Source: Actinomycetota bacterium
GTDB lineage: Bacteria > Actinomycetota > UBA4738 > HRBIN12
Assembly: GCA_046731295.1 (NCBI GenBank)
Contig: JBKPKU010000051.1
Location: 13,902 to 77,901 of the forward strand
DNA: 64,000 bases
Direction of reading: 5' to 3'
Shown: piece by piece, positions 1-64,000 of the stretch
Layout: each line of letters begins with the position of its first letter
How positions within the stretch are numbered: the first letter of the stretch is position 1
The notes under the pieces: model-generated
What the model saw: only the letters and a program-made list of their open reading frames with translations
Databases searched by the model: none
What the model was told of the DNA's origin: nothing
Translations under genes and position numbers: made by a program

Positions 1-1793
1 ACCACGACCACGCGCGAGGGCCTGAACGCCCTGCCGAGGTGCTCGGCGACCAGGTCCGAGAGCTCGCGCGGCAGATCGTCCGGCGGCTCGCCCCTGGCGA
101 CCACGAAGCACCAGATCGCCTCGCCCTTGACCTCGTCGGGGACCCCGACGACGGCGGACTCGGCCACGTTGGCATGGAGCGTTAGCACGCCCTCTACCTC
201 CGCGGGCCCCAGGCGCTTGCCCGCCACGTTCATCGTGTCGTCGCTGCGGCCGTGCAGGAACCAGAACCCGTCCTCGTCGACGCTCGCCCAGTCGCCGTGG
301 CACCACACGCCGGGGAACCGTCGCCAGTACGCGTCCAGGTAGCGTTCGGGATCGCCCCGCAGCCCACGCGTCATGCTCGGCCACGGCTTGCGGCAGACGA
401 GCTCGCCGACCTCGCCGGGCGCGGCCGGCGTGCCGTCCGGACGGAACACGGCCACGTCCATCCCGAGCGCCGGTCCCCGAAGCGTGCACGGCTCGAGCGG
501 GCTGATCGGGTGCGGGGACAGGAAGCAGGCCCCGACCTCGGTGCCACCGGAAAGGTTGATGATCGGCAGGCGCCCGCCGCCGACCTCCTCGAAGAACCAT
601 CGGTACGGCTCGGGGTTCCACGGCTCGCCGGTCGAGGCCAGGATCCGGAGCGACGACAGGTCGTGTGTACGGACGTGCTCATCGCCGGCGGGGATCAGCG
701 CGCGCACGAGCGTGGGAGACACGCCGAGCTGCGTGATGCCGTACCGCTCGACCATGTCCCACAGCCGGTCCGGCCCCGGATGGTTCGGGGCCCCGTCGTA
801 CAGGAAGACCGTGGCGCCGAGCGCCGTCGCCCCCACGATCTCCCAGGGCCCCATGATCCAGCCCAGGTCGGCGACCCAGTACAGGACGTCGCCCGGGCGG
901 ACATCGGTCTGGTAGGCAACCTCCTCGGCGATCTTCACCAGGAACCCGCCGTGCACGTGCACGGCCCCCTTGGGGGTGCCGGTCGTGCCGCTCGTGTACG
1001 CGATGAACAGCGGATGCTCGGGATCCAGCCGCTCGGTCTCGAAGCGGCCGGCGTGATCGGACAGGAGCTCGTCCCACCGGACGTCCCGCTCGGCGTCCCA
1101 CGGCGCGTCCCCGCGCCCCGAACGCTCGACGACCACCACGCGCCGAACCGACGGCGCAAGCGCGACCGCCTCGTCGGCCGTCTCCTTCATCGGCACCGGC
1201 CTGCCGCGGCGGGGGAACCCGTCCGCGGTGATCAGCACGGTCGCGCCGGCGTCGTCGAGCCGCCTGGCCACCGCGTCGGCGCCGAACCCCGAGAACAGCG
1301 GTAGCCACACGGCTCCGAGCTTCGAGCACCCCATGACCGCGACGACGGCCTCCGGGCTCGGCGGCAGGAAGATCCCCACCGCGTCGCGCGACCGGACGCC
1401 CATCGCGCGCAGGCCGTTGGCCAGGGCGTCCGAGCGCTCGCGCAGCTCGCGGTAGGTCACGCGTCGCGACGATCCCTCCTCGCCCTCCCACGCGACGGCG
1501 ATCGCCTGGGGCGTGCGTTCGGCCCAGCGGTCGACGCAGGCGTGGGCCAGGTTCACCGAGCCGCCGCCGAACCACGTCGCCCACTCGATCCCGCGGGACG
1601 TGTCCAGGACGCTCGCGTACGGCTCGAGGAACGGGAGGTCGAGGTCGCGCACCACCGCGTCCCAGAACCACTCGACGTCCTCGGTCGATCGCCGGATCAG
1701 CTCCTCCTCGGTGGCGATGCCGTTCGCACGCATGAAGCGCGTGACGTTCGCGCGCTCGACCACCTCGGGGGAGGGGCTCCACACGATCGTCAT
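1..1793 (-). CDS. AMP-forming acyl-/acetyl-CoA synthetase family protein (C-terminal end runs off the window)
   Basis: Absent from the ORF track because no stop lies inside the window. The minus-strand frame from ATG at 1793-1791 reads MTIVWSPSPEVVERANVTRF... It contains the AMP-binding signature PLFIAYTSGTTGTPKGAVHVH (about 958-1020) and HGRSDDTMNVAGKRLGPAEVE near the left edge. Confidence 0.85.
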   Translation of the reverse strand, partial: MTIVWSPSPEVVERANVTRFMRANGIATEEELIRRSTEDVEWFWDAVVRDLDLPFLEPYASVLDTSRGIEWATWFGGGSVNLAHACVDRWAERTPQAIAVAWEGEEGSSRRVTYRELRERSDALANGLRAMGVRSRDAVGIFLPPSPEAVVAVMGCSKLGAVWLPLFSGFGADAVARRLDDAGATVLITADGFPRRGRPVPMKETADEAVALAPSVRRVVVVERSGRGDAPWDAERDVRWDELLSDHAGRFETERLDPEHPLFIAYTSGTTGTPKGAVHVHGGFLVKIAEEVAYQTDVRPGDVLYWVADLGWIMGPWEIVGATALGATVFLYDGAPNHPGPDRLWDMVERYGITQLGVSPTLVRALIPAGDEHVRTHDLSSLRILASTGEPWNPEPYRWFFEEVGGGRLPIINLSGGTEVGACFLSPHPISPLEPCTLRGPALGMDVAVFRPDGTPAAPGEVGELVCRKPWPSMTRGLRGDPERYLDAYWRRFPGVWCHGDWASVDEDGFWFLHGRSDDTMNVAGKRLGPAEVEGVLTLHANVAESAVVGVPDEVKGEAIWCFVVARGEPPDDLPRELSDLVAEHLGRAFRPSRVVV

Positions 1794-1870
1794 CCGCTGC
1801 CTCGCTTCCGATTCCGGGCTTGTGGGTAGGCTGATGGCCCGGGGCCGGCGACGGCTCCCGAACCCAGCCT

Positions 1871-3322
1871 ATGGCCCACGACACCACGACGCAGACCGGC
1901 GATCCGGGCGCGCCCGAACGCGCCCCGACCGCCCCGCCTCCGCATCCGCGCCTGCGCCGCGTGTTCCTCGCCGTGACGGCCACGGTCTCCGCGTTCGTCA
2001 TGGTGATCGCGGCCGTGGCGATGGGAACGTATTTTTGGGCGCGCGGCCAGATCGACTACATCCCCGACGTCGCCGGGCCGACCGGCCAGGGATCCCAGAC
2101 GGCAGAGGACATCGCCGGCAAGTGCGCCGAGCGCGCGTGCAACTACCTCCTGCTCGGCAGCGACTCGCGTCAGGGCCTGTCCCCGGAGGAGATCGCCGCC
2201 TTCGGGAGCAATGCGCACATCGGGGGCGAGAACCGTTCGGACACGATCATGCTCGTGCACACGCGGCCGGACCGGAAGGAGGCCATCTTTCTCTCGTTCC
2301 CGCGTGATCTCTGGGTCGACATCCCCGGCATGGGCATGGGGAAGATCAACTCGGCGTTCGAGGGCGGGATCGACCACGGGGGCGCGCAGCGCGTTGCCCG
2401 CACCGTCAAGAGCATCACGGGGATGCAGATCCATCACGTCATGTACGTGAACCTGCTGGGCTTCCAGAAGGTGGTGGACGCGCTCGGCGGCGTGGACATG
2501 TGCGTGCCGTACCCGATGTACGACCCGCTGACGCTGCTCGACATCCCGGCCGGATGCCAGCACTTCGACGGCCGGACCGCGCTCGCGTACGTCCGCACGC
2601 GCCATCAGCCGTGCGACACGGTCCCGGACTTCGCGCGCATCAGCCGCCAGCAGCAGTTCCTGCGGGCGGTGATCGCCAAGCTCCTTCAGCCGGGCGAGCT
2701 GCTGAAGCTGCAGAACCTCGTCCCCGAGCTGCTCGGCAACCTCGTGGTGGACAAAGGCCTGAACCCGGCCGAGCTCGTCTACCTCGCCGGGCTGCTGCGC
2801 GGCGTCGGGACCGAGAACGCCGACTTCCGTGCGCTCCCGACCGTCCCCGAGGGGATCTACGACTCGAGCGGCCAGTACCTGTCGGTCGTTCGGACGGTGC
2901 AGCCCGATGCCGACGAACTCTTGCGCCGGCTCCGCGAGGGCAGGCCGCTCGGGGACCTCGGGACGCAGCTGTCCGGGACCGCGCCCTCGCCGGCCAACAT
3001 CGTGGTCTCGGTCGTCGAACGCGACGACGGCGCGCCGATCGCGAACACAGTGTTCGACATCCTGACCGAGGGCGGGTTCAACCAGTCGCCGGGGATCGTC
3101 GACGAGACCGTCGTCAAGCCGCCGGCGAAGGGGTCGATGATCCTGTACCGCTCCGGGGCCGAGGACATGGCAAAGGTCGTCGGCTCGTACTTCGGGAACC
3201 TCGACCAGGTCCCGGCGCCGGCCGGAACGCTTCCGCGCGGGCAGGACGTCGCGGTGGTCGTGACCGACCGGTACCACGTCCCGCCGCCGAATCCGAACGG
3301 CCCCGTCGACTGCCCGACGTAG
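1871..3322 (+). CDS. LytR-CpsA-Psr (LCP) family cell-wall glycopolymer ligase with C-terminal LytR_C-like domain
   Basis: N-terminal TM segment, then NYLLLGSDSR...RSDTIMLVHT...FLSFPRDLWVDIPG...GKINSAF...VNLLGFQKVVDALGGV...ALAYVRTRH, typical of LCP proteins. Confidence 0.9.
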   Translation: MAHDTTTQTGDPGAPERAPTAPPPHPRLRRVFLAVTATVSAFVMVIAAVAMGTYFWARGQIDYIPDVAGPTGQGSQTAEDIAGKCAERACNYLLLGSDSRQGLSPEEIAAFGSNAHIGGENRSDTIMLVHTRPDRKEAIFLSFPRDLWVDIPGMGMGKINSAFEGGIDHGGAQRVARTVKSITGMQIHHVMYVNLLGFQKVVDALGGVDMCVPYPMYDPLTLLDIPAGCQHFDGRTALAYVRTRHQPCDTVPDFARISRQQQFLRAVIAKLLQPGELLKLQNLVPELLGNLVVDKGLNPAELVYLAGLLRGVGTENADFRALPTVPEGIYDSSGQYLSVVRTVQPDADELLRRLREGRPLGDLGTQLSGTAPSPANIVVSVVERDDGAPIANTVFDILTEGGFNQSPGIVDETVVKPPAKGSMILYRSGAEDMAKVVGSYFGNLDQVPAPAGTLPRGQDVAVVVTDRYHVPPPNPNGPVDCPT

Positions 3323-3326
3323 GCCG

Positions 3327-4514
3327 CTACGGCCGCGGCTCCGCGCGGGCCTCCAGCACGGTCGCGAGCTCCGCGAACGCCACCTCGGGCACGTACCGGT
3401 CGCGGATCAGCGCCCGTCCCGCGTCCCGAAGGCTCGTCCACAACGCGTCGTCGGTCAGCACGCGAGCGGCCGGGCCGGCCATGGTCTCGGGACGATCCGC
3501 GACCAGCAGGTGCTCTCCGGCGACGACCTCGAGGCCCTCGGCCCCCTCGGCCGACGTGACGACCGGGAGCCCGCGCGCGAGCGCGTTCAGCACCTTGACC
3601 CGGCTGCCCGAACCCCCGACCGCCACGTCCACGAAGCAGCGCGACCGCCGGTACAGGCGCTCGTCGTCGTCGACCGGCCCGGCGTACTCGACGCCGCGCG
3701 CCCGATGGGCGAGCCGGATCAGCGACTCGGGCGCACCCGAGCCGCCGACGACGAGCCTGGCCTTCGGCACGCGTTCGAGCAGGGGAGGGAAGCCCTCGGC
3801 GATGAAGCGCGTCAGGCCCTCGGCGTTCGGCGGCCAGGACAGGGTGGCGAAGAACAGCAGGACGGGATCGGGGGCGGGGTCGAGCGGGGGGCGTTCGGCG
3901 AGCGCCGGGTCGGGGACGTTCGGCAGGATGCACACGTCCTCGGGCACCTGGCCGAGCTCCAGCAGCGCACGCCGGTCCGGTTCGGAGACGACGAACACGG
4001 TGTCGAAGCGCTCCAGGATCGACCGCTCGTAGCGGCGCACCCGGCCCGCCTCGAACCGCACCATCGCCCGGCGCGCGCGGCGACGCTCGAGGGCGGCGTG
4101 CCGCTGCCACATCACGTACTCGGCGTTGTGCTCGTGCAGCAGGCGCACGCCGGGGAAGCCCTCCGGGAGGTCCTGCGCCATGAGCCATCCGTCGACGAAC
4201 GCGAGGTCGTGGTGGCGGTCGGCGATCAGCTGCTCGATCCGTGCCCGCATCTCGCGGCTCCGGTTGCGTTGGACGCTGAGCGGGACGCCGGCCGCGTAGC
4301 TGCGCGCGAGGTTGAGGCCGGTGCGTCCGCGTTCGATCGGGACGGTGACGGTCTCGCCGTTCGCCCGCCGCCACGGGTCGGCGTCGGGGGTTCGGAACGC
4401 CGCGACGTCCACCGCGTGCTCGCGTTCGAGGAAGGAGAGCAGCGCCGCCGACTTGATCGTGCCGCCGCTGCGAGGGTCGTCGAGTCGGCGCGGCGTCAGG
4501 AACAGGATGCGCAT
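3327..4514 (-). CDS. GT4-family (GT-B fold) glycosyltransferase
   Basis: MRILFLTP start. The C-terminal half has a GT-B donor-binding pattern (GGSGSRVKVLNALARGLPVVTS). Its start lies 1 nt after the stop of the upstream tagA-like gene. Confidence 0.85.
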   Translation of the reverse strand: MRILFLTPRRLDDPRSGGTIKSAALLSFLEREHAVDVAAFRTPDADPWRRANGETVTVPIERGRTGLNLARSYAAGVPLSVQRNRSREMRARIEQLIADRHHDLAFVDGWLMAQDLPEGFPGVRLLHEHNAEYVMWQRHAALERRRARRAMVRFEAGRVRRYERSILERFDTVFVVSEPDRRALLELGQVPEDVCILPNVPDPALAERPPLDPAPDPVLLFFATLSWPPNAEGLTRFIAEGFPPLLERVPKARLVVGGSGAPESLIRLAHRARGVEYAGPVDDDERLYRRSRCFVDVAVGGSGSRVKVLNALARGLPVVTSAEGAEGLEVVAGEHLLVADRPETMAGPAARVLTDDALWTSLRDAGRALIRDRYVPEVAFAELATVLEARAEPRP

Positions 4515-4515
4515 C

Positions 4516-5265
4516 TCACGTCCGATCCACCAGCGCGAGGACCGGGAACACGAGGGTCGCGCGGGCGATGCGGGGCAGGCGCGCCGGCTCGAGCGCGAGT
4601 CGCCAGAGCCATTCCAGACCGGCCGCGTGGATCCATCCCGGCGCGCGCCGGAGCGTCCCGCCCCACATGTCGAACGCGCCCCCCACGCCCATCAGGACGC
4701 GCGCCGACGGCAGGAGCTCGGCGTGCTCGGCGATCCAGCGCTCCTGCTTCGGCGCGCCCAGTCCGACCAGCACGATCGCGGGCGACAGCGACCGGATGCG
4801 TTCCACGAGCTCGGCTCCGGCCAGTGGGTCGGCGCGGCCGTCGTCGCCGAAGGCCACGTCCGAGCCGGCGGCCTCCACGCGCAGGCCGGGGAGCGTCGAG
4901 CGCCACCGGTTCGCGGCGCGGTCGGCCGCGCCCTCCCGGCCGCCGAGCAACACCACGGACTCGCCCCTGGTGGCGGCCAGGCGCAGCAGGTCGGCGCCGA
5001 CCTCCACGCCCGGCCAGCGCCGCACGCGACGTCGGGAGCGGATCGACTCGACGAGCGCGACGCCCGTGCCGTCGGGGAGCGCGAGGTCGGCGGTGTTGAG
5101 CACCGACGCGTACCGGTGGTCGCGCCTGGCCAGCAGGAGGATCTCGGGGTTCGGGGTGAACACGCGATGCGGACGCTCGTCGTCCAGCATGCGCCCGAGC
5201 TCTCGGAGCAGCTGTCCCTCCGAGTCGAGCTCGTCCAGCTGCACGCCGAAGACGGATGGCGTCAC
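4516..5265 (-). CDS. WecB/TagA/CpsF (GT26) family glycosyltransferase
   Basis: VFTPNPEILLLARRD...LALPDGTGVAL...VVLLGGREG...IVLVGLGAPKQERWI...GVGGAFD. The ORF-track start at 5658 is an Arg-rich extension. GTG at 5265 overlaps the upstream stop (GTGA at 5262-5265). Confidence 0.8.
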   Translation of the reverse strand: MTPSVFGVQLDELDSEGQLLRELGRMLDDERPHRVFTPNPEILLLARRDHRYASVLNTADLALPDGTGVALVESIRSRRRVRRWPGVEVGADLLRLAATRGESVVLLGGREGAADRAANRWRSTLPGLRVEAAGSDVAFGDDGRADPLAGAELVERIRSLSPAIVLVGLGAPKQERWIAEHAELLPSARVLMGVGGAFDMWGGTLRRAPGWIHAAGLEWLWRLALEPARLPRIARATLVFPVLALVDRT

Positions 5266-5981
5266 GGGCGGTCGCCGGCGCCGGCGCGGGCGAAGGCCTC
5301 GTGCAGGCCCTCGGCGCGCTCGCGCAGCCGAGCCGGGACCTCGCGCCGATACCGCTCGCGGATCTCGCCCTTCATGCCGTCGCGCGTCTCGGAGGGCCTC
5401 GGCACGATGCGTTCGAGGTACTCGCCGCCGCCGCGCCGCGCGCGCCAGTCCTCTTCGATCTCGCGCAGGCACCTCGCGACGTTGTCCTGGGTCGGCTCGA
5501 ACTCGGCGAACGCGGTCCCGAACCGCGCGTTCACGCGCCGCGTGATGCGGCCGACCTCGCCGCCCACCACCTCCGCGAACGACCCGATCACGAGGTCCTT
5601 GCGGTAGGGGAGCAGCGGCTCGTGGAAGTCGACGTACCCGCGCAGCACGCCGGCGCACGTGCGCCCCGGGTGCCGGATCACGCTCGAGACCACCGCGCCC
5701 TCCGGGTCCCGGACGAGCACGAGGGCCGGCACGCCGAGTCGAATCGCCGCGATCACGTGGCCAGGCGCGTGGGTGTGGTGGGCCACCTTGAGCCGCGCCG
5801 GCTCCTGCGCGAGGTTGAACGCGGCCAGCGCGAACGACGACGCGGACCGCGGGAACGACTCGATCAGCAGATCGGTGTCCTCGGCGACGAGCTCGCCCTC
5901 GCCGCGCAGCCGCGCGAGCGGCTTGGCGAACGCCGGCCGCCGCGCGAGCCGCGTCATCACCCGATAGCGAACACGCTCCAC
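5262..5981 (-). CDS. Hypothetical protein, sulfotransferase-like (possible PAPS-binding motifs)
   Basis: IESFPRSASSFA resembles a 5'-PSB loop and LVLVRDPEGAVVSSVI resembles the RDPxxxxxS 3'-PB motif of bacterial sulfotransferases. Its stop overlaps the tagA-like start. The functional call is tentative. Confidence 0.55.
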   Translation of the reverse strand: MERVRYRVMTRLARRPAFAKPLARLRGEGELVAEDTDLLIESFPRSASSFALAAFNLAQEPARLKVAHHTHAPGHVIAAIRLGVPALVLVRDPEGAVVSSVIRHPGRTCAGVLRGYVDFHEPLLPYRKDLVIGSFAEVVGGEVGRITRRVNARFGTAFAEFEPTQDNVARCLREIEEDWRARRGGGEYLERIVPRPSETRDGMKGEIRERYRREVPARLRERAEGLHEAFARAGAGDRP

Positions 5982-6033
5982 CGGCGGATGCTACCGCTCG
6001 CCGCCGGACCGGCCGACGGCAACGAGGCCCCGG

Positions 6034-7032
6034 CTACGACGCTCCGGCGGGCACGGCGCGGGCGAAGAGCTCGGCCAACGCCTCCTCGGTCTCGAACACG
6101 ACGTCGTCCGGCCCGGCCTGCTCGGCCAGCCCGCCCGCGTTCGAGACGAGTGACGGCGTCCCCAGCCGCTGCGAGCGGGCGAGCGCCCCCGAGGACCAGG
6201 CCCCCCGGTACGGGAACACCATCCGGTCGGCGGCCTCCACCCACGCGTCGAAGTCCTCGTCGGACACGAACGCCTCGAGCAGCGTGACGCCGGGCGTGGA
6301 CGCCGCGAGCGCGCGCAGCTCCTCCACGTACCGGTCGGTGGCGTCGCTCGGGATGCGGACGGACCCGACCACGGAGAGCCGGCCCGGCGAGCCCGCGGCC
6401 CCGAACGCGCGGATCGCGCGATCGAACCCCTTGTCCGGCTGGAGGAAGCCGGCGCACACGAAGAGCGCTCCCTCCACGGCGTCGAGCCCCAGGCGTTCGC
6501 GCGCCTGCTCACGCGAGAGACGCGCATGCACCGCCACGCCCTCGGTGTGATCGATCAGCCGCCACCGTGTTCGGATCCGATACGCGTGCTCGAGCGCCAC
6601 CCGCTCGGCGTCGGTGTGGAACGCGAGTCGAGCCCGCGCGAACGCCAAGCCGAGCATCCGATAGTCGGGCCGCCAGCGGTTCGGCGGCACGTTGGCCTCG
6701 TGTAGGACGATCTCGACGTTCGAGCGGCGGAGCGTCAGGTACCACAGCGACGCAGCCGTGAGGACGTGCGCGGACGGTGAGCGGGGGCGGAAGTACAGGC
6801 CCGTCTCGTAGTGCACCACCACGCGGTCGAACCGGTCGCCGATCGCCGCCGCGTGCCGGAACGCCGCGCCGCCGATGAACGGCCTGCGAACGTCGCCGTC
6901 GCCGTCGGGCGGCGACAGCACGATTACGACGTGGCCCTCGCCCCTCAGCCGTTCGGCCTGCGCGCTCGCGTATGCCCCGATGCCGCAGTGACGAGGAGGG
7001 AAAGAGCTGACGATCAGGATCCGCTCAGGCAT
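6034..7032 (-). CDS. GT4-family glycosyltransferase
   Basis: The credible start MPERILIVSSFPPRHCGIGAYA at 7032 overlaps the upstream stop by 8 nt. The C-terminus has VFPYRGAWSSGALARSQRLGTPSLVS. The longer track ORF (to 7239) is an off-composition extension. Confidence 0.8.
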   Translation of the reverse strand: MPERILIVSSFPPRHCGIGAYASAQAERLRGEGHVVIVLSPPDGDGDVRRPFIGGAAFRHAAAIGDRFDRVVVHYETGLYFRPRSPSAHVLTAASLWYLTLRRSNVEIVLHEANVPPNRWRPDYRMLGLAFARARLAFHTDAERVALEHAYRIRTRWRLIDHTEGVAVHARLSREQARERLGLDAVEGALFVCAGFLQPDKGFDRAIRAFGAAGSPGRLSVVGSVRIPSDATDRYVEELRALAASTPGVTLLEAFVSDEDFDAWVEAADRMVFPYRGAWSSGALARSQRLGTPSLVSNAGGLAEQAGPDDVVFETEEALAELFARAVPAGAS

Positions 7033-8173
7033 CGGCCGCCTCGCGCAACACCGCCGCCGTCCGGCGCGCGGTCTCGTCCCACGCGTAGCCGGATGCACGC
7101 TCGATCCCGGCGGCGCGGAGCCGGGCGCGCAGCCGGGCGTCGGCAAGGACCGTTGCGATGCGTTCCGAGAGATCGTCGGGGTCGGCGGGGTCGACGAGCA
7201 CGCCGGCGCCTTCCACGAGCTCGGGGAGCGCGGCGACATCGGAGGCGATCACCGGCGTGCCGCACGCCATCGCCTCGAGTACCGGGAGGCCGAACCCCTC
7301 GTACAGCGACGGGTACACGAGCGCGTCCGCGCCGCCCAGGAGCGCGGCCTTGGTCTCGTCCGGGACGTAGCCGGTCAGCACGACCCGTCCGAGCGAGCCG
7401 GGCGGGACGCCGTCCAGGGCCTCGCGGACGCGGTCGCGACCGTCGGGGTCCCACGGACGCCCGCCCACCAGCACCAGCGTGGGCCGCTCCTCCGCCGGCA
7501 TCCGCCCGACGGCCTCGGCAAGCGCCGGCAGGTTCTTGCGCCGGTCCAGCCCCAGGAACACCAGGTACGGGCCGTCGATGCCGAACCGGCGGCGGACGCC
7601 CCGGACCTCGTCGTCGCGCGGTGGCCGGAACGTGAGCGTGTCGACCCCCAGCGGGATCGTCGCGATCCGCCCGGGCTCCACCCCGTAGAGCTCGATCACG
7701 TCCCGGCGCGTCGCCTCGGAGGGGACGATCACTCGCGTCGCGACACGCAGCGTGCGTTCTAGACCCGTGAGCCACCACGGCACGGTCTGCGGGGCGGTGT
7801 CGGGGTGGAAGCGGAACCCGAGGTCGTGCACGGTCACCACCTGACGCTTCGCGCGCGTCGGCGCAGGGACGAAGTTCGGCCCGAACAGGACGTCGAACCG
7901 CACGAACCACTCGACGCGCGGGAGGTCCAGCCGCGCGGTCATCCGGTTGAACAGCTGCGCCGGGATCGGCGTGCCGCGTTCGCGCAGGTTCGGCGCGGGG
8001 ACGTCGCGGAAGAAGCGCCTGCCGCGCAGGAACCCGCCGGCGTTCAGGTACCACGCCACGTAGTCCGACGCGGGATCCAGGACCGGCAGGCGGCGGATCA
8101 GGTGGTCGGCGTAGTAGCCGACGCCGGTCTTCTCGGGCGCCGTCGCCGGTCGGGCGTCGATCGCGACCCGCAT
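7025..8173 (-). CDS. GT4-family glycosyltransferase
   Basis: MRVAIDARPATAPEKTGVGYY start at 8173. It also shows VVTVHDL...YLVFLGLDRRKNL...LVYPSLYEGFGLPVLEAMACGTPVIAS (EX7E-type motif). Confidence 0.88.
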   Translation of the reverse strand: MRVAIDARPATAPEKTGVGYYADHLIRRLPVLDPASDYVAWYLNAGGFLRGRRFFRDVPAPNLRERGTPIPAQLFNRMTARLDLPRVEWFVRFDVLFGPNFVPAPTRAKRQVVTVHDLGFRFHPDTAPQTVPWWLTGLERTLRVATRVIVPSEATRRDVIELYGVEPGRIATIPLGVDTLTFRPPRDDEVRGVRRRFGIDGPYLVFLGLDRRKNLPALAEAVGRMPAEERPTLVLVGGRPWDPDGRDRVREALDGVPPGSLGRVVLTGYVPDETKAALLGGADALVYPSLYEGFGLPVLEAMACGTPVIASDVAALPELVEGAGVLVDPADPDDLSERIATVLADARLRARLRAAGIERASGYAWDETARRTAAVLREAADA

Positions 8174-8295
8174 CGCTAGCCGGTTCGGGGGCTGGTCTCG
8201 CCCGCGTGCGTTTCCATACGGCGTGCATCGTACCGACGCTGTCTGTCCGAACATGTTGCGATGGAGCGACGAAAACCGGGGCGGAAGGTCGGCGA

Positions 8296-8308
8296 TGATA
8301 CGCTCGCC
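8296..8308 (+). promoter_or_regulatory. Putative extended -10 promoter (TGA-TACGCT) giving a near-leaderless transcript for the 8314 gene
   Basis: TGATACGCTCGCC is identical to the 13-mer at 23889-23901. The TANNNT hexamer at 8299-8304 ends 9 nt before ATG 8314, and no SD sequence lies between. Confidence 0.4.
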
Positions 8309-8313
8309 CACCG

Positions 8314-8703
8314 ATGCCGAACGAGCCCGACGACCAGGCCGACGACGCACGATCGGTGCTCGAACGCGAGCTGTACTGGGGCGTCGACCCGAGCTCGGCC
8401 GCCGACCAGAGCACGCGCCAGATCCGGATCGCCCTGCACGACTTCGCCGCCGGGATGCGCGCGGACGAGCGCTCGCGCATCCCGCGGCGCGAGCCGCTGC
8501 TGGGCTCGGCCTCGTCGTGGAAGCGCCAGGTCAAGGGCTGGTTCTACGTCGTCCTTCGTCCGGTGACCCACCGCTACGACCGACTGCTCGGCGATCTCGC
8601 GACCCTGAACCGGATGCTGGCCGAGCGCCTGGCCGACGCGGAGGCGGAGATCGAGCGGCTGCGCGGCGCATCGGAGGAGCGCGGGTCCTCGGGGCAGACC
8701 TGA
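8314..8703 (+). CDS. Hypothetical protein with C-terminal coiled-coil-like segment
   Basis: Protein-like composition (LERELYWGVDP...WFYVVLRPVTHRYDRLLGDLATLNRMLAERLADAEAEIERLR). Its stop overlaps the next ATG (TGATG at 8701-8705). First gene of the plus-strand glycan operon. Confidence 0.55.
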   Translation: MPNEPDDQADDARSVLERELYWGVDPSSAADQSTRQIRIALHDFAAGMRADERSRIPRREPLLGSASSWKRQVKGWFYVVLRPVTHRYDRLLGDLATLNRMLAERLADAEAEIERLRGASEERGSSGQT

Positions 8704-9752
8704 TGCGCATCGCGGTCTGCCATCCGCAGACGCCGTTCGTGCGCGGCGGCGCCGAGACGCACGCCGAGCAGCTCGTGCGCGCGCTCCGAAACTCCGGACA
8801 CGAGGCCGAGCTCGTGCTGGTCGCCGGCAAGTGGTACCCGGGCGCCGAGCTGGTGCACCAGATGGCGGTGTGGCGGAGCATGGAGCTGTCCGAATCCAAC
8901 GGGCTTCCGATCGACGCCGTGATCCCGCTGAAGTTCCCGGCGTACCTGCTCAACCACGAGCGCAAGATCGTCTGGCTGATCCACCAGCACCGCACCGCAT
9001 ACGAGCTGTGGGATCACCCGCAGTACGCGGACCTCGCCCGACAGCCCGAGGGCGTGCAGGTGCGCCAGATGATCCACGCGGCCGACCGCGTCGCGCTCGG
9101 CGAGGCCAAGCGCGTGTTCGCGAACTCGAAGAACGTGCAGCGCCGGCTGTGGGACTCGCTGCGGATCCCCTCCGAGCCGCTGTACCACCGCTCGCCGCTC
9201 ACGCAGGCGCTCCTCGAAGAGGAGCCGGGGCCGTACCGGGACGGGATCGTGTTCCCGAGCCGGTTCGAGAGCCTGAAGCGCCAGTCGATCGTGGTCGACG
9301 CGATGCGCCACGTGCGCGGCGACATACGCCTGGTCCTGGTGGGTCGCGGCCCCGACGAGCGGGCGCTCCGACGGCAGATCCAGGAGCACGACCTCGGCGA
9401 GCGCGTGTCGATCGAGGTCGGCGTCTCGGACGAGCGGCTGCGCGAGCTGTTCCTGGGCGCGCTCGGCGTGTACTACGGGCCGTTCGACGAGGATTACGGG
9501 TACGTGACGATCGAGGGGTTCGCGGCGCACCGGCCGGTGGTGACGCTCACCGACAGCGGCGGCCCGCTCGAGTTCGTGATCGACGGGGAGACCGGCTTCG
9601 TGACGGAGCCGGACCCCCGCGCGATCGCCGAGGCGTTCGATCGCCTGTACGCCGATCGAGCCCTCGCCGCCCGGATGGGCGAGACGGGCCGCGCGATGGT
9701 CGAGCGCGAGATCCCCGACTGGCCGGAGGTGGTCGCACGGTTGCTCGGCTGA
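8703..9752 (+). CDS. GT4-family glycosyltransferase
   Basis: MRIAVCHPQTPFVRGGAETHAEQL...VFPSRFESLKRQ...YGPFDEDYGYVTIEGFAAHRPVVT. The track ORF from 8223 is an upstream extension in the same frame. Confidence 0.85.
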   Translation: MRIAVCHPQTPFVRGGAETHAEQLVRALRNSGHEAELVLVAGKWYPGAELVHQMAVWRSMELSESNGLPIDAVIPLKFPAYLLNHERKIVWLIHQHRTAYELWDHPQYADLARQPEGVQVRQMIHAADRVALGEAKRVFANSKNVQRRLWDSLRIPSEPLYHRSPLTQALLEEEPGPYRDGIVFPSRFESLKRQSIVVDAMRHVRGDIRLVLVGRGPDERALRRQIQEHDLGERVSIEVGVSDERLRELFLGALGVYYGPFDEDYGYVTIEGFAAHRPVVTLTDSGGPLEFVIDGETGFVTEPDPRAIAEAFDRLYADRALAARMGETGRAMVEREIPDWPEVVARLLG

Positions 9753-9778
9753 TCGAGCTGCTCACCACGCCGCGACCC

Positions 9779-11107
9779 ATGGCCGATCCGGTCGTGCCGA
9801 GGGTCGCATTCGTCTCGCCGATGCCGCCGGCGACAACCGGGATCGCGACGTACGCGGCCTCGGTGCTCGCGGGCCTCGAGCGCAGCGGCTACCGGCGGCG
9901 CCGCCAGATGGACGTGCTCTGGCCGGTCAGGCCCAGGCACGACCTCGCGATCGCACGGTACCGGCTGGGCGTGTACCACATCGGCAACAACGTCGAGTTC
10001 CACGGCGACATCTACCGCCTGGCGTCGCTGCGCGACGGGGTGGTGGTCCTGCACGACCTCGGGCTGGACGACCTCGTGCGGGGCCTGGTGGACCGCGGCG
10101 ATCCGCTCGGCTACCGCGCGGCGCGCGAGGCGCTGGTCGGCGCCGACCGTCTCACCCTGGCCGAGGCAAGGGACAACGAGCCGCTCGCGTGGCCGTGGTG
10201 CGCGCACATCGCGCGCATCGCGAAGTCGGTCATCGTCCACTCGGCCTTCTGCAAGCGCTACCTGGAGGACCTCGGGTGCCGGACGCCGGTGTTCGTCGTC
10301 CCGCACCCGCCCGTCGAACGCGAGGCGGACCTCCGCCTCGCGGCCCAGCGCGCGCCCGCGATCCGCGCGCGGCTCGGTCTCCGGAATGAGGACGTGCTGG
10401 TGGTCGGGGCGGGAGACCTGAACCCGGCCAAACAGCTCGAGGCGCTGGTGGCGGCCTTCGCGCGCCTCGACGAACGCGTGCACCTCGCGCTGGTCGGCCG
10501 GCGGATCCCGACGTTCGACCCGGACGCGCTCGTGCGCGGCTCGGGGCTCGGATCGCGGGTGACGCTCGCCACCGACGTCTCGGACGAGGCCTTCCGCGGG
10601 TGGTTGACCGCCGCCGATGTGGTGGTGGACCTGCGCTTCCCGCACCGCGGCGAGGTGAGCGGGACGCTGATGCGGGCCATGCAGGTCGGCCGGCCCACGC
10701 TGGTGAGCGCGACGGGGACCTACCTCGTCCTCCCCGAGGACGCGGTCGTACGGATCGCCCCGGGCCGGGCCGACCCCCAGGAGCTGGCGGAGGTCCTGTC
10801 GGGCCTGGCGGACCGGCCCGAGGCGCGGGCCAGGATCGGGGAGTCGGCGCGCCGGCACGTCGAGACCACCGCGAGCCTGGAGCGGACGGCCGCCGGCTAC
10901 GAGGAGGCGATCGAGTTCGCATTGCGGCTCGTGCAGGACCCCCGGCGCCTGGCGCTCACGCGGTGGGCGCAGGCGCTGAACGACCTCGGGATCACGCCCG
11001 AGGGCCTGGACGAGGACTACGGCCTGTCCTACGTGCGCGCGCTGGCCGAGATCGAGATACAGGCGGGCCCGTCGCGTTCGGCCGGCGAATCCACGCCAAC
11101 GTCATAG
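9779..11107 (+). CDS. GT4-family glycosyltransferase
   Basis: MADPVVPRVAFVSPMPPATTGIATYA...VVLHDL...VVVDLRFPHRGEVSGTLMRAMQVGRPTLVS. The start is chosen at the first ATG after the preceding stop and could lie slightly upstream. Confidence 0.8.
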   Translation: MADPVVPRVAFVSPMPPATTGIATYAASVLAGLERSGYRRRRQMDVLWPVRPRHDLAIARYRLGVYHIGNNVEFHGDIYRLASLRDGVVVLHDLGLDDLVRGLVDRGDPLGYRAAREALVGADRLTLAEARDNEPLAWPWCAHIARIAKSVIVHSAFCKRYLEDLGCRTPVFVVPHPPVEREADLRLAAQRAPAIRARLGLRNEDVLVVGAGDLNPAKQLEALVAAFARLDERVHLALVGRRIPTFDPDALVRGSGLGSRVTLATDVSDEAFRGWLTAADVVVDLRFPHRGEVSGTLMRAMQVGRPTLVSATGTYLVLPEDAVVRIAPGRADPQELAEVLSGLADRPEARARIGESARRHVETTASLERTAAGYEEAIEFALRLVQDPRRLALTRWAQALNDLGITPEGLDEDYGLSYVRALAEIEIQAGPSRSAGESTPTS

Positions 11108-11177
11108 TTCGAGGGAACCCCGTTGCTAGACTCGGCCGGCCGGCCCGGGCCGAACAGGCCCGCCGAGCGCGGAGCGC

Positions 11178-12065
11178 ATGGCTGCCACCACCCAGACCGT
11201 CGAGCGCACCTCCGAATCGCCGCATCTCCGGGTCGGCGAGCGGCTGCGCGTGCTGATCGCGCACCGCGAGATCCTGGCCAACCTGGTCCGCAAGGAGCTC
11301 AAGGTCAAGTACGTGGCCTCGGTGCTCGGCGCGGTGTGGTCGCTGCTGAACCCGCTCGTGTATCTGGCGGTGTTCACGTTCGTCACGCGGGTGCTCGGCA
11401 ACGGGCTGCCGGACTACCCCGTGTACCTGCTCTCGGGCCTGCTGGCCTGGAACCTGTTCTCGGCCTCCACGATCGGCGGCTCGCGTTCGGTGATCGACAA
11501 CGCGAACCTGGTCAAGAAGGTCGCGTTCCCGCGCGAGATCCTGCCGCTCGCGGCGATCGGCGTGGCGCTGGTCGACTACGGGCTGCAGATGATCGTGCTG
11601 CTGATCTTCATCGTCGCGACGGTCGGCCTGCACGTACCAGACTTCGCGCTGCTGCCGCTGGCCTTCGCCGCGCTGCTCGTGTTCACGTGTGCGCTGACGG
11701 CGTGGATCGCCGCGCTGAACGTGCGCTACCGCGACGTCGGCCACCTGCTGAACATCGGCCTGCTGGTGTGGTTCTGGGTCACGCCGATCGTGTACGCGAG
11801 CGGGCTGGTCCAGCAGCACCTGGGCGATCGCGACGTCCTGAAGGTCCTGTACTTCTGCAACCCGCTGACCGCGGTGGTCGAGGGGATGCACCGCGCGCTG
11901 TACGGCGTGGGCGCGCTGCCGGACGGGGGAACCGCCACATGGAACATGCCGCTCGGCACGCTGACGTTGGTGCTCGGGACGGTGCTCGTCGGGTCGATGA
12001 TCTTCCTGCGCTTCACGTGGGGATCGTTCTTCGCACGTTCGGGCGACTTCGCGGAGGAGCTGTGA
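11178..12065 (+). CDS. ABC-2 type polysaccharide/teichoic-acid export permease (Wzm/TagG-like)
   Basis: LANLVRKELKVKYVASVLGAVWSLLNPL... followed by six hydrophobic segments, typical of an ABC-2 permease. Confidence 0.9.
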   Translation: MAATTQTVERTSESPHLRVGERLRVLIAHREILANLVRKELKVKYVASVLGAVWSLLNPLVYLAVFTFVTRVLGNGLPDYPVYLLSGLLAWNLFSASTIGGSRSVIDNANLVKKVAFPREILPLAAIGVALVDYGLQMIVLLIFIVATVGLHVPDFALLPLAFAALLVFTCALTAWIAALNVRYRDVGHLLNIGLLVWFWVTPIVYASGLVQQHLGDRDVLKVLYFCNPLTAVVEGMHRALYGVGALPDGGTATWNMPLGTLTLVLGTVLVGSMIFLRFTWGSFFARSGDFAEEL

Positions 12066-13252
12066 GCGTGACGGCCGCGCCGGCGATCGAGGTCCACGCC
12101 GTCTCCAAGCGCTTCCACGTGTTCCGCGAGAAGCCCTCGACGATCAAGCAACGCCTGCTGACCTCCCGCGCGCGAGCCGACGACTTCTGGGCGCTCCGCG
12201 AGATCGACCTGGACATCGGCGAGGGGACGACGTTCGGGCTGATCGGGCACAACGGCTCGGGCAAGACGACGCTGCTCAAGTGCGTCGCCGGCATCCTGCG
12301 CCCGACCTCGGGCACGATCCGACAGCGCGGCCGGCTGGCGGCGCTGCTCGAGCTCGGCGCAGGGTTCCACCAGGAGCTCACCGGTCGCGAGAACGTCTAC
12401 CTGAACGCCTCGTTCCTCGGCCTGTCCCGCAGGCGGACCGACGCCGTGTTCGACGAAGTCGTGGCGTTCGCCGAGCTCGAGGACTTCATCGACAACGAGG
12501 TGAAGTTCTACTCGTCGGGGATGCTCGTGCGACTGGGGTTCGCGGTCGCCGTGCACGTCGATCCCGACGTGCTCCTGATCGACGAGGTGCTGGCGGTGGG
12601 GGACGAGGCCTTCCAGGCCAAGTGTCTCGAACGCGTCCGGGCCTTCCAGCGCGAGGGCCGGACGATCGTCCTGGTGACCCACGCGTTGGACACCGTGATC
12701 GAGACCTGCGACCGCGCGGCCATGCTGCATCACGGCGAGCTGCACGCCGTGGGGATGCCGGACGACGTGGTGCGTGAGATGCGCTACGTCCTGCTGGGCG
12801 TGACCGACCCGAACTTCGTGCCCGAGGAGGGCACGCGCGAGGCCGAGATCGCCGAGGTGCAGATCGTGCGGCCGAACGGCGCGAGCGACGGCGGCTTCCT
12901 GCGCGGCGACACGATCGCGATCGTGGTGGACGTTCGGCAGAACGAGCCGGTCGACGACCTCGACGTGGACTTCGCCGTCCTGGACGGGGCCACGAACTAC
13001 CCCGTTCTGGAGGCGCGCACCTCCCGCGTGGGCCTCGACCTGGGACGGTTCGACAAGAAGCGCGTCCGCTTTAGGATCGAGGGCTTCCCGTACGACCCCG
13101 GCAAGTACTGGGTCACGGTCGGGCTCTCCAGCCGCCGGACCGGGCACCTGTACCACGTGCAGACGCAGCGCTACCTCTTCGAGGTCTACGACGCACCACG
13201 GATCCAGGACCGCGTCGACGTGTCCGTCCGGGTGGAGGTCGACGACCTGTGA
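12062..13252 (+). CDS. Polysaccharide export ABC ATPase (Wzt/TagH-like) with about 150-aa C-terminal extension
   Basis: Walker A GHNGSGKTTLLK, signature YSSGMLVRLGF, Walker B LLIDEVLAVGD. The GTG start overlaps the permease stop (GTGA at 12062-12065). The extra domain spans about 12794-13252. Confidence 0.9.
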   Translation: MSVTAAPAIEVHAVSKRFHVFREKPSTIKQRLLTSRARADDFWALREIDLDIGEGTTFGLIGHNGSGKTTLLKCVAGILRPTSGTIRQRGRLAALLELGAGFHQELTGRENVYLNASFLGLSRRRTDAVFDEVVAFAELEDFIDNEVKFYSSGMLVRLGFAVAVHVDPDVLLIDEVLAVGDEAFQAKCLERVRAFQREGRTIVLVTHALDTVIETCDRAAMLHHGELHAVGMPDDVVREMRYVLLGVTDPNFVPEEGTREAEIAEVQIVRPNGASDGGFLRGDTIAIVVDVRQNEPVDDLDVDFAVLDGATNYPVLEARTSRVGLDLGRFDKKRVRFRIEGFPYDPGKYWVTVGLSSRRTGHLYHVQTQRYLFEVYDAPRIQDRVDVSVRVEVDDL

Positions 13253-13680
13253 GCGAACCTCGGACCCACCCCACGCCCGCGCAGACGAAAGGGAGCAACG
13301 CCATGCTGATCGCGCTCATCTTGTTCTCGGTGACGATGGCCGCGGTGGCCCAGCTCACGCTCAAACACGGCATGAACCTCGTGAACGACGAGCTGGCGCC
13401 CGCGAAGTTCTCGCTGGACGGGCCGTCGCTTCGCGTCGTGATCCAGCAGCCGTACGTGTGGAGCGGGCTGTTCCTGTTCGGCCTGTCCGCGCTCGTCTGG
13501 TTGATGGTGCTGTCGCGGGCGTCGCTGTCGTTCGCCTACCCGTTCGCGGCGCTCACCTACGTGCTGATCCTGCTGTTCGACCAGTTCGTGCTGGAAGAGA
13601 CCGTCCCGCCACTTCGGTGGGCCGGCGTCGCGTTCATCGGCATCGGCATCATCCTGGTCTCCCAGACGAAGCACTCGTGA
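13249..13680 (+). CDS. Small multi-pass membrane protein, EamA/SMR-like (ArnE/ArnF- or GtrA-like flippase candidate)
   Basis: Four hydrophobic segments (MLIALILFSVTMAAVAQLTL..., GLFLFGLSALVWLMVL, AYPFAALTYVLILLF, WAGVAFIGIGIILV). There are 4-nt overlaps at both ends. The true start may be the internal ATG at about 13303. Confidence 0.65.
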   Translation: MSEPRTHPTPAQTKGSNAMLIALILFSVTMAAVAQLTLKHGMNLVNDELAPAKFSLDGPSLRVVIQQPYVWSGLFLFGLSALVWLMVLSRASLSFAYPFAALTYVLILLFDQFVLEETVPPLRWAGVAFIGIGIILVSQTKHS

Positions 13681-14693
13681 AGGCCGTCGTCCTGGTCGGC
13701 GGACAGGGGACGCGGCTGCGGCCGCTGACCGAGACCGTCAAGAAGGAGCTCCTGCCGCTGGTCGATCGCCCGATCCTGGACCACACGCTCGACCGGCTGG
13801 TGCGCCACGGCGTCCACGAGGTCGTCCTGTCGAGCTCGTACCTGGAGGAGACGTTCCGCGCGTTCCTCGATGCCCGGCACGGCGACCCGCGCATCTCCTG
13901 GATCACGGAGAGCGAGCCGCTCGACACCGGCGGTGCGATCGTCAACGCGCTCCCGGCGCTGGACACCGACGAGCCGTTCCTCGCCCTGAACGGCGACATC
14001 CTGACCGACCTCGACGTCACGCGGATGCTTGCGTTTCACCGACAACGGAAGGCAACCGCGACGATCGCGCTCACGCACGTCGAGGACGCGCGGCCCTACG
14101 GGCTCGTGCCGCTCGACGGGGACGGCCGGGTCGTGGAGTTCCGCGAGAAGCCCGCGGACCTCGTGCCCGGCGACATCAACGCGGGAACGTACGTGCTGGA
14201 GCCGTCCGCGCTCCGGGCATGGGAGCGGGGCGTGAGCGTCTCGATCGAGCGCGTGATCTTCCCGACGCTGATCGAAGACGGCCGCCCGCTGTTCGGGTTC
14301 CTCTCGGACGCGTATTGGAGGGATCTGGGAACGCCGCAGGCCTACCTCCAGGCCACCTTCGACCTGCTGGACGGGCTGGTCGCGGGGGAGCCGGCGTTCG
14401 AGGCGCCGTTCGTCGCGGACGGCGGCCGGATCGACACCGGCGCCGACGTCGACCGGCACGTCGTGGTCGGGCCGGGCACGTCCATCGAGGCCGGCTCGAG
14501 CGTGACCGGGTCGGTCCTGCACGATCGCGTCCGCGTGGCGAACGGTGCCACCGTGTCGGGCTGCGTCGTTGGGCGCGGATCTGAGATCCTGGGCGCCCGC
14601 GTCTCTGGCTCGATCCTCGGCGAACGCGTTCGCGTCCTCCCGGGCGTCGAGCTCGTCGACGCGCGGGTCGACCCCGGTACGACCGTCCCGTAG
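13677..14693 (+). CDS. Mannose-1-phosphate guanylyltransferase-type sugar nucleotidyltransferase with C-terminal left-handed beta-helix
   Basis: VKAVVLVGGQGTRLRPLTETVKKELLPL...LNGDILTDLD...EKP...NAGTYVLE. The GTG start overlaps the upstream stop (GTGA at 13677-13680). Confidence 0.8.
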   Translation: MKAVVLVGGQGTRLRPLTETVKKELLPLVDRPILDHTLDRLVRHGVHEVVLSSSYLEETFRAFLDARHGDPRISWITESEPLDTGGAIVNALPALDTDEPFLALNGDILTDLDVTRMLAFHRQRKATATIALTHVEDARPYGLVPLDGDGRVVEFREKPADLVPGDINAGTYVLEPSALRAWERGVSVSIERVIFPTLIEDGRPLFGFLSDAYWRDLGTPQAYLQATFDLLDGLVAGEPAFEAPFVADGGRIDTGADVDRHVVVGPGTSIEAGSSVTGSVLHDRVRVANGATVSGCVVGRGSEILGARVSGSILGERVRVLPGVELVDARVDPGTTVP

Positions 14694-14775
14694 ATCCGCC
14701 GCCCCGAACCCACGGTCGCCCCGAACCATGTGATACGTTGCGTGACTCCCGATCACGCTCCTAGCAATCCTGAAG

Positions 14776-16308
14776 ATGCGAAGAACCCTCCTCCTGACGG
14801 TGCTCGTCCTCGTCCTGGCCGGCGCGGTCCCCGCCGGCGCCGGACCCAGCCGCTCGTCGCGAGGCCCAAGCGAGTTCCGGATGTTCGGGGGCGGTTTCGG
14901 GCACGGCCTCGGTCTGTCGCAGTGGGGAGCGTTCGGTCTGGCCACGAAGGGCTGGGGGAGCACGAAGATCCTCAAGCACTTCTACTCGGGCACCCGCGTC
15001 GTCACGAAGCCGGGGCCGAACCAGCTGCGGATCGGGCTGGTGCAGGACGCGGACGCGGTGCGACTCGAGGCGGAGGCCGGCCCTGTCGAGATCCGCATCG
15101 GCGACCCGAGGGGCGAGGTCGTCGCGAGCATCCCGTCGGGGGAGACCTGGAGGGTGCGCGCGGCGGCCGATGCGTACAGCATCCTGGACAGCGGTGGGAC
15201 GACCGTCGAATCCGTCGGCGGTCCCGACGACCCCATCTTCGCCGTGTACGCGCCCACGCAGTCGCGCGTCCGGGTACCGGAGGCCGGGCACACGTACAAC
15301 CGAGGTTCGATCGAGTTCGGCCTCAACCCGTGCAACGCCGGAGGATGCACCATGCGCGCGGTCCTCACGGTCGACCCCCAGGGGTACCTGTACGGGCTCG
15401 GCGAGGTCCCGAGCTCGTGGCCGATGTCCGCGATGAAGGCGCAGGCGATCGCGGCGCGGACCTACGCTTTCACGAAGGCGGCCACGTCCCAGCACCGCCC
15501 CGAGTGCGACTGCGCCCTCTATGCCACCTCGTTCGACCAGGTGTACGCCGGATGGGATAAGGAGGGGGGCGCCGACGGCGAACGCTGGGTGGCCGCCGTT
15601 CGCCAGACCAACAGGGAGGTCGTGGTCACGGCGGGCCAGACGATCCAGGCGTTCTACATGTCCTCGTCGGGCGGCTACACGGAGAACAACGAGAACGTGT
15701 GGGGAGGCGAGCCGATCAGCTACCTGCGCGGCGTGTGCGACCCCGGCGACTACACGTCCTCCAACCCGAACGCGATCTGGCGGGAGGACTTTTCGCCCTC
15801 GCAGCTGACGCAGGATCTGGGTCTGGGCATCGGGACCGTGACGGGGTTCACGGACATCGACCGAGGGGTGTCGGGCAGGATCATGTCGATCACGGTCGAA
15901 GGCGCGAACGGACAGGCGTCGATCAGCGGGTCCCACCTTCGCTCGGCGCTCGGGCTGCGGGACGATCGCCTGTGGATCAACGAGGACCGGCGGGTAACCG
16001 GCGCGATCCGCGCCAAGTACGACGCCCAGGGATGCTCGCCGGGTCTGCCTACCTCCAGGCAGGTCTCGGTGGCGGGCGGCACACGTCAGAAGTTCGAGGA
16101 AGGGACCATCTTCCAATCGACGGCGACGGGGGCGCACTACCTTCGAGGCCCCGTGCTCGATCGGTACCTCTCCAAGGGAGGGCCGGGGGGCTCGCTCGGC
16201 TTCCCGATCGGCGACGTCCGCCGGCTCGACAACGGGAACTGGCGGGGGCGCTTCGAGGGCGGCGTGATCGTGTGTCAGGCCGACGGGGCCCCCTGCCGGA
16301 TCGATTGA
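14776..16308 (+). CDS. SpoIID/LytB domain protein with C-terminal LGFP-type repeats
   Basis: Signal peptide, then GHGLGLSQWGA...YLYGLGEVPSSWPMSAMKAQAIAARTYA...FYMSSSGGYTENNENVW. The C-terminus has ...GSLGFPIGD. Confidence 0.85.
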   Translation: MRRTLLLTVLVLVLAGAVPAGAGPSRSSRGPSEFRMFGGGFGHGLGLSQWGAFGLATKGWGSTKILKHFYSGTRVVTKPGPNQLRIGLVQDADAVRLEAEAGPVEIRIGDPRGEVVASIPSGETWRVRAAADAYSILDSGGTTVESVGGPDDPIFAVYAPTQSRVRVPEAGHTYNRGSIEFGLNPCNAGGCTMRAVLTVDPQGYLYGLGEVPSSWPMSAMKAQAIAARTYAFTKAATSQHRPECDCALYATSFDQVYAGWDKEGGADGERWVAAVRQTNREVVVTAGQTIQAFYMSSSGGYTENNENVWGGEPISYLRGVCDPGDYTSSNPNAIWREDFSPSQLTQDLGLGIGTVTGFTDIDRGVSGRIMSITVEGANGQASISGSHLRSALGLRDDRLWINEDRRVTGAIRAKYDAQGCSPGLPTSRQVSVAGGTRQKFEEGTIFQSTATGAHYLRGPVLDRYLSKGGPGGSLGFPIGDVRRLDNGNWRGRFEGGVIVCQADGAPCRID

Positions 16309-16320
16309 CCCGGGGCGGGC

Positions 16321-17061
16321 CTAGGGTTGGAGCAAAGGCCCGAGGAGCCCACGCGGCGCCTCGGGCGCGATCGAGGTCCCTCGGTAAGCGTCGATGAAGC
16401 CGCGAGCGATCGCGACCGCCTCCTCGGGCGTGACCGAGGCCGGACAGAACCACCGCGTGTTCCATGCGAGGAGCACGAGCCCGTGCTCGACCGAGAGCGT
16501 CGGGTAGGGGGCCATGATGACGCGCTTTTCCCCGTCGGCGAGCGCCTCCACGCGCCGAATCACGTCGTCCGACGGGCCGCCCTGCGCCGCCGGCAGGTAG
16601 TACACGACCACGTACGCGTGTTCGAGGTTGTGGACCGCGCGGGTCTCGGGGACGGGCTCGGGGTAGACGTGGGGATCGGGGGGCAGCGGCGAGGGGTCGT
16701 GCGGGCCCGCGGCCGCGGGAGGGTTCGGGTAGTCGTACGACTCCCCGGCGGCCAGGTGCGTCCGGGACGGGGTCACGATCACCGGCTGCTCGAGGTTGGC
16801 GCACCCGGCCGCCTTGGCAGCCGAACGGGCCTCGGCCGAGATCTCACCCGGAGAGGTGGTCCGATAGAACAACAGCCACCCGAGCGCGATCACCGCGGCG
16901 ACCGCGACGATCCGAACCCAGGGAGAGGTTCGCCGGGGCGGCGGCTGCGCGGGTCGGCGCTTGCTGGTGGTCGGCCGGGCCGTCTTCGTGGCGCCCGACG
17001 CCTTGGCGGCGGGGTTCGCATGCGGCCGGGATCGCGGGCGGCGCTTGCGCTTGGTGGCCAC
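16321..17061 (-). CDS. DUF3105-type membrane-anchored protein
   Basis: GTG start at 17061. Lys/Arg-rich tail (VATKRKRRPRSRP...), one TM segment, then AAAGPHDPSP...AVHNLEHAYVVVYY. The upstream part of track ORF 16321..17538 is an artefact. Confidence 0.78.
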   Translation of the reverse strand: MATKRKRRPRSRPHANPAAKASGATKTARPTTSKRRPAQPPPRRTSPWVRIVAVAAVIALGWLLFYRTTSPGEISAEARSAAKAAGCANLEQPVIVTPSRTHLAAGESYDYPNPPAAAGPHDPSPLPPDPHVYPEPVPETRAVHNLEHAYVVVYYLPAAQGGPSDDVIRRVEALADGEKRVIMAPYPTLSVEHGLVLLAWNTRWFCPASVTPEEAVAIARGFIDAYRGTSIAPEAPRGLLGPLLQP

Positions 17062-17072
17062 CTCGCCGCCGC

Positions 17073-17915
17073 TTACTGCGGGACCGAGGTGAAGTCGAAC
17101 GTCGACGGGATCGGGTCGGGCAGCTGCTTCTCGGTCCCGTACGTAACCACGATCACGCTCTGATCGTCGAGCGAGATGTCGCGCGGATCGCCCGTCTGCT
17201 GCTCGCCGTCCACGTACACGCGGATCTGATTCTTCTCGTCGTTGCAGTAGCCGCCGATGCAGCTGGGCGTCAGCCGTACGCCCCAGACCCCGAAGAACTC
17301 GCCGAGCGTGAACGTGCGCGCCTGCGAGGACTCCAGGTGGACGACGCCCGTGTCGTCGTGCGTGTGGATCGACTGGATCGTGCCGGCTGACTCGTTGATC
17401 CCGATGTTCGGGGGCAGGGGCTCCTGGGTGCCGTTGATGAAGATCTGGACATTGGCGTGCTCGTGCATCGTCGTGCCCTCGGCGGGCAGGCCGAGCGCGT
17501 CCGCCCGGGCGGCCGACTTGGCTCCGTTCGCGGGCCACGGGGCCTCGGTGGTCAGGACGCCCGGCGGCGAGGACGGGGTGGCGGGTTCGCTCCGGTTCGT
17601 GAACCAGAACGCACCCACGCCCACGATCACCGCGAACCCGGCGATCCAGGCGATCTGTCGAGCCCGCCGTGCGCGCGCCATGCGCCGGCGGACGTACTCA
17701 CGCTGCTGCCGTGCCAGGTCCTTCTTCTCGGCCCGGGTGCGCTGCGGCTCCGCGTGGAGTTTCGGGTCGGCGGTGTTGCCGGGCCTCGAGCCCGCGGCCG
17801 GCGGCGCCTGCTTCGTCTCGGCCGGCTTGTCCGGACGCGGACGTTCGGCGGTCCGGGTCGCGCCCGCCTGCGGGCGGTTCCTCGGGCGGTTCGGCTTGCG
17901 TCGCTTCTTGGCCAT
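17073..17915 (-). CDS. Hypothetical membrane-anchored protein with His-rich extracytoplasmic domain
   Basis: MAKKRRKPNRPRN basic tail, one TM (IAWIAGFAVIVGVGAFWF), then HEHANVQIFINGTQEPLPPNIGI...IHTHDDTGVVHLES...TLGEFFGVWG. It sits between two DUF3105 genes. Confidence 0.7.
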   Translation of the reverse strand: MAKKRRKPNRPRNRPQAGATRTAERPRPDKPAETKQAPPAAGSRPGNTADPKLHAEPQRTRAEKKDLARQQREYVRRRMARARRARQIAWIAGFAVIVGVGAFWFTNRSEPATPSSPPGVLTTEAPWPANGAKSAARADALGLPAEGTTMHEHANVQIFINGTQEPLPPNIGINESAGTIQSIHTHDDTGVVHLESSQARTFTLGEFFGVWGVRLTPSCIGGYCNDEKNQIRVYVDGEQQTGDPRDISLDDQSVIVVTYGTEKQLPDPIPSTFDFTSVPQ

Positions 17916-17932
17916 CTGCCTCGCCGAGTGGA

Positions 17933-18673
17933 TCAGAACGCCGCGCCGGCCTCGGGCGCGTCGCCCTTGTACGGGCGCTGGCCGAACGGCGGGGCTGCGT
18001 AGGACGAGGTGAAACCGAACGCGGCGGCCAGGTTCGGCCGCGCGCAGGACTGCACGTGGTGCCAGGCGACGAGCGCCATCTGCGCCCCGTTCGGCAGCGT
18101 CCCTTCGGCCCCCTGGTCGGGGTAGTCGTACGGGGCGACGATGACCCGGCTGCCGACGTCCGAGCGCGCGTAGAAGTCCTTGATCTTGTCGAGCTCGGGA
18201 CCCGAGGCGTCGGGGGAGTACCACACGATCGCGGCGCCGTGCTCGAGCGAGTGGATCACTCGGTCGATCGGCGGGGGCGATCCGTAGACGCCGGCCCCGT
18301 ACGGGATCGGGTTGTGGGGTCCGGAGGCCGGAGGCACGGAGGGGTACTGCGAGAGCTGCACGGGCGACGACACGTGGGCGCGGTCCTGGTCCTTGGGCTG
18401 GAACGGGCCCACCTTCTCGACCTGGTCGCACCCCGCGTTCTCGGTCGCCTGGGGTGCCGCCTGGAGCAGGTCCTCCGGGCTCGCCTCGGCCGGCTGCGGC
18501 CTCGTGAGGGCGTAGGCGCCGATCCCGGCAGCCAGGATCGCGACCAGTGCGATAGCGATCCAGCGGTTCCGCTTGGTTCGGGCCATCTTGCGCTGGAGCT
18601 CGACACGCTGGCGCCGGGCCTCTTCCTTTCGCTCGGCCTTGGTCAGACGCTGTTTCGATGTTGGGTTTGCCAT
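17933..18673 (-). CDS. DUF3105-type membrane-anchored protein
   Basis: Basic N-terminal tail, one TM segment, then PPASGPHNPIPYG...VIHSLEHGAAIVWY...ALVAWHH. Confidence 0.8.
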   Translation of the reverse strand: MANPTSKQRLTKAERKEEARRQRVELQRKMARTKRNRWIAIALVAILAAGIGAYALTRPQPAEASPEDLLQAAPQATENAGCDQVEKVGPFQPKDQDRAHVSSPVQLSQYPSVPPASGPHNPIPYGAGVYGSPPPIDRVIHSLEHGAAIVWYSPDASGPELDKIKDFYARSDVGSRVIVAPYDYPDQGAEGTLPNGAQMALVAWHHVQSCARPNLAAAFGFTSSYAAPPFGQRPYKGDAPEAGAAF

Positions 18674-18843
18674 ACGGATGGCCCGTGGGGCGGTCCCCAG
18701 GATACGAGGCCGAAGGGATTTCGGCCCGCAGACGGCGTTGCGCAGTCCGAGCGCTTGCGGCGGCGCGGGGCGTGTTCCTATGCTTCGCGTGCCTTCCCCG
18801 AGACGCTCGCGGGCCGGGCCGCCGGCCCGGAAAAGAGGTGGCG

Positions 18844-20259
18844 ATGGCGGACACGGAGACGGGCAACGTGGTGCAGGTCGAATCGGCGCCGTCCGGCGGA
18901 CTCGACCGGTTCTTCAAGATCTCCGAACGCGGGTCGACCGTTCGGATCGAGATCATCGCCGGGATCACGACCTGGCTGACGATGGCGTACATCCTATTCG
19001 TCAACCCCACGATCCTCGGGTTCGTCGGCATCCCGGACCTGCGGCCACTGGGGCTGCCGTTCGCGCAGGTGCTGACGGTGACGGCGCTGACGGCCGGCGC
19101 CATGACGATCCTGATGGGCCTGGTGGCGAACTACCCGTTCGCGCTGGCGGCGGGGCTCGGGCTGAACGCGTTCGTCGCGTTCACGCTCGTCGCGGCCGAC
19201 GGGTTGTCGTTCCCACAGGCGATGGGCGTCATCGTGGTCGAGGGGTTGCTGATCACGGTGCTGGTGCTGACCGGCGTGCGCGAGGCGATCCTGCACGCGA
19301 TCCCGATGGATCTCAAGCGCGCGATCGGCATCGGCATCGGCGCTTTCATCGCGCTGATCGGCCTGGTGAACGCGGGCGTCGTGACGAACACGGGGCCCAC
19401 GCCGCTCTCCCTCGCCGGCGAGCTCACGACGTGGCCGATCGCCGTGTTCGTCGTTGGTCTCACGGTGAGCGCCGCCCTGGTCGCCCGGCGCGTCAAGGGC
19501 GCGTTGCTGATCGGGATCCTGGTCTCGACCGTGATGGCCACGATCGTCAACGAGGCCAACGACCTCGCGATCTGGCAGAACGGCATCGCGGCGTGGCCGA
19601 GCAGGATCGTGGACACGCCGGACTTCGGCCTGGTGGGGGCCTTCTCCTTCGACTTCTTCTCGGCGCTCGGAACCGCGACCGCGATCGCCGTCGTGATCTC
19701 GGTGATGCTGTCGGACTTCTTCGACACGATGGGGACGGTCATCGGGCTCGGCGGCGAGATGAAGGCGCTCGACGATAGGGGTCGGCTCCCCGGCATCAAG
19801 CGGGTGCTGCTCATCGACTCGTTGGCGGCGGCCGCGGGCGGCGCCGCGTCGGCGTCGTCGAACACCACCTACATCGAGAGCGCGTCGGGGATCTCCGAGG
19901 GCGGACGCACCGGCCTGGTCTCGTTGGTGGTCGGCGTCCTGTTCCTGCTGGCGATGTTCTTCTCGCCGATCGCCGGCGTGATCCCGCCGCAGGCCACGGC
20001 GCCGGCGCTGGTGCTCGTCGGCTACTTCATGATGGTGCTGGTCAAGGACATCCAGTGGGCCGACCCGGGCATCGGGGTGCCCGCCCTGCTCACGATCGTG
20101 ATGATGCCGTTCACGTACAGCATCACCAACGGCGTGGGGGCCGGGTTCCTGTCCTACGTCGTGATCGCGGTGCTGCGTGGCAAGTGGCGGGACGTCCATC
20201 CTCTGCTGTACGGGGTCGCGGCGATCTTCGCCTGGTACTTCGTCCACGGGGTGGTGTAG
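18844..20259 (+). CDS. NCS2/AzgA-family purine (adenine/guanine/hypoxanthine) permease
   Basis: LDRFFKISERGSTVRIEIIAGITTWLTMAYILFVNP... plus multiple TM segments. ATG at 18844 is preceded by GGAAAAGAGGTGG. Confidence 0.9.
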   Translation: MADTETGNVVQVESAPSGGLDRFFKISERGSTVRIEIIAGITTWLTMAYILFVNPTILGFVGIPDLRPLGLPFAQVLTVTALTAGAMTILMGLVANYPFALAAGLGLNAFVAFTLVAADGLSFPQAMGVIVVEGLLITVLVLTGVREAILHAIPMDLKRAIGIGIGAFIALIGLVNAGVVTNTGPTPLSLAGELTTWPIAVFVVGLTVSAALVARRVKGALLIGILVSTVMATIVNEANDLAIWQNGIAAWPSRIVDTPDFGLVGAFSFDFFSALGTATAIAVVISVMLSDFFDTMGTVIGLGGEMKALDDRGRLPGIKRVLLIDSLAAAAGGAASASSNTTYIESASGISEGGRTGLVSLVVGVLFLLAMFFSPIAGVIPPQATAPALVLVGYFMMVLVKDIQWADPGIGVPALLTIVMMPFTYSITNGVGAGFLSYVVIAVLRGKWRDVHPLLYGVAAIFAWYFVHGVV

Positions 20260-20273
20260 CGAGGAAGGGCCGC

Positions 20274-21563
20274 TCACTCGGTCCGCAGGAACGCGGAGAG
20301 GTCGAGCGAGGGCCGCGGAGGCGCGGTCCCCGACGGCATCGGGCCGGCCGCGACGGTGCCCAGCGCGAACCACTGGTCGTCCATGCCGAGCGCCACGCGG
20401 CTCTCCTGTTGACAGAAGAGCGTCGAGGAGATCCAGCACGACGCGTAGCCCTGGGCGTGGAGCGCGAGCAGGAGGTTCTGGATCGCGGCCCCGCCCGACA
20501 GCAGGAACATCTCTTGCTCCGCGTGCGCCCGTTCGGCGTCCGGGTACGGGTGCGCCCGCTCGAACCGCACCCACGGGACGATCAGCACGGGCGCGGCCCC
20601 CAACACGGCGTCGCTGCGAGCGATCCGACGCGCGATCGTGTCCTCGGGCGTCCCGTCGCCGCGCAGGTCGGCACGCCAGGCCTCGGCGATCGCGCCCAGC
20701 AGGCGCCGCTTGGCGGCCGGCGACCACAGCGCGGTGAACGACCAGGGGCGCGTGTGATGGGGCGCCGGGGCGGTGCACGCCGCGCGAACCGCCTCCTCGA
20801 CGACCCCGCGCGGCACCTGGCCTTCGCCGAACGCCCGGATCGTGCGCCGCTCCGAGATCGACAACAGCGGCGACGCGCGGAACAGGTCCTCGTCGGGGGG
20901 GCGCACGAGCTCGGCCACCGGCACGGACGTCCCGTCATGGCGCACCCCACGCACCAGAGCAGCCGGCACGCGCTCGGCCTTGCCCATCGCGAGTCCGCTG
21001 GCCGCGGCCACCTCGTCCGCGAGCGCCACCACGGTCGCCTCGAGCTCGCGGCCGAGGTGGTCGGCCGTGCCGCGCAGGTCGACCAGCGAGGCGATCCCCG
21101 CGCATCCGATCGCGACGTTCACCACGCCGCGACGCCACGGCCGCCCGAACGTGTCGGTGATCACGACGGCGACGTCGGCGCCGAGTCGTTCGGACAGCGC
21201 GGTGCGCAGCCGCTCGGCCGAGCCGTCCGGGTCCTCGGGCAGCAGGGTCAGGAACCCGGCCTCGACGTTCGAGGCGTCGACGCCCGCGTTCGCGCACACG
21301 AAGCCGTGTCGCGTCTCGGCGACCACGAGGTCGCCGCGCCGCGCGACGACCCGTCGGGCCTCGCGATCGACCCAGCCCTCGCGGCCGCCGTCGCCCTCGG
21401 CCACGACGCGCCCCTCGGCCTTCGACACGACCTTCTGCGTGACCGCGACCACGTCGCCGTCGCGAACGCCCACGGGCCCCAACGCGGCCGATAGGACCTC
21501 GCCCAGGTCGTCTCCGGGCCGAACCTCCTTGACGCCCTCGACCGGCAGGATCTCGATCTTCAC
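20274..21563 (-). CDS. fbiB: Bifunctional F420 gamma-glutamyl ligase (CofE domain) / C-terminal nitroreductase-like domain, FbiB type
   Basis: VAVTQKVVSKAEGR...CANAGVDASN...VITDTFGRPWRRG in the N-terminal half. The C-terminal half is nitroreductase-like (RRTIRAFG...APAPHHTRPW). Confidence 0.9.
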   Translation of the reverse strand: MKIEILPVEGVKEVRPGDDLGEVLSAALGPVGVRDGDVVAVTQKVVSKAEGRVVAEGDGGREGWVDREARRVVARRGDLVVAETRHGFVCANAGVDASNVEAGFLTLLPEDPDGSAERLRTALSERLGADVAVVITDTFGRPWRRGVVNVAIGCAGIASLVDLRGTADHLGRELEATVVALADEVAAASGLAMGKAERVPAALVRGVRHDGTSVPVAELVRPPDEDLFRASPLLSISERRTIRAFGEGQVPRGVVEEAVRAACTAPAPHHTRPWSFTALWSPAAKRRLLGAIAEAWRADLRGDGTPEDTIARRIARSDAVLGAAPVLIVPWVRFERAHPYPDAERAHAEQEMFLLSGGAAIQNLLLALHAQGYASCWISSTLFCQQESRVALGMDDQWFALGTVAAGPMPSGTAPPRPSLDLSAFLRTE

Positions 21564-21567
21564 GGGC

Positions 21568-22509
21568 TCACGCGAGCATGTCGAGCGCGAAACGGGCGAG
21601 TGCCTCGGCCTTCGCGTCGTCGGTCATGATCGAGTCGGTCGCGCCGGCCCGAACGCCGGTTGCCTCGATGCGCGGGATCAGCGCTCGATCGGCCGCGTCG
21701 ACGACCCAGGCCGCGAGCAACCCGTCGTAGCAGGCGGCGGCCCCGGCGGCCGAGACCTCGGCGCCGGCGGCGGGCATCAGCCGATCCGCCATCCCCGCGA
21801 GCGGCGCGCCGGCGACGATCCCACTCACGCCGACCACGTCCGAGCGCCGTGCCGCCAACGCGTCGCGGATCCCGGGGACGGCGAGGATCGGGCCGATCGA
21901 GGCGACCGGGTTCGACGGGCACAGCACGACCGTGTCCGCATCGGCGATCGCCAGGAGCACGCCGGGGGCCGGGCGTGCGTGGTCGGCACCCTCATAGCGG
22001 ATCCTCTTGACCTCGTCGCGTCCCCCGCGCCGAACCCAGTATTCCTGGAAGTGCAGGTCGAGCTCGGCGCCGTCGGAGACGATCGTGATCCGCGTGGCGA
22101 TGGGATCGTCGCTCATCGGCAGGAGCGTGGCCCCGATCCCGAACCGCGCGGCGACCGCCGCGGTCGCCTCGCTCAGCGTCTTGCCCGCGGCGAGCAGGTT
22201 CGTCCGGAACAGATGCGTCGCCAGATCGAGGTCGCCCAGGTTGAACCACGCCTGGTCGGGGTCGAACGATCGGAGCTCCTCGGTCGCCCGGAACGTCTCG
22301 CCGCGCCGCCCCCACCCGCGCTCGCGGTCGAACACGTCGCCCAGCCAGTACGTCACCGAGTCGAGATCCGGTGAGACGTGAAGGCCATGCATCGTGATGT
22401 CGTCGCCGGTGTTCACGAGCACGGTGACGTCCCCGGGGGCAACCACACGGACGAGTCCGCGCAGGAACTTCCCGGCGCCGATCCCGCCGGCCAGCGCCGT
22501 GACCCTCAC
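21568..22509 (-). CDS. fbiA: 2-phospho-L-lactate transferase (CofD/FbiA)
   Basis: VRVTALAGGIGAGKFLRGL...VLVNTGDDITMHGLHVSPDLDSVTY...LCPSNPVASIGPIL. The GTG start overlaps the upstream stop (GTGA at 22506-22509). Confidence 0.9.
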   Translation of the reverse strand: MRVTALAGGIGAGKFLRGLVRVVAPGDVTVLVNTGDDITMHGLHVSPDLDSVTYWLGDVFDRERGWGRRGETFRATEELRSFDPDQAWFNLGDLDLATHLFRTNLLAAGKTLSEATAAVAARFGIGATLLPMSDDPIATRITIVSDGAELDLHFQEYWVRRGGRDEVKRIRYEGADHARPAPGVLLAIADADTVVLCPSNPVASIGPILAVPGIRDALAARRSDVVGVSGIVAGAPLAGMADRLMPAAGAEVSAAGAAACYDGLLAAWVVDAADRALIPRIEATGVRAGATDSIMTDDAKAEALARFALDMLA

Positions 22510-23843
22510 GCGTCCACCACCGTGAACAGCCGCCACGGCTCGGGGACGCCCTTGAGCGTGTGCATGCCTCGGTCCGCGAACGCGATGCCGGACCCGGCGA
22601 CCAGGTCCCGCACCGTGCTGGAGACCAGGACCTCGCCCGGCGAGGCCTCGGCGGCCACGCGGGCACCCGTGTGCACGGCGATACCTCGGATTCCACCGTC
22701 GGCGAGCTCGACCTCGCCGGTGTGCAGGCCGGCGCGGATCTCCAGACCCAGCGACCGAACCCCGTCGCGGACGGCGCACGCGCACCGGATCGCGCGGGCC
22801 GGCCCGTCGAACGTCGCCAGGAAACCGTCGCCCGCCGTGTCGACCTCGTGGCCGCGGTGGCGTTCGAGCTCCTCGCGCACGAGCGCGTGGTGACGACCGA
22901 TCACGTCGCGCCACGCCACGTCACCGAGCGCGGACGCGCGGGCCGTCGAGTCGACGATGTCGGTCATCAAGATCGTGGCCAGCACCCGGTCGCGCCCGGA
23001 CGCGGGCCGCGAGCCCGTCAGGAACTCCTGGACCTCGTCGAGGATGAGGTCGGCATTTCCGATGAACGGGAAGTAGTCGTCCCCCTCGACCTCGACGTAG
23101 CGGGCCCCGGGGATGTGCTCGCCGAGGTAACGGCCGTGCACGGCCTCCACCAGACGGTTGTCCCGCCGCGAGATGACCAGCGTCGGCACGCGGATCGAGG
23201 GAAGCACGTCGCGCACGTCGAGCTGCTGGAGCATGTGGCGCATCGCGAGCACCGTGCCCGGGCTCGACCCGAGGCGCTGGTACCGCGCCCACCAGCTGCG
23301 GAACGCGGGGTCGCCGGCCACGGTGGGCCCGACGGTCTCGAGCAGCACGCCGCGGCCCCACCCGAACTCCAGCTCCTGCTCGATCCGCGCCTCGAACTCG
23401 GGCGAGGTGCCCCATGGGTAGTCGGGCGCCCGCGTGTACCGGGCCGTGGTGTTCATGAGCACGAGAGCGCGTACGCGTTCGGGCGCGGTGGCGGCCAACA
23501 GCATCCCGACGCCGCCGCCTCCTCCGACCCCGAGCACGGAGGCCTTGGCCGACCCCGCGGCCTCCATCGTGGTGATCACGTCGTCGGTCCACACCTCCAG
23601 TGTCGGCATGTCGGACAGCGAGACCGGGTCGGACGAGCCCGTGCCACGCTGGTCGATGCAGATCACGCGGGCGAACGACCCGAGCCGCTCGAGGAAGTGC
23701 TGGTAGTCCGGCTGCTCCCACATCGCCTCGATCGAGTTCCAGAACTCCGCCAGGAACACGACATCGAGGCCGCCGCTCCCGAACACCTGATAGGCGACGT
23801 GCACGTCGCCGCTCCTCGTGTACCGCGTCTCGGGGGCGTCCAT
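22506..23843 (-). CDS. Alpha/beta-hydrolase-fold domain fused to class III adenylate/guanylate cyclase domain
   Basis: Start MDAPETRYTRSGDVHVAYQVFG at 23843. The hydrolase-fold half has GVGGGGG where the GxSxG nucleophile elbow is expected. The C-terminal half reads ATILMTDIVDST...VDTAGDGFLATF...IRAGLHTGEVE...GIAVHTGARV. Confidence 0.85.
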   Translation of the reverse strand: MDAPETRYTRSGDVHVAYQVFGSGGLDVVFLAEFWNSIEAMWEQPDYQHFLERLGSFARVICIDQRGTGSSDPVSLSDMPTLEVWTDDVITTMEAAGSAKASVLGVGGGGGVGMLLAATAPERVRALVLMNTTARYTRAPDYPWGTSPEFEARIEQELEFGWGRGVLLETVGPTVAGDPAFRSWWARYQRLGSSPGTVLAMRHMLQQLDVRDVLPSIRVPTLVISRRDNRLVEAVHGRYLGEHIPGARYVEVEGDDYFPFIGNADLILDEVQEFLTGSRPASGRDRVLATILMTDIVDSTARASALGDVAWRDVIGRHHALVREELERHRGHEVDTAGDGFLATFDGPARAIRCACAVRDGVRSLGLEIRAGLHTGEVELADGGIRGIAVHTGARVAAEASPGEVLVSSTVRDLVAGSGIAFADRGMHTLKGVPEPWRLFTVVDA

Positions 23844-23888
23844 CCGAGGCAGTCTGCGGCGACGGACCGACGGGCTGCAACCGGCCGG

Positions 23889-23901
23889 TGATACGCTCGC
23901 C
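23889..23901 (+). promoter_or_regulatory. Putative extended -10 promoter (TGA-TACGCT) for fbiC, near-leaderless
   Basis: TGATACGCTCGCC is identical to 8296-8308. The hexamer at 23892-23897 ends 10 nt before ATG 23908, with no SD sequence. Confidence 0.4.
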
Positions 23902-23907
23902 GAGCCC

Positions 23908-26451
23908 ATGCGTGCAGCACCCGAGCGCCTGCTGTCACGCTCGCTCGCGCGGGCGACCTCGGGCAAGTCCCTGTCCGTCGACGAGGTCGAGGCGTTGCTG
24001 TCTGCGCGAGGGCCCGCGCTCGCCGACCTCACGTCGCTGGCGTCGAACCTGCGAGAGCTCGGTCACGGCCGCACCGTCACGTACTCGCGCAAGGTGTTCG
24101 TCCCGCTCACGATGCTGTGCCGTGACCACTGTCATTACTGCACGTTCGCCAAGCCGCCGGCCAAGCTGGACCACCCGTTTCTGTCGCCCGATGAGGTCGT
24201 GGCGATCGCCGAGGCGGGGCGGCGCATGGGGTGCAAGGAAGCGTTGTTCACGCTCGGCGACCGGCCCGAGGAGCGGTACGACGTCGCGCGCGCCTGGCTT
24301 GCTCAGCGGGGATTCGGATCGACGCTCGAGTACGTGCGCGCCTCCGCGATCCGCGTGATCGAGGAGACCGGGTTGCTCCCGCATCTCAACCCCGGCGTCA
24401 TGTCCTACGAGGAGATGGCCCGCCTCAAGCAGGTGGCGCCCTCGATGGGGTTGATGCTCGAGACCTCCTCTCCCCGGCTGTCCGAGCGCGGGGGTCCGCA
24501 CTTCGGGTCGCCGGACAAGGTCCCCGCCGTGCGCGTGCGCACCATCGAGGACGCCGGTCGGCTGGCGATCCCGTTCACCACGGGGATCCTGGTGGGGATC
24601 GGAGAGACGCTCGCCGAACGAGCGGCGTCGCTGCTCTCGATCCGCGAGATCCACCGCCGGTACCGGCACGTCCAGGAGGTGATCGTCCAGAACTTCCGGG
24701 CCAAGCCCGGCACGGCGATGCACGACGCGCCCGAACCCGGAGACGAGGAGTTCCTGGCCACCGTTGCGACCGCCAGGGTCGTCTTCGGCCCGCGGATGCA
24801 TGTGCAGGCGCCGCCCAACCTGTCGGATCCAGAACAGCAGCTCCGGCTGCTCGACGCCGGGATCGATGATTGGGGCGGCGTCTCGCCGCTCACGCCCGAC
24901 CACGTGAACCCCGAGCGCCCGTGGCCGGCGATCGAGCGCCTAACCGCCCGGACCGCCGAGCGCGGGCTCGAGCTGCGCGAGCGCCTGACGATCTACCCCG
25001 AGTTCGCGCTGCGGCCCTCGTCGTTTCTGGCCGGCAGGATGCGGGCCCCGGTCGAGGCGCTCATGGCCCCGGATGGCTTGGCCGTGCCCGGCGCGATCGC
25101 CCGGCCGATCCCCTGGCAGGACCCGGATATCTCCTGGAAGCCGCGCACGACCGAGCTGACGTTCGCCAAGGGCCGCGGCTCGGGGCTCCGATCGGACGCC
25201 GACGTCGTCTACGGCACGGCCGACCTCCCCGAGCGCACCCTGGCGTGGCGTTCGGAGCGGGTGTCGCCCCGGCGGCTCGAGGGGCAGATCCGCTCGGCCC
25301 TGTCGAAGGCCGAGGCGCACCGCCCGATCACGGACGAGGAGGCGATGGCGCTGTTCCGAGCGGACGGCGATGCACTCGAGGCCCTGTGCGGGGTCGCCGA
25401 CGGACTACGCGAGGAGGCCGTCGGCGATGCGGTCACGTACGTCGTGAACCGCAACATCAACTTCACCAACGTGTGCTACGTGGGGTGCCGCTTCTGTGCG
25501 TTCGCCCAGCGCGAGGTCGACCCCGAGTCGTACACGCTGACGCTGGCAGAGGTGGCCGACCGCGCTCGCGAGGCCGCCGCGTGGGGATGCACCGAGGTGT
25601 GCATGCAGGGCGGGATCCATCCCGACCTCCCCGGATCCTTCTACTTCGATCTGCTCGACGCCGTGCGCGAAGCGGCGCCGGATATCCACATCCACGCGTT
25701 CAGCCCCATGGAGGTGATGAACGGCTCGACCAAGCTCGGCATCTCGTTCCGCGAGTTCCTGCAGGAATGCCGGGCGCACGGGCTGGGCACGATCCCGGGC
25801 ACCGCGGCCGAGATCCTGGACGACGACGTGCGCTGGGTGCTGACCAGGGGAAAACTGCCGGCCGACGCGTGGGAGCGGATCGTTCGAACCGCGCACGACC
25901 TCGGGATCCGCAGCTCGTCCACGATCATGTTCGGGCACGTCGACGCGCCCCCGCATTGGATTTTCCACATCCGGCGCATCGCGAACATCCAGCGTGACAC
26001 CGGCGGATTCACCGAGTTCGTTCCCCTGCCGTTCGTGCACCAGAACGCCCCGATCTACCTCGCCGGGAAGGCGCGCCCCGGTCCCTCATTCGAGGACGAC
26101 CGGCGCATGCACGCGGTTGCGCGCATCCTGCTCGACCGAGTTATCCACAACGTTCAGGTGTCGTGGGTGAAGATGGGCGTGCGGGCCTGTCAGACGATCC
26201 TGAACGGCGGCGCGAACGATTTCGGCGGTACGTTGATGGAGGAAACGATCAGTCGCATGGCCGGCGCCGAATGGGGGATCCGCATGGAACCGTCGCAGAT
26301 CCGCGATGCGATCACGGCGATCGGCCGCATCCCCGTCGAACGCAGCACCACGTACGAACCGTTGCAGCGCAATGAGTTCAGCCATGTATCTGACGGTGCA
26401 CACGGCGACCACGAGGCCTCGAGACGCGAGGGGCCCGGCTCGAACGCCTGA
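23908..26451 (+). CDS. fbiC: FO (7,8-didemethyl-8-hydroxy-5-deazariboflavin) synthase, fused CofG/CofH radical-SAM domains
   Basis: Two radical-SAM cysteine motifs (CRDHCHYCTF and CYVGCRFCAF) in one roughly 850-aa protein. Start chosen at ATG 23908 (MRAAPERLL). Confidence 0.9.
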   Translation: MRAAPERLLSRSLARATSGKSLSVDEVEALLSARGPALADLTSLASNLRELGHGRTVTYSRKVFVPLTMLCRDHCHYCTFAKPPAKLDHPFLSPDEVVAIAEAGRRMGCKEALFTLGDRPEERYDVARAWLAQRGFGSTLEYVRASAIRVIEETGLLPHLNPGVMSYEEMARLKQVAPSMGLMLETSSPRLSERGGPHFGSPDKVPAVRVRTIEDAGRLAIPFTTGILVGIGETLAERAASLLSIREIHRRYRHVQEVIVQNFRAKPGTAMHDAPEPGDEEFLATVATARVVFGPRMHVQAPPNLSDPEQQLRLLDAGIDDWGGVSPLTPDHVNPERPWPAIERLTARTAERGLELRERLTIYPEFALRPSSFLAGRMRAPVEALMAPDGLAVPGAIARPIPWQDPDISWKPRTTELTFAKGRGSGLRSDADVVYGTADLPERTLAWRSERVSPRRLEGQIRSALSKAEAHRPITDEEAMALFRADGDALEALCGVADGLREEAVGDAVTYVVNRNINFTNVCYVGCRFCAFAQREVDPESYTLTLAEVADRAREAAAWGCTEVCMQGGIHPDLPGSFYFDLLDAVREAAPDIHIHAFSPMEVMNGSTKLGISFREFLQECRAHGLGTIPGTAAEILDDDVRWVLTRGKLPADAWERIVRTAHDLGIRSSSTIMFGHVDAPPHWIFHIRRIANIQRDTGGFTEFVPLPFVHQNAPIYLAGKARPGPSFEDDRRMHAVARILLDRVIHNVQVSWVKMGVRACQTILNGGANDFGGTLMEETISRMAGAEWGIRMEPSQIRDAITAIGRIPVERSTTYEPLQRNEFSHVSDGAHGDHEASRREGPGSNA

Positions 26452-26612
26452 TTCCGTCTAGTTCATTGACCGAACCGGTCAAGCAGATGGACCATCGAAA
26501 TTCTTCGGAGAACCCCTTGCACCTTGCGCCGAGCACGTATTCGATTCCCTGGGGACGCATGTGGAGGAGTTCCATAACTCGAGTTTCCCTCTTGCCAAGA
26601 GGGGGACGGATA

Positions 26613-26642
26613 CCCCAGAATCACACGCGTGTGATTCTGGGG
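26613..26642. promoter_or_regulatory. Perfect 30-bp palindrome 17 nt upstream of the whiB start codon
   Basis: CCCCAGAATCACACG|CGTGTGATTCTGGGG, read directly. The core ATCACA-N4-TGTGAT lies at 26620-26635, and the right arm abuts the GGGGAGAGGG purine tract. Confidence 0.6.
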
Positions 26643-26658
26643 AGAGGGCGGGGCCCGC

Positions 26659-26886
26659 ATGCATCACTACATCCCATGGCAGGAGCGAGCACGGTGCAGG
26701 CAGCACGATCCGGAGGTGTTCTTCCCCGAGAAGGGAGGTTCATCGAGGGAGGCGAAGCGGATCTGCGCGGACTGCCCGGTTCGCATCGAGTGCCTCAACT
26801 ACGCCCTTCGTCGCGATGAGCGGTACGGGGTGTGGGGAGGGATGAGCGAACGAGAGCGGCGACGCCTGAAGCGCATGGCGTCCTGA
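26659..26886 (+). CDS. whiB: WhiB-family Fe-S redox-sensing transcription factor (WhiB2/WhmD-like by neighbourhood)
   Basis: ARCRQHDPEVFFPE...AKRICADCPVRIECLNYAL...YGVWGGMSERERRRLKR shows the four-Cys pattern and GVWGG turn. Confidence 0.92.
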   Translation: MHHYIPWQERARCRQHDPEVFFPEKGGSSREAKRICADCPVRIECLNYALRRDERYGVWGGMSERERRRLKRMAS

Positions 26887-26906
26887 ACATCGAAAGGGGG
26901 TGACCC

Positions 26907-27260
26907 ATGTCCCCAGCGAGAAAGAGATCGACCGCAGGCAAGAAGGCGGCCGCGACACGCAAGCGGAAGACCGCCGCCCGCAAGACGGCGGCGAAGAAGG
27001 CAGCCGCAACGCGCAAGCGGAAGACCTCGGCGAGGAAGCCCGCGACGCGGAAGTCTCCCAAGCGGAGAACCGCGGGTAAGAAGGCGGCCGCGACGAGGAA
27101 GCGCAAGACTTCCGCCGCTCGCAAGACAACACGGAGAAAGCCCGCCGCCCGCAAGCCGGCGGCGAAGAAGGCGACTCGCAGAAGGACCACGCGCAGGAAG
27201 ACGGCGGCCAAGAAGACCGCTGCGCGTAGACCCAAGAGGCGGACCGCGAAGAAGCGGTAA
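26907..27260 (+). CDS. Highly basic Lys/Arg/Ala/Thr repeat protein (histone-H1-tail-like, putative nucleoid-associated)
   Basis: 117 aa composed almost entirely of K/R/A/T. GKKAAATRKRKT occurs twice and KKAAATRKRKT a third time. A good SD (GAAAGGGGG) lies 6-8 nt before the ATG, 20 nt after the whiB stop, and a strong hairpin follows. Confidence 0.65.
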   Translation: MSPARKRSTAGKKAAATRKRKTAARKTAAKKAAATRKRKTSARKPATRKSPKRRTAGKKAAATRKRKTSAARKTTRRKPAARKPAAKKATRRRTTRRKTAAKKTAARRPKRRTAKKR

Positions 27261-27276
27261 GCGTCGGGTCGAGAAC

Positions 27277-27313
27277 GAACGCGGAAGGGGGGCGTTGCCC
27301 CCCTTCCGCGTTC
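27277..27313 (+). terminator. Perfect 17-bp stem, 3-nt loop hairpin after the whiB/basic-protein pair
   Basis: GAACGCGGAAGGGGGGC-GTT-GCCCCCCTTCCGCGTTC. There is no U-tract, which is common for high-GC actinobacterial terminators. Confidence 0.7.
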
Positions 27314-27369
27314 GACGAGCATCTCCTGCCTGCTAGGCTGCGCGCCGCCCTCGGGCGGCAACGACCCCA

Positions 27370-30300
27370 ATGGTTACGACGACCGTCGATCCTTCTCGAA
27401 CCTCGAACGAGGTCCACTCGCCGAGCGTGCTCGTCGTCTTGGTCACCCGCGAGGCGGCCGGCTGGCTCCGTGGCTGCCTCGAGTCGCTGGCCGCCCAGAC
27501 CCACCCCCGGCTGGGCGTGGTGGCGGTCGACAACGGCTCGAGCGACGGCACCCTCGAACTCCTCCATCAGGCGCTGGGCGCTGGGCGCGTCGTGGCGCTC
27601 GGACAGAACCGGGGTCTCGCCGGGGCGCTGGCCGCCGCGACCGAACTCGCGCCGGCCAGGGCCGCCGACTACCTCCTCTTGGTGCACGACGACGCGGCGC
27701 TCGCGCCGGACGCGGTCGAGCGCCTGCTCGAGAGTGCCGAGGGCATCAAGGGGGTCGAGCGCGTGGGTGTGGTCGGGCCCAAGGTCGTCGATTGGGACGA
27801 CCCGCGGATCCTGCGCGAGGTCGGCCGATCCACGGACCGGTTCGGTCACCCGTACTCGCCCCTGCAAGACGGCGAGCTCGACCAAGGCCAATACGACCGG
27901 GTCCTGGAGGTCCTTTTCGTCTCCTCGGCGGTGATGCTGGTCTCGCGGGAGGCCTGGCAGCGCACGGGGCCGTTCGATGAGCGCTTCTCCGGGCACCACG
28001 ACGACCTGGACTTCTGCTGGCGGGCGCGCCTTGCGGGGTTCCGCGTCCTGATGACCCCCCTCGCCACCGCCCGGCACCGGGACGCCTCCGCGCGCGGCGA
28101 GCGGCCGCCCGAGGAGCGGCATCGCAGCACGCGCTACTACGCCGCGCGGGCGGCCCTGGCCTCGATGCTGAAGGACTACGGGGTCCTGACCCTGCTCTGG
28201 CTGTTGCCCGTGTATGCGGTCGTCGGGCTCGCGCGCGTCGTGTACGCGGCCCTGGCGCGCCGCTTCGAGGATGCCTTCGACCTGCTGACCGCCTGGGGAT
28301 GGAACATCCTCCACATGCCCGGGACGCTTCGGCGCCGGGTCCGGGCGCAGGCCGTCCGGTCGGTCGCCGACCGAAAGATCCGCCCCTTCATGGCCTCCAC
28401 GTTCCGGCTGCCGAGGTGGTTCGAGCAAGCCGAGGCGTTCCTGGACGAGGGCCTGGAGGAGATCTCCGGGGAAGAGGACGACCGTCCGCTGCCGCGAAAG
28501 GCGGCCGGCGTGGCGGCGGGGCATCCCGTGCTGCTCGGGTCGATCATCGCGATCGGGCTGTGCGCGCTCGCCGTCCGCGCGTTCGTCGGACCCGAGGTGC
28601 TCACCGGCGGCGCCTTGGCCGCGTTCCCGGCCCAGGCGGCCGGCTTCTTCCGCGAGCTCGGCTCCGCCGTTCGAACGACGGTGCTGGGTGGGGTTCAGCC
28701 GGGGAGCCCGGCGCTGGCGGCGATGGGTGCGGGCTCCTGGGTCGCCTTCGGCAGCACGGCCCTGGCGCAGAAGGTCTTCCTCGGGGCGATGCCCGCGATC
28801 GCCGGGATCGTCATGTACCGCGCGATGGCACGGGAGACGGGCTCCCCCGCGTCCTCGGTGGTGGCCGCCGGGGCGTACGTTCTGTCGGCGCTCATGCTGT
28901 GGGCCTTCTCCGAGGGCAGGCTCTCCCTGCTCGTGGCCCTCGCCGTACTGCCGTTCGCCTGGGACCGGATCGACGCCGCGTTCCGGCGCCGGGCCCCCGA
29001 ACGCCCGTACCGGTCCGCGGTCGGGTTCGGGGTGGCGCTGGCGATCGGTGGCGCGTTCGCGCCCTCGATCGCCCTGCCCATCGGGGCGTTCGCGATCGTG
29101 AACCTCCTGGCCGGCAGGCGCCGCGATCGTGGCACGGTGCTGGTGGCCCTCGGCATTTTCGCCGCGGTCCTGCTCGCGTTCCCGGTGGTGCTGGCGGCCG
29201 CTGGCGATCCGGCCGCCGCGCTCGCGTCCGACATCGGTAGGCCCGACGTCTGGTCGTTGCTGCGCCTGGCGCCCGGCGACGGCCCGGGCACCTGGGCGGT
29301 CGCGGCCTTCCTACCTATCGCGGCCATCGTCTGCTTCGCGGGCGCCGCCGACCCGCAGCGTGGCCGCGCGTGGCGCGCACTGCTCGTGGCGGTGGCGGGG
29401 ACCGTGCTTGCGTGGGCGTCGGTGGCCGGCTACCTCCCGGCGGCGTTGACGAACGCGCCCGCATGGCTCGCCGCCGCCGCGGTCGTCGAGAGTGCTCTGA
29501 TCGCCTACGGGCTGTCGACGTTCGCTCGTGGGCTCGGCCGGCAGGCGTTCGGGTTCCGGCAGCTCGGCGTCGCGGTCCTGTCGGTGGTGCTGACGGTGGG
29601 TGTCCTGGCCCAGGCACTACAGGTCACGTTCGCCGACTGGGCGGTGCGTCCCGGTGGCCTGCCGCCCGCGTGGCCGGTGATCGCCTCGAGCGCGCCCGGG
29701 CCCTTCCGGATCCTGTGGCTCGGAGCCCCCAACGGCGAGCCGTTCCCCGCTCCGGGCGGGGATCCGATCGGGCTCGCCCAGGCGGGGGATGCGACCGTTC
29801 GGTTCGGTCTGACCGATCGCGACGGCGTGTCGGCGCTCGACGACGGCCGCGCGCGATCCGGACCCGGCTACGATCATCTGCACGAGATCGTGCTCGACCT
29901 CGTGGCCGGGGGAACGCGCCACGCGGGCGCGTTGCTGGGCACGTACGGCGTGCGGTTCGTCGTGTCGGCCGAAGGGGACCTACCCGGCGTCGCGCGCGAA
30001 CGCCTGCTCGAGCAGCTCGACCTCGACCGCGTCCCGGCCGGCGGGCTCACGATCTTCCGAAACGCGGCGACCCTGCCGACGACGTTCGTCTCGGCGAACG
30101 CGTCGGTGCCCGACCGCTTCGTGCCCGCCGAGATCCAGTCCTCGCCCGCGGTCGCCGGCACCGAGCTCGACGGCGGGGGGGAGCGGTTCTCGGGTGCCGC
30201 CGCCGAGCCGGGGCACGTCGTGGTGACCCAGCAGTTCGACGGCGGCTGGAACGTGGACAACGGCGGCCGGGCGGTCGAGCCGTTCGAGGGCTACGGTTGG

Positions 30301-30438
30301 GCGATCGCCGCGCCCGTGCAGGCCGGCGACGTCGTCGTCCGGTTCACGCAGCAGTGGGTCCGCACCGCCGAGATGGTGCTGCTCGGCCTGCTGTGGGCCG
30401 CGGCGCTGTGGATCACACGCAAGCCGGGGTCGGCGTGA
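27370..30438 (+). CDS. GT2-family glycosyltransferase fused to a large polytopic membrane domain and C-terminal extracytoplasmic domain
   Basis: The N-terminal roughly 300 aa are GT-A/GT2-like (VLVVLVTRE...VVAVDNGSSDGT...LLLVHDDAAL...SSAVMLVSREAWQRTGPFDERF). More than 12 hydrophobic segments follow. Confidence 0.85.
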   Translation: MVTTTVDPSRTSNEVHSPSVLVVLVTREAAGWLRGCLESLAAQTHPRLGVVAVDNGSSDGTLELLHQALGAGRVVALGQNRGLAGALAAATELAPARAADYLLLVHDDAALAPDAVERLLESAEGIKGVERVGVVGPKVVDWDDPRILREVGRSTDRFGHPYSPLQDGELDQGQYDRVLEVLFVSSAVMLVSREAWQRTGPFDERFSGHHDDLDFCWRARLAGFRVLMTPLATARHRDASARGERPPEERHRSTRYYAARAALASMLKDYGVLTLLWLLPVYAVVGLARVVYAALARRFEDAFDLLTAWGWNILHMPGTLRRRVRAQAVRSVADRKIRPFMASTFRLPRWFEQAEAFLDEGLEEISGEEDDRPLPRKAAGVAAGHPVLLGSIIAIGLCALAVRAFVGPEVLTGGALAAFPAQAAGFFRELGSAVRTTVLGGVQPGSPALAAMGAGSWVAFGSTALAQKVFLGAMPAIAGIVMYRAMARETGSPASSVVAAGAYVLSALMLWAFSEGRLSLLVALAVLPFAWDRIDAAFRRRAPERPYRSAVGFGVALAIGGAFAPSIALPIGAFAIVNLLAGRRRDRGTVLVALGIFAAVLLAFPVVLAAAGDPAAALASDIGRPDVWSLLRLAPGDGPGTWAVAAFLPIAAIVCFAGAADPQRGRAWRALLVAVAGTVLAWASVAGYLPAALTNAPAWLAAAAVVESALIAYGLSTFARGLGRQAFGFRQLGVAVLSVVLTVGVLAQALQVTFADWAVRPGGLPPAWPVIASSAPGPFRILWLGAPNGEPFPAPGGDPIGLAQAGDATVRFGLTDRDGVSALDDGRARSGPGYDHLHEIVLDLVAGGTRHAGALLGTYGVRFVVSAEGDLPGVARERLLEQLDLDRVPAGGLTIFRNAATLPTTFVSANASVPDRFVPAEIQSSPAVAGTELDGGGERFSGAAAEPGHVVVTQQFDGGWNVDNGGRAVEPFEGYGWAIAAPVQAGDVVVRFTQQWVRTAEMVLLGLLWAAALWITRKPGSA

Positions 30439-31814
30439 GGAAGCTCCAGACGGTCGTCGCGATCCTCGTCCCGGTGGTGCTGCTCGCCGGCGCGGCGTAC
30501 GCGCAGCGCGAGCTCACCTCGCGGTCGTTCGAGGCGATCGAACGACCGGAGAGCTCGGGCGCGTGGTTCTGTCCGCACGGCGGCGGCCCGGATGGCTGGG
30601 ACGTCCAGCTCCAGGTCGCGAACCCCGGGTCACGAACGGCGACCATCCGCGTGCGCTCGCTCGGCCAGGACAAGCCCCCCGAACCCCAGACGCTCCAGGT
30701 CGATCCGGGCGCGTTCGTTCGCGTCCCCGTGTCGGGGGACGGCAGGGGCAGCGCGTCGGTCGTCGAGTGGTTCGGCCAGTGGGTGGCGGTGGGCTGGCTG
30801 GCCCATGCCGGCGGCGAGGAGACGGGTGTCGCGGCAGAACCCTGCGCGCCGGCGGCCGGCGACCGGTGGCTCCTGCCCGACGGCGTCACCGAGACCGAGG
30901 ACGACGAGGCGTATCTCGTGGTCATGAACCCGTTCGCGCGCGAGGCGGTGTTCTCCATCACCCTGCTCGGCCGGCGCGAGCCCGTGCAGCACAGCTCGAC
31001 GACCGACGTGGCCCTGAAGCCGTTCCGGAGCACCGCGTTCCGCCTCGGTCAGATCCTGTCCGGCGAGCCGACGGTGGCCGCGATCGTCGACGTCTCGGTC
31101 GGGCGCGTGGCGGCCGCGTCGCTCGGCGTCACCGTTTCCGGCGGCATCCGGTCGGCCCTCGGGTACCTCGGGACGCCGCCGAGGGACCTCACCTTCCCGG
31201 GGGGTCACGATGCGGGCCGGACGCAGCTCCCGGTGATGAACGCGAGCCCCACGCAGGAGGGCGGGCGCGCGTCCGTGGACGGCAACATCCTGGGTGAGGG
31301 CCAGTCGCCACAGGCGTTCGCCGGACTGGCCGAGTCGAGCCTGCCGCCGATGTCCGCGCGCACCTTTCCGGCCACGACCTCGGTCCCGTCCTCGATCCGG
31401 CTGGAGGTCTCCGCGGACCGGATGGCTGCCGTTCGCCGGACGTTCGGCAGCGTGTCCGATCAGGCGGCGGTCACCGGCGCGGAGCCGACGACGTCGTGGC
31501 TCGTCCTCCCCACCGTCGCGGGGTCGCCGTCGCACCCCGGTCTCGTCCTGGCCAACCCGGGGACCAAGCCCACCGAGGTTGCCCTCTCGTTCCTTTCGCC
31601 GGGGCCGGATCGGCAGGTCACGGTGACCGTGCCGCCGCAGTCGACCGCCGAGGCCCCCGAGCGGTTCCTGAACGTCGCCCCGCAGGTCGGGGTGTTGGCG
31701 AGGGCCTCATCGGGAACATTCGTTCCGGCTTCGGCGTCCTACTCCCTCGGTATCGAGGGGTTCGCGGGGTACGCCGTGGCCCTCGGGATCCCGATCGCGA
31801 GGGGCGCGTCGTAG
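30435..31814 (+). CDS. Membrane-anchored secreted protein (resembles the actinobacterial DUF5719 type, from memory)
   Basis: The GTG start overlaps the GT2 stop (GTGA at 30435-30438). It reads VRKLQTVVAILVPVVLLAGAAYA as a signal/anchor, then a beta-rich sequence. The track ORF from 29370 is an off-composition extension. Confidence 0.7.
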   Translation: MRKLQTVVAILVPVVLLAGAAYAQRELTSRSFEAIERPESSGAWFCPHGGGPDGWDVQLQVANPGSRTATIRVRSLGQDKPPEPQTLQVDPGAFVRVPVSGDGRGSASVVEWFGQWVAVGWLAHAGGEETGVAAEPCAPAAGDRWLLPDGVTETEDDEAYLVVMNPFAREAVFSITLLGRREPVQHSSTTDVALKPFRSTAFRLGQILSGEPTVAAIVDVSVGRVAAASLGVTVSGGIRSALGYLGTPPRDLTFPGGHDAGRTQLPVMNASPTQEGGRASVDGNILGEGQSPQAFAGLAESSLPPMSARTFPATTSVPSSIRLEVSADRMAAVRRTFGSVSDQAAVTGAEPTTSWLVLPTVAGSPSHPGLVLANPGTKPTEVALSFLSPGPDRQVTVTVPPQSTAEAPERFLNVAPQVGVLARASSGTFVPASASYSLGIEGFAGYAVALGIPIARGAS

Positions 31815-31937
31815 GGCGGCGGCCCTACAGGCGATCCGGGGTCGTACCCGGCGGGCGCGACCCCCTATGATGTGCCCGCACGCAACGGACGATGAACCCG
31901 GGGCGATGGACCGGGGGCAAGAACGGAGAGGATCGCG

Positions 31938-32993
31938 GTGGCTCGAGCGAAGCACCGACGGGGACGCCGGTGGGTGGTCGTGGCCGTCTCTCTGGGCGTG
32001 GTCCTGCTGGTCTCGGGCGGGACCGCGTTCGCCGCCTATCGCTACGACGCCTCCACCTCGGACCGGATCCTTCCCGGCATCACGATCGCGGGCGTCGACG
32101 TGGGTGGCATGCGGCGCGACGAGGCCGTTCGAACGCTCCGCGAGAAGGCCGAGGAGACCCTGTACAGCGACCTGGTCGTCCGGGCCGCGGGACGGTCGTG
32201 GACCGTGACGCCTGCCTCGCTCGGCATGACCGCCGACGTGGAGGGGTCGGTGTCGCGGGCGTTCGCGGTCGCCGACCAGATGTCGTTCGCGTCGCGGGTA
32301 TACCATCGCCTGCGCGACCAGCCGGTCGACGTCTCGATAGACCTGCCGTTCCTCGAGGATCGGGGCGGCGTCAAGACGTTCGTCCAGCAGGCGTTCGACG
32401 AGGTCTCGGTGCCCGCCGTCGACGCCCGGTTCGCGCTGGTCGACGGCGAGCTCGTGACCGGCCGCTCGCACACGGGGAGGGAGCTCGCCGTGCACGAGGC
32501 GACGGCGCGGATCCTCCACGCACTGTCCGATCGCGCCGAAGAGGTCTCCGTCCCGGTCCGAACGCTCGACCCGAAGGTCACGACCGCCTCGCTCGGTCCG
32601 TCGATCGTGGTGGACCTGTCCGAGAACCAGCTCTACCTGTACGACGGCCTCCACGTCGTCAAGCACTACCCGGTCGCGACCGCGGCTCCCGGTTACGAGA
32701 CGCCCGTCGGGAATTGGCAGATCGTGAACAAGGTCGAGAACCCGACCTGGTACAACCCGGCCCTCGACACGTGGGGGGCCGACCTCCCGCCGGTGATCGA
32801 GCCGGGGCCCGGCAACCCGCTCGGGACCCGCGCGCTCTACCTCAACGCCCCGGGCATCCGCATCCACGGCACGTACAGCTCGTCCTCCATCGGCACGTAC
32901 GCCTCGCACGGATGCATCCGGATGTTCATCTCGGACTCCGAGGACCTGTACGGGCGCGTCCCGATGGGGACCCGCGTCATCATCAAGGCGTAG
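31938..32993 (+). CDS. L,D-transpeptidase (YkuD domain) with N-terminal anchor and pre-catalytic domains
   Basis: The C-terminus reads YPVATAAPGYETPVGNWQI...NPLGTRALYL...IRIHGT...SHGCIRM, the catalytic His/Cys motif. Confidence 0.9.
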   Translation: MARAKHRRGRRWVVVAVSLGVVLLVSGGTAFAAYRYDASTSDRILPGITIAGVDVGGMRRDEAVRTLREKAEETLYSDLVVRAAGRSWTVTPASLGMTADVEGSVSRAFAVADQMSFASRVYHRLRDQPVDVSIDLPFLEDRGGVKTFVQQAFDEVSVPAVDARFALVDGELVTGRSHTGRELAVHEATARILHALSDRAEEVSVPVRTLDPKVTTASLGPSIVVDLSENQLYLYDGLHVVKHYPVATAAPGYETPVGNWQIVNKVENPTWYNPALDTWGADLPPVIEPGPGNPLGTRALYLNAPGIRIHGTYSSSSIGTYASHGCIRMFISDSEDLYGRVPMGTRVIIKA

Positions 32994-33015
32994 CGCCCTG
33001 GCGGGGCCCGGTTGC

Positions 33016-33043
33016 TTGAAATCACATCCGTGTGATCTACGCT
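33016..33043 (+). promoter_or_regulatory. Sigma-70-type promoter (TTGAAA-16 nt-TACGCT) with a 16-bp dyad ATCACAtccgTGTGAT filling the spacer
   Basis: -35 at 33016-33021 and -10 at 33038-33043. ATG 33050 lies 7 nt after the -10, implying a leaderless mRNA. The dyad at 33021-33036 has the same half-sites as the whiB palindrome core. Confidence 0.5.
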
Positions 33044-33049
33044 TGCCCC

Positions 33050-33259
33050 ATGCGGACGTGTTCGAGGATCCGGTGCTCCACGTTGGCCACGGCCACGGCC
33101 GCGATGCGCTACGACGAGCGGTCGATCCTGCTGCTCGATCTCGTGGCCGACCCCGACCCGGGGCTCGTGGACCTGTGCCCAGACCACGCGGCCCGGCTCA
33201 CGCCTCCGATGGGGTGGGCGATCGCCGACCTGCGCGTCGCGTCGGCGGTCCCGGCCTGA
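33050..33259 (+). CDS. DUF3499-type small protein
   Basis: MRTCSRIRCSTLATATAAMRYDERSILLLDLV...LCPDHAARLTPPMGWAI matches the actinobacterial DUF3499 pattern, which is usually found next to phosphomannomutase. Confidence 0.75.
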   Translation: MRTCSRIRCSTLATATAAMRYDERSILLLDLVADPDPGLVDLCPDHAARLTPPMGWAIADLRVASAVPA

Positions 33260-33417
33260 CCGTCGGGAGCTGGGTGTCCCCTCGAGCCCGAGGCGTGTCC
33301 CCCGGACGGCCGTTCGTCCTCGCATGCTGGAGGACCGTGGCGTGGCCCGAGCCGGTGTGCAGATCTGAGACCTCCGTGCTATGTGCTCCGATGCGCCCCG
33401 CGCCCGAGGATTGACCC

Positions 33418-33609
33418 ATGGACGGCAAGCCCGAAGGCACCTGTCCCGTCTGCCATCAAGGCGACCTGATCTCGATCTCGATGAACGTGGGCGGCAACGA
33501 CCTGTCCTTCACGACGTGCCACATGTGCGAGGCCAAGTGGTGGTACCGGGACGGCGAAAGCGTCCCCCTCCGGGCGGTCATCGGCTCGGTCCTGCAGCAG
33601 GAGAGCTGA
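33418..33609 (+). CDS. Small CxxH...HxC protein (zinc-ribbon-like candidate)
   Basis: 63 aa with CPVCH...TCHMCE. Protein-like composition. Confidence 0.55.
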   Translation: MDGKPEGTCPVCHQGDLISISMNVGGNDLSFTTCHMCEAKWWYRDGESVPLRAVIGSVLQQES

Positions 33610-33628
33610 ACGGGTTGAGTACGATGCG

Positions 33629-34993
33629 GTGACCGTGCCGCATCGAGAACTCGGCCCCATCTTCAAGGCCTACGACGTTCGCGGCGTCGTTCCCGACGAG
33701 CTCGACGAGGAACGCGCCCGGGCCATCGGTGCCGCGTTCGCCGAGTGGTCCGGGATCGGATCGGTCGCGGTGGGACGCGACTGCCGCATGTCTTCGCCGT
33801 CGCTCGCAGCCGCGGTGAGCGAGGGAGTCGTCTCGCGCGGCGCCGACGTCATCGACCTCGGGCTCGCATCCACCGACCTGCTGTACTTCGCGTCCGGCTC
33901 GCTGGAGGTGGCGGGCGTGATGCTGACGGCGAGCCACAACCCGCCCGCATACAACGGCCTGAAGTTCTGTCTGCCGGGCGCGCGCCCCGTCGGACAGGAC
34001 ACCGGCCTGGTCGAGATCCGGGACGTCGCCGAGAACATGTCCTTCGGAGTTGGCCCCGGGAGGGGGTCGGTCACCGAGCGTGACCTGCTGGATGCGTACG
34101 TCGAACACGTGCTGTCGTTCGTGGACGTCGAGGCGATGCGTCCACTCACCGTCGTGGCCGACACCGCCAACGGCATGGGGGGCCTCGTCGTACCGCCTGT
34201 GTTCGAACACCTGCCGATGACGCTCGTGCACCTGTTCCCGGAGCTCGACGGGACATTCCCGAACCATCCGGCCGACCCGATCGACCCCGAGAATCTCCGC
34301 GACCTGCAGCGCGCGGTGCTCGAGCGCGACGCCGACGTCGGGCTCGCGTTCGACGGCGACGCCGATCGCGTGTTCCTGGTCGACGAGCGCGCCGAGGGCG
34401 TGAGTGGCTCGGACGTGACCGCGCTCGTCGCCGCGGCGATCCTGGACCGGCATCCGGGCGAGACGGTCGTCCACAACCTGATCTGTTCCTGGGCGGTGCC
34501 CGAGGTGATCCGCGATCACGGTGGTGTGCCGGTGCGTACGCGCGTCGGGCACTCGTTCATCAAGCAGGTGATGGCCGAGACCGGAGCGATCTTCGGGGGC
34601 GAGCACTCGGGGCACTACTACTTCCGGGAGAACTACCGGGCCGACTCGGGCCTGATCGCGGCCGTCGTGGTGCTCGAGCAGCTCTCGCGGGCAGACGCGC
34701 CCCTCTCCCTGGTGCTGGCGCCGTACCGTCGATATCGCTCCTCGGGCGAGGTCAACTCCAGGGTCCTGGACCAGGACGGCAAGATCGAGGAGATCGCGCG
34801 CACCTACGCGGACGGGCGCGAGGACCGCCTGGACGGCCTGACGGTAGAGTTCGAGGACTGGTGGTTCAACGTGCGCCCGAGCAACACCGAACCCCTGCTG
34901 CGGCTGAACGTGGAGGCGCGGACCGACGAGCTCCTGCAGGAGAAGACGGCCGAGCTCCTGGAGCTGATCCGACGTGAAGGAGGACCGACGTGA
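33629..34993 (+). CDS. Phosphomannomutase/phosphoglucomutase
   Basis: FKAYDVRG...MLTASHNPPAYNGLKF (active-site Ser loop)...FDGDADR...GGEHSGH. Confidence 0.92.
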   Translation: MTVPHRELGPIFKAYDVRGVVPDELDEERARAIGAAFAEWSGIGSVAVGRDCRMSSPSLAAAVSEGVVSRGADVIDLGLASTDLLYFASGSLEVAGVMLTASHNPPAYNGLKFCLPGARPVGQDTGLVEIRDVAENMSFGVGPGRGSVTERDLLDAYVEHVLSFVDVEAMRPLTVVADTANGMGGLVVPPVFEHLPMTLVHLFPELDGTFPNHPADPIDPENLRDLQRAVLERDADVGLAFDGDADRVFLVDERAEGVSGSDVTALVAAAILDRHPGETVVHNLICSWAVPEVIRDHGGVPVRTRVGHSFIKQVMAETGAIFGGEHSGHYYFRENYRADSGLIAAVVVLEQLSRADAPLSLVLAPYRRYRSSGEVNSRVLDQDGKIEEIARTYADGREDRLDGLTVEFEDWWFNVRPSNTEPLLRLNVEARTDELLQEKTAELLELIRREGGPT

Positions 34994-35193
34994 CACTGGA
35001 TGCGGAGCTGCTCGAGATCCTCGTGTGTCCCAACGACCGCGGCGAGCTCGATTACCAGCAGGACCCCGAGGTCCTCGAATGCCGCACGTGCGGCTACCGG
35101 TACCCGGTCCGCGACGGGATCCCCGTCATGCTGATCGACGAGGCGGAGAAGCCCTCCACCCCTCGAAAGCCCTCCGCCAAGAAGAAGCGGTGA
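34990..35193 (+). CDS. Trm112-family small zinc-ribbon protein
   Basis: LLEILVCPNDRGELDY...LECRTCGYRYPVRDGIPVMLIDEA. There are GTGA overlaps at both ends (34990-34993 and 35190-35193). Confidence 0.8.
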   Translation: MTLDAELLEILVCPNDRGELDYQQDPEVLECRTCGYRYPVRDGIPVMLIDEAEKPSTPRKPSAKKKR

Positions 35194-36244
35194 CCGATCT
35201 CGACGACCGGGCGGCGATCCGAGCCGCCGATCCCGGCGGGATGCTCGACACGGTCGCCGGCCTAGCCGCGCAGTGCCGCGAGGCGTACGCGACAGGGCTC
35301 GCCACGAACCCGCTCCCCGAAGCCGACGACGTCGCCTCGATCGCCGTGTGCGGCATGGGCGGTTCGGCCATCGCGGGCGACGTGCTGGCGGCCGTCGCCG
35401 CGCCCCGCCTGCGGATCCCGGTCACGGTCGTGCGGACGCCGGAGCTCCCCGAGTTCTGCGGGCCGCACACGCTGCTGATCGCGTCCTCGTACTCCGGCGA
35501 GACCTCGGAGACTCTCGCCCTGTTCGAGGAGGCCGTGGTGCGAGGCTGCCGGATCCTGTCGATTACGTCGGGCGGCACGCTCGGCGAGCGCTCGGCCGAG
35601 CTCGGGGTGGGCCGCGTCCTCGCCCCCGAGGGCTTCATGCCGCGCGCCGCGTTCGGCCACCTGGCGCTCGGCGCGCTCGGGGCGCTCGAGGCGATGGGGA
35701 TCGCACCCTCCCACGCGGACGACGTGGACGAGGCCGTCGCGCTGATGGGCGAGGTGATGGCCGAGTCCGGAGCCGAAGTTCCGACGCCGGCGAACCCGGC
35801 CAAGGCGCTCGCGCTCGCGATCGGGGAGCGCGTGCCGATCGTGTGGGGCTCGGACGGCATCGGCTCCGTCGCCTCGATGCGCTGGAAGACGCAGTTCAAC
35901 GAGAACGCCAAGGTGCCGGCGTTCGCCGCCGCGCTGCCGGAGCTGGACCACAACGAGGTCGTCGGCTGGTCGCCCGGGCGCGGCGAGGGGTTCGCGGTGA
36001 TCGCGCTCCGCCATGCGGGCGAGCACGGCGACGTCGCGACGCGCTTCCCGCTGTCGGAGGAGATCGCCCGGCGCTCGGGCGCCGACGTGCACGAGGTGGT
36101 GGGGCGCGGCCGTTCGGACCTCGCCTGCCTGCTCACGCTCGTGCAGACCGGGGACCTGGTCTCGACGTACCTCGGCCTGGCCCGCGGCGTCGACCCCTCG
36201 CCGGTCGAGGCGATCACGACCCTCAAGCGCGCCCTGGCCGAGAC

Positions 36245-36248
<4 letters not shown>
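35190..36248 (+). CDS. Bifunctional phosphoglucose/phosphomannose isomerase (SIS domain)
   Basis: IAVCGMGGSAIAGDV...LLIASSYSGETSETL...RWKTQFNENAKVPAF...PELDHNEVVGW. Confidence 0.8.
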
Positions 36249-38390
<2,142 letters not shown>

Positions 38391-39050
38391 GTGACGGAGC
38401 CGCCGGCCGAACCGATCTCGGTGCGAGCTCGCTTCGAGCGCTTCCCGGCGACGGTCAAGGGTGCCTTCATCTTCCGGGGCGAGGCCCCCGACCCGCATCA
38501 GGTCGTGGTGGTCGGGGCGCGCGTGAGCGCGCTGGGGCCCGGCGGCTCGAGCCCGATGCCGCTCGCTCCGGTGACGCTGGACGTGGTTCCACACCGTGAC
38601 GTGTTCGTCCCGTTCGAGTTGCCGCTGGCCGACCTCGAGCCCGGCTGGTACACGCTCGTGTGCGACGTCGAGGTCGACGGGTCGCCGGCGACGTTCGACG
38701 GCGGACGCCGGTTCTCGGTGCCGTGGCCGCGCGCGACAGTTCGGCGCGGGCAGGTCAAGGTGGGGAAGCGGGTCCGCCTGGGCGATCAGACCGTGCAGGT
38801 CGAGCAGGTGGACTGCTCGGGCGACTCGATCAAGGTGAACCTGCGCATCGACCCGCCGGGCGCCGTGACGCTGAAGCTGTTCGCCGGCGGCCGGCGCCTC
38901 CGGGTGCTCGAGATGGAGGCCGACGAGGTCGGCCGAGCGAAGGCGACCGCCTATCCGCTGATGCGCGCGGACGAGGTCCTGCGGATCGAGCTGAGGGGCC
39001 GCCGACGCGGGTCCGAAGAGGCCATCGAGGTGCCGCTGACGCAGGGCTGA
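38391..39050 (+). CDS. Hypothetical protein
   Basis: The GTG starts immediately after the ahcY stop. The composition is protein-like and beta-rich, with no family recognised. Confidence 0.55.
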   Translation: MTEPPAEPISVRARFERFPATVKGAFIFRGEAPDPHQVVVVGARVSALGPGGSSPMPLAPVTLDVVPHRDVFVPFELPLADLEPGWYTLVCDVEVDGSPATFDGGRRFSVPWPRATVRRGQVKVGKRVRLGDQTVQVEQVDCSGDSIKVNLRIDPPGAVTLKLFAGGRRLRVLEMEADEVGRAKATAYPLMRADEVLRIELRGRRRGSEEAIEVPLTQG

Positions 39051-39086
39051 TGTCGTCCTGTCGGCGGCGGGCGCTAGCGTTCGGCG

Positions 39087-39893
39087 ATGCTGGCCCCGCT
39101 GCTCGACGCGCTGTTCCCCAAGCGATGCGCCGGGTGCGGCTCGGGGCCCTGGCCGTTCTGCGGCGGATGTCGCTCCGACCTCGTCGTCCTCGGCGAGCCG
39201 CGATGCGAGCGGTGCGGCGCGCCCTGTCCTCGGCCGGTGACCGGATGCCTCGACTGCCCGCCCGCGTCCATCGCGATCGCGCGCGCTTCCTTCGGGTTCG
39301 ACGGCCCGGTGCGCCGGGCCGTGCACCGGCTGAAGTTCGGCGGCTGGCGCTCGGTGGCCGAGGCGCTCGCGGGGGCCATGGCGCGGAGTTGGTCCGCCGA
39401 GGCGTGGCCGGCAGATGTCATCGCGTGGGTGCCGCTGTCGCGGGAGCGGCTCGCCGCGCGCGGGTACGACCAGGCCAGGGCTCTGGCGCGCGCCGTGGCG
39501 CCCCGGGTCGGCTTGCCGGCCGAGGGGCTGCTCCGCCGAGTGGGCGATCCTGGGCCGCAGGCCCGTCGCGGCGGCGCCGCCCGGCGGGAGGCCATGCGTG
39601 GCGTGTTCGCCCCGGCGGGCCGCATCTCGGGACGGGTCCTGCTGATCGACGACGTGCTGACCACCGGCGCCACGGGGGGCGCGTGCGGGGAGGCCCTGCT
39701 CTCGGGCGGCGCCTCGAGCGTGGGCCTGCTGACCGCGGCCCGCGCGGTGTCCTCGGCACGACGCCCCGGAACCCCCCCTATACTCGGCGTCGGGCTCGCG
39801 TCCGGGTCTGTGGTTGCCCCGGGGAGCGGCTCCCCGGCAGTCGATGCCAGCCGCGGGCGAAGCGACCCACGTAAGCCGACCCTTGGTCGGTGA
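39087..39893 (+). CDS. ComF-family phosphoribosyltransferase-like protein (ComFC type)
   Basis: N-terminal double CxxC zinc finger (CAGCGS...CGGC, CERCG...CLDC), then RGYDQA and the PRT loop VLLIDDVLTTGAT. The last roughly 45 codons look non-protein-like and may be read-through into the downstream RNA element. Confidence 0.8.
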   Translation: MLAPLLDALFPKRCAGCGSGPWPFCGGCRSDLVVLGEPRCERCGAPCPRPVTGCLDCPPASIAIARASFGFDGPVRRAVHRLKFGGWRSVAEALAGAMARSWSAEAWPADVIAWVPLSRERLAARGYDQARALARAVAPRVGLPAEGLLRRVGDPGPQARRGGAARREAMRGVFAPAGRISGRVLLIDDVLTTGATGGACGEALLSGGASSVGLLTAARAVSSARRPGTPPILGVGLASGSVVAPGSGSPAVDASRGRSDPRKPTLGR

Positions 39894-40035
39894 GCATGGC
39901 GCGGTTTAGATGTAAGTCCTGCCCCGGAGGGGTTCGCCTCGACGGGAGAGGGTGCGAAGCCGCCCGATGGGCGGCGATCATCCCCGCAGGCGGATGTGGG
40001 GACAAAGACCAGGTCAGCCGGACGCGGGCCCGCTC
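39876..40035 (+). ncRNA. Candidate structured RNA, raiA-motif-like by position (between comF and hpf). Boundaries are approximate.
   Basis: A 180-nt non-coding gap with nested helices read by eye: 39876-39890, 39922-39932, 39959-39975, cctgc 39918-22 with gcagg 39986-90, and tcccc 39981-85 with gggga 39998-40002. The genomic context matches the published raiA motif class. Confidence 0.4.
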
Positions 40036-40073
40036 GATCTTCGAGGGCGGGGAACGGGGGCGCGAAGGCACGC

Positions 40074-40475
40074 ATGGAGCTCGTGCTGAAGGGCCGAGGC
40101 GCCCGGGTGGCCCAGCGTCTGCGCGAGGTCACCCAACACAAGCTCGCGCGGATCGAACGCCTCGAGCCGTCGCTCACGCGTCTGGAGGTGGTCGTCACCG
40201 TCGAGAAGAACCCCCGGCAGGGCGGCCTGCACCGGATCGAGGCCGTCGCGGCCACACCGAGGAAGACCTATCGCGCCCACGCCGACGCCACGGACGTCGA
40301 CTCGGCCCTGGACGTGGTGGCCGAGCGGCTCGAGCGCCAGATCCTCGACCACCACAACCGCCGCCGGGCTCGTCGGAACGCGGGAGCGGGTCGCGTAAAA
40401 TCCGCGCAGATGCCGCTCGCTGGGGAAGCCACCGAGGACGTCGCCGAGGACGTGGAGCCGGGAGGCGCGGAGTGA
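40074..40475 (+). CDS. hpf: Ribosome hibernation promoting factor / RaiA family (short form)
   Basis: MELVLKGRGARVAQRLREVTQHKLARIERL...VEVVVTVEKNPR...AHADATDVDSALDVVAERLERQI. Confidence 0.85.
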   Translation: MELVLKGRGARVAQRLREVTQHKLARIERLEPSLTRLEVVVTVEKNPRQGGLHRIEAVAATPRKTYRAHADATDVDSALDVVAERLERQILDHHNRRRARRNAGAGRVKSAQMPLAGEATEDVAEDVEPGGAE

Positions 40476-41158
40476 GTGACAAGCCCGATGCGGGCTCTGA
40501 GACGCTCAGGGTGCTGGTCTGCGATGACCACGCGCTGTTCCGCCGGGGCCTGCAGATGGTCCTCGAGCAGGAACCCGATCTCGAGCTCGTCGGCGAGGCC
40601 GCGGACGGCGAGGAGGTGGTCGTCCGCGCCCAGGAGCTGATGCCGGACGTGATCCTGATGGACGTCCGGATGCCCCGGAGGTCCGGCATCGAGGCGGCGA
40701 GCGAGATCAAGGAGGCGCTGCCGCACGTCAAGATCCTCATGCTGACGATCAGCGACGACGAGGCCGACCTCTACGAGGCGATCAAGGCCGGCGCCTCCGG
40801 CTATCTGCTCAAGGAGATCCCGATCGAGGAGGTCGCCGACGCGATCCGATCGGTGTGGGCGGGGCAGTCGCGCATCAGTCCATCGATGGCGAGCAAGCTC
40901 CTGACGGAGTTCGCGGCGATGAGCAAGGCGACGGAGGAGAAGCCGCAGATGGCAACCCCACGGCTGACGGAGCGGGAGATGGAGGTGCTGCGCCTGGTCG
41001 CGCAGGGCCTCAACAATCGCGACATCGCCGCAAAGCTGTTCATCTCCGAGAACACCGTGAAGAACCACATCCGCAACATCCTGGAGAAGCTCCACCTGCA
41101 CTCCCGCATGGAGGCGGTCGTCTACGCCGTGCGGGAGAAGATGATCGAGATCAACTAG
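40472..41158 (+). CDS. NarL/FixJ-family response regulator (REC + LuxR HTH) with no adjacent kinase
   Basis: RVLVCDDHALFRRGL...DVILMDVRMP...KILMLT receiver motifs. The HTH reads LTEREMEVLRLVAQGLNNRDIAAKLFISENTVKNH. The GTG overlaps the hpf stop (GTGA at 40472-40475). Confidence 0.9.
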   Translation: MSDKPDAGSETLRVLVCDDHALFRRGLQMVLEQEPDLELVGEAADGEEVVVRAQELMPDVILMDVRMPRRSGIEAASEIKEALPHVKILMLTISDDEADLYEAIKAGASGYLLKEIPIEEVADAIRSVWAGQSRISPSMASKLLTEFAAMSKATEEKPQMATPRLTEREMEVLRLVAQGLNNRDIAAKLFISENTVKNHIRNILEKLHLHSRMEAVVYAVREKMIEIN

Positions 41159-41236
41159 GCGCCCCGGCCGGGCTCCCGGGCACGTTCGGGACCTCCGGTA
41201 CCATGGAGTCCCGAACCCCCCGAACCGAGGCGAAGC

Positions 41237-43903
<2,667 letters not shown>

Positions 43904-43916
43904 GCATTCGCAAAGA

Positions 43917-43944
43917 GGAGGCCGGCCCCGAGGGGCCGGCCTCC
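43917..43944. terminator. GC-rich hairpin between convergent secA and a small minus-strand gene
   Basis: GGAGGCCGGCCCC-GA-GGGGCCGGCCTCC, 13-nt perfect arms. Confidence 0.7.
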
Positions 43945-43966
43945 GAGCGCGGAGAGGGGGGTTACC

Positions 43967-44197
43967 TCACCGGCACTGTCCGCAGACGGATCTGTTGACG
44001 ACGATCGGCGCGCCCTGCTCCTGCGCCGGGCCGAAGTCGCGCACCGGGCCGAGCCCGGTACCGCCGGCGGGCGTCGAGCGGGCGGCGAGCGCCATCGTCA
44101 CCACTGTGGCCGCCGCCAGGAGGATCGCCGCCAGGACGAACCACGCCCGCGCCAGGTAGTGACTCTCGATCGGAAGGTTCGCGCTCCTGGTGGCCAT
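43967..44197 (-). CDS. Small membrane protein, hypothetical
   Basis: A strong SD (AGGAGGAAGCG) precedes ATG 44197. One TM segment (AWFVLAAILLAAATVVTMALAA) and a C-terminal CGQC. Confidence 0.5.
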   Translation of the reverse strand: MATRSANLPIESHYLARAWFVLAAILLAAATVVTMALAARSTPAGGTGLGPVRDFGPAQEQGAPIVVNRSVCGQCR

Positions 44198-44294
44198 CGC
44201 TTCCTCCTGTCTGTGGCTCGAACGCTAGATCCGGGCGCCGACGCCCTCGGTAACGCCCGACACGAACCCGATGTGACGTGCAGCACATCCGGGC

Positions 44295-44320
44295 GTCCCG
44301 GGCGGTTGGCCGCCCGGGAC
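44295..44320 (-). terminator. Perfect 11-bp stem, 4-nt loop hairpin between two small minus-strand genes
   Basis: GTCCCGGGCGG-TTGG-CCGCCCGGGAC. It could act as a terminator or attenuator. Confidence 0.45.
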
Positions 44321-44336
44321 CGCCCGCTCTTCGGGC

Positions 44337-44729
44337 TCAGATCCGCTGGTGTCGGCCGTACCGCGAGAAGTCGTTCTTCGCGTCCATCCCGCCGCTCAGC
44401 TCGGTCGGGGTGGCCCCGATAGGCCGGGTGGCCGGCCCGGCCGCGCCCGTGGCGATCCCGCGCCGCGGCACGTCGCGGACGAACGAGATGTCCCCGATCC
44501 GGCCGCCGACCGTGACGCCGCGCAGCTCGGACGGCGTGTTCGCTGCGGTGCCCGACACGCTCGCGACCGCGGGGTTGTCCACGGTCGACGTGGTGGTCGG
44601 CGCCGAGTCGCCGCGATCCAGCGAGACGGCGATCACGGCCACGGTCAGCATGACGATCGAGACGACGACGGCCGCGGGCCAGATCGAACGGCCCCCCGTC
44701 GGCTTCAGCGTTCCGACCCTGGTGCTCAT
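44337..44729 (-). CDS. Membrane-anchored hypothetical protein
   Basis: ATG 44729 is preceded by GGAGGTGGGGG. It reads MSTRVGTLKPTGGRSIWPAAVVVSIVMLTVAVIAV, then an S/T/G-rich ectodomain. Confidence 0.5.
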   Translation of the reverse strand: MSTRVGTLKPTGGRSIWPAAVVVSIVMLTVAVIAVSLDRGDSAPTTTSTVDNPAVASVSGTAANTPSELRGVTVGGRIGDISFVRDVPRRGIATGAAGPATRPIGATPTELSGGMDAKNDFSRYGRHQRI

Positions 44730-45022
44730 CCCCCACCTCCCGTCTTGGTTCCGTGCCCGACGGTAGGGATCTCTCGGCCGTGCTTCGGTGACCGGCGGCA
44801 CGATGCGGGCGTGACCTGCCGCACCCGGCTCGGGCTAGGCTGCCCGCGGGAGGAACGGGTGGCCGAGGGACGACGCGAGGACCAGATGCGGCCGATCACG
44901 GCCCCTCGCCGAGGCGCTACCTCGAGTCCGTAGGCCCCGACGCGCCCGCCGGGTGCGAACTCGGCCATGCCGCGAGGATAGCCTCGGCGATGCGCTCGTT
45001 GGGCCCCGGTACGATGTCGCGC

Positions 45023-46133
45023 ATGAGCGAACACACCGAGCGCCTCGAGGACCTGACCAAGCGCATCGCCTCGGCGAAGGAGTTCCTTTGACGTCGACGG
45101 CAGGCGCTCGCGGGCGGCCGACCTGGAACGGCAGGCGGCCGAGCCGTCCCTGTGGGACGACCCAGAGCACGCGCGTTCGCTGACGACGCAGCTGTCCCGG
45201 CTGCAGGCCGAGCTCGAGCGCTACGACGGGCTCGTTCGCCGACTCGAGGACGCCACCGCGATGGACGAGCTGCTGGCCGACGAGGCCGATCCCGAGATGA
45301 CCGCGGACCTCGCGCGCGCGGTCAAGGAGCTCGAGGGCGACGTCGAGAAGCTCGAGCTCGCGACGCTCCTCGGCGGCGAGTACGACGACAACGACGCGGT
45401 CGCCACGCTGCACGCCGGCGCCGGCGGCACCGAGTCGCAGGACTGGGCCGAGATGCTGCTTCGCATGTACCTGCGTTGGGCCGAACGCGAGAAGCTCGAC
45501 GTCGAGATCGACGAGACGCTGTTCGGCGACGAGGCCGGGATCAAGAGCGCGACGTTCATCGTGCACGGGCCGTACGCCTACGGTCTGCTGTCGGCCGAAC
45601 GCGGAGTGCACCGCCTGGTTCGGATCTCGCCGTTCGATGCCCAGAAGCGCCGGCACACGTCGTTCGCCAACTTGGATGTCATCCCGCTGCTCGAAGAGAC
45701 GGGGGATGAGGACATCCTCATCGACCCGAAAGACCTCAGGATCGACGTCTACCGCTCGACCGGACCGGGGGGCCAGTCCGTCAACACGACGGACTCCGCC
45801 GTGCGGATCACCCATCTGCCGACGGGCATCGCGGCGGCGTGCCAGAACGAACGGTCCCAGCTCCAGAACCGCGCTGTGGCCATGCGGATCCTCAAGGCGC
45901 GACTGGCCGAGCGCATGCGCGAGGAGCAGCAGACCAAGTTGGAGAACCTACGCGGCGAGCGCAAGGGCATCGACTTCGGCTCGCAGATCCGATCGTACGT
46001 GCTCGCCCCGTACCGACTCGTGAAGGATCACCGGACCGACGTCGAGATCGGCGACGTGGATCGGGTCCTCGACGGCGACCTCGAGGAGCTCATCGAGGCG
46101 GAGCTCCGGCGGCGCGCCGAACCCGCATCCTGA
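45023..46133 (+). CDS. prfB: Peptide chain release factor 2, requiring a programmed +1 frameshift at CTT-TGA-C (45086-45092)
   Basis: Frame 0 reads ATG 45023 MSEHTERLEDLTKRIASAKEFL, then TGA at 45089-45091. The +1 frame from 45090 continues DVDGRRSRAADLERQAAEPSLWDD... into track ORF 45261..46133, which carries SPF and GGQ motifs. An SD-like AGGAG lies upstream of CTT. Confidence 0.9.
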
Positions 46134-46231
46134 AGCGGGGCAAGGGCTCCGACGCATCTCGGCGCTTACGCTGCGCAGCCCGCGTCGTGAGCCGGAGCTT
46201 GCCGAGGGCATATCAACCCGAGACAATCTGA

Positions 46232-48082
46232 GTGCCCAACCCGGGAAGGTCATGCACCTTGTCCGAAAAGTCCAGGCGGCGGCTGGAGCTTTCGATCACG
46301 GCGGTGTTCGTTCTGGCTCTCCTGTTGGTCGGCGCGGTCCTGATCTTCACGGGCGGAGCGGCTTCGGCCAAGCAGATCGCGACGCTCCAGCTCTTCGGCG
46401 GAACGGTCGACGTCCAGAAGGGAGGGAGCGGAGACTTCCAACCGGTCGCGGAGGGTGCGTCCCTGCACGAGGGCGACACCGTGCGCACCGGCCCAACCGG
46501 AAGGGCGTCCGTCGTGTACTTCGACGGCAGCCTGACGCGTCTGGACTACGACACGACATTCACCTTGGTCACGCTCGAGACGCTCAACAACGCGAGCGAC
46601 TCGAAGGTCATCGAGGGCGAACAGGCCGACGGCAGTTCCTACAACAGGGTGGCCGAGCTCACGGACGGGGCGAGCCGGTTCGAGGTCGAGACGCCGACCG
46701 TAACGGCCTCGGTCCAGGGCACGGCGTATGCGCTCATCGTCGAGGACGGCTCGACCACGGTGGCCGTGGTCGACGGTGTGGTGGAGGCGAGCGGCAACGA
46801 CGCCTCCGTGAGCGTGCCTGCCGGCAAGATGGTGAACGTCGATGCGGAGGGTTCCATCGGCGTCCCGCAGGATCTCTCGCGTCAGGTGCTGAACAGCCCG
46901 TGGCTCTCCTTCAACCTCTGCGACATCGACCATGACGACGCCTGCGTGACGGGCGAGTCGGTCACGCCTCCGACCGAACCCGTCGAGCCGAACCCCGACA
47001 AGGAACCGCCGCACACCCGGCCGGAAGTCACCCCGACGCCGACGATCGCGCCGGCCGGCAGCAACGGCGGCGGCAACGGCGGCGGCAATGGCGGCGGCAA
47101 TGGCGGCGGCGGCGGCGGGTCGCCGCCTCCAAACGCGCCGCCCACCGCGGGCTTCACGGCGACGCCGAACGAGGGTCACGCGCCGCTGCGGGTGCAGTTC
47201 GCGGACGCTTCGAGCGACCCCGACGGTGACCCGATCTCTCGACACTGGAGCTTCGGCGACGGCTCCTCCCGGAACGGCGGCACGAGCCCGACGCACACGT
47301 TCCGCGATCCGGGGACCTACACGGTCACCCTGACGATCCAGGACCCGGACGGCGCGACCGACCACAAGAGCAAAGTCATCGACGTGGGGTCGCCGCCCGC
47401 CGGATTCGATCACATCGTCATCTCGCCTTCGAACGCGACGATCCCGCCGGGAGGCTCGCAGATCTACGCGGCGGAGGCGTTCGATACCCACGGGCAGTCG
47501 ATGGGAAGCGTCACGGCCAACACGTCGTTCTCGATCGGGCCGAACGGCTCGTGCACGGCCAATACGTGCACCGCGAACCAGCCTGGGACCCACACGGTCA
47601 CGGGAACGTTCTCGGGCGACAGCGACGCCGCCACCCTCGTGGTCGAGGAGCCCCTGCCGCCGCCGTGTCCGAACTATGCCTTGGCGTTCCGCACGAGGCC
47701 GCCGGATTCGATCGATGCCGGGAGGCAATTCAACGTCCAGGTACGCGTCGACGTCCTGCAGGGCGGCGCCAATGAGGGCCCGCTGACCATCTCGCTCTCG
47801 CTCGGCGGTGGGAGCTTCGGTGGCGGTGACACATCACAGACGTGGGCGGGGGAGGGGACGATCACGTTCAACCACCTCTCGATCGACCAGCCCGGGACCT
47901 ACTCGATCACGGCGACCGCCCCGTGCGCGTCCCCCGCGGACCCGGCGTGGATCGTCGTCACCGAGAAGGGAAACTCGAACACCCTGGGTCTCGTCCTGGC
48001 GGGACCGGGACTCCTGGCGGCGCGTCGAAGGCGCCGGGGACCGGGACTCCTGGCGGCGCGTCGAAGGCGCCGACGGCCTTGA
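46232..48082 (+). CDS. Membrane-anchored surface protein with FecR-like domain, Gly/Asn linker, PKD domain, Ig-like domains and Arg-rich C-terminal anchor
   Basis: FecR-like (LHEGDTVRTGPTGRASVVYFDGSLTRLDYDTTF). The PKD part reads FTATPNEGHAPLRVQFADASSDPDGDPISRHWSFGDG...HTFRDPGTYTVTLTIQD. The start codon is uncertain (GTG 46232 or a downstream TTG). Confidence 0.8.
   Translation: MPNPGRSCTLSEKSRRRLELSITAVFVLALLLVGAVLIFTGGAASAKQIATLQLFGGTVDVQKGGSGDFQPVAEGASLHEGDTVRTGPTGRASVVYFDGSLTRLDYDTTFTLVTLETLNNASDSKVIEGEQADGSSYNRVAELTDGASRFEVETPTVTASVQGTAYALIVEDGSTTVAVVDGVVEASGNDASVSVPAGKMVNVDAEGSIGVPQDLSRQVLNSPWLSFNLCDIDHDDACVTGESVTPPTEPVEPNPDKEPPHTRPEVTPTPTIAPAGSNGGGNGGGNGGGNGGGGGGSPPPNAPPTAGFTATPNEGHAPLRVQFADASSDPDGDPISRHWSFGDGSSRNGGTSPTHTFRDPGTYTVTLTIQDPDGATDHKSKVIDVGSPPAGFDHIVISPSNATIPPGGSQIYAAEAFDTHGQSMGSVTANTSFSIGPNGSCTANTCTANQPGTHTVTGTFSGDSDAATLVVEEPLPPPCPNYALAFRTRPPDSIDAGRQFNVQVRVDVLQGGANEGPLTISLSLGGGSFGGGDTSQTWAGEGTITFNHLSIDQPGTYSITATAPCASPADPAWIVVTEKGNSNTLGLVLAGPGLLAARRRRRGPGLLAARRRRRRP
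48001..48072 (+). repeat. Perfect 36-bp tandem duplication (2 copies) inside the 3' end of the surface-protein gene
   Basis: GGGACCGGGACTCCTGGCGGCGCGTCGAAGGCGCCG occurs at 48001-48036 and again at 48037-48072. It encodes GPGLLAARRRRR twice. Confidence 0.95.
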
Positions 48083-48137
48083 CGAGCGGGGCCCGCCGGC
48101 ATGTCGAGTCCCTGTCTGCACCGCCGACCGTCGCGGG

Positions 48138-50621
48138 CTACGCGCCGGTCGAGCCGGTGGGCGCCGTGGCCGAGCCGCCCCCGCCGGATGCCCCCGAGGC
48201 CTGAGCGCGCCGGCCCCGAACGATCGCCATCACCAGCATCATCAGCATGCCGAGCCACGCCAGCGCCGAGAGCGCGATCCCGCGCCCGATCGCGGGCTCC
48301 CGATAGACGAGGCGGACCTGATGGTGGCCCTCGGGGACCGCAACGCCCTGAACGAACCCGTCCACTCGCAGCAGCGGCACCGGACGCCCGTCCAACGTCG
48401 CCGACCATCCCTCGTCCCACGCGTTGCGGACGACCAGGACCGAGGGGTCGGGGGCATCCACGTCGATGCGCACGTCCTCGGGTTCGAGCTCGCGATAGTA
48501 GGCGTGCCCGGCCACGCCGTGCGGGCGGCGCGACAGGCCGGGATCGGCCTCGAGCACGGCCACCCGCGCGGGGTCGAACCGCGGCTCGATGGCCGCGTCC
48601 AGCGCCGCCGAGGCGCTCGGCGCCACCTCCCAGGTCGGGACCAGCGTCGCTCGGGGCTCGGCCCCGACGATCTCGACGAGCCGATAGGCGCCCTCCCGCG
48701 CGACCGTCGGGCCTTCCAGTGTGGGCGGGAGCGTCTCCTCGCGCGTCACGAGGTACCGAGCGCCGAGCAGACGCATCTCGGACAGCGTCGGTACCTGGAT
48801 CACGGCCGCGTTGTAGAAGACCGGGAGCGCGTTGATGCCGTGGATGTAGGACCAGTAGCCGGGGATCTGCACGGGTGAGTAGCCGAGCGTGTCGGGGAGC
48901 TCGAACAGCACCGAGCGCCCGATCAGCAGCGCCGGCCAGTCCGGCGCTTTGCGGGTGAACAGGTACCCCTTGTTGAAATTGGCGTCGGTCGAGATCCACG
49001 CGAGGTAGCGACCGCCGGCGATCCCGTTCCGCCGGAGTGACTGCGCGATCGGTCCCGGTTCCAGGTACGCGTTCAGGTCGACCTCGGGCCAGCGCAGGGG
49101 GGCGGCGACCAGCGCCGGATTGCTCCCGCTCTCCAGGCCGAGGTACACGGTCCCGCCGTGGTACATCGAGGACCACACGGCACCGGCCGCTAGCTCGGCT
49201 CCCAGCACGAGGCAGATCGCAACGGGCGCCCATCGCCGGCCGCGCGCGATGGCCCAGACGACCCCGATCACCGCCGCGGACGCGATCGCGAACACCGTCA
49301 GCCGTCCTACGCGCGCGCCCATCAGCAACGGGAGGGCGAGGAAGACGGCCAGGCCCACGCCGATCCACCGCATCGCCTCGCCGAACGACGGCCGGTGGTG
49401 AAGCATCCAGTGGATGCCGATCGCCCCGAGCACCGGCACGATCAGGAACGCGAGGTAGCGCAGCCGGCCCGGGTTGTGCAGGTAGACGTCGCCGAACGGG
49501 AGCGCCAGCGCGAGCGAACGGAACCAGCCCGCGCCGATCAGCACCGAGCTCGTGAGGACGTACGCGACCGCGAACACGACCCCGAGCGCGACCACGAGGT
49601 ACCGGCGCACCCGGTCGCGCAGCGCGAACGGCACGAACAGCAGGACGGCCGCGCCAAGGTACCCGCCGGGCGTCGACGCAAGCGCGATCGGCCACGCGCC
49701 CCAGATGCCGGTGTCCGGGATCGGGATGTCCTCCTCGCCGGCGGAGATCCGGGCGACGGTGCCGCCGAACGACCCGTATCCGTCGGACAGGCTGGAGCGC
49801 GCGAGCACCGCGAAGCGGGGAACCAGGATCGCGAGGTTCGCGAGCGGCAGGAACGCGAGGAAGCCGATCGAGAGCCACACGGCGGTGAACGTTCGGAGCT
49901 CGCCGCGTCGCACCTCCCGGATCGAGCGCGCGATCACGTACGCGACCGCAAGCCCTGTCGCCATCACCAGCCCATGCGACAGGTGCGACGTCGCGACCTG
50001 CCCCCACGCCAGCGCCGCGAGCGCAAGCCACACGAGGCGCCGCCACCCGCCCGCCGAGAAGAACCCGGACGCGCCCACCAGGACATACGGCGTCCACGCG
50101 AGCGTGCCCGCGAACGGCAGGCTGATCGCAACGATCGACGCCGAGATCGCCATCGCGACCGACAGACCACCCGCGGTCGCGGCGACCCGGCCGAGGCCCT
50201 CCTTGCGCAGGAACCAGAACAGGCCGAGGCCGGACAGGATCGGGTTCAAGACGATGAGCGCCCTGAGGCCGCCACCGCACCCGAACGCCACGGAGGTTCC
50301 CATCGTCGAGAGCGAGAGCCACCCGCTCTGCGGGTCTGCGGCGAACCACGTCCCGGCCATCTCGAACGGGTTCCACAGCGGGACATGCCCCTCCGCCAGG
50401 GCCCGGCCGAGCATGCACGAGCGCGGGAGCCAGAACGACAGGATGTCCGGATGCTGGTCGGTCAGGTGGGCGAGGAACGCGATGCCCCTCAAGGCCAGGA
50501 GCACCGAGCCGATGATCAAAGCCGGGCCTGCGGCGGCGGCGAGCAGCCGCAGGGTCGGGGAGGATGTGGATGTCTGCGGGACAGGTGCAGGGGCGCGAGG
50601 CCGTCGCGTGGCGGTCTCCAT
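48138..50621 (-). CDS. YfhO-like polytopic membrane protein (GT-C-type glycosyltransferase candidate)
   Basis: 827 aa with more than 12 TM segments in the N-terminal two-thirds, a large extracytoplasmic domain and a final TM segment. This is the overall YfhO architecture. Confidence 0.7.
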   Translation of the reverse strand: METATRRPRAPAPVPQTSTSSPTLRLLAAAAGPALIIGSVLLALRGIAFLAHLTDQHPDILSFWLPRSCMLGRALAEGHVPLWNPFEMAGTWFAADPQSGWLSLSTMGTSVAFGCGGGLRALIVLNPILSGLGLFWFLRKEGLGRVAATAGGLSVAMAISASIVAISLPFAGTLAWTPYVLVGASGFFSAGGWRRLVWLALAALAWGQVATSHLSHGLVMATGLAVAYVIARSIREVRRGELRTFTAVWLSIGFLAFLPLANLAILVPRFAVLARSSLSDGYGSFGGTVARISAGEEDIPIPDTGIWGAWPIALASTPGGYLGAAVLLFVPFALRDRVRRYLVVALGVVFAVAYVLTSSVLIGAGWFRSLALALPFGDVYLHNPGRLRYLAFLIVPVLGAIGIHWMLHHRPSFGEAMRWIGVGLAVFLALPLLMGARVGRLTVFAIASAAVIGVVWAIARGRRWAPVAICLVLGAELAAGAVWSSMYHGGTVYLGLESGSNPALVAAPLRWPEVDLNAYLEPGPIAQSLRRNGIAGGRYLAWISTDANFNKGYLFTRKAPDWPALLIGRSVLFELPDTLGYSPVQIPGYWSYIHGINALPVFYNAAVIQVPTLSEMRLLGARYLVTREETLPPTLEGPTVAREGAYRLVEIVGAEPRATLVPTWEVAPSASAALDAAIEPRFDPARVAVLEADPGLSRRPHGVAGHAYYRELEPEDVRIDVDAPDPSVLVVRNAWDEGWSATLDGRPVPLLRVDGFVQGVAVPEGHHQVRLVYREPAIGRGIALSALAWLGMLMMLVMAIVRGRRAQASGASGGGGSATAPTGSTGA

Positions 50622-50724
50622 CGCCTCAGGCTACCGAGGGCGCTTGGTTCCTGTTGACCAGGGGGTCTGCTAGACTTCGCGCCGGTTCGGCCCCGCAAAC
50701 CACTCGGACCATCCAGGACCCCAC

Positions 50725-51402
50725 ATGATCAGTCTTCAGCATGTCACGAAGGTCTACAGGAACGGCACGACGGCGCTGGAAGACGTCACCGTCGAGGTCG
50801 AGAAGGGCGAGTTCGTCTTCATCGTCGGGCAGTCCGGCTCGGGCAAGAGCACGTTCATCCGCCTCCTGCTGAAGGAGGAGGAGGCGTCCAAGGGCGACAT
50901 CTACGTCGCCGGCAAGAACCTCGCCAGGCTCACCACCTGGAAGGTCCCGCACCTGCGACGGAACATCGGAACCGTGTTCCAGGACTTCAAGCTCCTGCCG
51001 GACAAGACGGTGTTCGAGAACGTCGCGTTCGCACTGGAAGTGATCGGCAAGCCCAAGCACGTGATCGATCAGCGCGTGCCCGAGATCCTCGAGCTCGTCG
51101 GACTGGGAGACAAGCTCAACGACTTCCCGGACGAGCTGTCAGGCGGCGAGCAACAGCGTGTTTCGATCGCCCGCGCCTGCGTGAACCGTCCGCTCGTGCT
51201 GCTGGCCGACGAGCCGACCGGCAACCTCGACCCATCGACATCGGTCGAGATCATGCGGCTGCTCGACAAGGTCAACCGGATCGGCACCACGGTCGTGATG
51301 GCCACGCACGACCAAGCCATCGTCGACGCGATGCGCCGCCGCGTGATCGAGCTGGAGAAGGGCCACGTCGTCCGCGACCAGGCCCGGGGGGTGTACAGCT
51401 AG
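50725..51402 (+). CDS. ftsE: Cell-division ABC ATPase FtsE
   Basis: [34 protein letters not shown]. Confidence 0.95.
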
Positions 51403-52278
51403 GTGGCGCGGTTCGAGTACCTGTTCCGCGAGACCACGTCGGGTCTGCGACGGAACGGCCTGGTCGCGTTCGCCGCGATCTCCACCACGTTCATCGCGCT
51501 GTTCCTGTTCGGGCTGTCGCTGCTAATCTCGCGCCAGGTGAGCCTGATGATCGAGGCTACCACCGGCAACGTCGAGGTCGCCGTATACCTGACCGACCCG
51601 GTGAACCTGGACAACGTCCAGTCGCTCACCAACACGCTGAACGAGCTCCCGGTGGTCGCCGACGTGCACTACGAGAACAAGCAGGAGGCGTGCGAGCGGT
51701 TCCAACGCCTGTTCGCCGAGCAACCGGCGCTGGTCAACAACGTGGACTGCGACGCCCTGCCGGCCTCGCTCCGCGTCAAGATGGAGGACCCGGAGCAGTA
51801 CGCGCAGGTGCAGGCCGTCCTGAAGGGTCAACCGGGGATCGAGCAGATCGTGGACCAGAGCGCGTTCCTGGACCGGCTGTTCGCGGTCACCAGGGTGTTC
51901 CGCGTGGGCGTCCTGCTGGTTGCGTTCGTGATGCTGGTCTCGGCGTCGATCCTGATCGCCAACACTGTTCGAATGGGGCTGTTCGCAAGGCGCAAGGAGA
52001 TCGGGATCATGAAGCTCGTCGGGGCGACCAACTGGCGCATCCGGATGCCGTTCCTGGTCGAGGGGCTTTTCGAGAGCCTGATCGGCGCGGTGGCCGCGAT
52101 CCTGTTCCTGTTCGCCATCAAAGTGGCGTTCATCAACCCGCTCAACGAGTCGGTCCAGTTCATCCCATGGATCGTGAACCGGGACGTGATCGCGATCATC
52201 CCGATCCTGCTGGTGGCGGGCGCCATCGTGGCGCTCCTGGCCGGTCTGGTCGGGATGCGCCGCTTCCTCGACGTCTGA
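51403..52278 (+). CDS. ftsX: Cell-division permease-like protein FtsX
   Basis: The GTG start directly follows the ftsE stop. It has an N-terminal TM segment, a periplasmic domain, three C-terminal TM segments and EIGIMKLVGATNWRIR. Confidence 0.9.
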   Translation: MARFEYLFRETTSGLRRNGLVAFAAISTTFIALFLFGLSLLISRQVSLMIEATTGNVEVAVYLTDPVNLDNVQSLTNTLNELPVVADVHYENKQEACERFQRLFAEQPALVNNVDCDALPASLRVKMEDPEQYAQVQAVLKGQPGIEQIVDQSAFLDRLFAVTRVFRVGVLLVAFVMLVSASILIANTVRMGLFARRKEIGIMKLVGATNWRIRMPFLVEGLFESLIGAVAAILFLFAIKVAFINPLNESVQFIPWIVNRDVIAIIPILLVAGAIVALLAGLVGMRRFLDV

Positions 52279-52316
52279 CGGACCATCGCACCCTCCACCG
52301 GTAGGGTGGGTGGGCC

Positions 52317-52793
52317 ATGAGCCCAAAGGCCGATCCCGCCGGACAGAAGACCGTCGTCTCGAACCGCCGCGCGCGGCACGACTACGAGATCCTGGAGCGC
52401 TTCGAGACCGGCATCGTGCTTTCCGGCGCGGAGGTCAAGTCGCTGCGCGGCGGCCATGGCTCCCTAGCCGAGGCGTTCGCCCGCGTTCGGGACGGGGAGG
52501 TCTGGCTCGAGGGGATGCACATCCCGCCGTACGCGCAGGCGGCGGACAGGTCCCGATACCAGCCAACGAGGCCCCGCAAGCTCCTGCTCCATCGAAAGGA
52601 GATCGAGCGGTTGGTCGGCAAGGCCGCCGAGCGCGGTCTGGCGCTCGTGCCGATGCGCATGTACTTCGCGCACGGGCTGGCCAAGGTCGAGCTCGGGCTG
52701 GGGCGTGGCAAGCGGCAGTTCGAGAAGCGCCAGGCGATCGCCGAGCGCGAGCACCGTCGCGAGATGGAGCGCGAGGCCGGACGCCGTCGGTAG
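52317..52793 (+). CDS. smpB: SsrA-binding protein SmpB
   Basis: NRRARHDYEILERFETGIVLSGAEVKSLR...LLLHRKEI... Confidence 0.95.
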   Translation: MSPKADPAGQKTVVSNRRARHDYEILERFETGIVLSGAEVKSLRGGHGSLAEAFARVRDGEVWLEGMHIPPYAQAADRSRYQPTRPRKLLLHRKEIERLVGKAAERGLALVPMRMYFAHGLAKVELGLGRGKRQFEKRQAIAEREHRREMEREAGRRR

Positions 52794-52823
52794 GCCCGTA
52801 TACTCTCGGTCACAACCGCATAT

Positions 52824-53177
52824 GGGGGTGTACTGGCTTCGATCTGGACGGATGCCGTTCAGGAGAAGCGGGCCGAGGTCCCCGGATGCCTCGTTAAAAG
52901 CCGGGACAAACACAAGCGCCGATTCTGAATACGCGCTCGCTGCCTAGGTAGCTAGGTAGCCGTCCCCTCCGGGTCGCCTGCGACCGGAGGATGGGCGTCG
53001 TGAGCAGGCTCACGGATGTGGCTCCGCCCGGGGGCCGCCGCCGGACACCGCACCCGGGCTGGCCGAGAGGTGCTCCGCCGGCGGGAGCCTCGAGGCGAGA
53101 TCGATCCGCCGGCTGCGCCCGGAGAAGCCCTGAGCGGTCGCCCAGAGACAGGGGTTCGAATCCCCTCACCTCCACCA
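52824..53177 (+). ncRNA. ssrA: tmRNA (SsrA)
   Basis: 5' GGGGGUG pairs with CACCUCC-ACCA at the 3' end, including the G3:U wobble. The T-arm is GGGGTTCGAATCCCC. The tag frame ...GCC GAT TCT GAA TAC GCG CTC GCT GCC TAG encodes ADSEYALAA. CGGAGAAGCCCTGAG is similar to the mycobacterial tmRNA I recall. It lies immediately downstream of smpB. Confidence 0.9.
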
Positions 53178-53185
53178 ACATCTGG

Positions 53186-54265
53186 ATGATTACCGACCAC
53201 GACATCGCCCGGTGGCGACTCCGTAACCAGCAGCTGGTGCATCCGCACGCGGACACCGTTACCGACGCCATCGGCAACCTGCTCGCGGTCCAGGCCGAGA
53301 ACCCGGGCCAGTCTGCGTGGGCGGTGGCTTCGCGGACCGGTCATGCCTCCGGGGCCGACGTCCGAGCCGCACTCAAGGACGGGCGAGTGATCAGAACCCA
53401 CGTACTCCGACCGACGTGGCACTACGTCCTCGGCGAAGACATCGGATGGCTGCTCGAGCTGACCGCTCCCAGGGTGCTGCAGGTCACGGCGAAGCAGTTG
53501 CATGCCGCCCACGGGGTCGACGATCGCGAGGTCAAACGACTCATGTCGGCGGTCGTCGACATCCTCGGAGAGAACCCCGATCTCACTCGTGGGCAGATCG
53601 CCGAGGCTCTGGGCGAGCGTGGACCCGTTAGGGGAACCGGGTTGATGACGATCCTGCTCGCACACCTCGAGCTCAATCGACTCGTCTGCAGCGGCCGCCC
53701 GGTCGAGGACGAACACACCTACGCCCTGTTCGCCGATCGCGTGCCCGAGCCCCGTCGGCTGGACCGGGTCGACGCGCTCGGCGAGCTCGCCCTTCGCTAC
53801 TTCTCCGGACACGGGCCGGCGACCGAACGCGACCTGGCCTACTGGGCGACACTCACCCTCACCGATGTCCGGCGGGGCCTGAACCTCGTCCGCGAGCGGC
53901 TCGCCTCGTTCGAGCACGATGGCAGGACCTTCTGGCACGCGCCGGGTGATCCGCCTCGGCGAGCGGCGGAACCGGCGGCTCACCTGCTACAGATCCTCGA
54001 TGAGATGTACCGGGGGTATCAGGAGACGCGCTGGGTGCTCGATCCTGCGGGCATCGTGCCGCGTGTGCGCGAGTCCTCCATCGGGATGGCTCTCGTCGAC
54101 GCTCAGCTGCTCGCGGCCTTGCGGCGGACGGTCACCGGCGATCGCGTGGTGTTCGAGCTCGCTCCGTATCGGACCCTGAAGCCGAGGGAGACGGCCGCCC
54201 TGCGGCGTGCCGCGGAACGGTACGGCGAGTACCTCGGTTTGCAGCCGAGGCTGGAACTGTCGTGA
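53186..54265 (+). CDS. Winged-helix DNA-binding domain protein of the YcaQ/DUF1006 type (interstrand-crosslink DNA glycosylase family)
   Basis: IARWRLRNQQL...LLAVQAENPGQSAWAVASR...VIRTHVLRPTWHYVLGEDIGWLL. The ATG lies 9 nt after the tmRNA CCA end and has no SD sequence. Confidence 0.72.
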   Translation: MITDHDIARWRLRNQQLVHPHADTVTDAIGNLLAVQAENPGQSAWAVASRTGHASGADVRAALKDGRVIRTHVLRPTWHYVLGEDIGWLLELTAPRVLQVTAKQLHAAHGVDDREVKRLMSAVVDILGENPDLTRGQIAEALGERGPVRGTGLMTILLAHLELNRLVCSGRPVEDEHTYALFADRVPEPRRLDRVDALGELALRYFSGHGPATERDLAYWATLTLTDVRRGLNLVRERLASFEHDGRTFWHAPGDPPRRAAEPAAHLLQILDEMYRGYQETRWVLDPAGIVPRVRESSIGMALVDAQLLAALRRTVTGDRVVFELAPYRTLKPRETAALRRAAERYGEYLGLQPRLELS

Positions 54266-54338
54266 CCCGATGGGAGTGGGCAGCTCGCGATGCCTTCATC
54301 GAAGGCTTCCGCGCGGGAAGGTCTTTGCCGCCGCCAGC

Positions 54339-54356
54339 GATGCCTCCGGAGGCATC
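54339..54356. terminator. 18-bp perfect palindrome between convergent genes
   Basis: GATGCCTCC|GGAGGCATC. Confidence 0.35.
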
Positions 54357-54442
54357 GGGCGCCCGGCAACAACCTCCCCGCCGGTTCCGATACCAAAGAC
54401 GTCATCGCCTTCGAGGAAAACGCAAGGTCGCGTTCGGGTTCC

Positions 54443-54847
54443 TTAGTTGCGGATCTCGGCGACAGGTCCCTCCGCCCGAACGGCGAGCACATCGCCGGTA
54501 GTAGCGGCTCTCTCGGCGACCACCACGATCGGGATCGCGCGACCGTAGAGCTCTCGGGCCACGATCGCCCCGAGCGCGAGGATCGGGTCGGGTTCGGAAA
54601 GCACGATCGCGGCCGGAGCGGTTCCCGCCCGCACGGTCTCGGCGAGCACGCTCGACGAGGAACTCGAGCCGCGCCCGGACGGCATCACGAGGACGCGCCC
54701 GGCGACGCTCGCGCCGCGCTGAGGGTGCCGGACGTCGATCACCTCGCCGTTCGCCGGATCGACGCCGCCCCAGAACGAGAGCGGCTCGTCCAGGACGAGG
54801 ACCTCGCCCTCTGCGGTGCCGGCGACGAGCGTTCGGCCCTCAGCCAT
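54443..54847 (-). CDS. Aconitase X swivel-domain subunit (DUF126)
   Basis: EGEVLVLDEPLSFWGGVDPANGEVID...GRVLVMPSGRGSSSSSSVL...APAAIVL. It overlaps the upstream gene by 8 nt. Confidence 0.8.
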   Translation of the reverse strand: MAEGRTLVAGTAEGEVLVLDEPLSFWGGVDPANGEVIDVRHPQRGASVAGRVLVMPSGRGSSSSSSVLAETVRAGTAPAAIVLSEPDPILALGAIVARELYGRAIPIVVVAERAATTGDVLAVRAEGPVAEIRN

Positions 54848-56099
54848 CGGCCCACAGGGACTCGTCTCGCACGACCCGGCCGGCAGTCGCCGATTCGACG
54901 CACTCCTCGAGCCCGCCGATCACGACGTCCACGCCGATGTTGGCCGGCGCGTACCACGCCCACTTGCCCGAGTCGGTCATGACCGGCCCGCCTCCGGCAT
55001 CCATGATCGGCGTGAGGTAGGTGCAGGTGTCCGTCACGATCTCGACGCCCACAGCCGTGAGCGCCGAGACCCACCCGCGGCGTTCGGCCTCCGCGAGGAC
55101 GTCTCGGGACGTGTTCACGTAGAAGGGCACGACGGGTTGGCGATCGTCGAGCAGGCCGGCCAGCCGCTCGAGCTCGGCCAGCGAGGCGTGCGGCGTGCCG
55201 ATGCTCACCGCGCCCAGCGCGTCGCCGTTCGTCGTCGCGAGCTCGTGGCGAGCGGCCCGGAGCCTCGAGGGCGTCGCCACGACCTCCGGGAACTCACTGC
55301 CGCCGGTCGCGGAATCCAGCGTCGGCGCTTCCGGCGTGATGCCCACCGCGTGGAACATCCCGACCGAACCCGACGACGCCGCGGCCGCCCCGAGCGCCTT
55401 CAGGCGGTCCTCGTTCGTGCCCGCCGGCAGACCATCGATCGCGGCCACCTCGGCCCCCGCCTCCCTCCCGAGCACGTGGCCGAGCACCGGGAACAGCGCG
55501 TCCGAGTCGAGCAGCCGAGCCGACACGCCGTCCAGCCGCAGCACCAGCCGGGCCCGTCGCTCCGCGTCCAGGTGGAACCCCGCCAGCGGCGCCCGGCCCG
55601 TGATCGCGGCGCAGATGTCGATGAAGTCGCCGTAGCGGTTCGTCCGGGCGCCCAGCACCGAGTTGCAGAACACGATCGCGTTCGACTCGGCCCACGCCAC
55701 ATGCTGGCCTAAGGCCGGTCGCTCGGGCAGCTGATACGGAGCGCAGGTCCACGTCGGCCGGCAGCCCATCGCCACGTACAGGTCCATCTGGCGGCGGGCG
55801 TTCGCGAGCGTCTCGGCGCCTCCCCGCTGCCGCTCTGGGTGCAGGAGATCGAGCAGGGCGACGTTCAGCGTCGTCGGGACCGAGACGCGCGCCCCGCCCG
55901 AGACCAGCCGCTCGGCGAACTCGAGCCCGGCGAGGCCGTGGTACAGGCACCCGTCGACGTGGGCGGAGACGACGTCGATCAGCCGTTCGGCGCCCATGAC
56001 CTCGGCAGTCTCGACGAGGATCCGCATCGCGAGCGCGGCCGCCTCGCCGTCGTCGCCCTCCAGGCGCGACCGGTCGGCCTCGGTGAGCTCGACCGGCAC
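54840..56099 (-). CDS. Aconitase X catalytic subunit (DUF521)
   Basis: AMRILVETAEVMGAERLIDVVSAHVDGCLY...WTCAPYQ...AWAESNAIVFCNSVLGARTNRYGDF... Confidence 0.85.
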   Translation of the reverse strand: MPVELTEADRSRLEGDDGEAAALAMRILVETAEVMGAERLIDVVSAHVDGCLYHGLAGLEFAERLVSGGARVSVPTTLNVALLDLLHPERQRGGAETLANARRQMDLYVAMGCRPTWTCAPYQLPERPALGQHVAWAESNAIVFCNSVLGARTNRYGDFIDICAAITGRAPLAGFHLDAERRARLVLRLDGVSARLLDSDALFPVLGHVLGREAGAEVAAIDGLPAGTNEDRLKALGAAAASSGSVGMFHAVGITPEAPTLDSATGGSEFPEVVATPSRLRAARHELATTNGDALGAVSIGTPHASLAELERLAGLLDDRQPVVPFYVNTSRDVLAEAERRGWVSALTAVGVEIVTDTCTYLTPIMDAGGGPVMTDSGKWAWYAPANIGVDVVIGGLEECVESATAGRVVRDESLWADG

Positions 56100-56108
56100 G
56101 GACGGACG

Positions 56109-57290
56109 CTAGGCCTTCGCGGCCCGTTCGAAGATCGGCAGCGCCCGCTCGACCATCTCGTCGTTGCCGGTCACCGAGATGCGGAACCGCCCGGGCATCT
56201 CGACGACCGTGCCGGGTAGGACGAACACTTTGTCCTCGCCCAGGCGCTCGACGAAGGCCTGATCGTCCGAATCCGGGCTCGCGGGCAGGAGGTAGAACGA
56301 CCCCTCGGGCGAGTGGAGGTCGTAGCCGTACGAGCGGAGCTCGTCCACCAGGCGGTCGCGGCGCCGCTGGAGCGCCTTGACGTCGACGCTCATGTGATCG
56401 ATCTCGCCCATCGCCCGCTGAAGGACGTTGTTCGGCGCGGCGTGGCCGCCGTAGGTGAGCTGCGCGAGCATCAGCGCCTCGCGCATCGGCTCGGGGTCGG
56501 GCATCTCCGGCGGGAGCGCGATGTAGCCGCAGCGCTGTCCGGGCGTGAGGAGCTGCTTCGCGTACGTGTAGACGAGGAACGAGTTCGGATAGAACTCGGT
56601 CGGGCTGGGGAACGCGCGGTCGTCGAAGACGATCCGCGAGTAGGCCTCATCCGAGATCAGGTAGATCGGCCGCCCGATGCGTTCGGACGCGCGCGTCAGG
56701 ACGTCCGAGAGCGCCTGCAGGGTCTCGGGCGGGTAGATCTTGCCGCTCGGATTGTTGGGCGAGTTCACGATGATCGCCGACGTTCGTTCGGTGATCGCGG
56801 CCTCGATCGCCAGCACGTCAAGGTCCCAGGTCTCGTAGTCGACGGGGACGCGGACCGGCGCCGCGTCGCCGCCCACGATGATGGCCTCGTAGAAGAACCA
56901 CGGCGGCGTGAGGTAGACGACCTCGTCGCCCGGGTCGGTCACGGTTCGGATGCAGAGGTTCAGGCCGGCGAACGCGCCGTCGGTCAAAAGGATGTCCGCG
57001 GCCTCGAACGGCACACCCCGCCGCTCACGGAGCCCGGCGGCCGCGGCCTCCTGCGCGTACGGCTCGTTGAACTTGTAGGCGTACCAGTCCTTGTCCTGCG
57101 GGACCGTCCAGCGCTGGAGTGACTCGATGTACTCGGGCAGCGCCATCTCCTGTGGGTTGCCGGCCACGAAGTCGCAGTTCTCGGGGTCGGTCGGATCTCG
57201 CCTGGACCACGCGCCCTGCGTGAAGAACCGCATCAACGGTTCCTCGATCGCGCGGATCCGCTGCATGCTCGTCGAGAAGCGGTGCGTCAT
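56109..57290 (-). CDS. Class I/II pyridoxal-phosphate-dependent aminotransferase
   Basis: Start MTHRFSTSM at 57290 is preceded by GGAGGAG. It shows IIVNSPNNPSGKIY...ISDEAYSRIVF...YTYAKQLL (Schiff-base Lys region)...GRFRIS. The track ORF to 57896 is an extension. Confidence 0.85.
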   Translation of the reverse strand: MTHRFSTSMQRIRAIEEPLMRFFTQGAWSRRDPTDPENCDFVAGNPQEMALPEYIESLQRWTVPQDKDWYAYKFNEPYAQEAAAAGLRERRGVPFEAADILLTDGAFAGLNLCIRTVTDPGDEVVYLTPPWFFYEAIIVGGDAAPVRVPVDYETWDLDVLAIEAAITERTSAIIVNSPNNPSGKIYPPETLQALSDVLTRASERIGRPIYLISDEAYSRIVFDDRAFPSPTEFYPNSFLVYTYAKQLLTPGQRCGYIALPPEMPDPEPMREALMLAQLTYGGHAAPNNVLQRAMGEIDHMSVDVKALQRRRDRLVDELRSYGYDLHSPEGSFYLLPASPDSDDQAFVERLGEDKVFVLPGTVVEMPGRFRISVTGNDEMVERALPIFERAAKA

Positions 57291-57461
57291 CCGGGCTCCT
57301 CCGTCGTGCGCTCGGGTTGCCGTGGTGCGCACCCTATCACCGGGCATGTGAGCCACCAGGTGAGGGGTGTCCAGAGCTGGGTCCCTGATGGCATCCATCG
57401 ACCATCTGCTGGTCAGCCGGGTCGGGGCACTCCATGACGTCGAGATGTACCGTCTCCAGGG

Positions 57462-57881
57462 ATGAGCGATACGCGAGTGGATGGACAAGAGAACCTCGAG
57501 ATCGTCGTGCTCGATTACCTGGGCGCCATCCGCACGGGCGACGGGGAAGCCATCCGGGCGGTGCTCGATCCCGACGTTACGTGGCAGGGTCTTCATGAGG
57601 ACTGGGTCTGCAACGGACCTGATGAAGTGATCGAGACATTGCGACAGGAACGCCAGCTGCGTCGCGATGTCGCCGCGTTGGAGTTCATCCGAGCCGGCGA
57701 CCGGGTGCTCATGGGTGTCCGAGGGCCAGCACTCGATGAGGTCGGAGGCGAACCGCTGAACGGACAGATCTTCAACGTCTTCACGTTGAGCAACGGAAAG
57801 ATCGTCCGCATCGAAGACCATCGCCTTCGATCGGAGGCTCTCGGGTCCGCCGGGTTGGATATCGACGCCGGCTGGCGATAG
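57462..57881 (+). CDS. SnoaL/NTF2-like fold small protein
   Basis: 139 aa with VVLDYLGAIRTGDGEAIRAVLDPDVTWQG...IFNVFTLSNGKIVRIEDH, as in NTF2-like proteins. Confidence 0.6.
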   Translation: MSDTRVDGQENLEIVVLDYLGAIRTGDGEAIRAVLDPDVTWQGLHEDWVCNGPDEVIETLRQERQLRRDVAALEFIRAGDRVLMGVRGPALDEVGGEPLNGQIFNVFTLSNGKIVRIEDHRLRSEALGSAGLDIDAGWR

Positions 57882-57896
57882 CCGCGCAGGGCCCAA

Positions 57897-59783
57897 CTAC
57901 CAGGTGACGGGCGGCACGCCGTCGGGATCGGCGTCCGGGTACGCCGTCTCGCCGAATCGCGACAGGTCCGAGGCCGCCAGCTCGCCGATGTACGAGGCGG
58001 GGAGGACCGCGGCGAACGAGCGCTCGTCCAGGCGATCGTCCCTGACCGCGGCCGGCCGGACGTAGGGCCCGATGTTGTCGCCGTAGCGGTAATCGGCCAA
58101 GAAGGCGGCCACGTCCCGGTCGGACAGGCCGGCGTCGACCAGCGCCTTGGGGTCGAGGTACACCTCGGAGGGCGCGACCATCTGCACCAGGCCGAATACG
58201 CTGGTGCCGAACTCAGCGTTGATGTCCTCCTCCAGCTGGATCGGGTCGATCCGGACGCCGCCGTTCGCGTCGATCTCGGGGCACTGGCCGTGGTCGGCCG
58301 TGACGATCAGCACGCTCCGGCCGTCGCCGAACCGCTGCGTGAGCAGGGCGGCGAGGCGACCGATTTCGGCGTCGACGGCCCCGAGGACCTCGGCCTGCCG
58401 CCCGTCGTCCATGTTGTAGACGTGACCGGCGTAGTCGGGCGCCTTGAAGTTCAGGTACAGGAGGTCGGGCACCTCGTCCTGCCCGAGCCGCTCGGAGTCG
58501 AACGTCGCCTCGATCAGCTCGCCCTGGTAGCGCACGACGGGCGGGAAGCAGCACATCGCCTTCTTGCCGGTCGGGTCGTAGGGGGAGGGAGGGGGCGGGT
58601 CCCAGCCCCCGGTGAGCTCGGCCAGGCGGTCGAGGCCGGGGCTGATGTTCGGGAGCCGGTAGCGGGTGGGGTGGTGAGGTTTCCACCCGCCGCCGCCGTC
58701 CTCGTCCCAGAAGACGCCGACCGGCGCCCGCCCCATCGGCCGGCCGCCGTGGCCGAGCAGCCCGACGTGCCACACCTGGTAGCCGATCTCGCCCACCCAG
58801 GCCTCGTTCTCCGTCCATCCCGTCCAGCGGTCGGCCAGCGTGGGCTCGAGCAGGAACGACGGGTCGATGTTGCCCGGCTCGCCCCAGGCCTTCACCGGGC
58901 CGCCGGCCCGACGGACGTTGTGACCGGTGATGCCGTGCGTCCGCGGGAACGCGCCGGTCCCGATCGTGGCGTGGGTCGCCGCGGTCACCGCCGGGAACGA
59001 GCCCGAGATCGCGTTGCGGTACGTCGCGCCCTCGTGCATGAGACGCTTCAGGTTCGGCCAGGCGTCGGGCCAGCGTCGCAGGACGTTCCACCCGCCGCCG
59101 TCGATCACGAACGTGACGACCAGGCGCGGCTGCACCGGCGGCGTGACCGACGGGATGCCGGGAAGGACCCGCCCGTCCGCGGCGCGGAACTCGTCGAACC
59201 CGATCAGCGCGGCCGTCGTGGGCGCGAGGTCGGCGAGCGTGACGCGCTCGGTGTGGTCCTGCGGTTCGATCCGGCCGGGCGACCACACGACGATGGGGAC
59301 GCGCTCGCCGTACATCCACGGGACGGCGTGACTCGACCGCGGGTCGTTCGGCTCGAGCGAGCGGGACTCCTGCGGGTAGTTCGAGCTCGAGAACGGGGTG
59401 ACCAGGAGCTGCAGGTCGCCCATCCGCTCGGCGTTGTAGGAGCGGGTGACGAGCTCGAGGTACTCCGAGCCGAGGTCCGAGGACATGGCCTCGAGCGCGG
59501 GCCTCGGGTCGGGCCGAGTGAGGCGGCGGACGACCGTGCCGAGCGCGGTGGCGGCGCCCACCGCGACCAGGCCGACGCCGCCGAGCGTGAACAGGAAGCC
59601 GCGCCGGGACGGATCCTCCTCGACCCGGCTTCGCGCCACCAGCAGGACGGCGGCGAGGACGAGCAGGCCGACCGCCGCGCCGAGGACGAGGCTCCGGGTC
59701 GCGACGAGCGCGAGCGCGAGGACCCCTCCCGCGACGGCGAGCAGCGCGAGGACGCCCCGGGAACGCATGGGTGAACGCATCAT
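57897..59783 (-). CDS. Membrane-anchored alkaline-phosphatase-superfamily protein (type I phosphodiesterase/nucleotide pyrophosphatase-like)
   Basis: Start MMRSPMRSRG at 59783 with two N-terminal TM segments. It shows VVTFVIDGGGWN...FPAVTAATHATIGTGAFPRTHGITGHN...VTADHGQ. The 1066-aa track ORF fuses it to an artefactual extension. Confidence 0.75.
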   Translation of the reverse strand: MMRSPMRSRGVLALLAVAGGVLALALVATRSLVLGAAVGLLVLAAVLLVARSRVEEDPSRRGFLFTLGGVGLVAVGAATALGTVVRRLTRPDPRPALEAMSSDLGSEYLELVTRSYNAERMGDLQLLVTPFSSSNYPQESRSLEPNDPRSSHAVPWMYGERVPIVVWSPGRIEPQDHTERVTLADLAPTTAALIGFDEFRAADGRVLPGIPSVTPPVQPRLVVTFVIDGGGWNVLRRWPDAWPNLKRLMHEGATYRNAISGSFPAVTAATHATIGTGAFPRTHGITGHNVRRAGGPVKAWGEPGNIDPSFLLEPTLADRWTGWTENEAWVGEIGYQVWHVGLLGHGGRPMGRAPVGVFWDEDGGGGWKPHHPTRYRLPNISPGLDRLAELTGGWDPPPPSPYDPTGKKAMCCFPPVVRYQGELIEATFDSERLGQDEVPDLLYLNFKAPDYAGHVYNMDDGRQAEVLGAVDAEIGRLAALLTQRFGDGRSVLIVTADHGQCPEIDANGGVRIDPIQLEEDINAEFGTSVFGLVQMVAPSEVYLDPKALVDAGLSDRDVAAFLADYRYGDNIGPYVRPAAVRDDRLDERSFAAVLPASYIGELAASDLSRFGETAYPDADPDGVPPVTW

Positions 59784-59827
59784 CTCAAAGGTTCGGTTCC
59801 GAACCGCCCGAGGGTTCGATCGCGTGC

Positions 59828-61018
59828 CTACACGCGCTTGCGGGGCAGGTCCAGGAACGGCAGCCCGACGACGGTCGCGGCGACCTTGCCGCGCTCGCCC
59901 TCGACGGTCCATTCGACCGAGATGCGGGTGCCGGGATCGCTCAGCGCCGGCGGGAGCGACCCGAACCCGATCATCCGCTTGATCGTCGGCCCCCAGGTCA
60001 CGCTGGTCGCGCGCCCGACGCGCCGGCCGTCCTTGTAGACGGGCACGGGATCGCGGTGCACCTGCGCGGAGACCGACGGCGGGAGGTCGTGGCGGGCGAA
60101 CATCGCCTCGATCCCGGTCCAGTCCAGGTCCAGGCCCACGAGGCGGCGACCCGAGCCGCGGGCCTGCTCGTCTTCGAGCGCCTGCCGGCCGACGAACGCG
60201 GGCTTGCCGAGGTCGACGAACGGGCCCAGGCCGATCTCGAACGGCGAGTACTGCTGCTCGGGGCTGATCGCGTGGCGCGCGCTCGTGTACTCGGCCTCGA
60301 TCAGGATCAGCCCGGCTTCGACTCGCGCGACGTCGAGCGCCCGGATGCCCGCGGGCCGGATGCCATGGGGCCCGCCGGCCTCCCATAACGCATCCCAGAC
60401 GTCCGTGGCGGCCTCGGACGCGACCCAGATCTCGTACCCGAGGTCGCCGGTGTATCCCGTCCGCGTGACGTCGACGGCGACCCCACCGATCTCCGATCGT
60501 CGGTGGCCGAAGTAGCGGAGGTCGTTCCACGCCTGCCGGGTGGCGCCCTCGAGCACATCCCGCGAGCGCGGGCCCTGCAGCGCGACGGCCGCGACGCGTT
60601 CGGACACGTCCTCGATCCCGACGTCCAACCCGGACGCGTTCATCGAGAACCAGCGGTAGGACGGGTCGGCCGCGGTCCAGAAGAAGGCGTTCTCGGCGCG
60701 GCGGGTGATCGTCCCGTCGTCGATCACCTTGCCGTCCTCGTTGCACCACGGCGTGTAGATGACGCGTCCGACGGCGAGCCTGGAGGCGTCGCGCGTCGCG
60801 ATCCGGTCCACCAGCCGGGCCGCGTCGGGCCCGGTGATCTCGTACTTGTACAGCGGGGAGACGTCGATCAGGGCCGCCTGCTCGCGGATCGCGTTGTACT
60901 CGATGTCGTGGAAGTCGGCGTATACGGCGGCCGCGAAGTAGCCGGACCACTCGCCCCAGGACATCGTCGTGTTCAGCGCCGCCGTTCGCGGGTGGAACGC
61001 CGTCCCGACGCTCACCAC
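59828..61018 (-). CDS. GcvT-family aminomethyltransferase (folate-binding)
   Basis: EYNAIREQAALIDVSPLYKYEITGPDA...ALQGPRSRDVL...TRTGYTGDLGYEIW...GIRALDVARVEAGL. Confidence 0.85.
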   Translation of the reverse strand: MVSVGTAFHPRTAALNTTMSWGEWSGYFAAAVYADFHDIEYNAIREQAALIDVSPLYKYEITGPDAARLVDRIATRDASRLAVGRVIYTPWCNEDGKVIDDGTITRRAENAFFWTAADPSYRWFSMNASGLDVGIEDVSERVAAVALQGPRSRDVLEGATRQAWNDLRYFGHRRSEIGGVAVDVTRTGYTGDLGYEIWVASEAATDVWDALWEAGGPHGIRPAGIRALDVARVEAGLILIEAEYTSARHAISPEQQYSPFEIGLGPFVDLGKPAFVGRQALEDEQARGSGRRLVGLDLDWTGIEAMFARHDLPPSVSAQVHRDPVPVYKDGRRVGRATSVTWGPTIKRMIGFGSLPPALSDPGTRISVEWTVEGERGKVAATVVGLPFLDLPRKRV

Positions 61019-61193
61019 GACCTCCTCGCTCTCGCTCGCTCTCTGCCTCGTTCTCTGGGGACGCCCGTAGGCTAGCGCTGGTAAGACGTGCCTTCATGGC
61101 TCCCCCTAGCCTCGGGCACCGCCTGCGGTGTACACCTCGGCGCGAGTACGCACAACCGCGGCCCGGCTACCGCCCCATCTCCGTGAGCCTCCC

Positions 61194-61233
61194 GACCAGC
61201 ACGGCCTAAGCGTCGGTCCTCACAGTCGATCAG
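61194..61233. repeat. Intergenic repeat copy A (diverged)
   Basis: GACCAGCACGGCCTAAGCGTCGGTCCTCACAGTCGATCAG. It shares the ends GACnAGCAC and CAGTCGATCAG with copy B. Confidence 0.5.
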
Positions 61234-61263
61234 CAACTCGGCGAAGAGATGGCTCACACATAC

Positions 61264-61668
61264 TCACTTCGCAATGAATGCGCCATTCATGGCTGGGTGT
61301 GCGTCGCATTGGAACTGATAGGTACCTGCCTCGAACGCCGGGACCTCGTACGTTATGGATGTTCCGTGAGGCGCGATATCGCCGACGAACGATGATCCGC
61401 CCCCATCGAAGATGTGGATGTTGTGGTTGCCATGGGGGCTGATGTCTTGGTTGTCGAAACGGATCGTGAACGGGACGCTCGAAGGGGCCGCGATGCAGTC
61501 GGTCGTGAACTGGTGCGATTGCGACTCCAGCACGGCGATATGGAGCTCGGTGCCATTCGGGGTACACGTCGCACTAGGCGCACTCTCGCTGCACGTTGTG
61601 AGGGCGAACGCAAAGGGGACGAGTGCCGCCGCCACGACAATCGATCTAACGGCCGCCATGCCCATCAA
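61264..61668 (-). CDS. Cupredoxin (type-1 blue copper) lipoprotein candidate
   Basis: Signal peptide with ALTTC lipobox-like cysteine. The ligand pattern is H in GNHNIHIF plus C..H..M in FQCDAHPAMNG. Confidence 0.72.
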   Translation of the reverse strand: MMGMAAVRSIVVAAALVPFAFALTTCSESAPSATCTPNGTELHIAVLESQSHQFTTDCIAAPSSVPFTIRFDNQDISPHGNHNIHIFDGGGSSFVGDIAPHGTSITYEVPAFEAGTYQFQCDAHPAMNGAFIAK

Positions 61669-61746
61669 CCTCTTGCGATCAGGCGGGCACTAAGAGCGTA
61701 CGCCCGGAGCCTCACGAGGTACACCCTCATTGCGCCCGCTCCCGTA

Positions 61747-61797
61747 GCATCCGACGAGCACCGCCCGGACCGTCCGATCCTCCTCGCAGTCGATCAG
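61747..61797. repeat. Intergenic repeat copy B
   Basis: GCATCCGACGAGCACCGCCCGGACCGTCCGATCCTCCTCGCAGTCGATCAG. Confidence 0.55.
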
Positions 61798-61816
61798 GAG
61801 AGGAGAACGTCGCGAA

Positions 61817-62581
61817 GTGATAGGAGAGGATGGCCGCGTGGACTGGGTGGCGGACTTCTATACCAAGCAGTACGAGTGGGCCGACTGGCGACGTCGATGG
61901 AGCGAGTTCGACTCAGACGACCGCGACCTCCACGTCGACGCAGTAATTCGGCACGCCGGGTCGCAGCCCCTCCGAATCCTTGAGCTCGGGTCTGGCACCG
62001 GCACGACCGCCGCGGCTCTTGCGGTCGCGGGGCACGACGTTGTGGCCATGGAGCTCCTTGGCGAGCTCGCGGCACATACCCAGGAGCTTGCGGCCGTCGT
62101 GACCGGAGGCTCGTTACGGACGATTGCGGGCGACTTCTACGAGATTGAGCCGCCAGGCAAGTTCGACGTCGTCGTTTACTTCGATGGGTTCGGGGAGCGA
62201 CGAGGATCAAAGGCGGCTGCTGCGTCGGATCGTCGGATGGCTCGTCCCGAGCGGGTGCGCTCTCGTCGATGTGTTTGTGCCGTGGTATTGGGCCAGTCGT
62301 GCCGGGAACGAGGAGGAGTTCCCCAAGGGGAGCGGAGTCCGCTACCTCGACGGGTTCGACGCGGAAGGGTGTCGGATGACTGAGCGGATGTGGCGGGTCG
62401 GACACGAGACGATGCCGTGACACAGTCCCTCCGGTGCTACTCGCCGGCCGACCTTCGCCTCTTGCTCCAAGGAACTGGCCTCTCAGTTCGCGACGTCGAG
62501 CCTTTCACCGATGAGACATACGGGGAGCCGTGCGAGCTCGCTGACGCCATGCTCTACCTCGCCGCGCTTACGCCCGCCTAA
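61817..62581 (+). pseudogene. Class I SAM-dependent methyltransferase disrupted by two compensating frameshifts
   Basis: Frame A (61817-~62195) carries motif I ILELGSGTGTTAAALA and VVYFDGFG. The sensible continuation GSDEDQRRLLRRIVGWLVPSGCALVDV... is in the +1 frame up to TGA 62420. The C-terminal part VTQSLRCYSPADLRLLL...LYLAALTPA is back in frame A. A GGGG run at 62192-62195 marks the first shift. Confidence 0.7.
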
Positions 62582-62600
62582 CGCCGTTCCATCTCGCGCA

Positions 62601-62643
62601 GCATCCCGATGAGCACCGCCCGGAGGGTCCGGTCCTCCACCGC
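62601..62643. repeat. Intergenic repeat copy C
   Basis: GCATCCCGATGAGCACCGCCCGGAGGGTCCGGTCCTCCACCGC. By eye, about 36 of 43 aligned positions match copy B. Confidence 0.55.
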
Positions 62644-62777
62644 TAGCCGGATAGGCGAGGCTCGGCAATCGAGGGTCTCGGGCTCCCACACGGCCTACCG
62701 CATAGACGGTAGCGACGATCGTGGGCGTATGCCATGATTCGGTCGCAGGCTGCCCGCCGGTGACGAGGAGGCGAGCC

Positions 62778-63662
62778 ATGTCTGTAGCCCGAACCCCGAC
62801 GCTCCGAAGGAGCGCCGTCGTCGCAACGCTGGTAGCGGCGACCATCGCCGTCGCGCCCGCCTCATGGGCGGCCGTCCCGGCGATCTCGTCGTTCTCGCCC
62901 ACCAGCGGGCCGGTCGGGACCTCCGTGACGATCAATGGGTCGGGGTTCACCGGGGCGACCAATGTGAAGTTCGCCGGCACCCCAGCGACGTTCACCGTGG
63001 ATTCGGACGTGAGGATCACGGCGGTCGTGCCCGCCGGCGCGACAACCGGCCGGATCAAGGTGGTGACCCCGAGCGGCTTCGCCACGAGCACCACGCAGTT
63101 CACCGTCACGAGCGCAGCTGGCCCGACGATCACGTCCTTCTCGCCGAACAGCGGGCCGGTCGGGACTTCGGTGACGATCAATGGGACGGGGTTCTCCGGG
63201 GCGACTGCCGTGAAGTTCAACGGGACGACGGCGACGTTCACCGTCAACTCGGACACGAAGATCACTGCGACCGTGCCCCCGGGCGCGACCACGGGAAAGA
63301 TCTCCGTGACGACCCCCGCCGGTTCGGACACGAGCGGCACGAAGTTCACCGTGACGGGCACGGCGCACTCGCGAACGGTCTCTCTTCACCTCCGGCGCCA
63401 TCTCCGGGTGCGCGGAACGGTTACGGTCGACGACGGGTTCTCGGCTTGCGCCAGCAATGTTCCTGTTCAGATCCAGCGCCGGCGGTTCGGCGGTGCCGCC
63501 TGGCGCACAATCGTGCGCCTGTCGACGGACGACGCCGGGCGGTACTCGGCCCACGTCCGGAACCTGCCAGGCCGATACCGGGCACGAGCCGTCAGCGTCA
63601 CCCTCGCGACCGGTGACGTGTGCGGCCGGTCGACATCGGGGGTGAAGCGGTACCGACTCTAG
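62778..63662 (+). CDS. Secreted protein with two tandem IPT/TIG-like Ig-fold repeats and a C-terminal beta domain
   Basis: GAGGAGG precedes ATG 62778 and a signal peptide ends ASWA. The repeat is P(A/T)I(S/T)SFSP(T/N)SGPVGTSVTING(S/T)GF(T/S)GAT.VKF.G..ATFTV.SD..ITA.VP.GATTG.I.V.TP.G. Confidence 0.75.
   Translation: MSVARTPTLRRSAVVATLVAATIAVAPASWAAVPAISSFSPTSGPVGTSVTINGSGFTGATNVKFAGTPATFTVDSDVRITAVVPAGATTGRIKVVTPSGFATSTTQFTVTSAAGPTITSFSPNSGPVGTSVTINGTGFSGATAVKFNGTTATFTVNSDTKITATVPPGATTGKISVTTPAGSDTSGTKFTVTGTAHSRTVSLHLRRHLRVRGTVTVDDGFSACASNVPVQIQRRRFGGAAWRTIVRLSTDDAGRYSAHVRNLPGRYRARAVSVTLATGDVCGRSTSGVKRYRL
62877..63359 (+). repeat. Two 79-codon intragenic repeats (62877-63113 and 63123-63359) encoding the IPT/TIG-like modules
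   Basis: Read directly from the translation, with a period of 246 nt. Confidence 0.85.
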
Positions 63663-64000
63663 CTCTCGAGGAGGATCGAGGTTCGCAGACCGGACCGCAG
63701 CTCAGAGAGTGCCGTGACGTTCGAGCTCCGTGCTCGGCGCGCCGAGCCACCCTAGAGTCTCGAGAACATCCGCCACTGTCATAGTTATGCGGATCAGACC
63801 ACCGGCTCTCGGTGCGGCGCGGGAAACCGCTGCCCCCAGTGCTCTGGTCGCCCACGCTGATGCCCTGAACCCAGTGCATCTCCATGCCGCAAGCGGTGCA
63901 GTCCAAGACGAACTCGCTGAGGCCCCGGTCGAGTTCGGCCTTGGTCTTCAGGAGTTCGAGCCGCAACATCGTCGCCGCGATCGTGACGCGGTGATCGGCG

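Follow-up and report, generated by a model that had tools for sequence, protein, structure and literature searches.

Related Glycan Systems

The streptococcal and lactococcal rhamnose-rich wall polysaccharides (GacO/GacB…, RgpC/D, LCP) are ABC-dependent and LCP-attached, neutral or decorated, and they stand in for teichoic acids. Wall teichoic acid of Bacillus and Staphylococcus involves TagO, TagA, TagB, TagD/F or TarIJL, TagGH and TagTUV, and the E. coli O8/O9a polymannose involves the GT4 enzymes WbdA/B/C, WbdD, a Wzm/Wzt transporter with a carbohydrate-binding domain (CBD) and ManB/ManC. The synechan xss cluster of Synechocystis reportedly directs a sulfated exopolysaccharide, with sulfotransferase genes within the polysaccharide locus. 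In Mycobacterium tuberculosis, we take WecA to be Rv1302, RmlD Rv3266c, Wzm/Wzt Rv3783/Rv3781 and ManB Rv3264c. The logic of its arabinogalactan pathway is WecA-WbbL(Rv3265c)-Wzm/Wzt-Lcp1(Rv3267) (PMC7502851). Sulfated glycans of actinomycetes have been predicted from genes alone, as for wps-1 of Actinoplanes missouriensis (PMC13390465).

Here, we analyzed a 64-kb window (the whole stretch of DNA studied) from an uncultured high-GC Actinomycetota. With moderate confidence, we read the interval 3327-14693 and the LCP gene beside it as a wall-glycopolymer locus that would operate by the steps proposed below and would have evolved by exchange of a gene cassette.

Gene Content of the Locus

Gene models for the window were based on third-position GC and a codon-usage score. 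Gene calling placed the 13 genes of the locus, LCP included, where the preliminary description had them:

1871-3322, plus strand: LCP (LytR-CpsA-Psr), candidate glycopolymer-peptidoglycan ligase, 483 aa (PF03816, E 4e-41)
3327-4514, minus strand: GT4e, GT4 glycosyltransferase, 395 aa, last gene of the minus operon (Glyco_trans_1_4, E 1e-16; Glyco_transf_4)
4516-5265, minus strand: TagA/WecG/CpsF-family GT26 glycosyltransferase, 249 aa (PF03808, Glyco_tran_WecG, E 1.7e-46)
5262-5957, minus strand: unk231, divergent PAPS-type sulfotransferase-like protein, 231 aa (fold, motifs, genomic association)
6034-7032, minus strand: GT4d, GT4-like glycosyltransferase, 332 aa (Glyco_trans_1_4, E 1e-8; Glycos_transf_1, E 7e-7)
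7025-8173, minus strand: GT4c, GT4 glycosyltransferase, 382 aa, first gene of the minus operon (Glyco_trans_1_4, E 2e-28; Glyco_transf_4, E 7.5e-14)
8174-8313, no strand: divergent intergenic spacer, 140 bp (from gene models; two-way promoters presumed)
8314-8703, plus strand: unk129, small helical protein, 129 aa (no family match)
8703-9752, plus strand: GT4a, GT4 glycosyltransferase, 349 aa (Glycos_transf_1, E 1e-23)
9779-11107, plus strand: GT4b, GT4 glycosyltransferase, 442 aa (Glyco_trans_1_4, E 5e-10; Glycos_transf_1, E 5e-9)
11178-12065, plus strand: Wzm, ABC-2 permease, 295 aa (PF01061, ABC2_membrane, E 6e-16)
12062-13252, plus strand: Wzt, ABC ATPase with C-terminal CBD, 396 aa (ABC_tran, E 4.5e-20; Wzt_C)
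13303-13680, plus strand: EamA/ArnE-ArnF-like four-helix membrane protein, 125 aa (EamA 25.8 bits, below gathering score)
13677-14693, plus strand: ManC-type sugar-1-phosphate nucleotidylyltransferase with left-handed beta-helix C-terminus, 338 aa (PF00483, NTP_transferase, E 5e-45, plus hexapeptide matches)

Identical genes were called in independent assemblies, and those called on contig JBKOVE010000029.1 (GCA_046723795.1) match the window in lengths and order. The coordinates confirm the 140-bp divergent spacer as well as the convergence of LCP and GT4e, whose stops are separated by 4 nt (3323-3326). Gaps within both operons range from -8 to +70 nt: there is an overlap of 4 nt between the start of TagA/WecG and the stop of unk231, and one of 8 nt between GT4d and the stop of GT4c. 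If unk231 instead began at the GTG at 5981, it would be 239 aa long. The spacer presumably holds promoters for both directions; it contained no match to the sigma-70 consensus, which says little for Actinomycetota. The same 11-gene order was found in one related locus, L036 (58-80% protein identity), and recurs partly in dozens of other metagenome-assembled genomes (MAGs), so the arrangement is not due to chance and the two-operon locus is real.

Pfam and NCBIfam matches agree with the gene set originally proposed, namely a TagA/WecG-type enzyme, five GT4s and Wzm/Wzt with an LCP gene at the border. LytR_cpsA_psr, Glyco_tran_WecG, GT4 domains in all five glycosyltransferases, ABC2_membrane, ABC_tran, Wzt_C, NTP_transferase and hexapeptide all exceeded the Pfam gathering scores, as did TIGR00350 (LCP, 127.8 bits) and TIGR00696 (TagA/WecG, 134 bits) their cut-offs of 62.3 and 69; the TarA equivalog gave TagA/WecG 119 bits, under its cut-off of 350. 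The solved structures closest to GT4c were MshA, SPS-like, GlgM and PimA. GT4a is the best-conserved glycosyltransferase in the locus, sharing 64-83% identity with its counterparts in T-type as well as R-type relatives (cassette types described below), and GT4b accompanies it and unk129 in relatives. The clade-restricted unk129, which matched no Pfam or NCBIfam family, lies directly 5' of GT4a wherever it is found (linked in at least 15 loci). Its 137 homologues are all about 125-180 aa long and unnamed or "hypothetical", with no fusions seen among them, and they share the invariant motifs LxRELYW and RYDRL. The AF2 model (pTM 0.35) is all-helical, with a long C-terminal helix at residues 68-126 (59 residues; pLDDT 86-93 over residues 90-120).

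The top NCBIfam match of Wzm, under its cut-off, was the galactan-export permease Wzm/RfbD, and TagH models matched the window transporter with E 1e-54 to 1e-55. Wzt was most similar in the PDB to a 404-aa "ABC transporter" chain (8dku/7k2t, E 2e-67, residues 9-357), presumably the full-length A. aeolicus Wzt. Wzt_C was matched at residues 255-376 with 42.2 bits, above the gathering score of 30.4, and the CBD alone resembled the solved isolated CBDs 8dky/6o14 weakly. This domain had been overlooked in the preliminary description.

The EamA-like protein fell just under the EamA gathering score of 28.2 bits and matched ArnF (E 6e-14) and ArnE (E 3.5e-11), both under cut-off. It is 74-96% identical to its best 120 clusters and its gene separates Wzt from ManC in almost every relative; it is a candidate polyprenyl-phosphate-sugar flippase or transporter accessory. 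The best NCBIfam model for the ManC-type enzyme was NF052502 (Rv3264c-type mannose-1-P guanylyltransferase), with 296 bits, below the cut-off of 440, and its gene anchors the synteny in every relative. We assign the ArnE/F-like protein and ManC to the conserved frame and not to the cassette. A PMM gene lies 19 kb from the locus. The polymer had been expected to be mannose-rich, an expectation left unsupported since ancestral synteny accounts for where ManC lies and the GT4 sequences do not reveal which donor sugars they use.

The larger ORFs of the window were scanned with Pfam or NCBIfam, and about ten short ORFs by eye only. The scanned proteins included no WecA/MraY-type or Bac_transf primase, no TagB/F, TagD or TarIJL, no Wzx, no Wzy_C (O-antigen ligase/oligosaccharyltransferase) and no outer-export gene, and no UDP-ManNAc epimerase was found in the window. 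Priming transferase, polyol-phosphate and Wzx/Wzy genes are thus missing from this set, as first stated, which argues that the product is not a classical teichoic acid.

Comparison With Described Pathways

The window shares with the mycobacterial arabinogalactan linker/galactan system the neighbourhood lcp … manC … whiB, fbiA/B/C and, here from genes alone, the logic of a primer of GlcNAc-PP-prenol type, a second sugar in the linker, polymerisation in the cytoplasm, export by Wzm/Wzt and ligation by LCP (PMC7502851). At the very site of wbbL, loci related to the window have rmlABCD and a GT2. The window differs in having neither rml nor GT2 there, with the GT26 TagA/WecG in the presumed linker role, an in-locus transporter with a CBD, GT4s instead of GlfT-type GT2s and an additional sulfotransferase-like gene. 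A TagA-family enzyme, a TagGH-homologous transporter and LCP are common to the window and wall teichoic acid; however, no TagB/TagF glycerophosphotransferase or CDP-polyol synthesis gene was found among the scanned proteins, the chain would be built by GT4s, the window Wzt has a CBD that TagH lacks, and negative charge, if any, would come from sulfate rather than phosphodiester. Several GT4s, a CBD-bearing Wzt, an in-locus manC and a PMM gene nearby recall E. coli O8/O9a, but the window has no WbdD-like kinase/methyltransferase with a coiled-coil ruler, its product would go to LCP and not WaaL, and its manC is placed by ancestral synteny. The streptococcal and lactococcal polysaccharides are most like the rml-carrying (R-type) relatives, whereas the window cassette has no rhamnose genes; their side chains are GacH-type glycerophosphate or GtrB/GT-C, in contrast to the predicted cytoplasmic sulfotransferase-like decoration of the window. 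Sulfotransferase genes lie inside the polysaccharide locus in synechan xss and wps-1, as in the window. Both are Wzx/Wzy-type secreted exopolysaccharide systems with canonical PF00685/IPR-recognised sulfotransferases, while the window is ABC-dependent, stands beside LCP and has a sulfotransferase-like family with no curated model.

A Divergent Sulfotransferase-Like Family

No match to unk231 was obtained in Pfam, NCBIfam or PDB sequence searches, every curated sulfotransferase model failed, and its family of 3,238 clusters is unannotated. When its AF2 model (pLDDT 83) was compared with the PDB using Foldseek, all 50 matches listed were sulfotransferases, with no kinases among them; the best E was 1.5e-4, with a modest TM of 0.34-0.45 and an rmsd of about 9 Å. 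The protein contains the motifs PRSASS (R37), THAP (H63) and RDPEGAVVS (R83, S91). Across a 108-sequence alignment of the family, R83 is invariant and R37, H61/H63 and S91 are near-invariant, and the motifs, in PxSGxT-like, THxP-like and RxPxDxxxS-like forms, are colinear and make up the most conserved columns. An arginine occupies the position of the canonical 5'-PSB lysine. The family profile weakly matched three colinear segments of SULT2A1, and hhalign with two canonical sulfotransferases aligned at most the 3'-PB motif. In four of five loci of distant relatives, a canonical PF00685/PF13469 sulfotransferase is encoded 1-3 genes away, in polysaccharide loci. Family members are also found fused to Wzz/BY-kinase and PAP2 domains, and unk231 is triplicated in tandem in L010, L022 and L042.

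The fold, the three motifs and the association with canonical sulfotransferase genes uphold the original label of a sulfotransferase-like gene, and the window polymer is probably sulfated via unk231, judging from the model and the motifs. We consider it rather unlikely that the polymer is neutral, with unk231 being either an inactive scaffold or some different modifying enzyme that binds nucleotides: the empty searches, the modest TM, the limited hhalign alignment and the arginine at the lysine position would fit this, but the structural matches listed were sulfotransferases throughout, the colinear hallmark motifs are the best-conserved part of the family, and the family is strongly tied to canonical sulfotransferase genes. 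A more specific role for sulfate is suggested by the transporter, as a Wzt CBD in characterised systems accompanies chain-end capping, the known caps being methyl, phospho-methyl and Kdo (PMC9445017). No capping enzyme of known type was found beside the CBD-bearing Wzt of the window locus, where unk231 is the sole non-GT modifying enzyme; sulfate could then be a non-reducing-end cap that halts chain growth and forms the epitope for the CBD, a new cap chemistry. Yet the CBD sequence does not follow the presence of unk231. L019, whose interval is fully covered, has no unk231 and L022 has three copies, yet the two are 86% identical in the CBD and 83% in the NBD, and the window CBD is 79% identical to those of the R-type loci L038/L046, with no unk231 seen within reach, and 81% identical to that of the T-type L063. 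The tandem triplication is also easier to reconcile with decoration at several sites than with one cap. Sulfate as an export cap is disfavoured, and we hold it to be quite improbable.

A Conserved Frame With a Variable Cassette

We compared the window with 40-odd loci from MAGs of related uncultured Actinomycetota, in 10 of which the LCP-to-ManC interval was fully covered. The frame LCP … Wzm-Wzt-EamA-[GT2]-ManC-…-fbiBAC is kept across these loci, the interval measures 7-10 kb in all 10 fully covered ones, and in each of these LCP flanks the cassette whatever its type (the window, L019, L025, L027, L031, L032, L034, L035, L063 and L065). Variation is confined to the glycosyltransferase cassette, for which about 40 loci showed three mutually exclusive types:

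TagA + sulfotransferase: the window (T-type)
rmlABCD + GT2, at the Mycobacterium wbbL position: many relatives (R-type)
GT4-only

All loci seen to carry the TagA-unk231-GT4e module belong to the subclade closest to the window (the window, L036, L063-L066), and the genes of the module are kept together beside LCP in L063 and L065. GC3 is 0.92-0.96 in every gene of the locus, GC matches that of housekeeping genes and codon-usage divergence is within the range of other window genes of similar length. Nothing in the base composition points to recent transfer, and no tRNA, integrase or flanking repeats/scars were found at the cassette borders. The Mycobacterium neighbourhood of LCP and manC-type genes described earlier was verified (Lcp1 is Rv3267 and WbbL Rv3265c; PMC7502851), and downstream the window also has fbiB, fbiA, fbiC and a WhiB-like ORF.

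The stretch of roughly 10 kb from LCP to ManC had been proposed to be a lineage-specific insertion. What stands of this is the variability of the glycosyltransferase cassette and the restriction of TagA-unk231-GT4e to the nearest subclade; the conserved frame and interval length and the native composition contradict the rest. A recent, horizontally acquired insertion would accord with the M. tuberculosis lcp1-manB interval, which by Rv3264c-Rv3267 numbering presumably holds only rmlD and wbbL, and with the narrow distribution of the module, but Wzm-Wzt-EamA adjoins ManC in nearly all relatives, the interval stays within 7-10 kb wherever it is fully covered, composition resembles that of housekeeping genes and the borders lack marks of integration. 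We give it little credence, and for the transporter half it is largely refuted by these sequence comparisons. Instead, the conserved frame, the native composition and the rmlABCD + GT2 genes of relatives at the wbbL position identify, at the level of synteny, the ancestral actinobacterial lcp-(linker genes)-manC-…-whiB-fbi region, an ancestral wall-polymer site whose frame is fixed and whose glycosyltransferase cassette has been swapped within the clade. The same ancestry bears on attachment to peptidoglycan. A glycan made and exported alike could stay unattached, as a capsule/exopolysaccharide, a lipid-anchored lipoglycan or a protein or S-layer glycan. Synteny of LCP, ManC, whiB and fbi is ancestral in Actinomycetes (PMC7502851), so adjacency is no proof of coupling and is weaker functional evidence than it appears, and LCP lies on the opposite strand in a separate transcription unit. 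Against this, the variable cassette has LCP at its flank in each of the fully covered loci, no Wzy_C-type ligase/oligosaccharyltransferase or outer-export gene was present among the scanned window proteins, and the Mycobacterium LCP at the same position is the arabinogalactan ligase (PMC7502851). We regard an unattached glycan as unlikely.

Proposed Pathway

For the wall-attached polymer that we favour, a phosphoglycosyltransferase encoded outside the window would supply a polyprenyl-PP-sugar primer, to which TagA/WecG, a GT26 enzyme by family, would add the second sugar of the linkage unit. The five cytoplasmic GT4s would provide adaptor and repeat sugars, with unk129-GT4a-GT4b as a putative chain-building module, as its conservation suggests. 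While still lipid-linked and cytoplasmic, the glycan would be O-sulfated by unk231, which would make the polymer anionic. The finished chain would leave via Wzm/Wzt, the Wzt CBD engaging a chain-end or backbone epitope, and the adjacent LCP would move it onto peptidoglycan. The locus would thus represent a variant of a known wall-polymer pathway, with a sulfotransferase-like family that lacks a curated model.

Organization of the locus

Gene calling in the window (G+C content of 70.6%) relied on third-position GC and on codon-usage scoring. The locus runs from an LCP gene to a ManC-type gene and comprises the following features, where unk231 and unk129 denote a 231-aa and a 129-aa protein and GT4a to GT4e the five GT4 glycosyltransferases.

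Features of the locus (window coordinates, strand, predicted product)
1871-3322, plus, LCP; its end and that of GT4e are 4 nt apart
3327-4514, minus, GT4e, last gene of the minus-strand operon in transcription order
4516-5265, minus, TagA/WecG, fourth
5262-5957, minus, unk231, sulfotransferase-like, third
6034-7032, minus, GT4d, second
7025-8173, minus, GT4c, first
8174-8313, 140-bp spacer from which the two operons diverge
8314-8703, plus, unk129, first gene of the plus-strand operon
8703-9752, plus, GT4a
9779-11107, plus, GT4b
11178-12065, plus, Wzm
12062-13252, plus, Wzt
13303-13680, plus, EamA-like protein
13677-14693, plus, ManC-type enzyme, last gene of the plus-strand operon

Several gene junctions overlap by 1-8 nt, and the overlap between Wzm and Wzt is 4 nt. 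Public gene calls on JBKOVE010000029.1 (NCBI GCA_046723795.1) and on three Logan assemblies gave equal gene lengths in an equal order. Together with our own calls, they bear out the preliminary description of two divergent operons around a short spacer, with the LCP gene ending next to GT4e. A scan for sigma-70 promoters and terminators over positions 1700-16400 was uninformative.

Predicted enzymes for polymer synthesis, export and attachment

The locus had been proposed to direct an ABC-transporter-dependent wall glycopolymer attached by an LCP enzyme, and in outline it was read correctly: it is a real feature with the logic of an ABC-transporter/LCP wall polysaccharide. The LCP protein matched PF03816 (141 bits) and TIGR00350 (127.8 bits, cut-off 62.3), and its conserved adjacency to the variable gene cassette supports a predicted role in transferring the polymer to peptidoglycan. 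The TagA/WecG protein (249 aa) matched PF03808 (WecG/TagA/CpsF; 158.5 bits, gathering score 27.4) and, in NCBIfam, TIGR00696 (134 bits, cut-off 69), an agreement at the superfamily level; it scored under the cut-offs of both the TarA and the WecG equivalog models of NCBIfam. All five glycosyltransferases fell into GT4-type Pfam families, Wzm into PF01061 (ABC2_membrane) and Wzt into PF00005 (ABC_tran), each above the gathering score. Wzt also carries, at residues 255-376, a Wzt_C carbohydrate-binding domain (CBD; PF14524, 42.2 bits, gathering score 30.4) that had not been mentioned before. Its best PDB match was to 404-aa "ABC transporter" chains (8dku/7k2t; residues 9-357, E = 2e-67), which we take to be full-length A. 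aeolicus Wzt, the organism not being named in the match table; other best matches included TagH/TarH and mycobacterial RfbE. The ManC-type protein has a nucleotidyltransferase plus LbH architecture (NTP_transferase and hexapeptide C-terminus, above gathering score). Its best model by far was NF052502 (Rv3264c-type mannose-1-phosphate guanylyltransferase), at 296 bits under a cut-off of 440.

Pfam or NCBIfam scans of proteins of the 64-kb window, with about ten short ORFs instead read by eye, revealed no WecA/MraY- or WbaP-type primase and no TagB/F (PF04464), TagD, TarIJL or CDP-polyol genes. A Wzx flippase and a Wzy polymerase (Wzy_C) were likewise missing from the locus and from the scanned proteins. 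The gene for the initiating phosphoglycosyltransferase is usually unlinked in the prototypes from E. coli, Bacillus and Mycobacterium. As previously suggested, the product is not a classical teichoic acid, since TagB/F and CDP-polyol genes are missing from the scanned set. Nor is it orthologous to any polymer characterised so far. The locus logic is that of known ABC-transporter/LCP wall polysaccharides and would leave the known pathway logic unchanged. The suggestion that the polymer is rich in mannose was not supported. PDB searches with GT4a and GT4c returned enzymes for Glc, GlcNAc and Man and thus do not settle the donor sugars; for the GT4s, the donors of the nearest solved enzymes are UDP-Glc, UDP-GlcNAc, ADP-Glc or GDP-Man, and the presence of ManC is explained by synteny, so that sugar composition cannot be read from these genes.

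A large family of sulfotransferase-like proteins

No match to unk231 was found in Pfam (to E = 10), NCBIfam or, by sequence, the PDB, and searches of these databases with either the single sequence or a close-family profile gave nothing useful. Likewise, curated sulfotransferase models (PF00685, PF13469, PF03567 and others) matched neither unk231 nor ten distant members of its family. An AlphaFold (AF2) model built on 45 homologues (pLDDT 83, pTM 0.82) was compared with the PDB using Foldseek, and all 50 of the matches listed were sulfotransferases (best E = 1.5e-4, probability 0.99-1.00), with modest superposition (TM 0.34-0.45). The hallmarks of sulfotransferases are the most conserved columns in an alignment of 108 diverse family members. 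A 5'-PSB-like loop follows strand 1 (P36-R37-S-A-S40-S41; family consensus FPRSGNTF, compared with the canonical PKSGTT), with Arg where the canonical motif has Lys. The segment T62-H63-A-P resembles the THLP motif of cytosolic SULTs, which contains the catalytic His, and a 3'-PB-like motif after strand 3 (R83-D-P-E-G-A-V-V-S91) resembles RNPxDxxVS. R83 does not vary among these 108 members, and R37, H61, H63 and S91 are each kept in at least 90% of them. With human SULT2A1, the family profile gave a weak but colinear alignment over three corresponding segments (E = 0.06-0.27); with hhalign, its comparison with the canonical sulfotransferases of two distant loci (L067 and L068) recovered the 3'-PB motif alone, or nothing.

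Genomic context also ties the family strongly to sulfotransferases. In four of the five distant members whose contigs were read (loci L067, L068, L070 and L071), a canonical PF00685/PF13469 sulfotransferase lies 1-3 genes away within a Wzx/Wzy-type polysaccharide locus. A WecG-family gene is also found nearby in L067 and L071. Some family members are also fused to PAP2 or to a Wzz/BY-kinase co-polymerase. Based on predicted fold, three hallmark motifs and association with canonical sulfotransferases, unk231 is probably a PAPS-type sulfotransferase of compact and divergent form, in line with the original guess.

When 1.84 billion representative proteins, clustered at 50% identity, were searched with a profile, 3,238 clusters were recovered at E <= 1e-3, of which 2,546 also passed E <= 1e-10, which points to a large, unannotated family. 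The close homologues were all unnamed or "hypothetical", those with an organism label coming from Actinomycetota MAGs, and the distant relatives were all named "hypothetical". Tandem triplets of family members, 40-50% identical to the window protein, occur in related loci L010 (4334-6586), L022 (1451-3685) and L042 (about 1257-3425), which suggests multi-site modification of the glycan. A 268-aa protein in the corresponding slot of locus L015 was considered as a counterpart and found to be unrelated to unk231.

Two small proteins of the plus-strand operon

The 137 homologues of unk129 are clade-restricted, all about 125-180 aa long and free of fusions, with the invariant motifs LxRELYW and RYDRL. 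The gene always precedes GT4a and overlaps its start. The model of unk129 is helical, with a 59-residue C-terminal helix that is confident over residues 90-120 and a pTM of just 0.35. The earlier label of coiled-coil protein is plausible.

The EamA-like protein (125 aa, four hydrophobic segments visible in its sequence) scored below the cut-offs for ArnF (52.5 bits, cut-off 99), ArnE (43.3, cut-off 92) and EamA (25.8, cut-off 28.2). ArnF and ArnE are the subunits of the Und-P-Ara4N flippase. No other product of the locus is as well conserved as the EamA-like protein (74-96% identity in the 120 best clusters), and a homologue search returned close relatives alone, with no functional hint. Its gene (13303-13680, plus strand) is flanked by Wzt and ManC in almost every relative. 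In ABC-dependent O-antigen loci, three-component systems for periplasmic glycosylation have been found whose flippases have four helices (PMC11127046). The ArnE/F-like protein of the window recalls these flippases, but the locus lacks a polyprenyl-phosphate-sugar synthase or GT-C partner. The protein may flip lipid-linked sugars, or it may be a third exporter component that has so far gone unrecognised.

A fixed frame with a variable cassette

A ManC scan of GTDB species representatives provided 58 loci, about 42 of them from uncultured Actinomycetota MAGs, onto which we mapped the window proteins and the extra genes of the relatives. The best full-length ManC identity was 67%, indicating that this set holds no close cultured relative of the lineage. 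The loci share an invariant frame of LCP … Wzm-Wzt(CBD)-EamA-[GT2]-ManC-SpoIID/LGFP-DUF3105-permease-FbiB-FbiA-FbiC, with an LCP-to-ManC interval of 7-10 kb in all ten fully covered loci. In the window, the region at 14776-18673 encodes an LGFP-repeat protein with a SpoIID domain and a 280-aa protein flanked by two DUF3105 paralogues; this block is directly downstream of ManC in most relatives. Three types of cassette lie between LCP and ManC.

Cassette types
T: GT4e-TagA-unk231 adjoining LCP; the window, L036 and L063-L066
R: rmlA, rmlB, rmlC-like and rmlD, together with a GT2 (about 290 aa) that lies between EamA and ManC; at least 10 loci
G: GT4 genes only; L019, L021, L022, L025, L034 and L042

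The R-type rmlA was above its cut-off (418 bits, cut-off 320), and every rml-bearing locus has the GT2. In the mapped loci, TagA was never found together with rml genes or GT2, and the module unk129-GT4a-GT4b is common to T and many R loci. By flanking genes (FbiB, FbiC and permease, 78-85% identity), close relatives of the window are L005, L038 and L046. R-type loci are among them, so cassettes have been exchanged among near relatives. The predicted linkage-unit type appears to switch by cassette at a fixed locus.

The roughly 10 kb between LCP and ManC had been viewed as a lineage-specific insertion. Recent horizontal acquisition was rejected because of native composition and conserved synteny: GC3 of the locus (0.92-0.96) is the same as that of housekeeping genes such as secA, and its codon-usage divergence is within the range seen for similarly long genes elsewhere in the window. 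At the cassette borders, scans for repeats and tRNAs revealed neither flanking repeats nor a tRNA or integrase. A better description is a clade-wide expansion of an ancestral wall-polymer locus with subclade-specific cassette replacement.

The site can be related to Mycobacterium. By gene numbering, Rv3264c (manB), Rv3265c, Rv3266c (rmlD) and Rv3267 are presumably contiguous in M. tuberculosis. In view of this contiguity of lcp1, rmlD, wbbL and manB, and of the fbiB, fbiA and fbiC genes and WhiB-like ORF downstream in the window, the site corresponds to the ancestral actinobacterial linker/ligase locus. GlcNAc-PP-decaprenol is the product of WecA (Rv1302) in M. tuberculosis and receives rhamnose through WbbL (Rv3265c); the candidates for export are Rv3781/Rv3783, and Lcp1 (Rv3267) joins arabinogalactan to peptidoglycan (PMC7502851). 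The R-type relatives resemble this arrangement, whereas the T-type window has a GT26 enzyme where their GT2/rhamnose module sits. The relatives' GT2 has weak similarity to TIGR01556, and a PDB search with it found no WbbL structure; with no solved WbbL to compare, its assignment as a WbbL orthologue stays positional.

Proposed pathway and possible role of sulfation

In the best-supported pathway, which we propose here, an unlinked primase would make a polyprenyl-PP-sugar, to which TagA would add the second sugar. The GT4 enzymes would then build adaptor and chain, and unk231, as a predicted sulfotransferase, would sulfate the glycan in the cytoplasm before export by Wzm/Wzt and attachment to peptidoglycan by LCP.

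Characterised CBD-bearing Wzt proteins recognise a cap at the non-reducing end, which is methyl, phospho-methyl or Kdo (PMC9445017). No chain-terminating methyltransferase, kinase or Kdo transferase of known type was found in the window, where the sole capping candidate is the sulfotransferase-like gene. Sulfate could accordingly be the cap that the CBD recognises, but the CBD shows no co-variation with this gene. Between L019, which has no unk231, and L022, which has three copies, the CBD is 86% and the ATPase domain 83% identical, and the window CBD is 79% identical to that of R-type L038 and 81% to that of T-type L063. This independence of CBD identity from the presence of unk231 disfavours sulfate as a cap, and sulfation is more likely to be a variable decoration. 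Loci L063 and L065 encode a SAM methyltransferase, possibly a chain-end capping enzyme. Genes for PF04185 phosphoesterases (phospholipase C/acid phosphatase family) occur in L063 (6590-8780), L065 (6486-8723), L027 (3777-6523) and L017; both kinds of gene are absent from the window.

Other features of the window

A second conserved cell-envelope block follows the fbi genes (27370-34993, plus strand) and encodes a 1022-aa GT2, also seen in L014, L031 and L041, together with a DUF5719 protein, an L,D-transpeptidase and a phosphomannomutase. The apparent 918-bp gap between fbiC and this GT2 holds a WhiB-like ORF with four Cys and a GVWGG motif (about 26659-26886, plus strand) and an ORF of Lys/Ala/Arg-rich repeats resembling histone-like tails (about 26904-27257, plus strand). 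The prfB ORF (45261-46133, plus strand) matched the RF2 model only from position 75, and 170 nt upstream there is a canonical site for +1 frameshifting, CTTTGAC (45086-45092), an arrangement that looks like programmed RF2 frameshifting. A 793-aa ORF with a weak C-terminal YfhO (GT-C-like) match (48138-50519, minus strand) contains, on the same strand, a tRNA-Pro(cgg) predicted by ARAGORN (48558-48638); one of these two calls is probably wrong. FtsE and FtsX (50725-52278) are just upstream of a SmpB-like ORF (52317-52793, plus strand), which is followed by a tmRNA gene (52824-53177, plus strand) with the tag ADSEYALAA.

Implications for actinobacterial wall polymers

Sulfated bacterial polysaccharides are still described as rare and essentially confined to cyanobacteria, and those of actinomycetes have been predicted from genes alone (PMC13390465). 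The locus adds a probable sulfotransferase from a large family that lacks a curated model, the possibility that Actinomycetota link a sulfated polymer to their peptidoglycan, and a fixed site at which cassettes switch the type of linkage unit. As a joint reading, tentative and held with more doubt than confidence, this lineage may anchor a sulfated polysaccharide to peptidoglycan by the ABC-transporter/LCP route, as an anionic wall polymer that replaces phosphate-based teichoic acid. In the same reading, unk231 would be the first protein to be recognised in a compact family (about 235 aa, more than 3,000 sequence clusters, no Pfam model) that serves across bacteria as a marker of sulfated-glycan loci of both the ABC- and the Wzy-dependent kind, and cassettes for TagA-type and WbbL/rhamnose-type linkage units would replace each other at one site among close relatives.

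If true, sulfation would be placed in a peptidoglycan-linked wall polymer, and a family of about 3,200 clusters now annotated as "hypothetical" would be exposed and could mark sulfated glycan loci. The lcp/manC wall-polymer locus would act like an O-antigen locus, with a fixed frame and swappable cassettes in which even the type of linkage-unit enzyme is replaced. Such a finding would bear on the evolution of Gram-positive wall chemistry, on phage receptors and on the substrate range of LCP enzymes.

What the first reader, a model, noticed from the sequence alone, without database searches (positions are those of the whole stretch)
22506..23843. Nucleophile-less alpha/beta-hydrolase domain fused to a class III cyclase, translationally coupled to the F420 gene fbiA
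The gene sits between divergent fbiC and the fbiA-fbiB pair. Its stop overlaps the fbiA GTG (GTGA at 22506-22509), so it heads the fbiA/fbiB operon. The C-terminal cyclase domain keeps its metal-binding and GDG-type motifs (MTDIVDST, DTAGDGFLATF). The hydrolase-fold half reads VLGVGGGGGVG where the GxSxG nucleophile elbow should be, so no Ser, Cys or Asp nucleophile is present. That suggests a ligand-sensing pseudo-enzyme domain rather than a lipase. Hydrolase-cyclase fusions exist in mycobacteria (LipJ type, from memory). I am not aware of cAMP signalling being wired into deazaflavin cofactor biosynthesis, so a cyclase co-translated with F420 enzymes is unexpected.
Basis: partly seen in the sequence, partly recalled or inferred. 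Interest (0 to 1): 0.6.

Follow-up and report, generated by a model that had tools for sequence, protein, structure and literature searches.

The report
Dead-hydrolase adenylyl cyclase heading F420 operon
This gene encodes a LipJ-type signalling enzyme (a cAMP-making cyclase fused to a catalytically dead hydrolase-fold domain) that sits as the first gene of the F420-cofactor operon in a few uncultured soil actinobacteria, but it looks like an optional add-on to that operon rather than a proven part of cofactor synthesis.

Summary
Window 22506-23843 (-) encodes a 445-aa alpha/beta-hydrolase plus class III cyclase fusion. Its TGA stop overlaps the fbiA GTG (GTGA), and it lies between divergent fbiC and fbiA-fbiB.

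All three hydrolase triad positions are replaced: Ser to Gly107, Asp to Asn229, His to Tyr257. These replacements are conserved in its orthologues. The cyclase core (D295, D339, R395, plus His391 as in Rv1900c) is intact.

This is a member of the very large LipJ (Rv1900c)-like family. 106 of 150 representative clusters also lack the triad, so a nucleophile-less form is common.

The F420 linkage is real but narrow. Of 57 genomes of the same order, 48 have fbiC and fbiA directly back to back; most of the spacers printed are about 25-35 bp. Only 3 same-genus genomes, plus four further fbi-linked orthologous loci at 71-76% identity, carry this gene there. Two or three other lineages carry other LipJ-like paralogues at the same site.

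Homologues at 66-72% identity sit in unrelated contexts. Deletion scars show repeated loss.

The gene is under purifying selection (dN/dS 0.15) and was co-inherited with fbiA (equal dS).

Best reading: a regulated adenylyl cyclase riding on the fbiAB operon. A true F420-cAMP link is unproven.

The parts
22506..23843 (-). lipJ-like gene, 445 codons plus TGA; ATG start at 23843
   Evidence: Translation. Full-length match to NCBIfam LipJ model NF058673: 478.8 bits, model positions 6-448 of 449, below the 800-bit cut-off. 120 homologues of about 445 aa align from residue 1.
23004..23843 (-). N-terminal alpha/beta-hydrolase-fold domain (res 1-280), catalytically dead
   Evidence: Pfam Abhydrolase_1, Abhydrolase_6 and Hydrolase_4. 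Foldseek TMt 0.82-0.86 to enol-lactonase 2xua, aryl esterase and KAI2/D14. dN/dS 0.12 against the G009 orthologue.
23514..23531 (-). Nucleophile elbow G105-V-G107-G-G-G110; the Ser position is Gly107 (codon 23523-23525)
   Evidence: Aligned to GLSMG, GVSMG and GHSVS of solved hydrolases. In 120 orthologues G107 is 113 Gly and 7 Ala, and G108 and G109 are invariant.
23157..23159 (-). Asn229 at the triad Asp position
   Evidence: Family members with Ser have Asp here in 40 of 52. Orthologues have Asn in 116 of 120.
23073..23075 (-). Tyr257 at the triad His position
   Evidence: Family members with Ser have His here in 47 of 52. Orthologues have Tyr in 106 of 120. The 2xua and D14L alignments put His on Y257.
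22509..22994 (-). C-terminal class III cyclase homology domain (res 284-445)
   Evidence: phmmer to the Rv1900c CHD (1ybt), E 4e-49. Foldseek to 1ybu_B: TMt 0.95, rmsd 1.1 A, 56% identity. Pfam Guanylate_cyc.
22659..22961 (-). Cyclase catalytic residues. Metal-binding D295 (22959-61) and D339 (22827-29). D335 (22839-41) at the substrate-Lys position. H391 (22671-73) at the catalytic Asn position. R395 (22659-61).
   Evidence: D295 is present in 119 of 120 orthologues (one gap), and D339 and R395 in 120 of 120. H391 is present in 118 of 120 and D335 in 110 of 120. The alignment to Rv1900c puts D335 on N342 and H391 on H402.
22506..22509 (-). GTGA: fbiA GTG start overlapping the lipJ-like TGA stop
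   Evidence: The same 4-nt overlap is seen in orthologous loci L123, L128 and L129 and in L135 and L137. An ATGA/GTGA overlap is also present in G047 and G041.
23844..23907 (.). 64-bp divergent promoter spacer. Read by eye: TTGCAG (23875-23880, -) then N18, CAGACT (23851-23856, -), N7 and the ATG of lipJ, which would make the transcript leaderless. TACGCT (23892-23897, +) lies 10 nt before the fbiC ATG.
   Evidence: Coordinates. The motifs are conserved across LipJ+ loci and in some LipJ- loci. The consensus promoter scan found nothing at its thresholds, so this part is an inference.
21568..22509 (-). fbiA (CofD, 2-phospho-L-lactate transferase), 313 aa
   Evidence: TIGR01819, 342.8 bits against a cut-off of 257.
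20274..21563 (-). fbiB (F420 gamma-glutamyl ligase plus nitroreductase-like domain), 429 aa, starting 4 nt after fbiA
   Evidence: PRK13294, 480.6 bits; junction.
23908..26451 (+). fbiC (CofG/CofH fusion, FO synthase), divergent
   Evidence: NF006687, 1240.8 bits against a cut-off of 1018.

Best explanation
The gene encodes a LipJ (Rv1900c)-like two-domain signalling enzyme. The C-terminal class III cyclase domain is most likely an active, homodimeric adenylyl cyclase. That is inferred from 56% identity (Foldseek) to the Rv1900c CHD and from the conserved metal Asp pair, Arg395 and the Rv1900c-type His391. The N-terminal alpha/beta-hydrolase-fold domain has lost Ser, Asp and His (now Gly107, Asn229, Tyr257) and cannot hydrolyse esters by the classical mechanism. 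Because it is under strong purifying selection, it most likely serves as a regulatory or ligand-binding module that gates the cyclase (inferred). The gene appears to be transcribed from its own promoter as a leaderless first cistron of a lipJ-fbiA-fbiB operon, and its stop overlaps the fbiA start. The promoter and leaderless start are read by eye, and coupling is inferred from the overlap. Evolutionarily it is an accessory cassette of promoter plus gene, inserted into the otherwise very short fbiC/fbiA divergent promoter region of a small clade of uncultured soil actinobacteria (Gaiellales-like). It was co-inherited with fbiA there and lost repeatedly. Its placement most likely gives it expression by riding on the F420 operon, rather than making it a component of F420 biosynthesis.
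For: Architecture and residues.
Purifying selection: dN/dS is 0.15 overall (hydrolase-fold domain 0.12, cyclase 0.21) against 0.21 for fbiA. dS is identical (0.606) for lipJ and fbiA between G000 and G009.
Family pattern: triad-less members keep the cyclase core in 105 of 106 clusters, while triad-intact ones keep it in only 32 of 44 (Fisher p 1e-6). This argues that the cyclase is the output in triad-less forms.
Accessory status:
- 48 of 57 genomes of the order have fbiC and fbiA back to back.
- Only G000, G009 and G015 of about 23 congeneric species carry the gene. L137 (71% identity) and the loci of P0019, P0017 and P0027 (74-76%) also carry it.
- P0029 (72%), P0038 (70%), P0052 (67%) and P0060 (66%) lie in unrelated contexts.
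- Only 3 of 80 LipJ-like loci from many phyla are fbi-linked.
Loss scars: the long-spacer promoter is fused directly to fbiA in G014, G002, G004 and G016. G013 keeps a 13-codon mini-ORF that ends in GTGA.
Other genes inserted at the same site: FHA-LuxR plus a beta-propeller protein in G051, and an AAA+ ATPase plus a methyltransferase in G058.
Signalling background: the MAG has at least 25 cyclase domains and 16 cNMP-binding domains, so this is one of many cAMP-signalling genes.
Against: LipJ-like genes, and not random genes, account for 6 of the 8 genomes with an insert between fbiC and fbiA, although the family is well under 1% of genes.
They come from at least three separate branches of the LipJ tree: the window clade with G041, then G047, then G040.
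A 4-nt start/stop overlap with fbiA is kept in the window clade, in G041 and in G047.
Between G000 and G009 the protein is more conserved (86% identity) than fbiA (80%).
These points fit selection for co-expression with fbiAB.
No biochemical data exist for this protein. Cyclase activity and substrate are inferred by homology, and positions 335 (Asp) and 384 (Gly) are non-canonical.
Confidence: 0.62

Rival explanations
1. Dedicated F420-pathway sensor or regulator. The dead hydrolase domain binds a deazaflavin-pathway metabolite (FO, F420-n, PEP/2-PL or EPPG-type intermediates) or senses redox state. It tunes cAMP output so that cofactor synthesis and cAMP-dependent regulation are coordinated. 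The operon position and translational coupling are selected features.
For: A 4-nt overlap with fbiA is conserved in every LipJ+ locus, including the divergent paralogues of G041 and G047. LipJ-like genes recur at this one site in several lineages. The pseudo-hydrolase domain is under strong constraint, with dN/dS 0.12. The nearest structural neighbours include hydrolase-fold receptors (KAI2/D14, RsbQ).
Against: The gene is absent from about 85% of related genomes, which all keep fbiC, fbiA and fbiB, and it has been lost repeatedly. fbi-linked LipJ-likes are heterogeneous: those of G047 and G040 keep an intact Ser-Asp-His triad, while the window clade and G041 do not. So no common sensor pocket is implied. 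The closest non-linked homologues show no pathway theme. The full-text searches found no paper linking cAMP with F420 synthesis.
Confidence: 0.2
2. The cyclase domain is not an adenylyl cyclase. With Asp335 and Gly384 at the purine-specifying positions, reminiscent of the Glu/Gly pair of guanylyl cyclases and of the K-to-E, D-to-G changes that convert Ma1120, it may prefer GTP or another NTP. That could tie it to the GTP-consuming steps FbiD and FbiB and the GMP-releasing FbiA step.
For: D335 is conserved in 110 of 120 orthologues instead of Lys, and position 384 is Gly here. The Ma1120 KDA-to-EGY mutant structures are among the fold neighbours, and the paper on that enzyme is PMC4215837. Rv1900c itself has a guanylyl cyclase side activity (abstract of Sinha et al. 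2005, from memory; PMC4886424 says it is purported to show both activities).
Against: Position 384 is not conserved among orthologues (G 33, D 20, A 20, R 13, K 9 and others), and the alignment there has a 4-residue gap relative to Rv1900c. In Rv1900c the equivalent residues do not contact the substrate and are dispensable (from memory of Sinha et al. 2005; the paper was not held).
Confidence: 0.1
3. The gene is a decaying or non-functional remnant of a LipJ paralogue that happens to be read through on the way to fbiA.
For: The hydrolase triad is completely lost. Relatives show remnants and frameshifted copies at the same site: the G013 mini-ORF, the G047 remnant and the frameshift in the G040 cyclase.
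Against: The ORF is intact at 445 aa. dN/dS is 0.15. The replacement residues and the cyclase core are conserved across 120 orthologues down to 60% identity. The AlphaFold2 model is confident, with pLDDT 92.
Confidence: 0.03

Closest known systems
Mycobacterium tuberculosis LipJ / Rv1900c (NCBIfam NF058673; CHD structures 1YBT and 1YBU)
   Same: It has the same two-domain order, an N-terminal alpha/beta-hydrolase followed by a C-terminal class III CHD, and matches the model over its full length. The CHD is 56% identical by Foldseek, with TMt 0.95. It has His at the catalytic Asn position and a non-Lys residue at the substrate-Lys position, as in Rv1900c (PMC4886424).
   Different: It scores 479 bits against the 800-bit equivalog cut-off, so it is not an orthologue. 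The hydrolase triad is fully replaced, whereas Rv1900c is listed as a characterised esterase (PMC10865251, citing Kumari and Kaur 2021). It has Asp335 where Rv1900c has Asn342, and a 4-residue deletion before the His391 strand. The genomic context differs: it heads the fbiAB operon.
Triad-intact LipJ-like paralogue found through much of the same genus (for example G000 contig C156, L002; GHSEGG / DD / DH motifs)
   Same: It has the same architecture and 55% identity. The cyclase core is identical.
   Different: The paralogue keeps Ser-Asp-His, is found in at least 11 of the congeneric genomes and is not next to the fbi genes. The window gene is triad-less, patchy in distribution and fbi-linked.
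Signalling alpha/beta-hydrolases (RsbQ of Bacillus subtilis; plant KAI2/D14 receptors)
   Same: The N-domain matches them by sequence (E about 1e-10 to 1e-13) and by fold (TMt 0.8-0.85). They are a precedent for a hydrolase fold used as a small-molecule sensor.
   Different: Those receptors keep the catalytic triad and hydrolyse their ligand, and this domain cannot. They are not fused to a cyclase.
Canonical actinobacterial F420 locus (fbiC, fbiA-fbiB; mycobacterial Rv1173 and Rv3261-Rv3262)
   Same: The fbiA-fbiB pair and fbiC are ordinary orthologues. The whiB and glycosyltransferase neighbourhood is as in related genomes.
   Different: An extra first cistron and a replacement promoter lie between fbiC and fbiA. 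In 48 of 57 relatives the two genes start back to back; most printed spacers are about 25-35 bp, a few up to about 185 bp.

Membership tests
Class III nucleotidyl cyclase (Pfam PF00211) | Sequence or profile match and CHD fold | tested here: met
   PF00211 scores 34 bits against a gathering score of 21.9. 1ybt gives E 4e-49. Foldseek TMt is 0.95.
Class III nucleotidyl cyclase (Pfam PF00211) | Two metal-binding Asp residues | tested here: met
   D295 (MTDIVDST) and D339 (AGDGF). D339 is present in all 120 orthologues and D295 in 119 of 120, with one gap.
Class III nucleotidyl cyclase (Pfam PF00211) | Transition-state Asn and Arg | tested here: inconclusive
   The Arg (R395) is present. The Asn position holds His391, as in the active enzyme Rv1900c (PMC4886424).
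Class III nucleotidyl cyclase (Pfam PF00211) | Canonical ATP-specifying Lys/Asp pair | tested here: not met
   Asp335 and Gly384 are found instead. The pair is reported as dispensable in Rv1900c (from memory of Sinha et al. 2005).
Class III nucleotidyl cyclase (Pfam PF00211) | Cyclase activity | not testable with these tools
   This needs an enzyme assay.
LipJ equivalog (NCBIfam NF058673, bifunctional lipase/adenylate cyclase) | Full-length two-domain match | tested here: met
   Residues 2-441 match model positions 6-448 of 449.
LipJ equivalog (NCBIfam NF058673, bifunctional lipase/adenylate cyclase) | Score above the curated cut-off (800 bits) | tested here: not met
   The score is 478.8 bits.
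LipJ equivalog (NCBIfam NF058673, bifunctional lipase/adenylate cyclase) | Functional lipase/esterase half (Ser-Asp-His) | tested here: not met
   The three positions hold G107, N229 and Y257.
Alpha/beta-hydrolase fold (Pfam PF00561 / PF12697) | Profile match and fold | tested here: met
   PF00561 scores 55 bits against 25.8. Foldseek TMt is about 0.85 to 2xua, 1va4 and KAI2.
Alpha/beta-hydrolase fold (Pfam PF00561 / PF12697) | Nucleophile-acid-His catalytic triad | tested here: not met
   All three positions are substituted, and the substitutions are conserved in orthologues.
F420 biosynthesis operon component | Same strand and overlapping or adjacent to fbiA-fbiB | tested here: met
   GTGA overlap.
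F420 biosynthesis operon component | Linkage conserved across genomes that make F420 | tested here: not met
   Only 6 of 57 genomes of the order have any LipJ-like gene at the site. Only 3 of 80 LipJ-like loci elsewhere are fbi-linked.
F420 biosynthesis operon component | Co-transcription or a functional requirement | not testable with these tools
There is no culture.

The most novel reading that the evidence does not exclude
The conserved, triad-less hydrolase-fold domain is a receptor for a deazaflavin-pathway or redox metabolite. The protein would then couple F420 cofactor synthesis to cAMP signalling, making it a first dedicated regulator of F420 biosynthesis in Actinobacteria. Selection for co-translation with FbiA would explain why LipJ-like genes have repeatedly settled at exactly this position with a 4-nt overlap.
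Probability: 0.13. Interest if true: 0.7.

Novelty: new member of a known kind. Interest (0 to 1): 0.3.

Why it matters
Nothing in the papers I searched describes how actinobacteria regulate F420 synthesis, and no cAMP link turned up. If the cyclase really sensed pathway state, that would be a new regulatory connection for a cofactor relevant to antibiotic activation and soil redox chemistry.

As it stands, the value is more modest:
- It is a clean example of a conserved pseudo-hydrolase used as a presumptive regulatory domain of an adenylyl cyclase.
- It documents that most of the LipJ-like family has lost the hydrolase triad while keeping the cyclase.
- It shows a compact divergent promoter region acting as a landing site where an accessory signalling gene gains operon expression and is repeatedly lost.

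Tried and rejected
- The consensus promoter/terminator scan of 20000-24200 found nothing. The promoter hexamers are therefore read by eye from a comparison of loci.
- Sinha et al. 2005 (PMC549627) is not held, and only the abstract and references of Shenoy et al. 2004 are held. What I say about the Rv1900c holoenzyme rests on memory and on PMC4886424.
- I could not retrieve the full-length M. tuberculosis LipJ sequence. The control genomes of the genome search do not include it, so I did not verify its nucleophile residue.
- I rejected the longer ORF start (GTG 24032, 508 aa). It would overlap fbiC by 125 nt, and all homologues start at the ATG at 23843.
- I rejected recent horizontal transfer into G000, because dS of lipJ equals dS of fbiA against G009.
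- I rejected a pseudogene reading, because dN/dS is 0.15.
- I did not run an AU test of monophyly of the fbi-linked copies. Relocation of copies would make either outcome uninformative about history.
Full report
**Observation.** Pfam finds Abhydrolase_1 at residues 58-257 (E 1e-14, 55 bits against a cut-off of 25.8). It finds Guanylate_cyc at residues 290-432 (E 3e-8, 34 bits against 21.9). Downstream on the same strand lie fbiA (CofD, TIGR01819, 343 bits) and fbiB (PRK13294, 481 bits). Upstream and divergent lies fbiC (CofGH, 1241 bits). The last base of Ala445 plus the TGA stop spell GTGA at 22509-22506. The GTG opens fbiA, whose product begins MRVTALAGGIGAGKF. fbiB starts 4 nt after the fbiA stop.

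**Hydrolase half.**
- HMMER alignments to solved hydrolases place G105-V-G107-G-G on G-L-S-M-G of enol-lactonase 2xua. They also place it on G-V-S-M-G of esterase Est1 and on G-H-S-V-S of D14L. The nucleophile is therefore Gly107.
- I aligned 150 representatives of 50%-identity clusters (41-60% identical to the query), the 120 closest homologues and paralogues from relatives.
- In the 52 representatives that keep Ser at this column, column 229 is Asp in 40 and column 257 is His in 47. This fixes the triad columns.
- The window protein has Asn229 and Tyr257, so all three catalytic residues are gone.
- In the 120 closest homologues (60-92% identity) the replacements are themselves conserved: G107 113/120 (Ala in the rest), G108 and G109 120/120, N229 116/120, Y257 106/120.
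- The AlphaFold2 model built on that alignment is confident (mean pLDDT 92.3). It places G107 at the turn between strand 101-106 and helix 108-119.
- By Foldseek the N-domain resembles enol-lactonase, aryl esterases and the KAI2/D14 receptor hydrolases (TMt about 0.85).

**Cyclase half.**
- Residues 284-441 match the cyclase homology domain of M. tuberculosis Rv1900c/LipJ (1ybt, E 4e-49).
- By Foldseek the match to 1ybu_B has TMt 0.95, rmsd 1.1 A and 56% identity.
- The metal-binding Asp295 and Asp339 and the transition-state Arg395 are kept: D339 and R395 in 120/120 orthologues, D295 in 119/120 with one gap.
- His391 occupies the catalytic Asn position exactly as His402 does in Rv1900c (PMC4886424).
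- Asp335 replaces the substrate Lys, where Rv1900c has Asn342.
- Position 384, the canonical substrate Asp, is Gly here. It is variable among orthologues and lies next to a 4-residue gap relative to Rv1900c.
- By homology the domain should be an active cyclase, probably making cAMP. Activity and substrate are inferred, not shown.

**Family.**
- The whole protein matches the NCBIfam LipJ model end to end, but at 479 bits against an 800-bit equivalog cut-off. It is a LipJ-like homologue, not an orthologue.
- The family is very large, with 5,699 50%-identity clusters at E <= 1e-30. It occurs in Actinomycetota, Chloroflexota, Proteobacteria and others.
- It is expanded in this lineage. The 2.65-Mb MAG has four or more full-length copies and at least 25 cyclase domains, and 16 cNMP-binding domains. 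Relatives have up to 14 copies.
- Loss of the triad is common. Only 44 of 150 representative clusters keep Ser, Asp/Glu and His together.
- Triad-less clusters keep the cyclase core in 105 of 106 cases. Triad-intact ones keep it in only 32 of 44 (Fisher p 1.2e-6, not corrected for phylogeny). In triad-less forms the cyclase is evidently the working output.
- At least 11 of the congeneric genomes carry a different, triad-intact paralogue (GHSEGG, 55% identical) that is not near the fbi genes.

**Context and history.**
- I took the fbiA neighbourhood from 57 genomes of the same order.
- In 48 of them fbiC and fbiA start back to back. In most, the spacer is about 25-35 bp and holds the palindrome AGCGTAcTACGCT, which is two back-to-back -10-like hexamers, each a few nucleotides from an ATG. 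A few are longer, up to about 185 bp.
- A LipJ-like gene lies between fbiC and fbiA in these genomes:
  - G000, G009 and G015 of the same genus (86% identical);
  - G041 and G047 of another family (52-54% identical);
  - G040, where a GH31 gene intervenes and the cyclase is frameshifted.
- Further fbi-linked orthologous loci at 71-76% identity have the same fbiC, lipJ-fbiA-fbiB order and the same 4-nt overlap. These are P0019, P0017 and P0027 from metagenome assemblies and L137 from a soil MAG.
- Homologues at 72, 70, 67 and 66% identity (P0029, P0038, P0052, P0060) lie in unrelated neighbourhoods.
- Only 3 of 80 LipJ-like loci from species representatives are fbi-linked.
- LipJ+ loci have a longer spacer with TTGCAc-N18-CAGACT-N7-ATG. 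This suggests a dedicated promoter and a leaderless lipJ. It was read by eye; the scan tool found nothing at its thresholds.
- The same long spacer is fused directly to the fbiA ATG in G014, G002, G004 and G016. G013 keeps the promoter, an ATG, 12 codons and a GTGA overlap with fbiA. G047 has a remnant that joins LipJ residues about 1-17 to about 402-422, in front of its present copy. These look like deletion scars.
- On a concatenated FbiC-FbiA-FbiB tree the LipJ+ genomes are scattered among LipJ- ones. At least 5 changes are forced by well-supported branches.
- Between G000 and G009, dS is 0.606 for both lipJ and fbiA. dN/dS is 0.15 for lipJ (0.12 for the hydrolase-fold domain, 0.21 for the cyclase) and 0.21 for fbiA.
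- So the cassette was already present in the common ancestor of G000 and G009, has been maintained by selection where it was kept, and has been lost several times.
- Other genes have also landed at this site: an FHA-LuxR protein plus a beta-propeller protein in G051, and an AAA+ ATPase plus a methyltransferase in G058.

**Mechanism.**
- Shown: the architecture, the dead triad, the intact cyclase core, the operon geometry, and the patchy but inherited distribution.
- Inferred: the protein is a homodimeric adenylyl cyclase whose pseudo-hydrolase domain regulates it, perhaps by binding a small hydrophobic ligand. It is expressed as the leaderless first cistron and is translationally coupled to fbiA.
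- The simplest reading of the distribution is that an accessory signalling gene gained expression by sitting behind a promoter in front of fbiAB.
- Against pure chance, 6 of the 8 genomes with an insert at the site carry a LipJ-like gene there. These genes sit on at least three different branches of the LipJ tree. The 4-nt overlap with fbiA recurs in G041 and G047.
- I therefore leave about 20% for a real functional link with F420 synthesis. The linked copies differ in whether they keep the triad, which argues against a common sensor function.

**Comparison and novelty.**
- The closest known protein is Rv1900c/LipJ. It has the same domain order and the same non-canonical cyclase residues, but it is listed as a characterised esterase (PMC10865251). 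It is not linked to the fbi genes.
- Hydrolase-fold signalling proteins (RsbQ, KAI2/D14) are a functional analogy only.
- The full-text searches found no paper connecting cAMP and F420 synthesis.
Another describes a PAS-GGDEF gene at the same site. I treat both as leads, not evidence.

**Verdict.** This is a new member of a known kind, in a locally conserved but dispensable operon context. It is of modest interest.

**Limits.** There is no expression or biochemical evidence. The key Rv1900c paper was not held. The organism is an 87%-complete soil MAG.

Noticed in passing
relatives' fbiC/fbiA spacers, e.g. L069, L073, L085, L098; window equivalent 23844-23907: In most genomes of the order, fbiC and fbiA start only about 25-35 bp apart, around a palindrome AGCGTAcTACGCT (or AGCCTAcTACGCT). 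This looks like two back-to-back -10 boxes driving two leaderless divergent transcripts. It would be an unusually compact bidirectional promoter.
   Followed up: partly
L079 (G013), upstream of fbiA: The long-spacer promoter is followed by ATG, 12 codons and a TGA that overlaps the fbiA GTG. This 13-codon leaderless mini-ORF is probably what remains after deletion of the lipJ-like gene.
   Followed up: partly
L109 (G047), about 5530-5680: A remnant ORF reads VDIPETQYAKSDGVEIA fused to GSGEVLVSGTVRDLVAGSGIEF, that is LipJ residues about 1-17 joined to about 402-422. It lies directly in front of the present, triad-intact LipJ-like gene. An older copy was largely deleted at the same site.
   Followed up: partly
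L094 (G051) 4820-6891; L107 (G058) 3963-6300; L120 (G040) 3930-6560: Other genes have been inserted between fbiC and fbiA: an FHA plus LuxR-HTH protein with a secreted beta-propeller-like protein; an AAA+ ATPase with a methyltransferase; and a GH31 glycosidase. The G040 LipJ-like cyclase domain appears frameshifted.
   Followed up: partly
whole MAG G000: The cyclic-nucleotide signalling repertoire is very dense for a 2.65-Mb genome. There are at least 25 class III cyclase domains, several in proteins longer than 1000 aa, and 16 cNMP-binding domains.
   Followed up: no
LipJ-like family, 150 cluster representatives: There is an either/or pattern. Clusters with a dead hydrolase triad almost always keep the cyclase core (105/106). 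Clusters with an intact triad have lost cyclase core residues in 12/44. This suggests the fusion has repeatedly specialised into a regulated cyclase or into a hydrolase with a pseudo-cyclase.
   Followed up: partly
relatives: G007:C8 193972-196649, G008:C4 23713-26390, G025:C57 24774-27574, G003:C4 12636-15307: Tandem pairs of LipJ-like genes are common in this order. This fits local duplication and recombination between paralogues.
   Followed up: no

Follow-up and report, generated by a model that had tools for sequence, protein, structure and literature searches.

A conserved McdR/BldO-type candidate operator over the whiB promoter of uncultured soil Actinomycetota

In an uncultured actinobacterium, the cell-division regulator gene whiB is preceded by a perfect 30-bp palindrome. 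This is very probably an operator in the DNA, bound by a dimeric repressor of the MerR family that belongs to the McdR/ResR (Rv1830) or BldO type. The 18-bp core of the palindrome matches the motif AATnACA-N4-TGTnATT, keeps a fixed register with the hexamers of a conserved predicted promoter and is conserved at whiB in a clade of related bacteria. A known regulatory system accounts for this real and conserved feature; no new mechanism is involved. Read in this way, it carries the McdR/BldO-whiB repression circuit beyond mycobacteria and Streptomyces, in which the circuit was tested, to a large uncultured clade of soil actinobacteria (62 species-level genomes).

The whole stretch of DNA that was analyzed, 64 kb in length, is called “the window” below. 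Its relatives were collected by a scan of one genome per species, which resulted in 62 loci of uncultured soil Actinomycetota with WhiB proteins 88–100% identical. The features of the window are listed in Table 1.

Table 1. Features of the whiB upstream region and of the DUF3499 promoter in the window
Feature	Position	Strand	Sequence or remark
Four-hexamer array	26455..26493	.	CGTCTA-5-TTGACC-5-GGTCAA-5-TGGACC; alternating, 11-bp period
Dyad 1	26466..26482		TTGACCG-AAC-CGGTCAA; central pair of the four-hexamer array
Possible upstream promoter P1	26507..26535	+	TTGCAC-17-TTCGAT; low confidence
Dyad 2	26587..26603	.	CCCTCTTG-C-CAAGAGGG; brackets the P2 -35; window and closest group
-35 hexamer of the proximal promoter P2	26592..26597	+	TTGCCA; from the promoter scan; CTTGyCA near-invariant
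Perfect 30-bp palindrome	26613..26642	.	CCCCAGAATCACACG/CGTGTGATTCTGGGG (arms meeting at the slash); in this genome only; outward extension of the conserved box
-10 hexamer of P2	26616..26621	+	CAGAAT; the predicted operator starts with its AAT
18-bp core	26619..26636	.	AATCACA-cgcg-TGTGATT; predicted operator of McdR/BldO type, AATnACA-N4-TGTnATT
Predicted P2 transcription start	26627..26630	+	Palindrome centre; taken as 6–8 nt 3' of the -10
Shine-Dalgarno tract	26639..26648	+	GGGGAGAGGG; overlaps the outer right arm of the palindrome
whiB2/whiB-type gene	26659..26886	+	75 aa; Pfam PF02467
Second McdR-type box	33020..33037	.	AATCACAtccgTGTGATC (= AATCACATCCGTGTGATC); 1 mismatch; 0.05 matches expected
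DUF3499 gene	33050..33259	+	Rv3258c-like

The palindrome, its conserved core and the promoter

The original prediction listed three dyads upstream of whiB, and all of them lie at the positions it gave (Table 1). The gap between the palindrome and the ATG had been given as 17 nt; a count gives 16 nt (26643–26658), with the ATG at 26659. A perfect palindrome of such length was said to be unlikely by chance, and this is correct: 15-bp arms are expected 0.0006 times from composition, and the longest palindrome arm reached in 50 shuffles of the window was 13 bp. The palindrome is the longest perfect one in the window, where the runner-up (54338–54357) has arms of 10 bp. It is a single-copy sequence in the window, even if three mismatches are allowed.

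The conserved unit is the 18-bp core. AATnACA-N4-TGTnATT was found at whiB in the 62 clade loci, exactly in 59 of them and with one mismatch in the other three; the window core has zero mismatches. Among the 52 distinct sequences of the core, 12 arm positions are invariant. The four central columns are near-random in sequence, and the length of the spacer is always 4 nt. The single arm position that often varies (C or T, with G or A in the opposite arm) is the “n” of the published McdR motif.

The length of the perfect arms was compared in 77 copies, i.e., the window and 76 related copies (locus L094 was left out because it does not match the search pattern). The commonest length is 7 bp (42 of the 77 copies), and 15 bp is reached in the window alone. 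Each arm is longer by 6 bp here because the invariant CAG of the -10 hexamer and a run of C happen to lie opposite CTG and the G-run of the Shine-Dalgarno tract. This outer part of the arms is a peculiarity of this genome. Thus the check for conservation of the dyad upstream of whiB2 orthologues, proposed in the original prediction and made here in 62 species, has a twofold outcome: the 18-bp core with its 7-4-7 layout is kept, while the 30-mer as a functional unit has to be given up, its full length being restricted to the window.

The upstream regions of the relatives share the pattern cTTGyCA - 18 nt - CAGAAT CACA nnnn TGTGATT - G-rich Shine-Dalgarno tract - GTG/ATG, in which the tract GGGGGGAG is kept 2–10 nt 3' of the box. 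The promoter scan of the window detected TTGCCA-18-CAGAAT, for which 0.1 sites are expected. The distance between CTTGyCA and CAGAAT is fixed at 18 nt in 63 sequences, and both CAG and AAT of the -10 hexamer are invariant in all 52 distinct sequences. Since the hexamers are conserved at a fixed spacing, the box has its first bases in the -10 and extends across the predicted transcription start. The overlap of the box with the conserved predicted promoter CTTGyCA-18-CAGAAT is clear; the position of the start itself we infer from the -10. The palindrome had initially been assigned to the whiB leader. This holds for transcripts started upstream, which would contain the palindrome; with respect to P2, it overlaps the predicted -10 and start, and its left arm is outside the P2 transcript.

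Because the box spans the -10 and the predicted start of P2, a promoter of sigma-A type, a bound dimer would shut out RNA polymerase or block open-complex formation, and whiB transcription would be turned off. The same dimer would also be a roadblock to any transcript started upstream. An operator for a dimeric repressor that blocks initiation was one of the two suggestions of the original prediction, and it is the one that gains support from the motif, its position and its conservation, as well as from experimental precedent in relatives (McdR on whiB2 and BldO on whiB).

Two minor observations concern the annotation of these loci. Gene callers often run whiB upstream through the box, which produces spurious N-terminal extensions (P0001, P0002, P0004, P0008–P0010, P0038); these are the palindrome translated in two frames, as PQNHTRVILG or PSESHACDSG. 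As a practical annotation rule, whiB calls that read through the box often carry a false N-terminal extension. Additionally, a contig binned as Candidatus Saccharibacteria (L060) encodes a WhiB 91% identical to that of the window, preceded by an AT-rich region with neither the box nor the promoter. Mis-binning, transfer or a phage could explain this copy.

Comparison with McdR, BldO and classical MerR sites

The McdR box on the mycobacterial whiB2 promoter was experimentally defined as AATnACAnnnnTGTnATT (Zhou et al. 2022, PMC9040748), and the window core corresponds to it with zero mismatches. In mycobacteria, a mutation of either arm or a change of the spacer length abolishes McdR binding and whiB2 repression, while a change of the spacer sequence is harmless (PMC9040748). 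The constraints observed across the 62 species are those predicted by these mutational experiments: the arms and the spacer length are fixed and the spacer sequence is free. Purified ResR/McdR of M. tuberculosis binds the whiB2 promoter with a Kd of about 0.33 uM (PMC10336103). The M. tuberculosis box, AATCACATCAGTGTCATT, is situated 1 nt from the mapped whiB2 start (Table S4 of PMC9040748), and its left arm is identical to the left arm AATCACA of the window.

The window thus has much in common with the McdR/ResR (Rv1830) systems at whiB2 of M. tuberculosis and M. smegmatis (PMC9040748; PMC10336103). They share AATnACA-N4-TGTnATT, a whiB2 orthologue as the target, a position at the -10 and the transcription start (both of them predicted in our case), the importance of the arms and of the spacer length but not of the spacer sequence (here judged from conservation), and the gene neighbourhood (fbi genes, DUF3499, phosphomannomutase). 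There are also differences. Unlike the McdR hosts, the clade studied here consists of uncultured soil Actinomycetota, whose WhiB shares about 70–75% identity with its cultured counterparts in actinobacteria. Only 13–25 nt lie between the end of the box and the start codon, and the 5' untranslated region is thus very short. The extension of the palindrome to 30 bp is seen in this genome, and an extra box is present at the DUF3499 promoter. Finally, the operator of the window is a predicted one, whereas for the McdR system the regulator and its binding have been demonstrated.

According to the literature, McdR is conserved across actinobacteria and exclusive to them. Searches with generic MerR queries and with the Rv1830 sequence detected no gene for an McdR/BldO homologue, either in the 64 kb of the window or in the loci that were fetched; a protein of this kind is presumably present in the clade and would be the one that binds the box.

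BldO of Streptomyces venezuelae is a MerR-family protein with whiB as its sole target, and it protects approximately 40 nt over the -10 and the start of whiBp2 (Bush et al. 2017, PMC5485038). As in the window, where the -10 and the start are predicted, an inverted repeat overlaps these two elements of the proximal whiB promoter, and the promoters have a related shape: a TTGAC-type -35, an 18-nt spacer and a -10 that ends in AAT. The published BldO repeat is TGxAATTxCA, within the footprint of ~40 nt, and this is unlike the 7-4-7 box of the window. At the loci of Streptosporangiaceae, the TGxAATTxCA string (TGTAATTTCA) marks the junction where two 7-4-7 boxes, set 14 bp apart, overlap; the window, in contrast, has the downstream box only. 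Such a two-box junction could be behind the 40-nt footprint of BldO. We take BldO and McdR to be orthologues, which is our own suggestion and is stated in neither paper.

The whiB promoters of Brevibacterium (L070, L071), Acidothermus (L098), Streptosporangiaceae and others also carry boxes with 0–1 mismatches. Among the loci L064–L080 and L098 there are two overlapping boxes 14 bp apart that share TGTAATT (Streptosporangiaceae, Nocardioidaceae, Cumulibacter and other lineages), and the upstream box of the pair contains GACAC, the WhiA/WhiB2 motif. Brevibacterium and Acidothermus have the upstream box only, inside the spacer between the -35 and the -10. The occurrence of boxes at whiB both across the clade and in other lineages supports the view of an ancient, phylum-wide control point of cell division.

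Classical MerR promoters (MerR, CueR, SoxR) involve the same regulator family, a dyad-symmetric site and a coiled-coil dimer. Their sites lie within a 19–20-bp spacer between the -35 and the -10, and activation proceeds by DNA distortion. The whiB box, in contrast, is located downstream, over the -10 and +1, and is predicted to be a repressor site, as noted for McdR (PMC9040748).

The second box of the window resembles the classical MerR sites in its position. It lies between -35-like and -10-like hexamers of the DUF3499 promoter, 6.4 kb from whiB. The ATG of DUF3499 is 6 nt 3' of the -10-like TACGCT, and thus the mRNA is probably leaderless. With 0–2 mismatches, the second box is present in the window and in seven of the ten closest relatives that carry DUF3499, at the same position (L090, L092–L097); L089, L091 and L086 have a degenerate box or none, the box being missing in L086 and L091. 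The location of this box in untranscribed promoter DNA speaks for a DNA-binding regulon and against an RNA structure. The M. smegmatis orthologue of DUF3499, MSMEG_1833, shows a 3.8-fold drop on McdR overexpression, an effect that could be indirect, and DUF3499 is not among the reported direct targets of McdR.

Upstream elements and alternative readings

The two other dyads had been presented together with the palindrome. They are present but unrelated to it, and their fates differ. Dyad 1 is conserved as part of a larger array of four hexamers, which starts just 3' of the fbiC stop codon in the window and has the pattern GGTCAA-5-TTGACC-5-GGTCAA-5-TTGACC in the clade. About 53 of the 62 relatives carry the array with no more than 8 mismatches over the 24 specified positions, while the best background match has at least 9. 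The distance from the array to the -10 is fixed, the array being about 160–172 nt upstream, and in its best copies two palindromes of 17 bp each can be read, GGTCAATCWGATTGACC. The array was detected nowhere else in the 64-kb window, and a search of the literature for GGTCAA/TTGACC operators returned nothing useful. The array looks like a double palindromic operator and is probably one; it is the sole unexplained piece of the whiB upstream region. Dyad 2 does not keep its dyad symmetry in the clade: 62% of its cells pair, compared with 59% in shuffles and with as much as 66% if the partner columns are shifted. It is a local coincidence around the -35.

Between these two dyads there is a possible upstream promoter, P1. 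In the relatives, CTTGCAc is conserved and is followed after 17 nt by CACGAT or ACGAT. Many of them read cGACACGAT, so that the P1 -10 region of many relatives contains the WhiA/WhiB2 motif GACAC; the window is without GACAC. If P1 is active, its transcript would carry the whole palindrome, and P1 together with P2 would parallel the two start sites of whiB2 in M. tuberculosis.

The original prediction offered a second reading, an RNA hairpin that occludes the ribosome-binding site. On this reading, when transcription begins upstream, at a distal promoter or by read-through from fbiC, a 13–15-bp hairpin, whose 3' arm includes the start of the Shine-Dalgarno tract, would block whiB translation until it is opened. 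The window RNA can indeed fold into a hairpin of about 13 bp with a loop (-29.1 kcal/mol, z = -3.7). In the relatives, pairing is possible between the GGGGGGAG tract and the left flank, which is rich in pyrimidines (CTTCCCTC); many of the pairs are G-U, and 75% of the outer-helix cells pair. Suitable transcripts are also conceivable: P1 is conserved, fbiC is co-directional with whiB throughout the clade, and no terminator was predicted between the two genes, so longer transcripts containing the full hairpin may exist. However, five of the seven core pairs never vary, and changes on both sides are limited to a single pair, in six sequences. We considered the symmetric change from C-G to T-A in the arms as a sign of RNA covariation and rejected it: it falls on the “n” that the protein motif leaves unconstrained, the same pattern would result from a symmetric dimer, and non-complementary bases are seen at this position in L084 and in M. 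tuberculosis. Overall pairing reaches 85.8%, against 84.4% in column-composition shuffles, and RNAalifold predicts only this hairpin, to which covariation contributes -0.58 kcal/mol. The left arm is upstream of the predicted P2 start, and the z-score of a transcript from that start, +0.7, indicates nothing unusual in its structure. Being in untranscribed promoter DNA, the second box also speaks against an RNA role. A hairpin that hides the ribosome-binding site therefore gains no support from covariation, and the outer pairing is explained by composition. We regard a role of the palindrome as RNA as improbable; since upstream transcripts would contain the hairpin, translation may be affected in a secondary way. 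It is also rather unlikely, on our assessment, that the hexamer array is a double operator for an undescribed regulator of whiB and that, in addition, the box, its left flank and the G-rich ribosome-binding site form a hairpin that silences translation in upstream-started transcripts. If this were true, the control of whiB in the clade would be more elaborate than in the McdR model, with one DNA element acting at both the transcriptional and the translational levels.

Other proteins might be thought of as ligands of the palindrome, since its arms contain TCACA and TGTGA, the half-sites of dimeric regulators of the CRP/GlxR family and of the redox sensor Rex. The consensus is TGTGA-N6-TCACA for CRP/GlxR and TTGTGAA-N4-TTCACAA for Rex, and CRP regulates whiB1 in M. 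tuberculosis. In those sites the half-sites converge, whereas here their order is everted, TCACA-N4-TGTGA, with invariant AAT and ATT outside. The published McdR box, in turn, fits with zero mismatches. An operator for CRP/GlxR or Rex is thus very unlikely. Boxes of BldD (TNAC-N5-GTNA) and BldM were considered both for the palindrome and for the hexamer array and were rejected because the spacings do not fit. The last reading, that of a chance feature or a repeated or mobile (REP- or MITE-like) element with no specific role at whiB, would agree with the palindrome being intergenic and with nothing beyond that. It is refuted by the single copy in the window, by the expected number of 0.0006 and by the orthologous position in a fixed promoter register in 62 species, and we give it practically no credence. 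An McdR/BldO-type operator is the reading that we prefer.

The whiB gene and its neighbourhood

The closest named relatives of the WhiB protein of the window are WhiB-family regulators. The gene has fbiC upstream and a Lys-rich histone-like gene and a GT2 glycosyltransferase gene downstream; the genes for DUF3499 and phosphomannomutase follow a few kb beyond whiB. The order fbiC > whiB > GT2 is constant in all 62 loci. The linkage of whiB to fbiC/fbiA/fbiB and to DUF3499-phosphomannomutase resembles the M. tuberculosis region Rv3255c–Rv3262.

The Lys-rich gene directly 3' of whiB (26907–27260) encodes a 117-aa protein rich in Lys, Arg, Ala and Thr, with weak similarity to the histone H1-like HC2. 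The relatives have an unannotated gene of 108–121 aa in the same place. An 18-bp GC-rich hairpin without a U-tail is located just 3' of the Lys-rich gene (27276–27313), and the region 27255–27335 folds with -47.7 kcal/mol (z = -4.8). This hairpin is probably the terminator of a two-gene operon of whiB and the histone-like gene. An Rfam scan of 26452–26658 gave zero matches, and only microRNA-type models, far below the threshold, were reported at the hairpin 27277–27313. On the other side of whiB, a gene for a fusion of an alpha/beta-hydrolase and an adenylate/guanylate cyclase domain (22506–24032, minus strand) is divergent from fbiC and occurs in the closest relatives only (L089, L094).

Follow-up and report, generated by a model that had tools for sequence, protein, structure and literature searches.

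Which protein reads an inverted repeat that recurs at two promoters of the same locus? The locus lies in the window, by which we mean the whole 64-kb stretch of DNA analysed here, from an uncultured Actinomycetota lineage. One of the two dyads is found at whiB, and the other at the gene for a DUF3499 protein. A sequence-only reading of this DNA had seen that the two dyads share half-sites and spacing, and had proposed that one unidentified regulator controls both genes through an operator of no recognised class. The shared half-sites and spacing are confirmed, and because the spacing is invariant and the sites are co-conserved, a single regulator is plausible. The regulator need not be called unidentified, since the 18-mer matches the published motif AATnACAnnnnTGTnATT of McdR/ResR (Rv1830) (PMC9040748), and for the same reason the claim of an unrecognised operator class is not supported. 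We consider it likely that both dyads are operators for this lineage's McdR/ResR orthologue, and we present below the comparative evidence for this proposal and the readings that compete with it.

The two sites in the window

Direct reading of the window confirmed every coordinate of the sequence-only reading; the positions are collected in Table 1. The pattern ATCACANNNNTGTGAT, which has 12 specified bases, finds exactly 2 matches in the 64-kb window against 0.00 expected from 100 dinucleotide-preserving shuffles, and no further site appeared in the window when 2 mismatches were tolerated. The motif letters, used as literal text, had no match in the literature searched. Pfam identifies a GT2 glycosyltransferase, DUF5719, a YkuD L,D-transpeptidase and ManB as neighbours of whiB and DUF3499. 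A regulator encoded nearby was considered and set aside: Pfam and NCBIfam scans of 35 ORFs of the 64-kb window gave no MerR-family gene and no HTH regulator except WhiB. Rfam has no known RNA family at either dyad site. Elsewhere in the window, a raiA RNA motif lies at 39797-40026 (+), upstream of an hpf-like gene (143.6 bits), and a tmRNA gene at 52824-53177 (+) adjoins smpB (119.2 bits).

Table 1. Positions in the window of the two promoters, their candidate operators and the associated genes
Feature	Coordinates	Strand	Remarks
whiB -35 hexamer TTGCCA (TTGTCA in most relatives)	26592..26597	+	Part of TTGCCA-18-CAGAAT
Perfect 30-nt palindrome CCCCAGAATCACACG/CGTGTGATTCTGGGG	26613..26642		Outer arms reach past the conserved core
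whiB -10 hexamer CAGAAT	26616..26621	+	Final AAT (26619-26621) gives the first three bases of the 18-mer operator
Candidate McdR/ResR-type operator at whiB, AATCACAcgcgTGTGATT	26619..26636		14/14 to AATnACAnnnnTGTnATT; spans the 3' end of the -10 and the predicted TSS (~26628)
whiB dyad ATCACAcgcgTGTGAT	26620..26635		Within the 30-nt palindrome; whiB ATG (26659) 23 nt downstream
whiB (WhiB/WhiB2 orthologue, 75 aa)	26659..26886	+	Pfam Whib, E 6.7e-29
DUF3499 -35 hexamer TTGAAA	33016..33021	+	Direct reading; GCTTG(R)AA kept in 60/60 loci
Candidate McdR/ResR-type operator at DUF3499, AATCACAtccgTGTGATC	33020..33037		13/14 to AATnACAnnnnTGTnATT; fills the -35/-10 spacer; centre ~-21.5
DUF3499 dyad ATCACAtccgTGTGAT	33021..33036		Direct reading
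DUF3499 -10 hexamer TACGCT (TAnnnT)	33038..33043	+	TAnnnT 6-9 nt before the start codon in 60/60 loci
DUF3499 gene	33050..33259	+	Pfam PF12005, E 6.8e-13; ATG 6 nt after the -10
Zn-ribbon ORF, 63 aa, CxxC...CxxC	33418..33609	+	Between DUF3499 and manB
manB	33629..34993		Downstream of the Zn-ribbon ORF
Trm112-like ORF	34990..35193		Downstream of manB

Conservation in related Actinomycetota

Our comparison set came from a genome scan with ManB and comprises 80 syntenic loci, all of them from MAGs of uncultured Actinomycetota, with ManB identities of 69-80%; the ManB of the window lineage is at most 80% identical to that of any species representative. WhiB is 88-100% identical in these relatives, and the gene order (F420 genes, whiB, GT2, DUF5719, DUF3499, manB) matches that of Streptomyces. 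In the syntenic loci, the whiB and DUF3499 positions again carry the strict core TCACA-N4-TGTGA, and the dyad is kept at 53/53 whiB loci and at 52 of the 60 DUF3499 loci. At whiB, 104 of the 106 half-sites read ATCACA. At DUF3499, the half-sites are ATCACA (77), ATGACA (17) and GTCACA (7), and the two variants are restricted to one arm. The N4 spacer has a constant length in 105 orthologous sites, and its letters vary freely. When the 1.37 Mb of the 80 syntenic loci were scanned with a PWM, no match of 12 bits or more fell outside the whiB and DUF3499 positions. Judged from these sequences, the conservation of the dyad is not explained by chance.

Eight DUF3499 loci (L030, L038, L045, L048, L054, L057, L066 and L070) keep the leaderless promoter described below and have lost the dyad (spacer GCATCGGG...). 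Six of them (L030, L038, L045, L048, L054 and L057) represent a distinct DUF3499 protein subclade, MR(T/H)CARMSC..., and the whiB operator is still intact in L038, L048, L057 and L066 despite the lost DUF3499 dyad.

Architecture of the two promoters

The near-canonical promoter and leaderless mRNA claimed for DUF3499 by the sequence-only reading are both supported by the comparison. In 60/60 loci the promoter reads TTGnnn, a spacer of 16-17 nt, TAnnnT, 6-9 nt and then ATG/GTG, with distances from the -10 to the start of 6 nt (14 loci), 7 nt (37), 8 nt (6) and 9 nt (3). That this start codon is residue 1 of the protein is indicated by tblastn alignments, which begin at residue 1 in nearly all loci. 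The layout is the one by which leaderless actinobacterial genes are recognised, namely TAnnnT 6-8 nt before ATG/GTG with no room for a Shine-Dalgarno sequence, and Streptomyces, Angustibacter, Nocardiopsis and two other Actinomycetes share this geometry from -10 to start but lack the dyad. These comparisons support a leaderless DUF3499 mRNA; since the ATG lies 6 nt past the -10, it is the predicted +1. The dyad occupies the spacer of this promoter and contacts both hexamers, as the sequence-only reading had described.

DUF3499, the Zn-ribbon ORF, manB and the Trm112-like ORF likely form one operon with DUF3499 as the first gene; in C. glutamicum, the Man6P/GDP-Man operon is described as opening with cg0853 (DUF3499) (PMC7775120). 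Small unannotated ORFs also sit between the DUF3499 and manB positions in Angustibacter (L084:16813-17058) and at L086:16152-16409. The DUF3499 protein has invariant C4, C9, C43 and H46, a putative zinc site, and its AlphaFold model (pLDDT 88.7) shows a beta-rich fold. A Foldseek search of the PDB with this model returned no significant fold match, DNA-binding or other (best E 0.5), and the fold as modelled is therefore uncharacterised.

At whiB, TTGCCA-18-CAGAAT was the only sigma70-like match returned for 26400-33300. Its -35, as cTTGTCA, stands at a constant distance from the dyad in 53 loci, and the promoter block is kept in all relatives. The window core cTTGTCA-18 nt-CAGAAT, as written in the alignment, aligns with cTTGAC-18 nt-TGTAAT of Streptomyces and other Actinomycetes: the -35 is positionally homologous to the cTTGAC(T/G) of Actinomycetes whiB promoters, and CAGAAT corresponds to their TGTAAT. 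The Actinomycetes counterpart is whiBp2, the site of BldO action. The promoter is thus homologous to mapped promoters, and it places the predicted whiB TSS inside the dyad. Many relatives also share a conserved block (e.g. GAGGGATGAGGCAGRGAACTTCCTCG) that precedes the whiB -35 by 20-60 nt; it lies at about 26530-26590 in the window, has its homologue in L019-L079, and could be a second promoter or an activator site. Directly downstream of whiB, at 26907-27260 (+), lies a gene for a Lys/Arg/Ala-rich, histone-H1/HC2-like protein of 117 aa, which may be co-transcribed with whiB.

Match to the McdR/ResR motif

McdR is described as an essential dimeric regulator of the MerR family, encoded by MSMEG_3644 in M. 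smegmatis, and ResR/McdR is reported to be conserved across, and exclusive to, actinobacteria. Mycobacterial McdR is reported to occupy its motif around the TSS of whiB2 and to repress this gene (Zhou et al. 2022, mBio, PMC9040748). At M. tuberculosis whiB2, the site takes the form AATCACATCAGTGTCATT and lies 1 nt from the TSS, and mutagenesis of the motif showed that changes to the arms or to the spacer length abolish binding, whereas changes to the spacer sequence do not (PMC9040748). In RNA-seq of M. smegmatis overexpressing McdR, expression dropped for whiB2 (log2 -3.46), the DUF3499 orthologue MSMEG_1833 (log2 -1.94, p 1.7e-35), manB (-0.60), nrdH (-0.91) and nrdE (-1.41) (PMC9040748). 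For the mycobacterial Rv3258c promoter, the same study lists no McdR motif (PMC9040748), and the drop in DUF3499 expression in mycobacteria may be indirect. Purified ResR, which is the same protein, has four major M. tuberculosis sites, including whiB2-fbiA and nrdH-Rv3054 (Liu et al. 2022). The sign of the regulation is contested in mycobacteria: McdR is held to be a repressor (PMC9040748) and ResR an activator of whiB2 (Liu et al. 2022).

Written out, the motif is AATnACA-N4-TGTnATT, and Table 1 gives the agreement of the two window sites with its 14 specified positions. The M. tuberculosis whiB2 site has almost the same sequence as the whiB 18-mer of the window. The only frequent arm variant among the relatives, C to G (ATGACA, TGTCAT), falls on an "n" position of the published motif. 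Moreover, the rules from McdR mutagenesis, essential arms and spacer length with free spacer letters, are what our phylogenetic footprint shows, the 4-nt spacer rule holding over the 105 orthologous sites. We regard the whiB dyad as the probable orthologue of a known operator, and the DUF3499 dyad as a new predicted member of the McdR/ResR regulon.

We suggest a plausible mechanism on this basis. At whiB, a dimer bound over the 3' end of the -10 and the TSS would, we infer, block RNA polymerase or open-complex formation. Binding of the McdR orthologue within the DUF3499 spacer would most likely repress too; the spacer has a normal length (16-17 bp), and therefore repression by occlusion is likelier than activation by distortion. 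This promoter probably drives the DUF3499/Zn-ribbon/manB operon for GDP-mannose supply, so that a single regulator would couple the cell-division regulator WhiB with an envelope-sugar operon.

Other carriers of the dyad

A metagenome scan with AATCACANNNNTGTGATT as query showed the dyad at other promoters, and the idea of a two-gene regulon private to this lineage was rejected; the counts that follow are lower bounds among the matches listed. On high-GC contigs, the dyad was found at whiB on at least 7 contigs. It was found at promoters of dnaE (DNA polymerase III alpha) on at least 4 contigs, in the order TAnnnT, 5-6 nt, perfect dyad (L151:1192, L158:1971, L164:2538, L097:2767), and these dyads are followed by canonical face-to-face DnaA box pairs with the same N4 spacing. 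At promoters of the class II RNR gene nrdJ, it occurs, again in perfect form, on at least 2 contigs (L136:6374, L153:7996), 5-6 nt after a TAnnnT -10 and downstream of classical NrdR boxes (CCACAAGATATTGTGG). The mycobacterial crgA-Rv0010c spacer carries it on at least 6 contigs (L130, L143, L163, L103, L117, L156), and this position was confirmed in M. vicinigordonae and a Mycolicibacterium (L208:10369; L209:10357). A further candidate regulon member, from a high-GC organism, is a Cys-containing ORF of 62 aa (MPLHTC...CPDC...) at L092:536-754; its SD is immediately preceded by a perfect dyad, which in turn follows a TAAGCT -10 at a distance of 4 nt.

The whiB promoters of class Actinomycetes (L084:9870, L086:9919, L085) carry cATGACAcgcgTGTAATT, a 13/14 match to the McdR motif. 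It lies about 10 nt further upstream than the window dyad; its right arm is the -10 hexamer TGTAAT, and the BldO repeat TGTAATT(T/C)CA, present at whiB of Streptomyces, Motilibacter and Angustibacter, overlaps it. BldO may be a functional or orthologous counterpart of McdR.

Alternative readings of the dyad

Could DnaA itself be the binder? On this account, which we hold to be unlikely, the dyad consists of two non-canonical DnaA boxes that face each other, by which DnaA would repress whiB and the DUF3499 operon, tying division and envelope genes to initiation status. In its favour is the palindrome in the crgA-Rv0010c spacer. This is the "small palindromic region" within the cryptic DnaA interaction site of M. 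tuberculosis, and clinical strains have acquired convergent mutations there that increase tolerance of isoniazid (Hicks et al. 2020, PMC7738170). The oligonucleotides of that paper give its sequence as AATCACAcgcaTGTGATT; the identical palindrome is the centre of an M. tuberculosis region that ranks among the five most strongly bound by DnaA in vitro, and the authors see in it two dnaA-box-like sequences and report that the clinical mutations there phenocopy dnaA mutants (PMC7738170). Our half-sites score 10-13 of 15.2 with the M. tuberculosis DnaA PWM of the same paper. Canonical DnaA boxes abut the dyad at fixed offsets (-9, +16) in 14/36 of the high-GC matches listed, against a background of 0.1 boxes/kb, and the box pairs adjoining the dnaE dyads count on the same side. 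However, the capture by DnaA concerned a region that includes flanking canonical boxes and not the palindrome alone, and whiB2-fbiA is absent from the DnaA-enriched regions of PMC7738170 that were examined. The canonical 9-mer TT(A/G)TCCACA calls for T at position 4 and C at position 5; neither base occurs at its position in any of more than 200 half-sites, and the DnaA PWM penalises the common half-site variants (C6 to G, A4 to G). Moreover, a canonical DnaA box lies within 80 nt at only 2/83 whiB/DUF3499 sites of the window lineage.

Two further accounts give up the McdR/ResR orthologue altogether. A different dimeric helix-turn-helix regulator might bind the dyad, either an Xre/HigA-like protein or the DUF3499/Zn-ribbon product regulating itself, in which case convergence would account for the resemblance to the McdR motif; we think this improbable, because the agreement with that motif extends to sequence, spacing, tolerated position and promoter position. 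The Xre-type antitoxin HigA2 does bind ATCAC-N6-GTGAT in vitro, including the Rv0010c site, but it requires micromolar protein (PMC11205783), and HigBA2 is not a conserved actinobacterial system. An operator within the promoter of the DUF3499 operon is where an autoregulated factor would be expected, and the invariant cysteines and histidine of DUF3499 fit a zinc site; yet its confidently modelled structure matches no solved fold, and the subclade that has lost its own dyad retains an unchanged whiB dyad. With no significant PDB fold match and no co-variation of operator and protein, DUF3499 as an autoregulating DNA-binding protein was dropped except as part of this minor alternative. The other account takes the selected feature to be a nucleic-acid hairpin, either an RNA stem-loop in the whiB 5' UTR or a DNA cruciform. 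The 30-nt whiB palindrome, if fully transcribed, would indeed fold strongly (-29.5 kcal/mol, z -3.15). However, the predicted TSS falls inside it, its outer arms are not conserved as pairs in relatives, and the DUF3499 dyad lies upstream of the predicted leaderless start, hence would be untranscribed, and its region shows no fold excess (z -0.53). It is the sequence of the dyad that is conserved and not its pairing: the C-G pair at columns 6/17 is broken in 16/45 distinct sequences by substitutions in one arm, and overall the pairing is no better than in shuffles. Because no compensatory change is seen across relatives, the conserved object is, from the alignment, two half-sites read independently, that is, the site of a dimeric protein rather than a hairpin, and we rejected the hairpin as very improbable.

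Several known operators were also compared with the dyad and set aside. The BldO operator TGxAATTxCA is absent, the window having CAGAATCACA at the homologous place. The BldD box is TNAC-N5-GTNA, and the dyad, as TCAC-N6-GTGA, is off by 1 bp in spacing at all sites. The NrdR box is a 16-bp palindrome, CACA-N6-TGTG, usually in tandem, and the spacing here is N4. CRP and Rex sites face inward (TGTGA-N6-TCACA or TGTGAA-N4-TTCACA), the opposite order of half-sites from that found at all our sites. The WhiA motif (GACAC) does not fit in spacing, orientation or sequence. MtrA, which binds direct repeats, was considered for the GTCACA half-site and an overlapping regulon; it was given up once the McdR motif had been matched, and the expected neighbourhood in the window contains no mtrAB.

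Discussion

For the window itself, our result is mostly a tidy annotation: two promoters, one of them leaderless, with predicted operators of a known, essential, actinobacteria-specific regulator. Its interest lies in the wider reach of that regulator. So far only mycobacteria were known to have the McdR-whiB link, to which BldO-whiB is functionally analogous in Streptomyces; the link would now extend to a deep uncultured lineage, and therefore it is probably ancestral. At DUF3499, the second operator predicts a direct link between a division checkpoint regulator and a GDP-mannose/envelope operon headed by an uncharacterised protein. To the regulon we would add DUF3499-manB, dnaE and nrdJ as possibly new targets; the shifted match at the whiB promoters of class Actinomycetes, with its right arm as the -10, and the agreement of the Rv0010c-Rv0011c palindrome with the McdR motif are possibly new as well.

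At the "cryptic DnaA site" of M. tuberculosis, the palindrome that is mutated clinically has the same 18-mer. We tentatively suggest, as a possibility rather than an expectation, that the McdR/ResR regulon is ancestral and broader (whiB and, in environmental actinobacteria, DUF3499-manB, dnaE and nrdJ as direct targets) and that the Rv0010c-Rv0011c palindrome is a McdR/ResR operator abutting DnaA boxes. If this is true, dnaA/Rv0010c-Rv0011c and resR/whiB2-fbiA, two loci associated with resistance and discovered separately, would be parts of a single checkpoint circuit of replication and division, with McdR and DnaA converging on the same DNA. The literature searched holds no published link between this palindrome and McdR/ResR, and neither the four major ResR sites nor the five McdR peaks include Rv0010c-Rv0011c.

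Comparison with known systems

Classical MerR promoters (merT, copA, soxS) share with DUF3499 the position of the dyad between the -35 and the -10 of a sigma70-type promoter. Activation of the classical type needs an over-long spacer of 19-20 bp, and the DUF3499 spacer of 16-17 bp does not indicate distortion-activation.

BldO, the dedicated repressor of Streptomyces whiB (Bush et al. 2017, PMC5485038), is of the MerR family like McdR, and its operator overlaps the -10 and TSS of the homologous whiB promoter (whiBp2), holding whiB off. The centre of its repeat lies about 7 nt upstream of the centre of the McdR-type dyad, and BldO has one ChIP-seq target, whereas the dyad here stands at 2 or more genes and at more elsewhere.

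The Rv0010c-Rv0011c palindrome is an identical AATCACA-N4-TGTGATT, conserved across Mycobacteriaceae. Unlike the window sites, it is flanked by canonical DnaA boxes, and it lies between crgA and Rv0010c, off any mapped core promoter. The experimentally shown binder of its region is DnaA: although the copy is a perfect McdR/ResR motif, it was captured by DnaA and is absent from the McdR/ResR screens, and for this reason a match to the motif alone does not guarantee McdR occupancy.

The mycobacterial whiB2 operator of McdR/ResR closely recalls the window sites. It has the same 7-4-7 dyad at the same target gene beside F420 genes, the same position around the TSS (predicted in our case), and the same combination of fixed spacer length and free spacer letters; ribonucleotide-reductase genes are also among the mycobacterial targets. 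The two systems differ in their hosts, the present one being an uncultured and distantly related Actinomycetota lineage, and in the second operator, which in the window lies in the -35/-10 spacer of the leaderless DUF3499-manB promoter, an arrangement unreported for mycobacteria.
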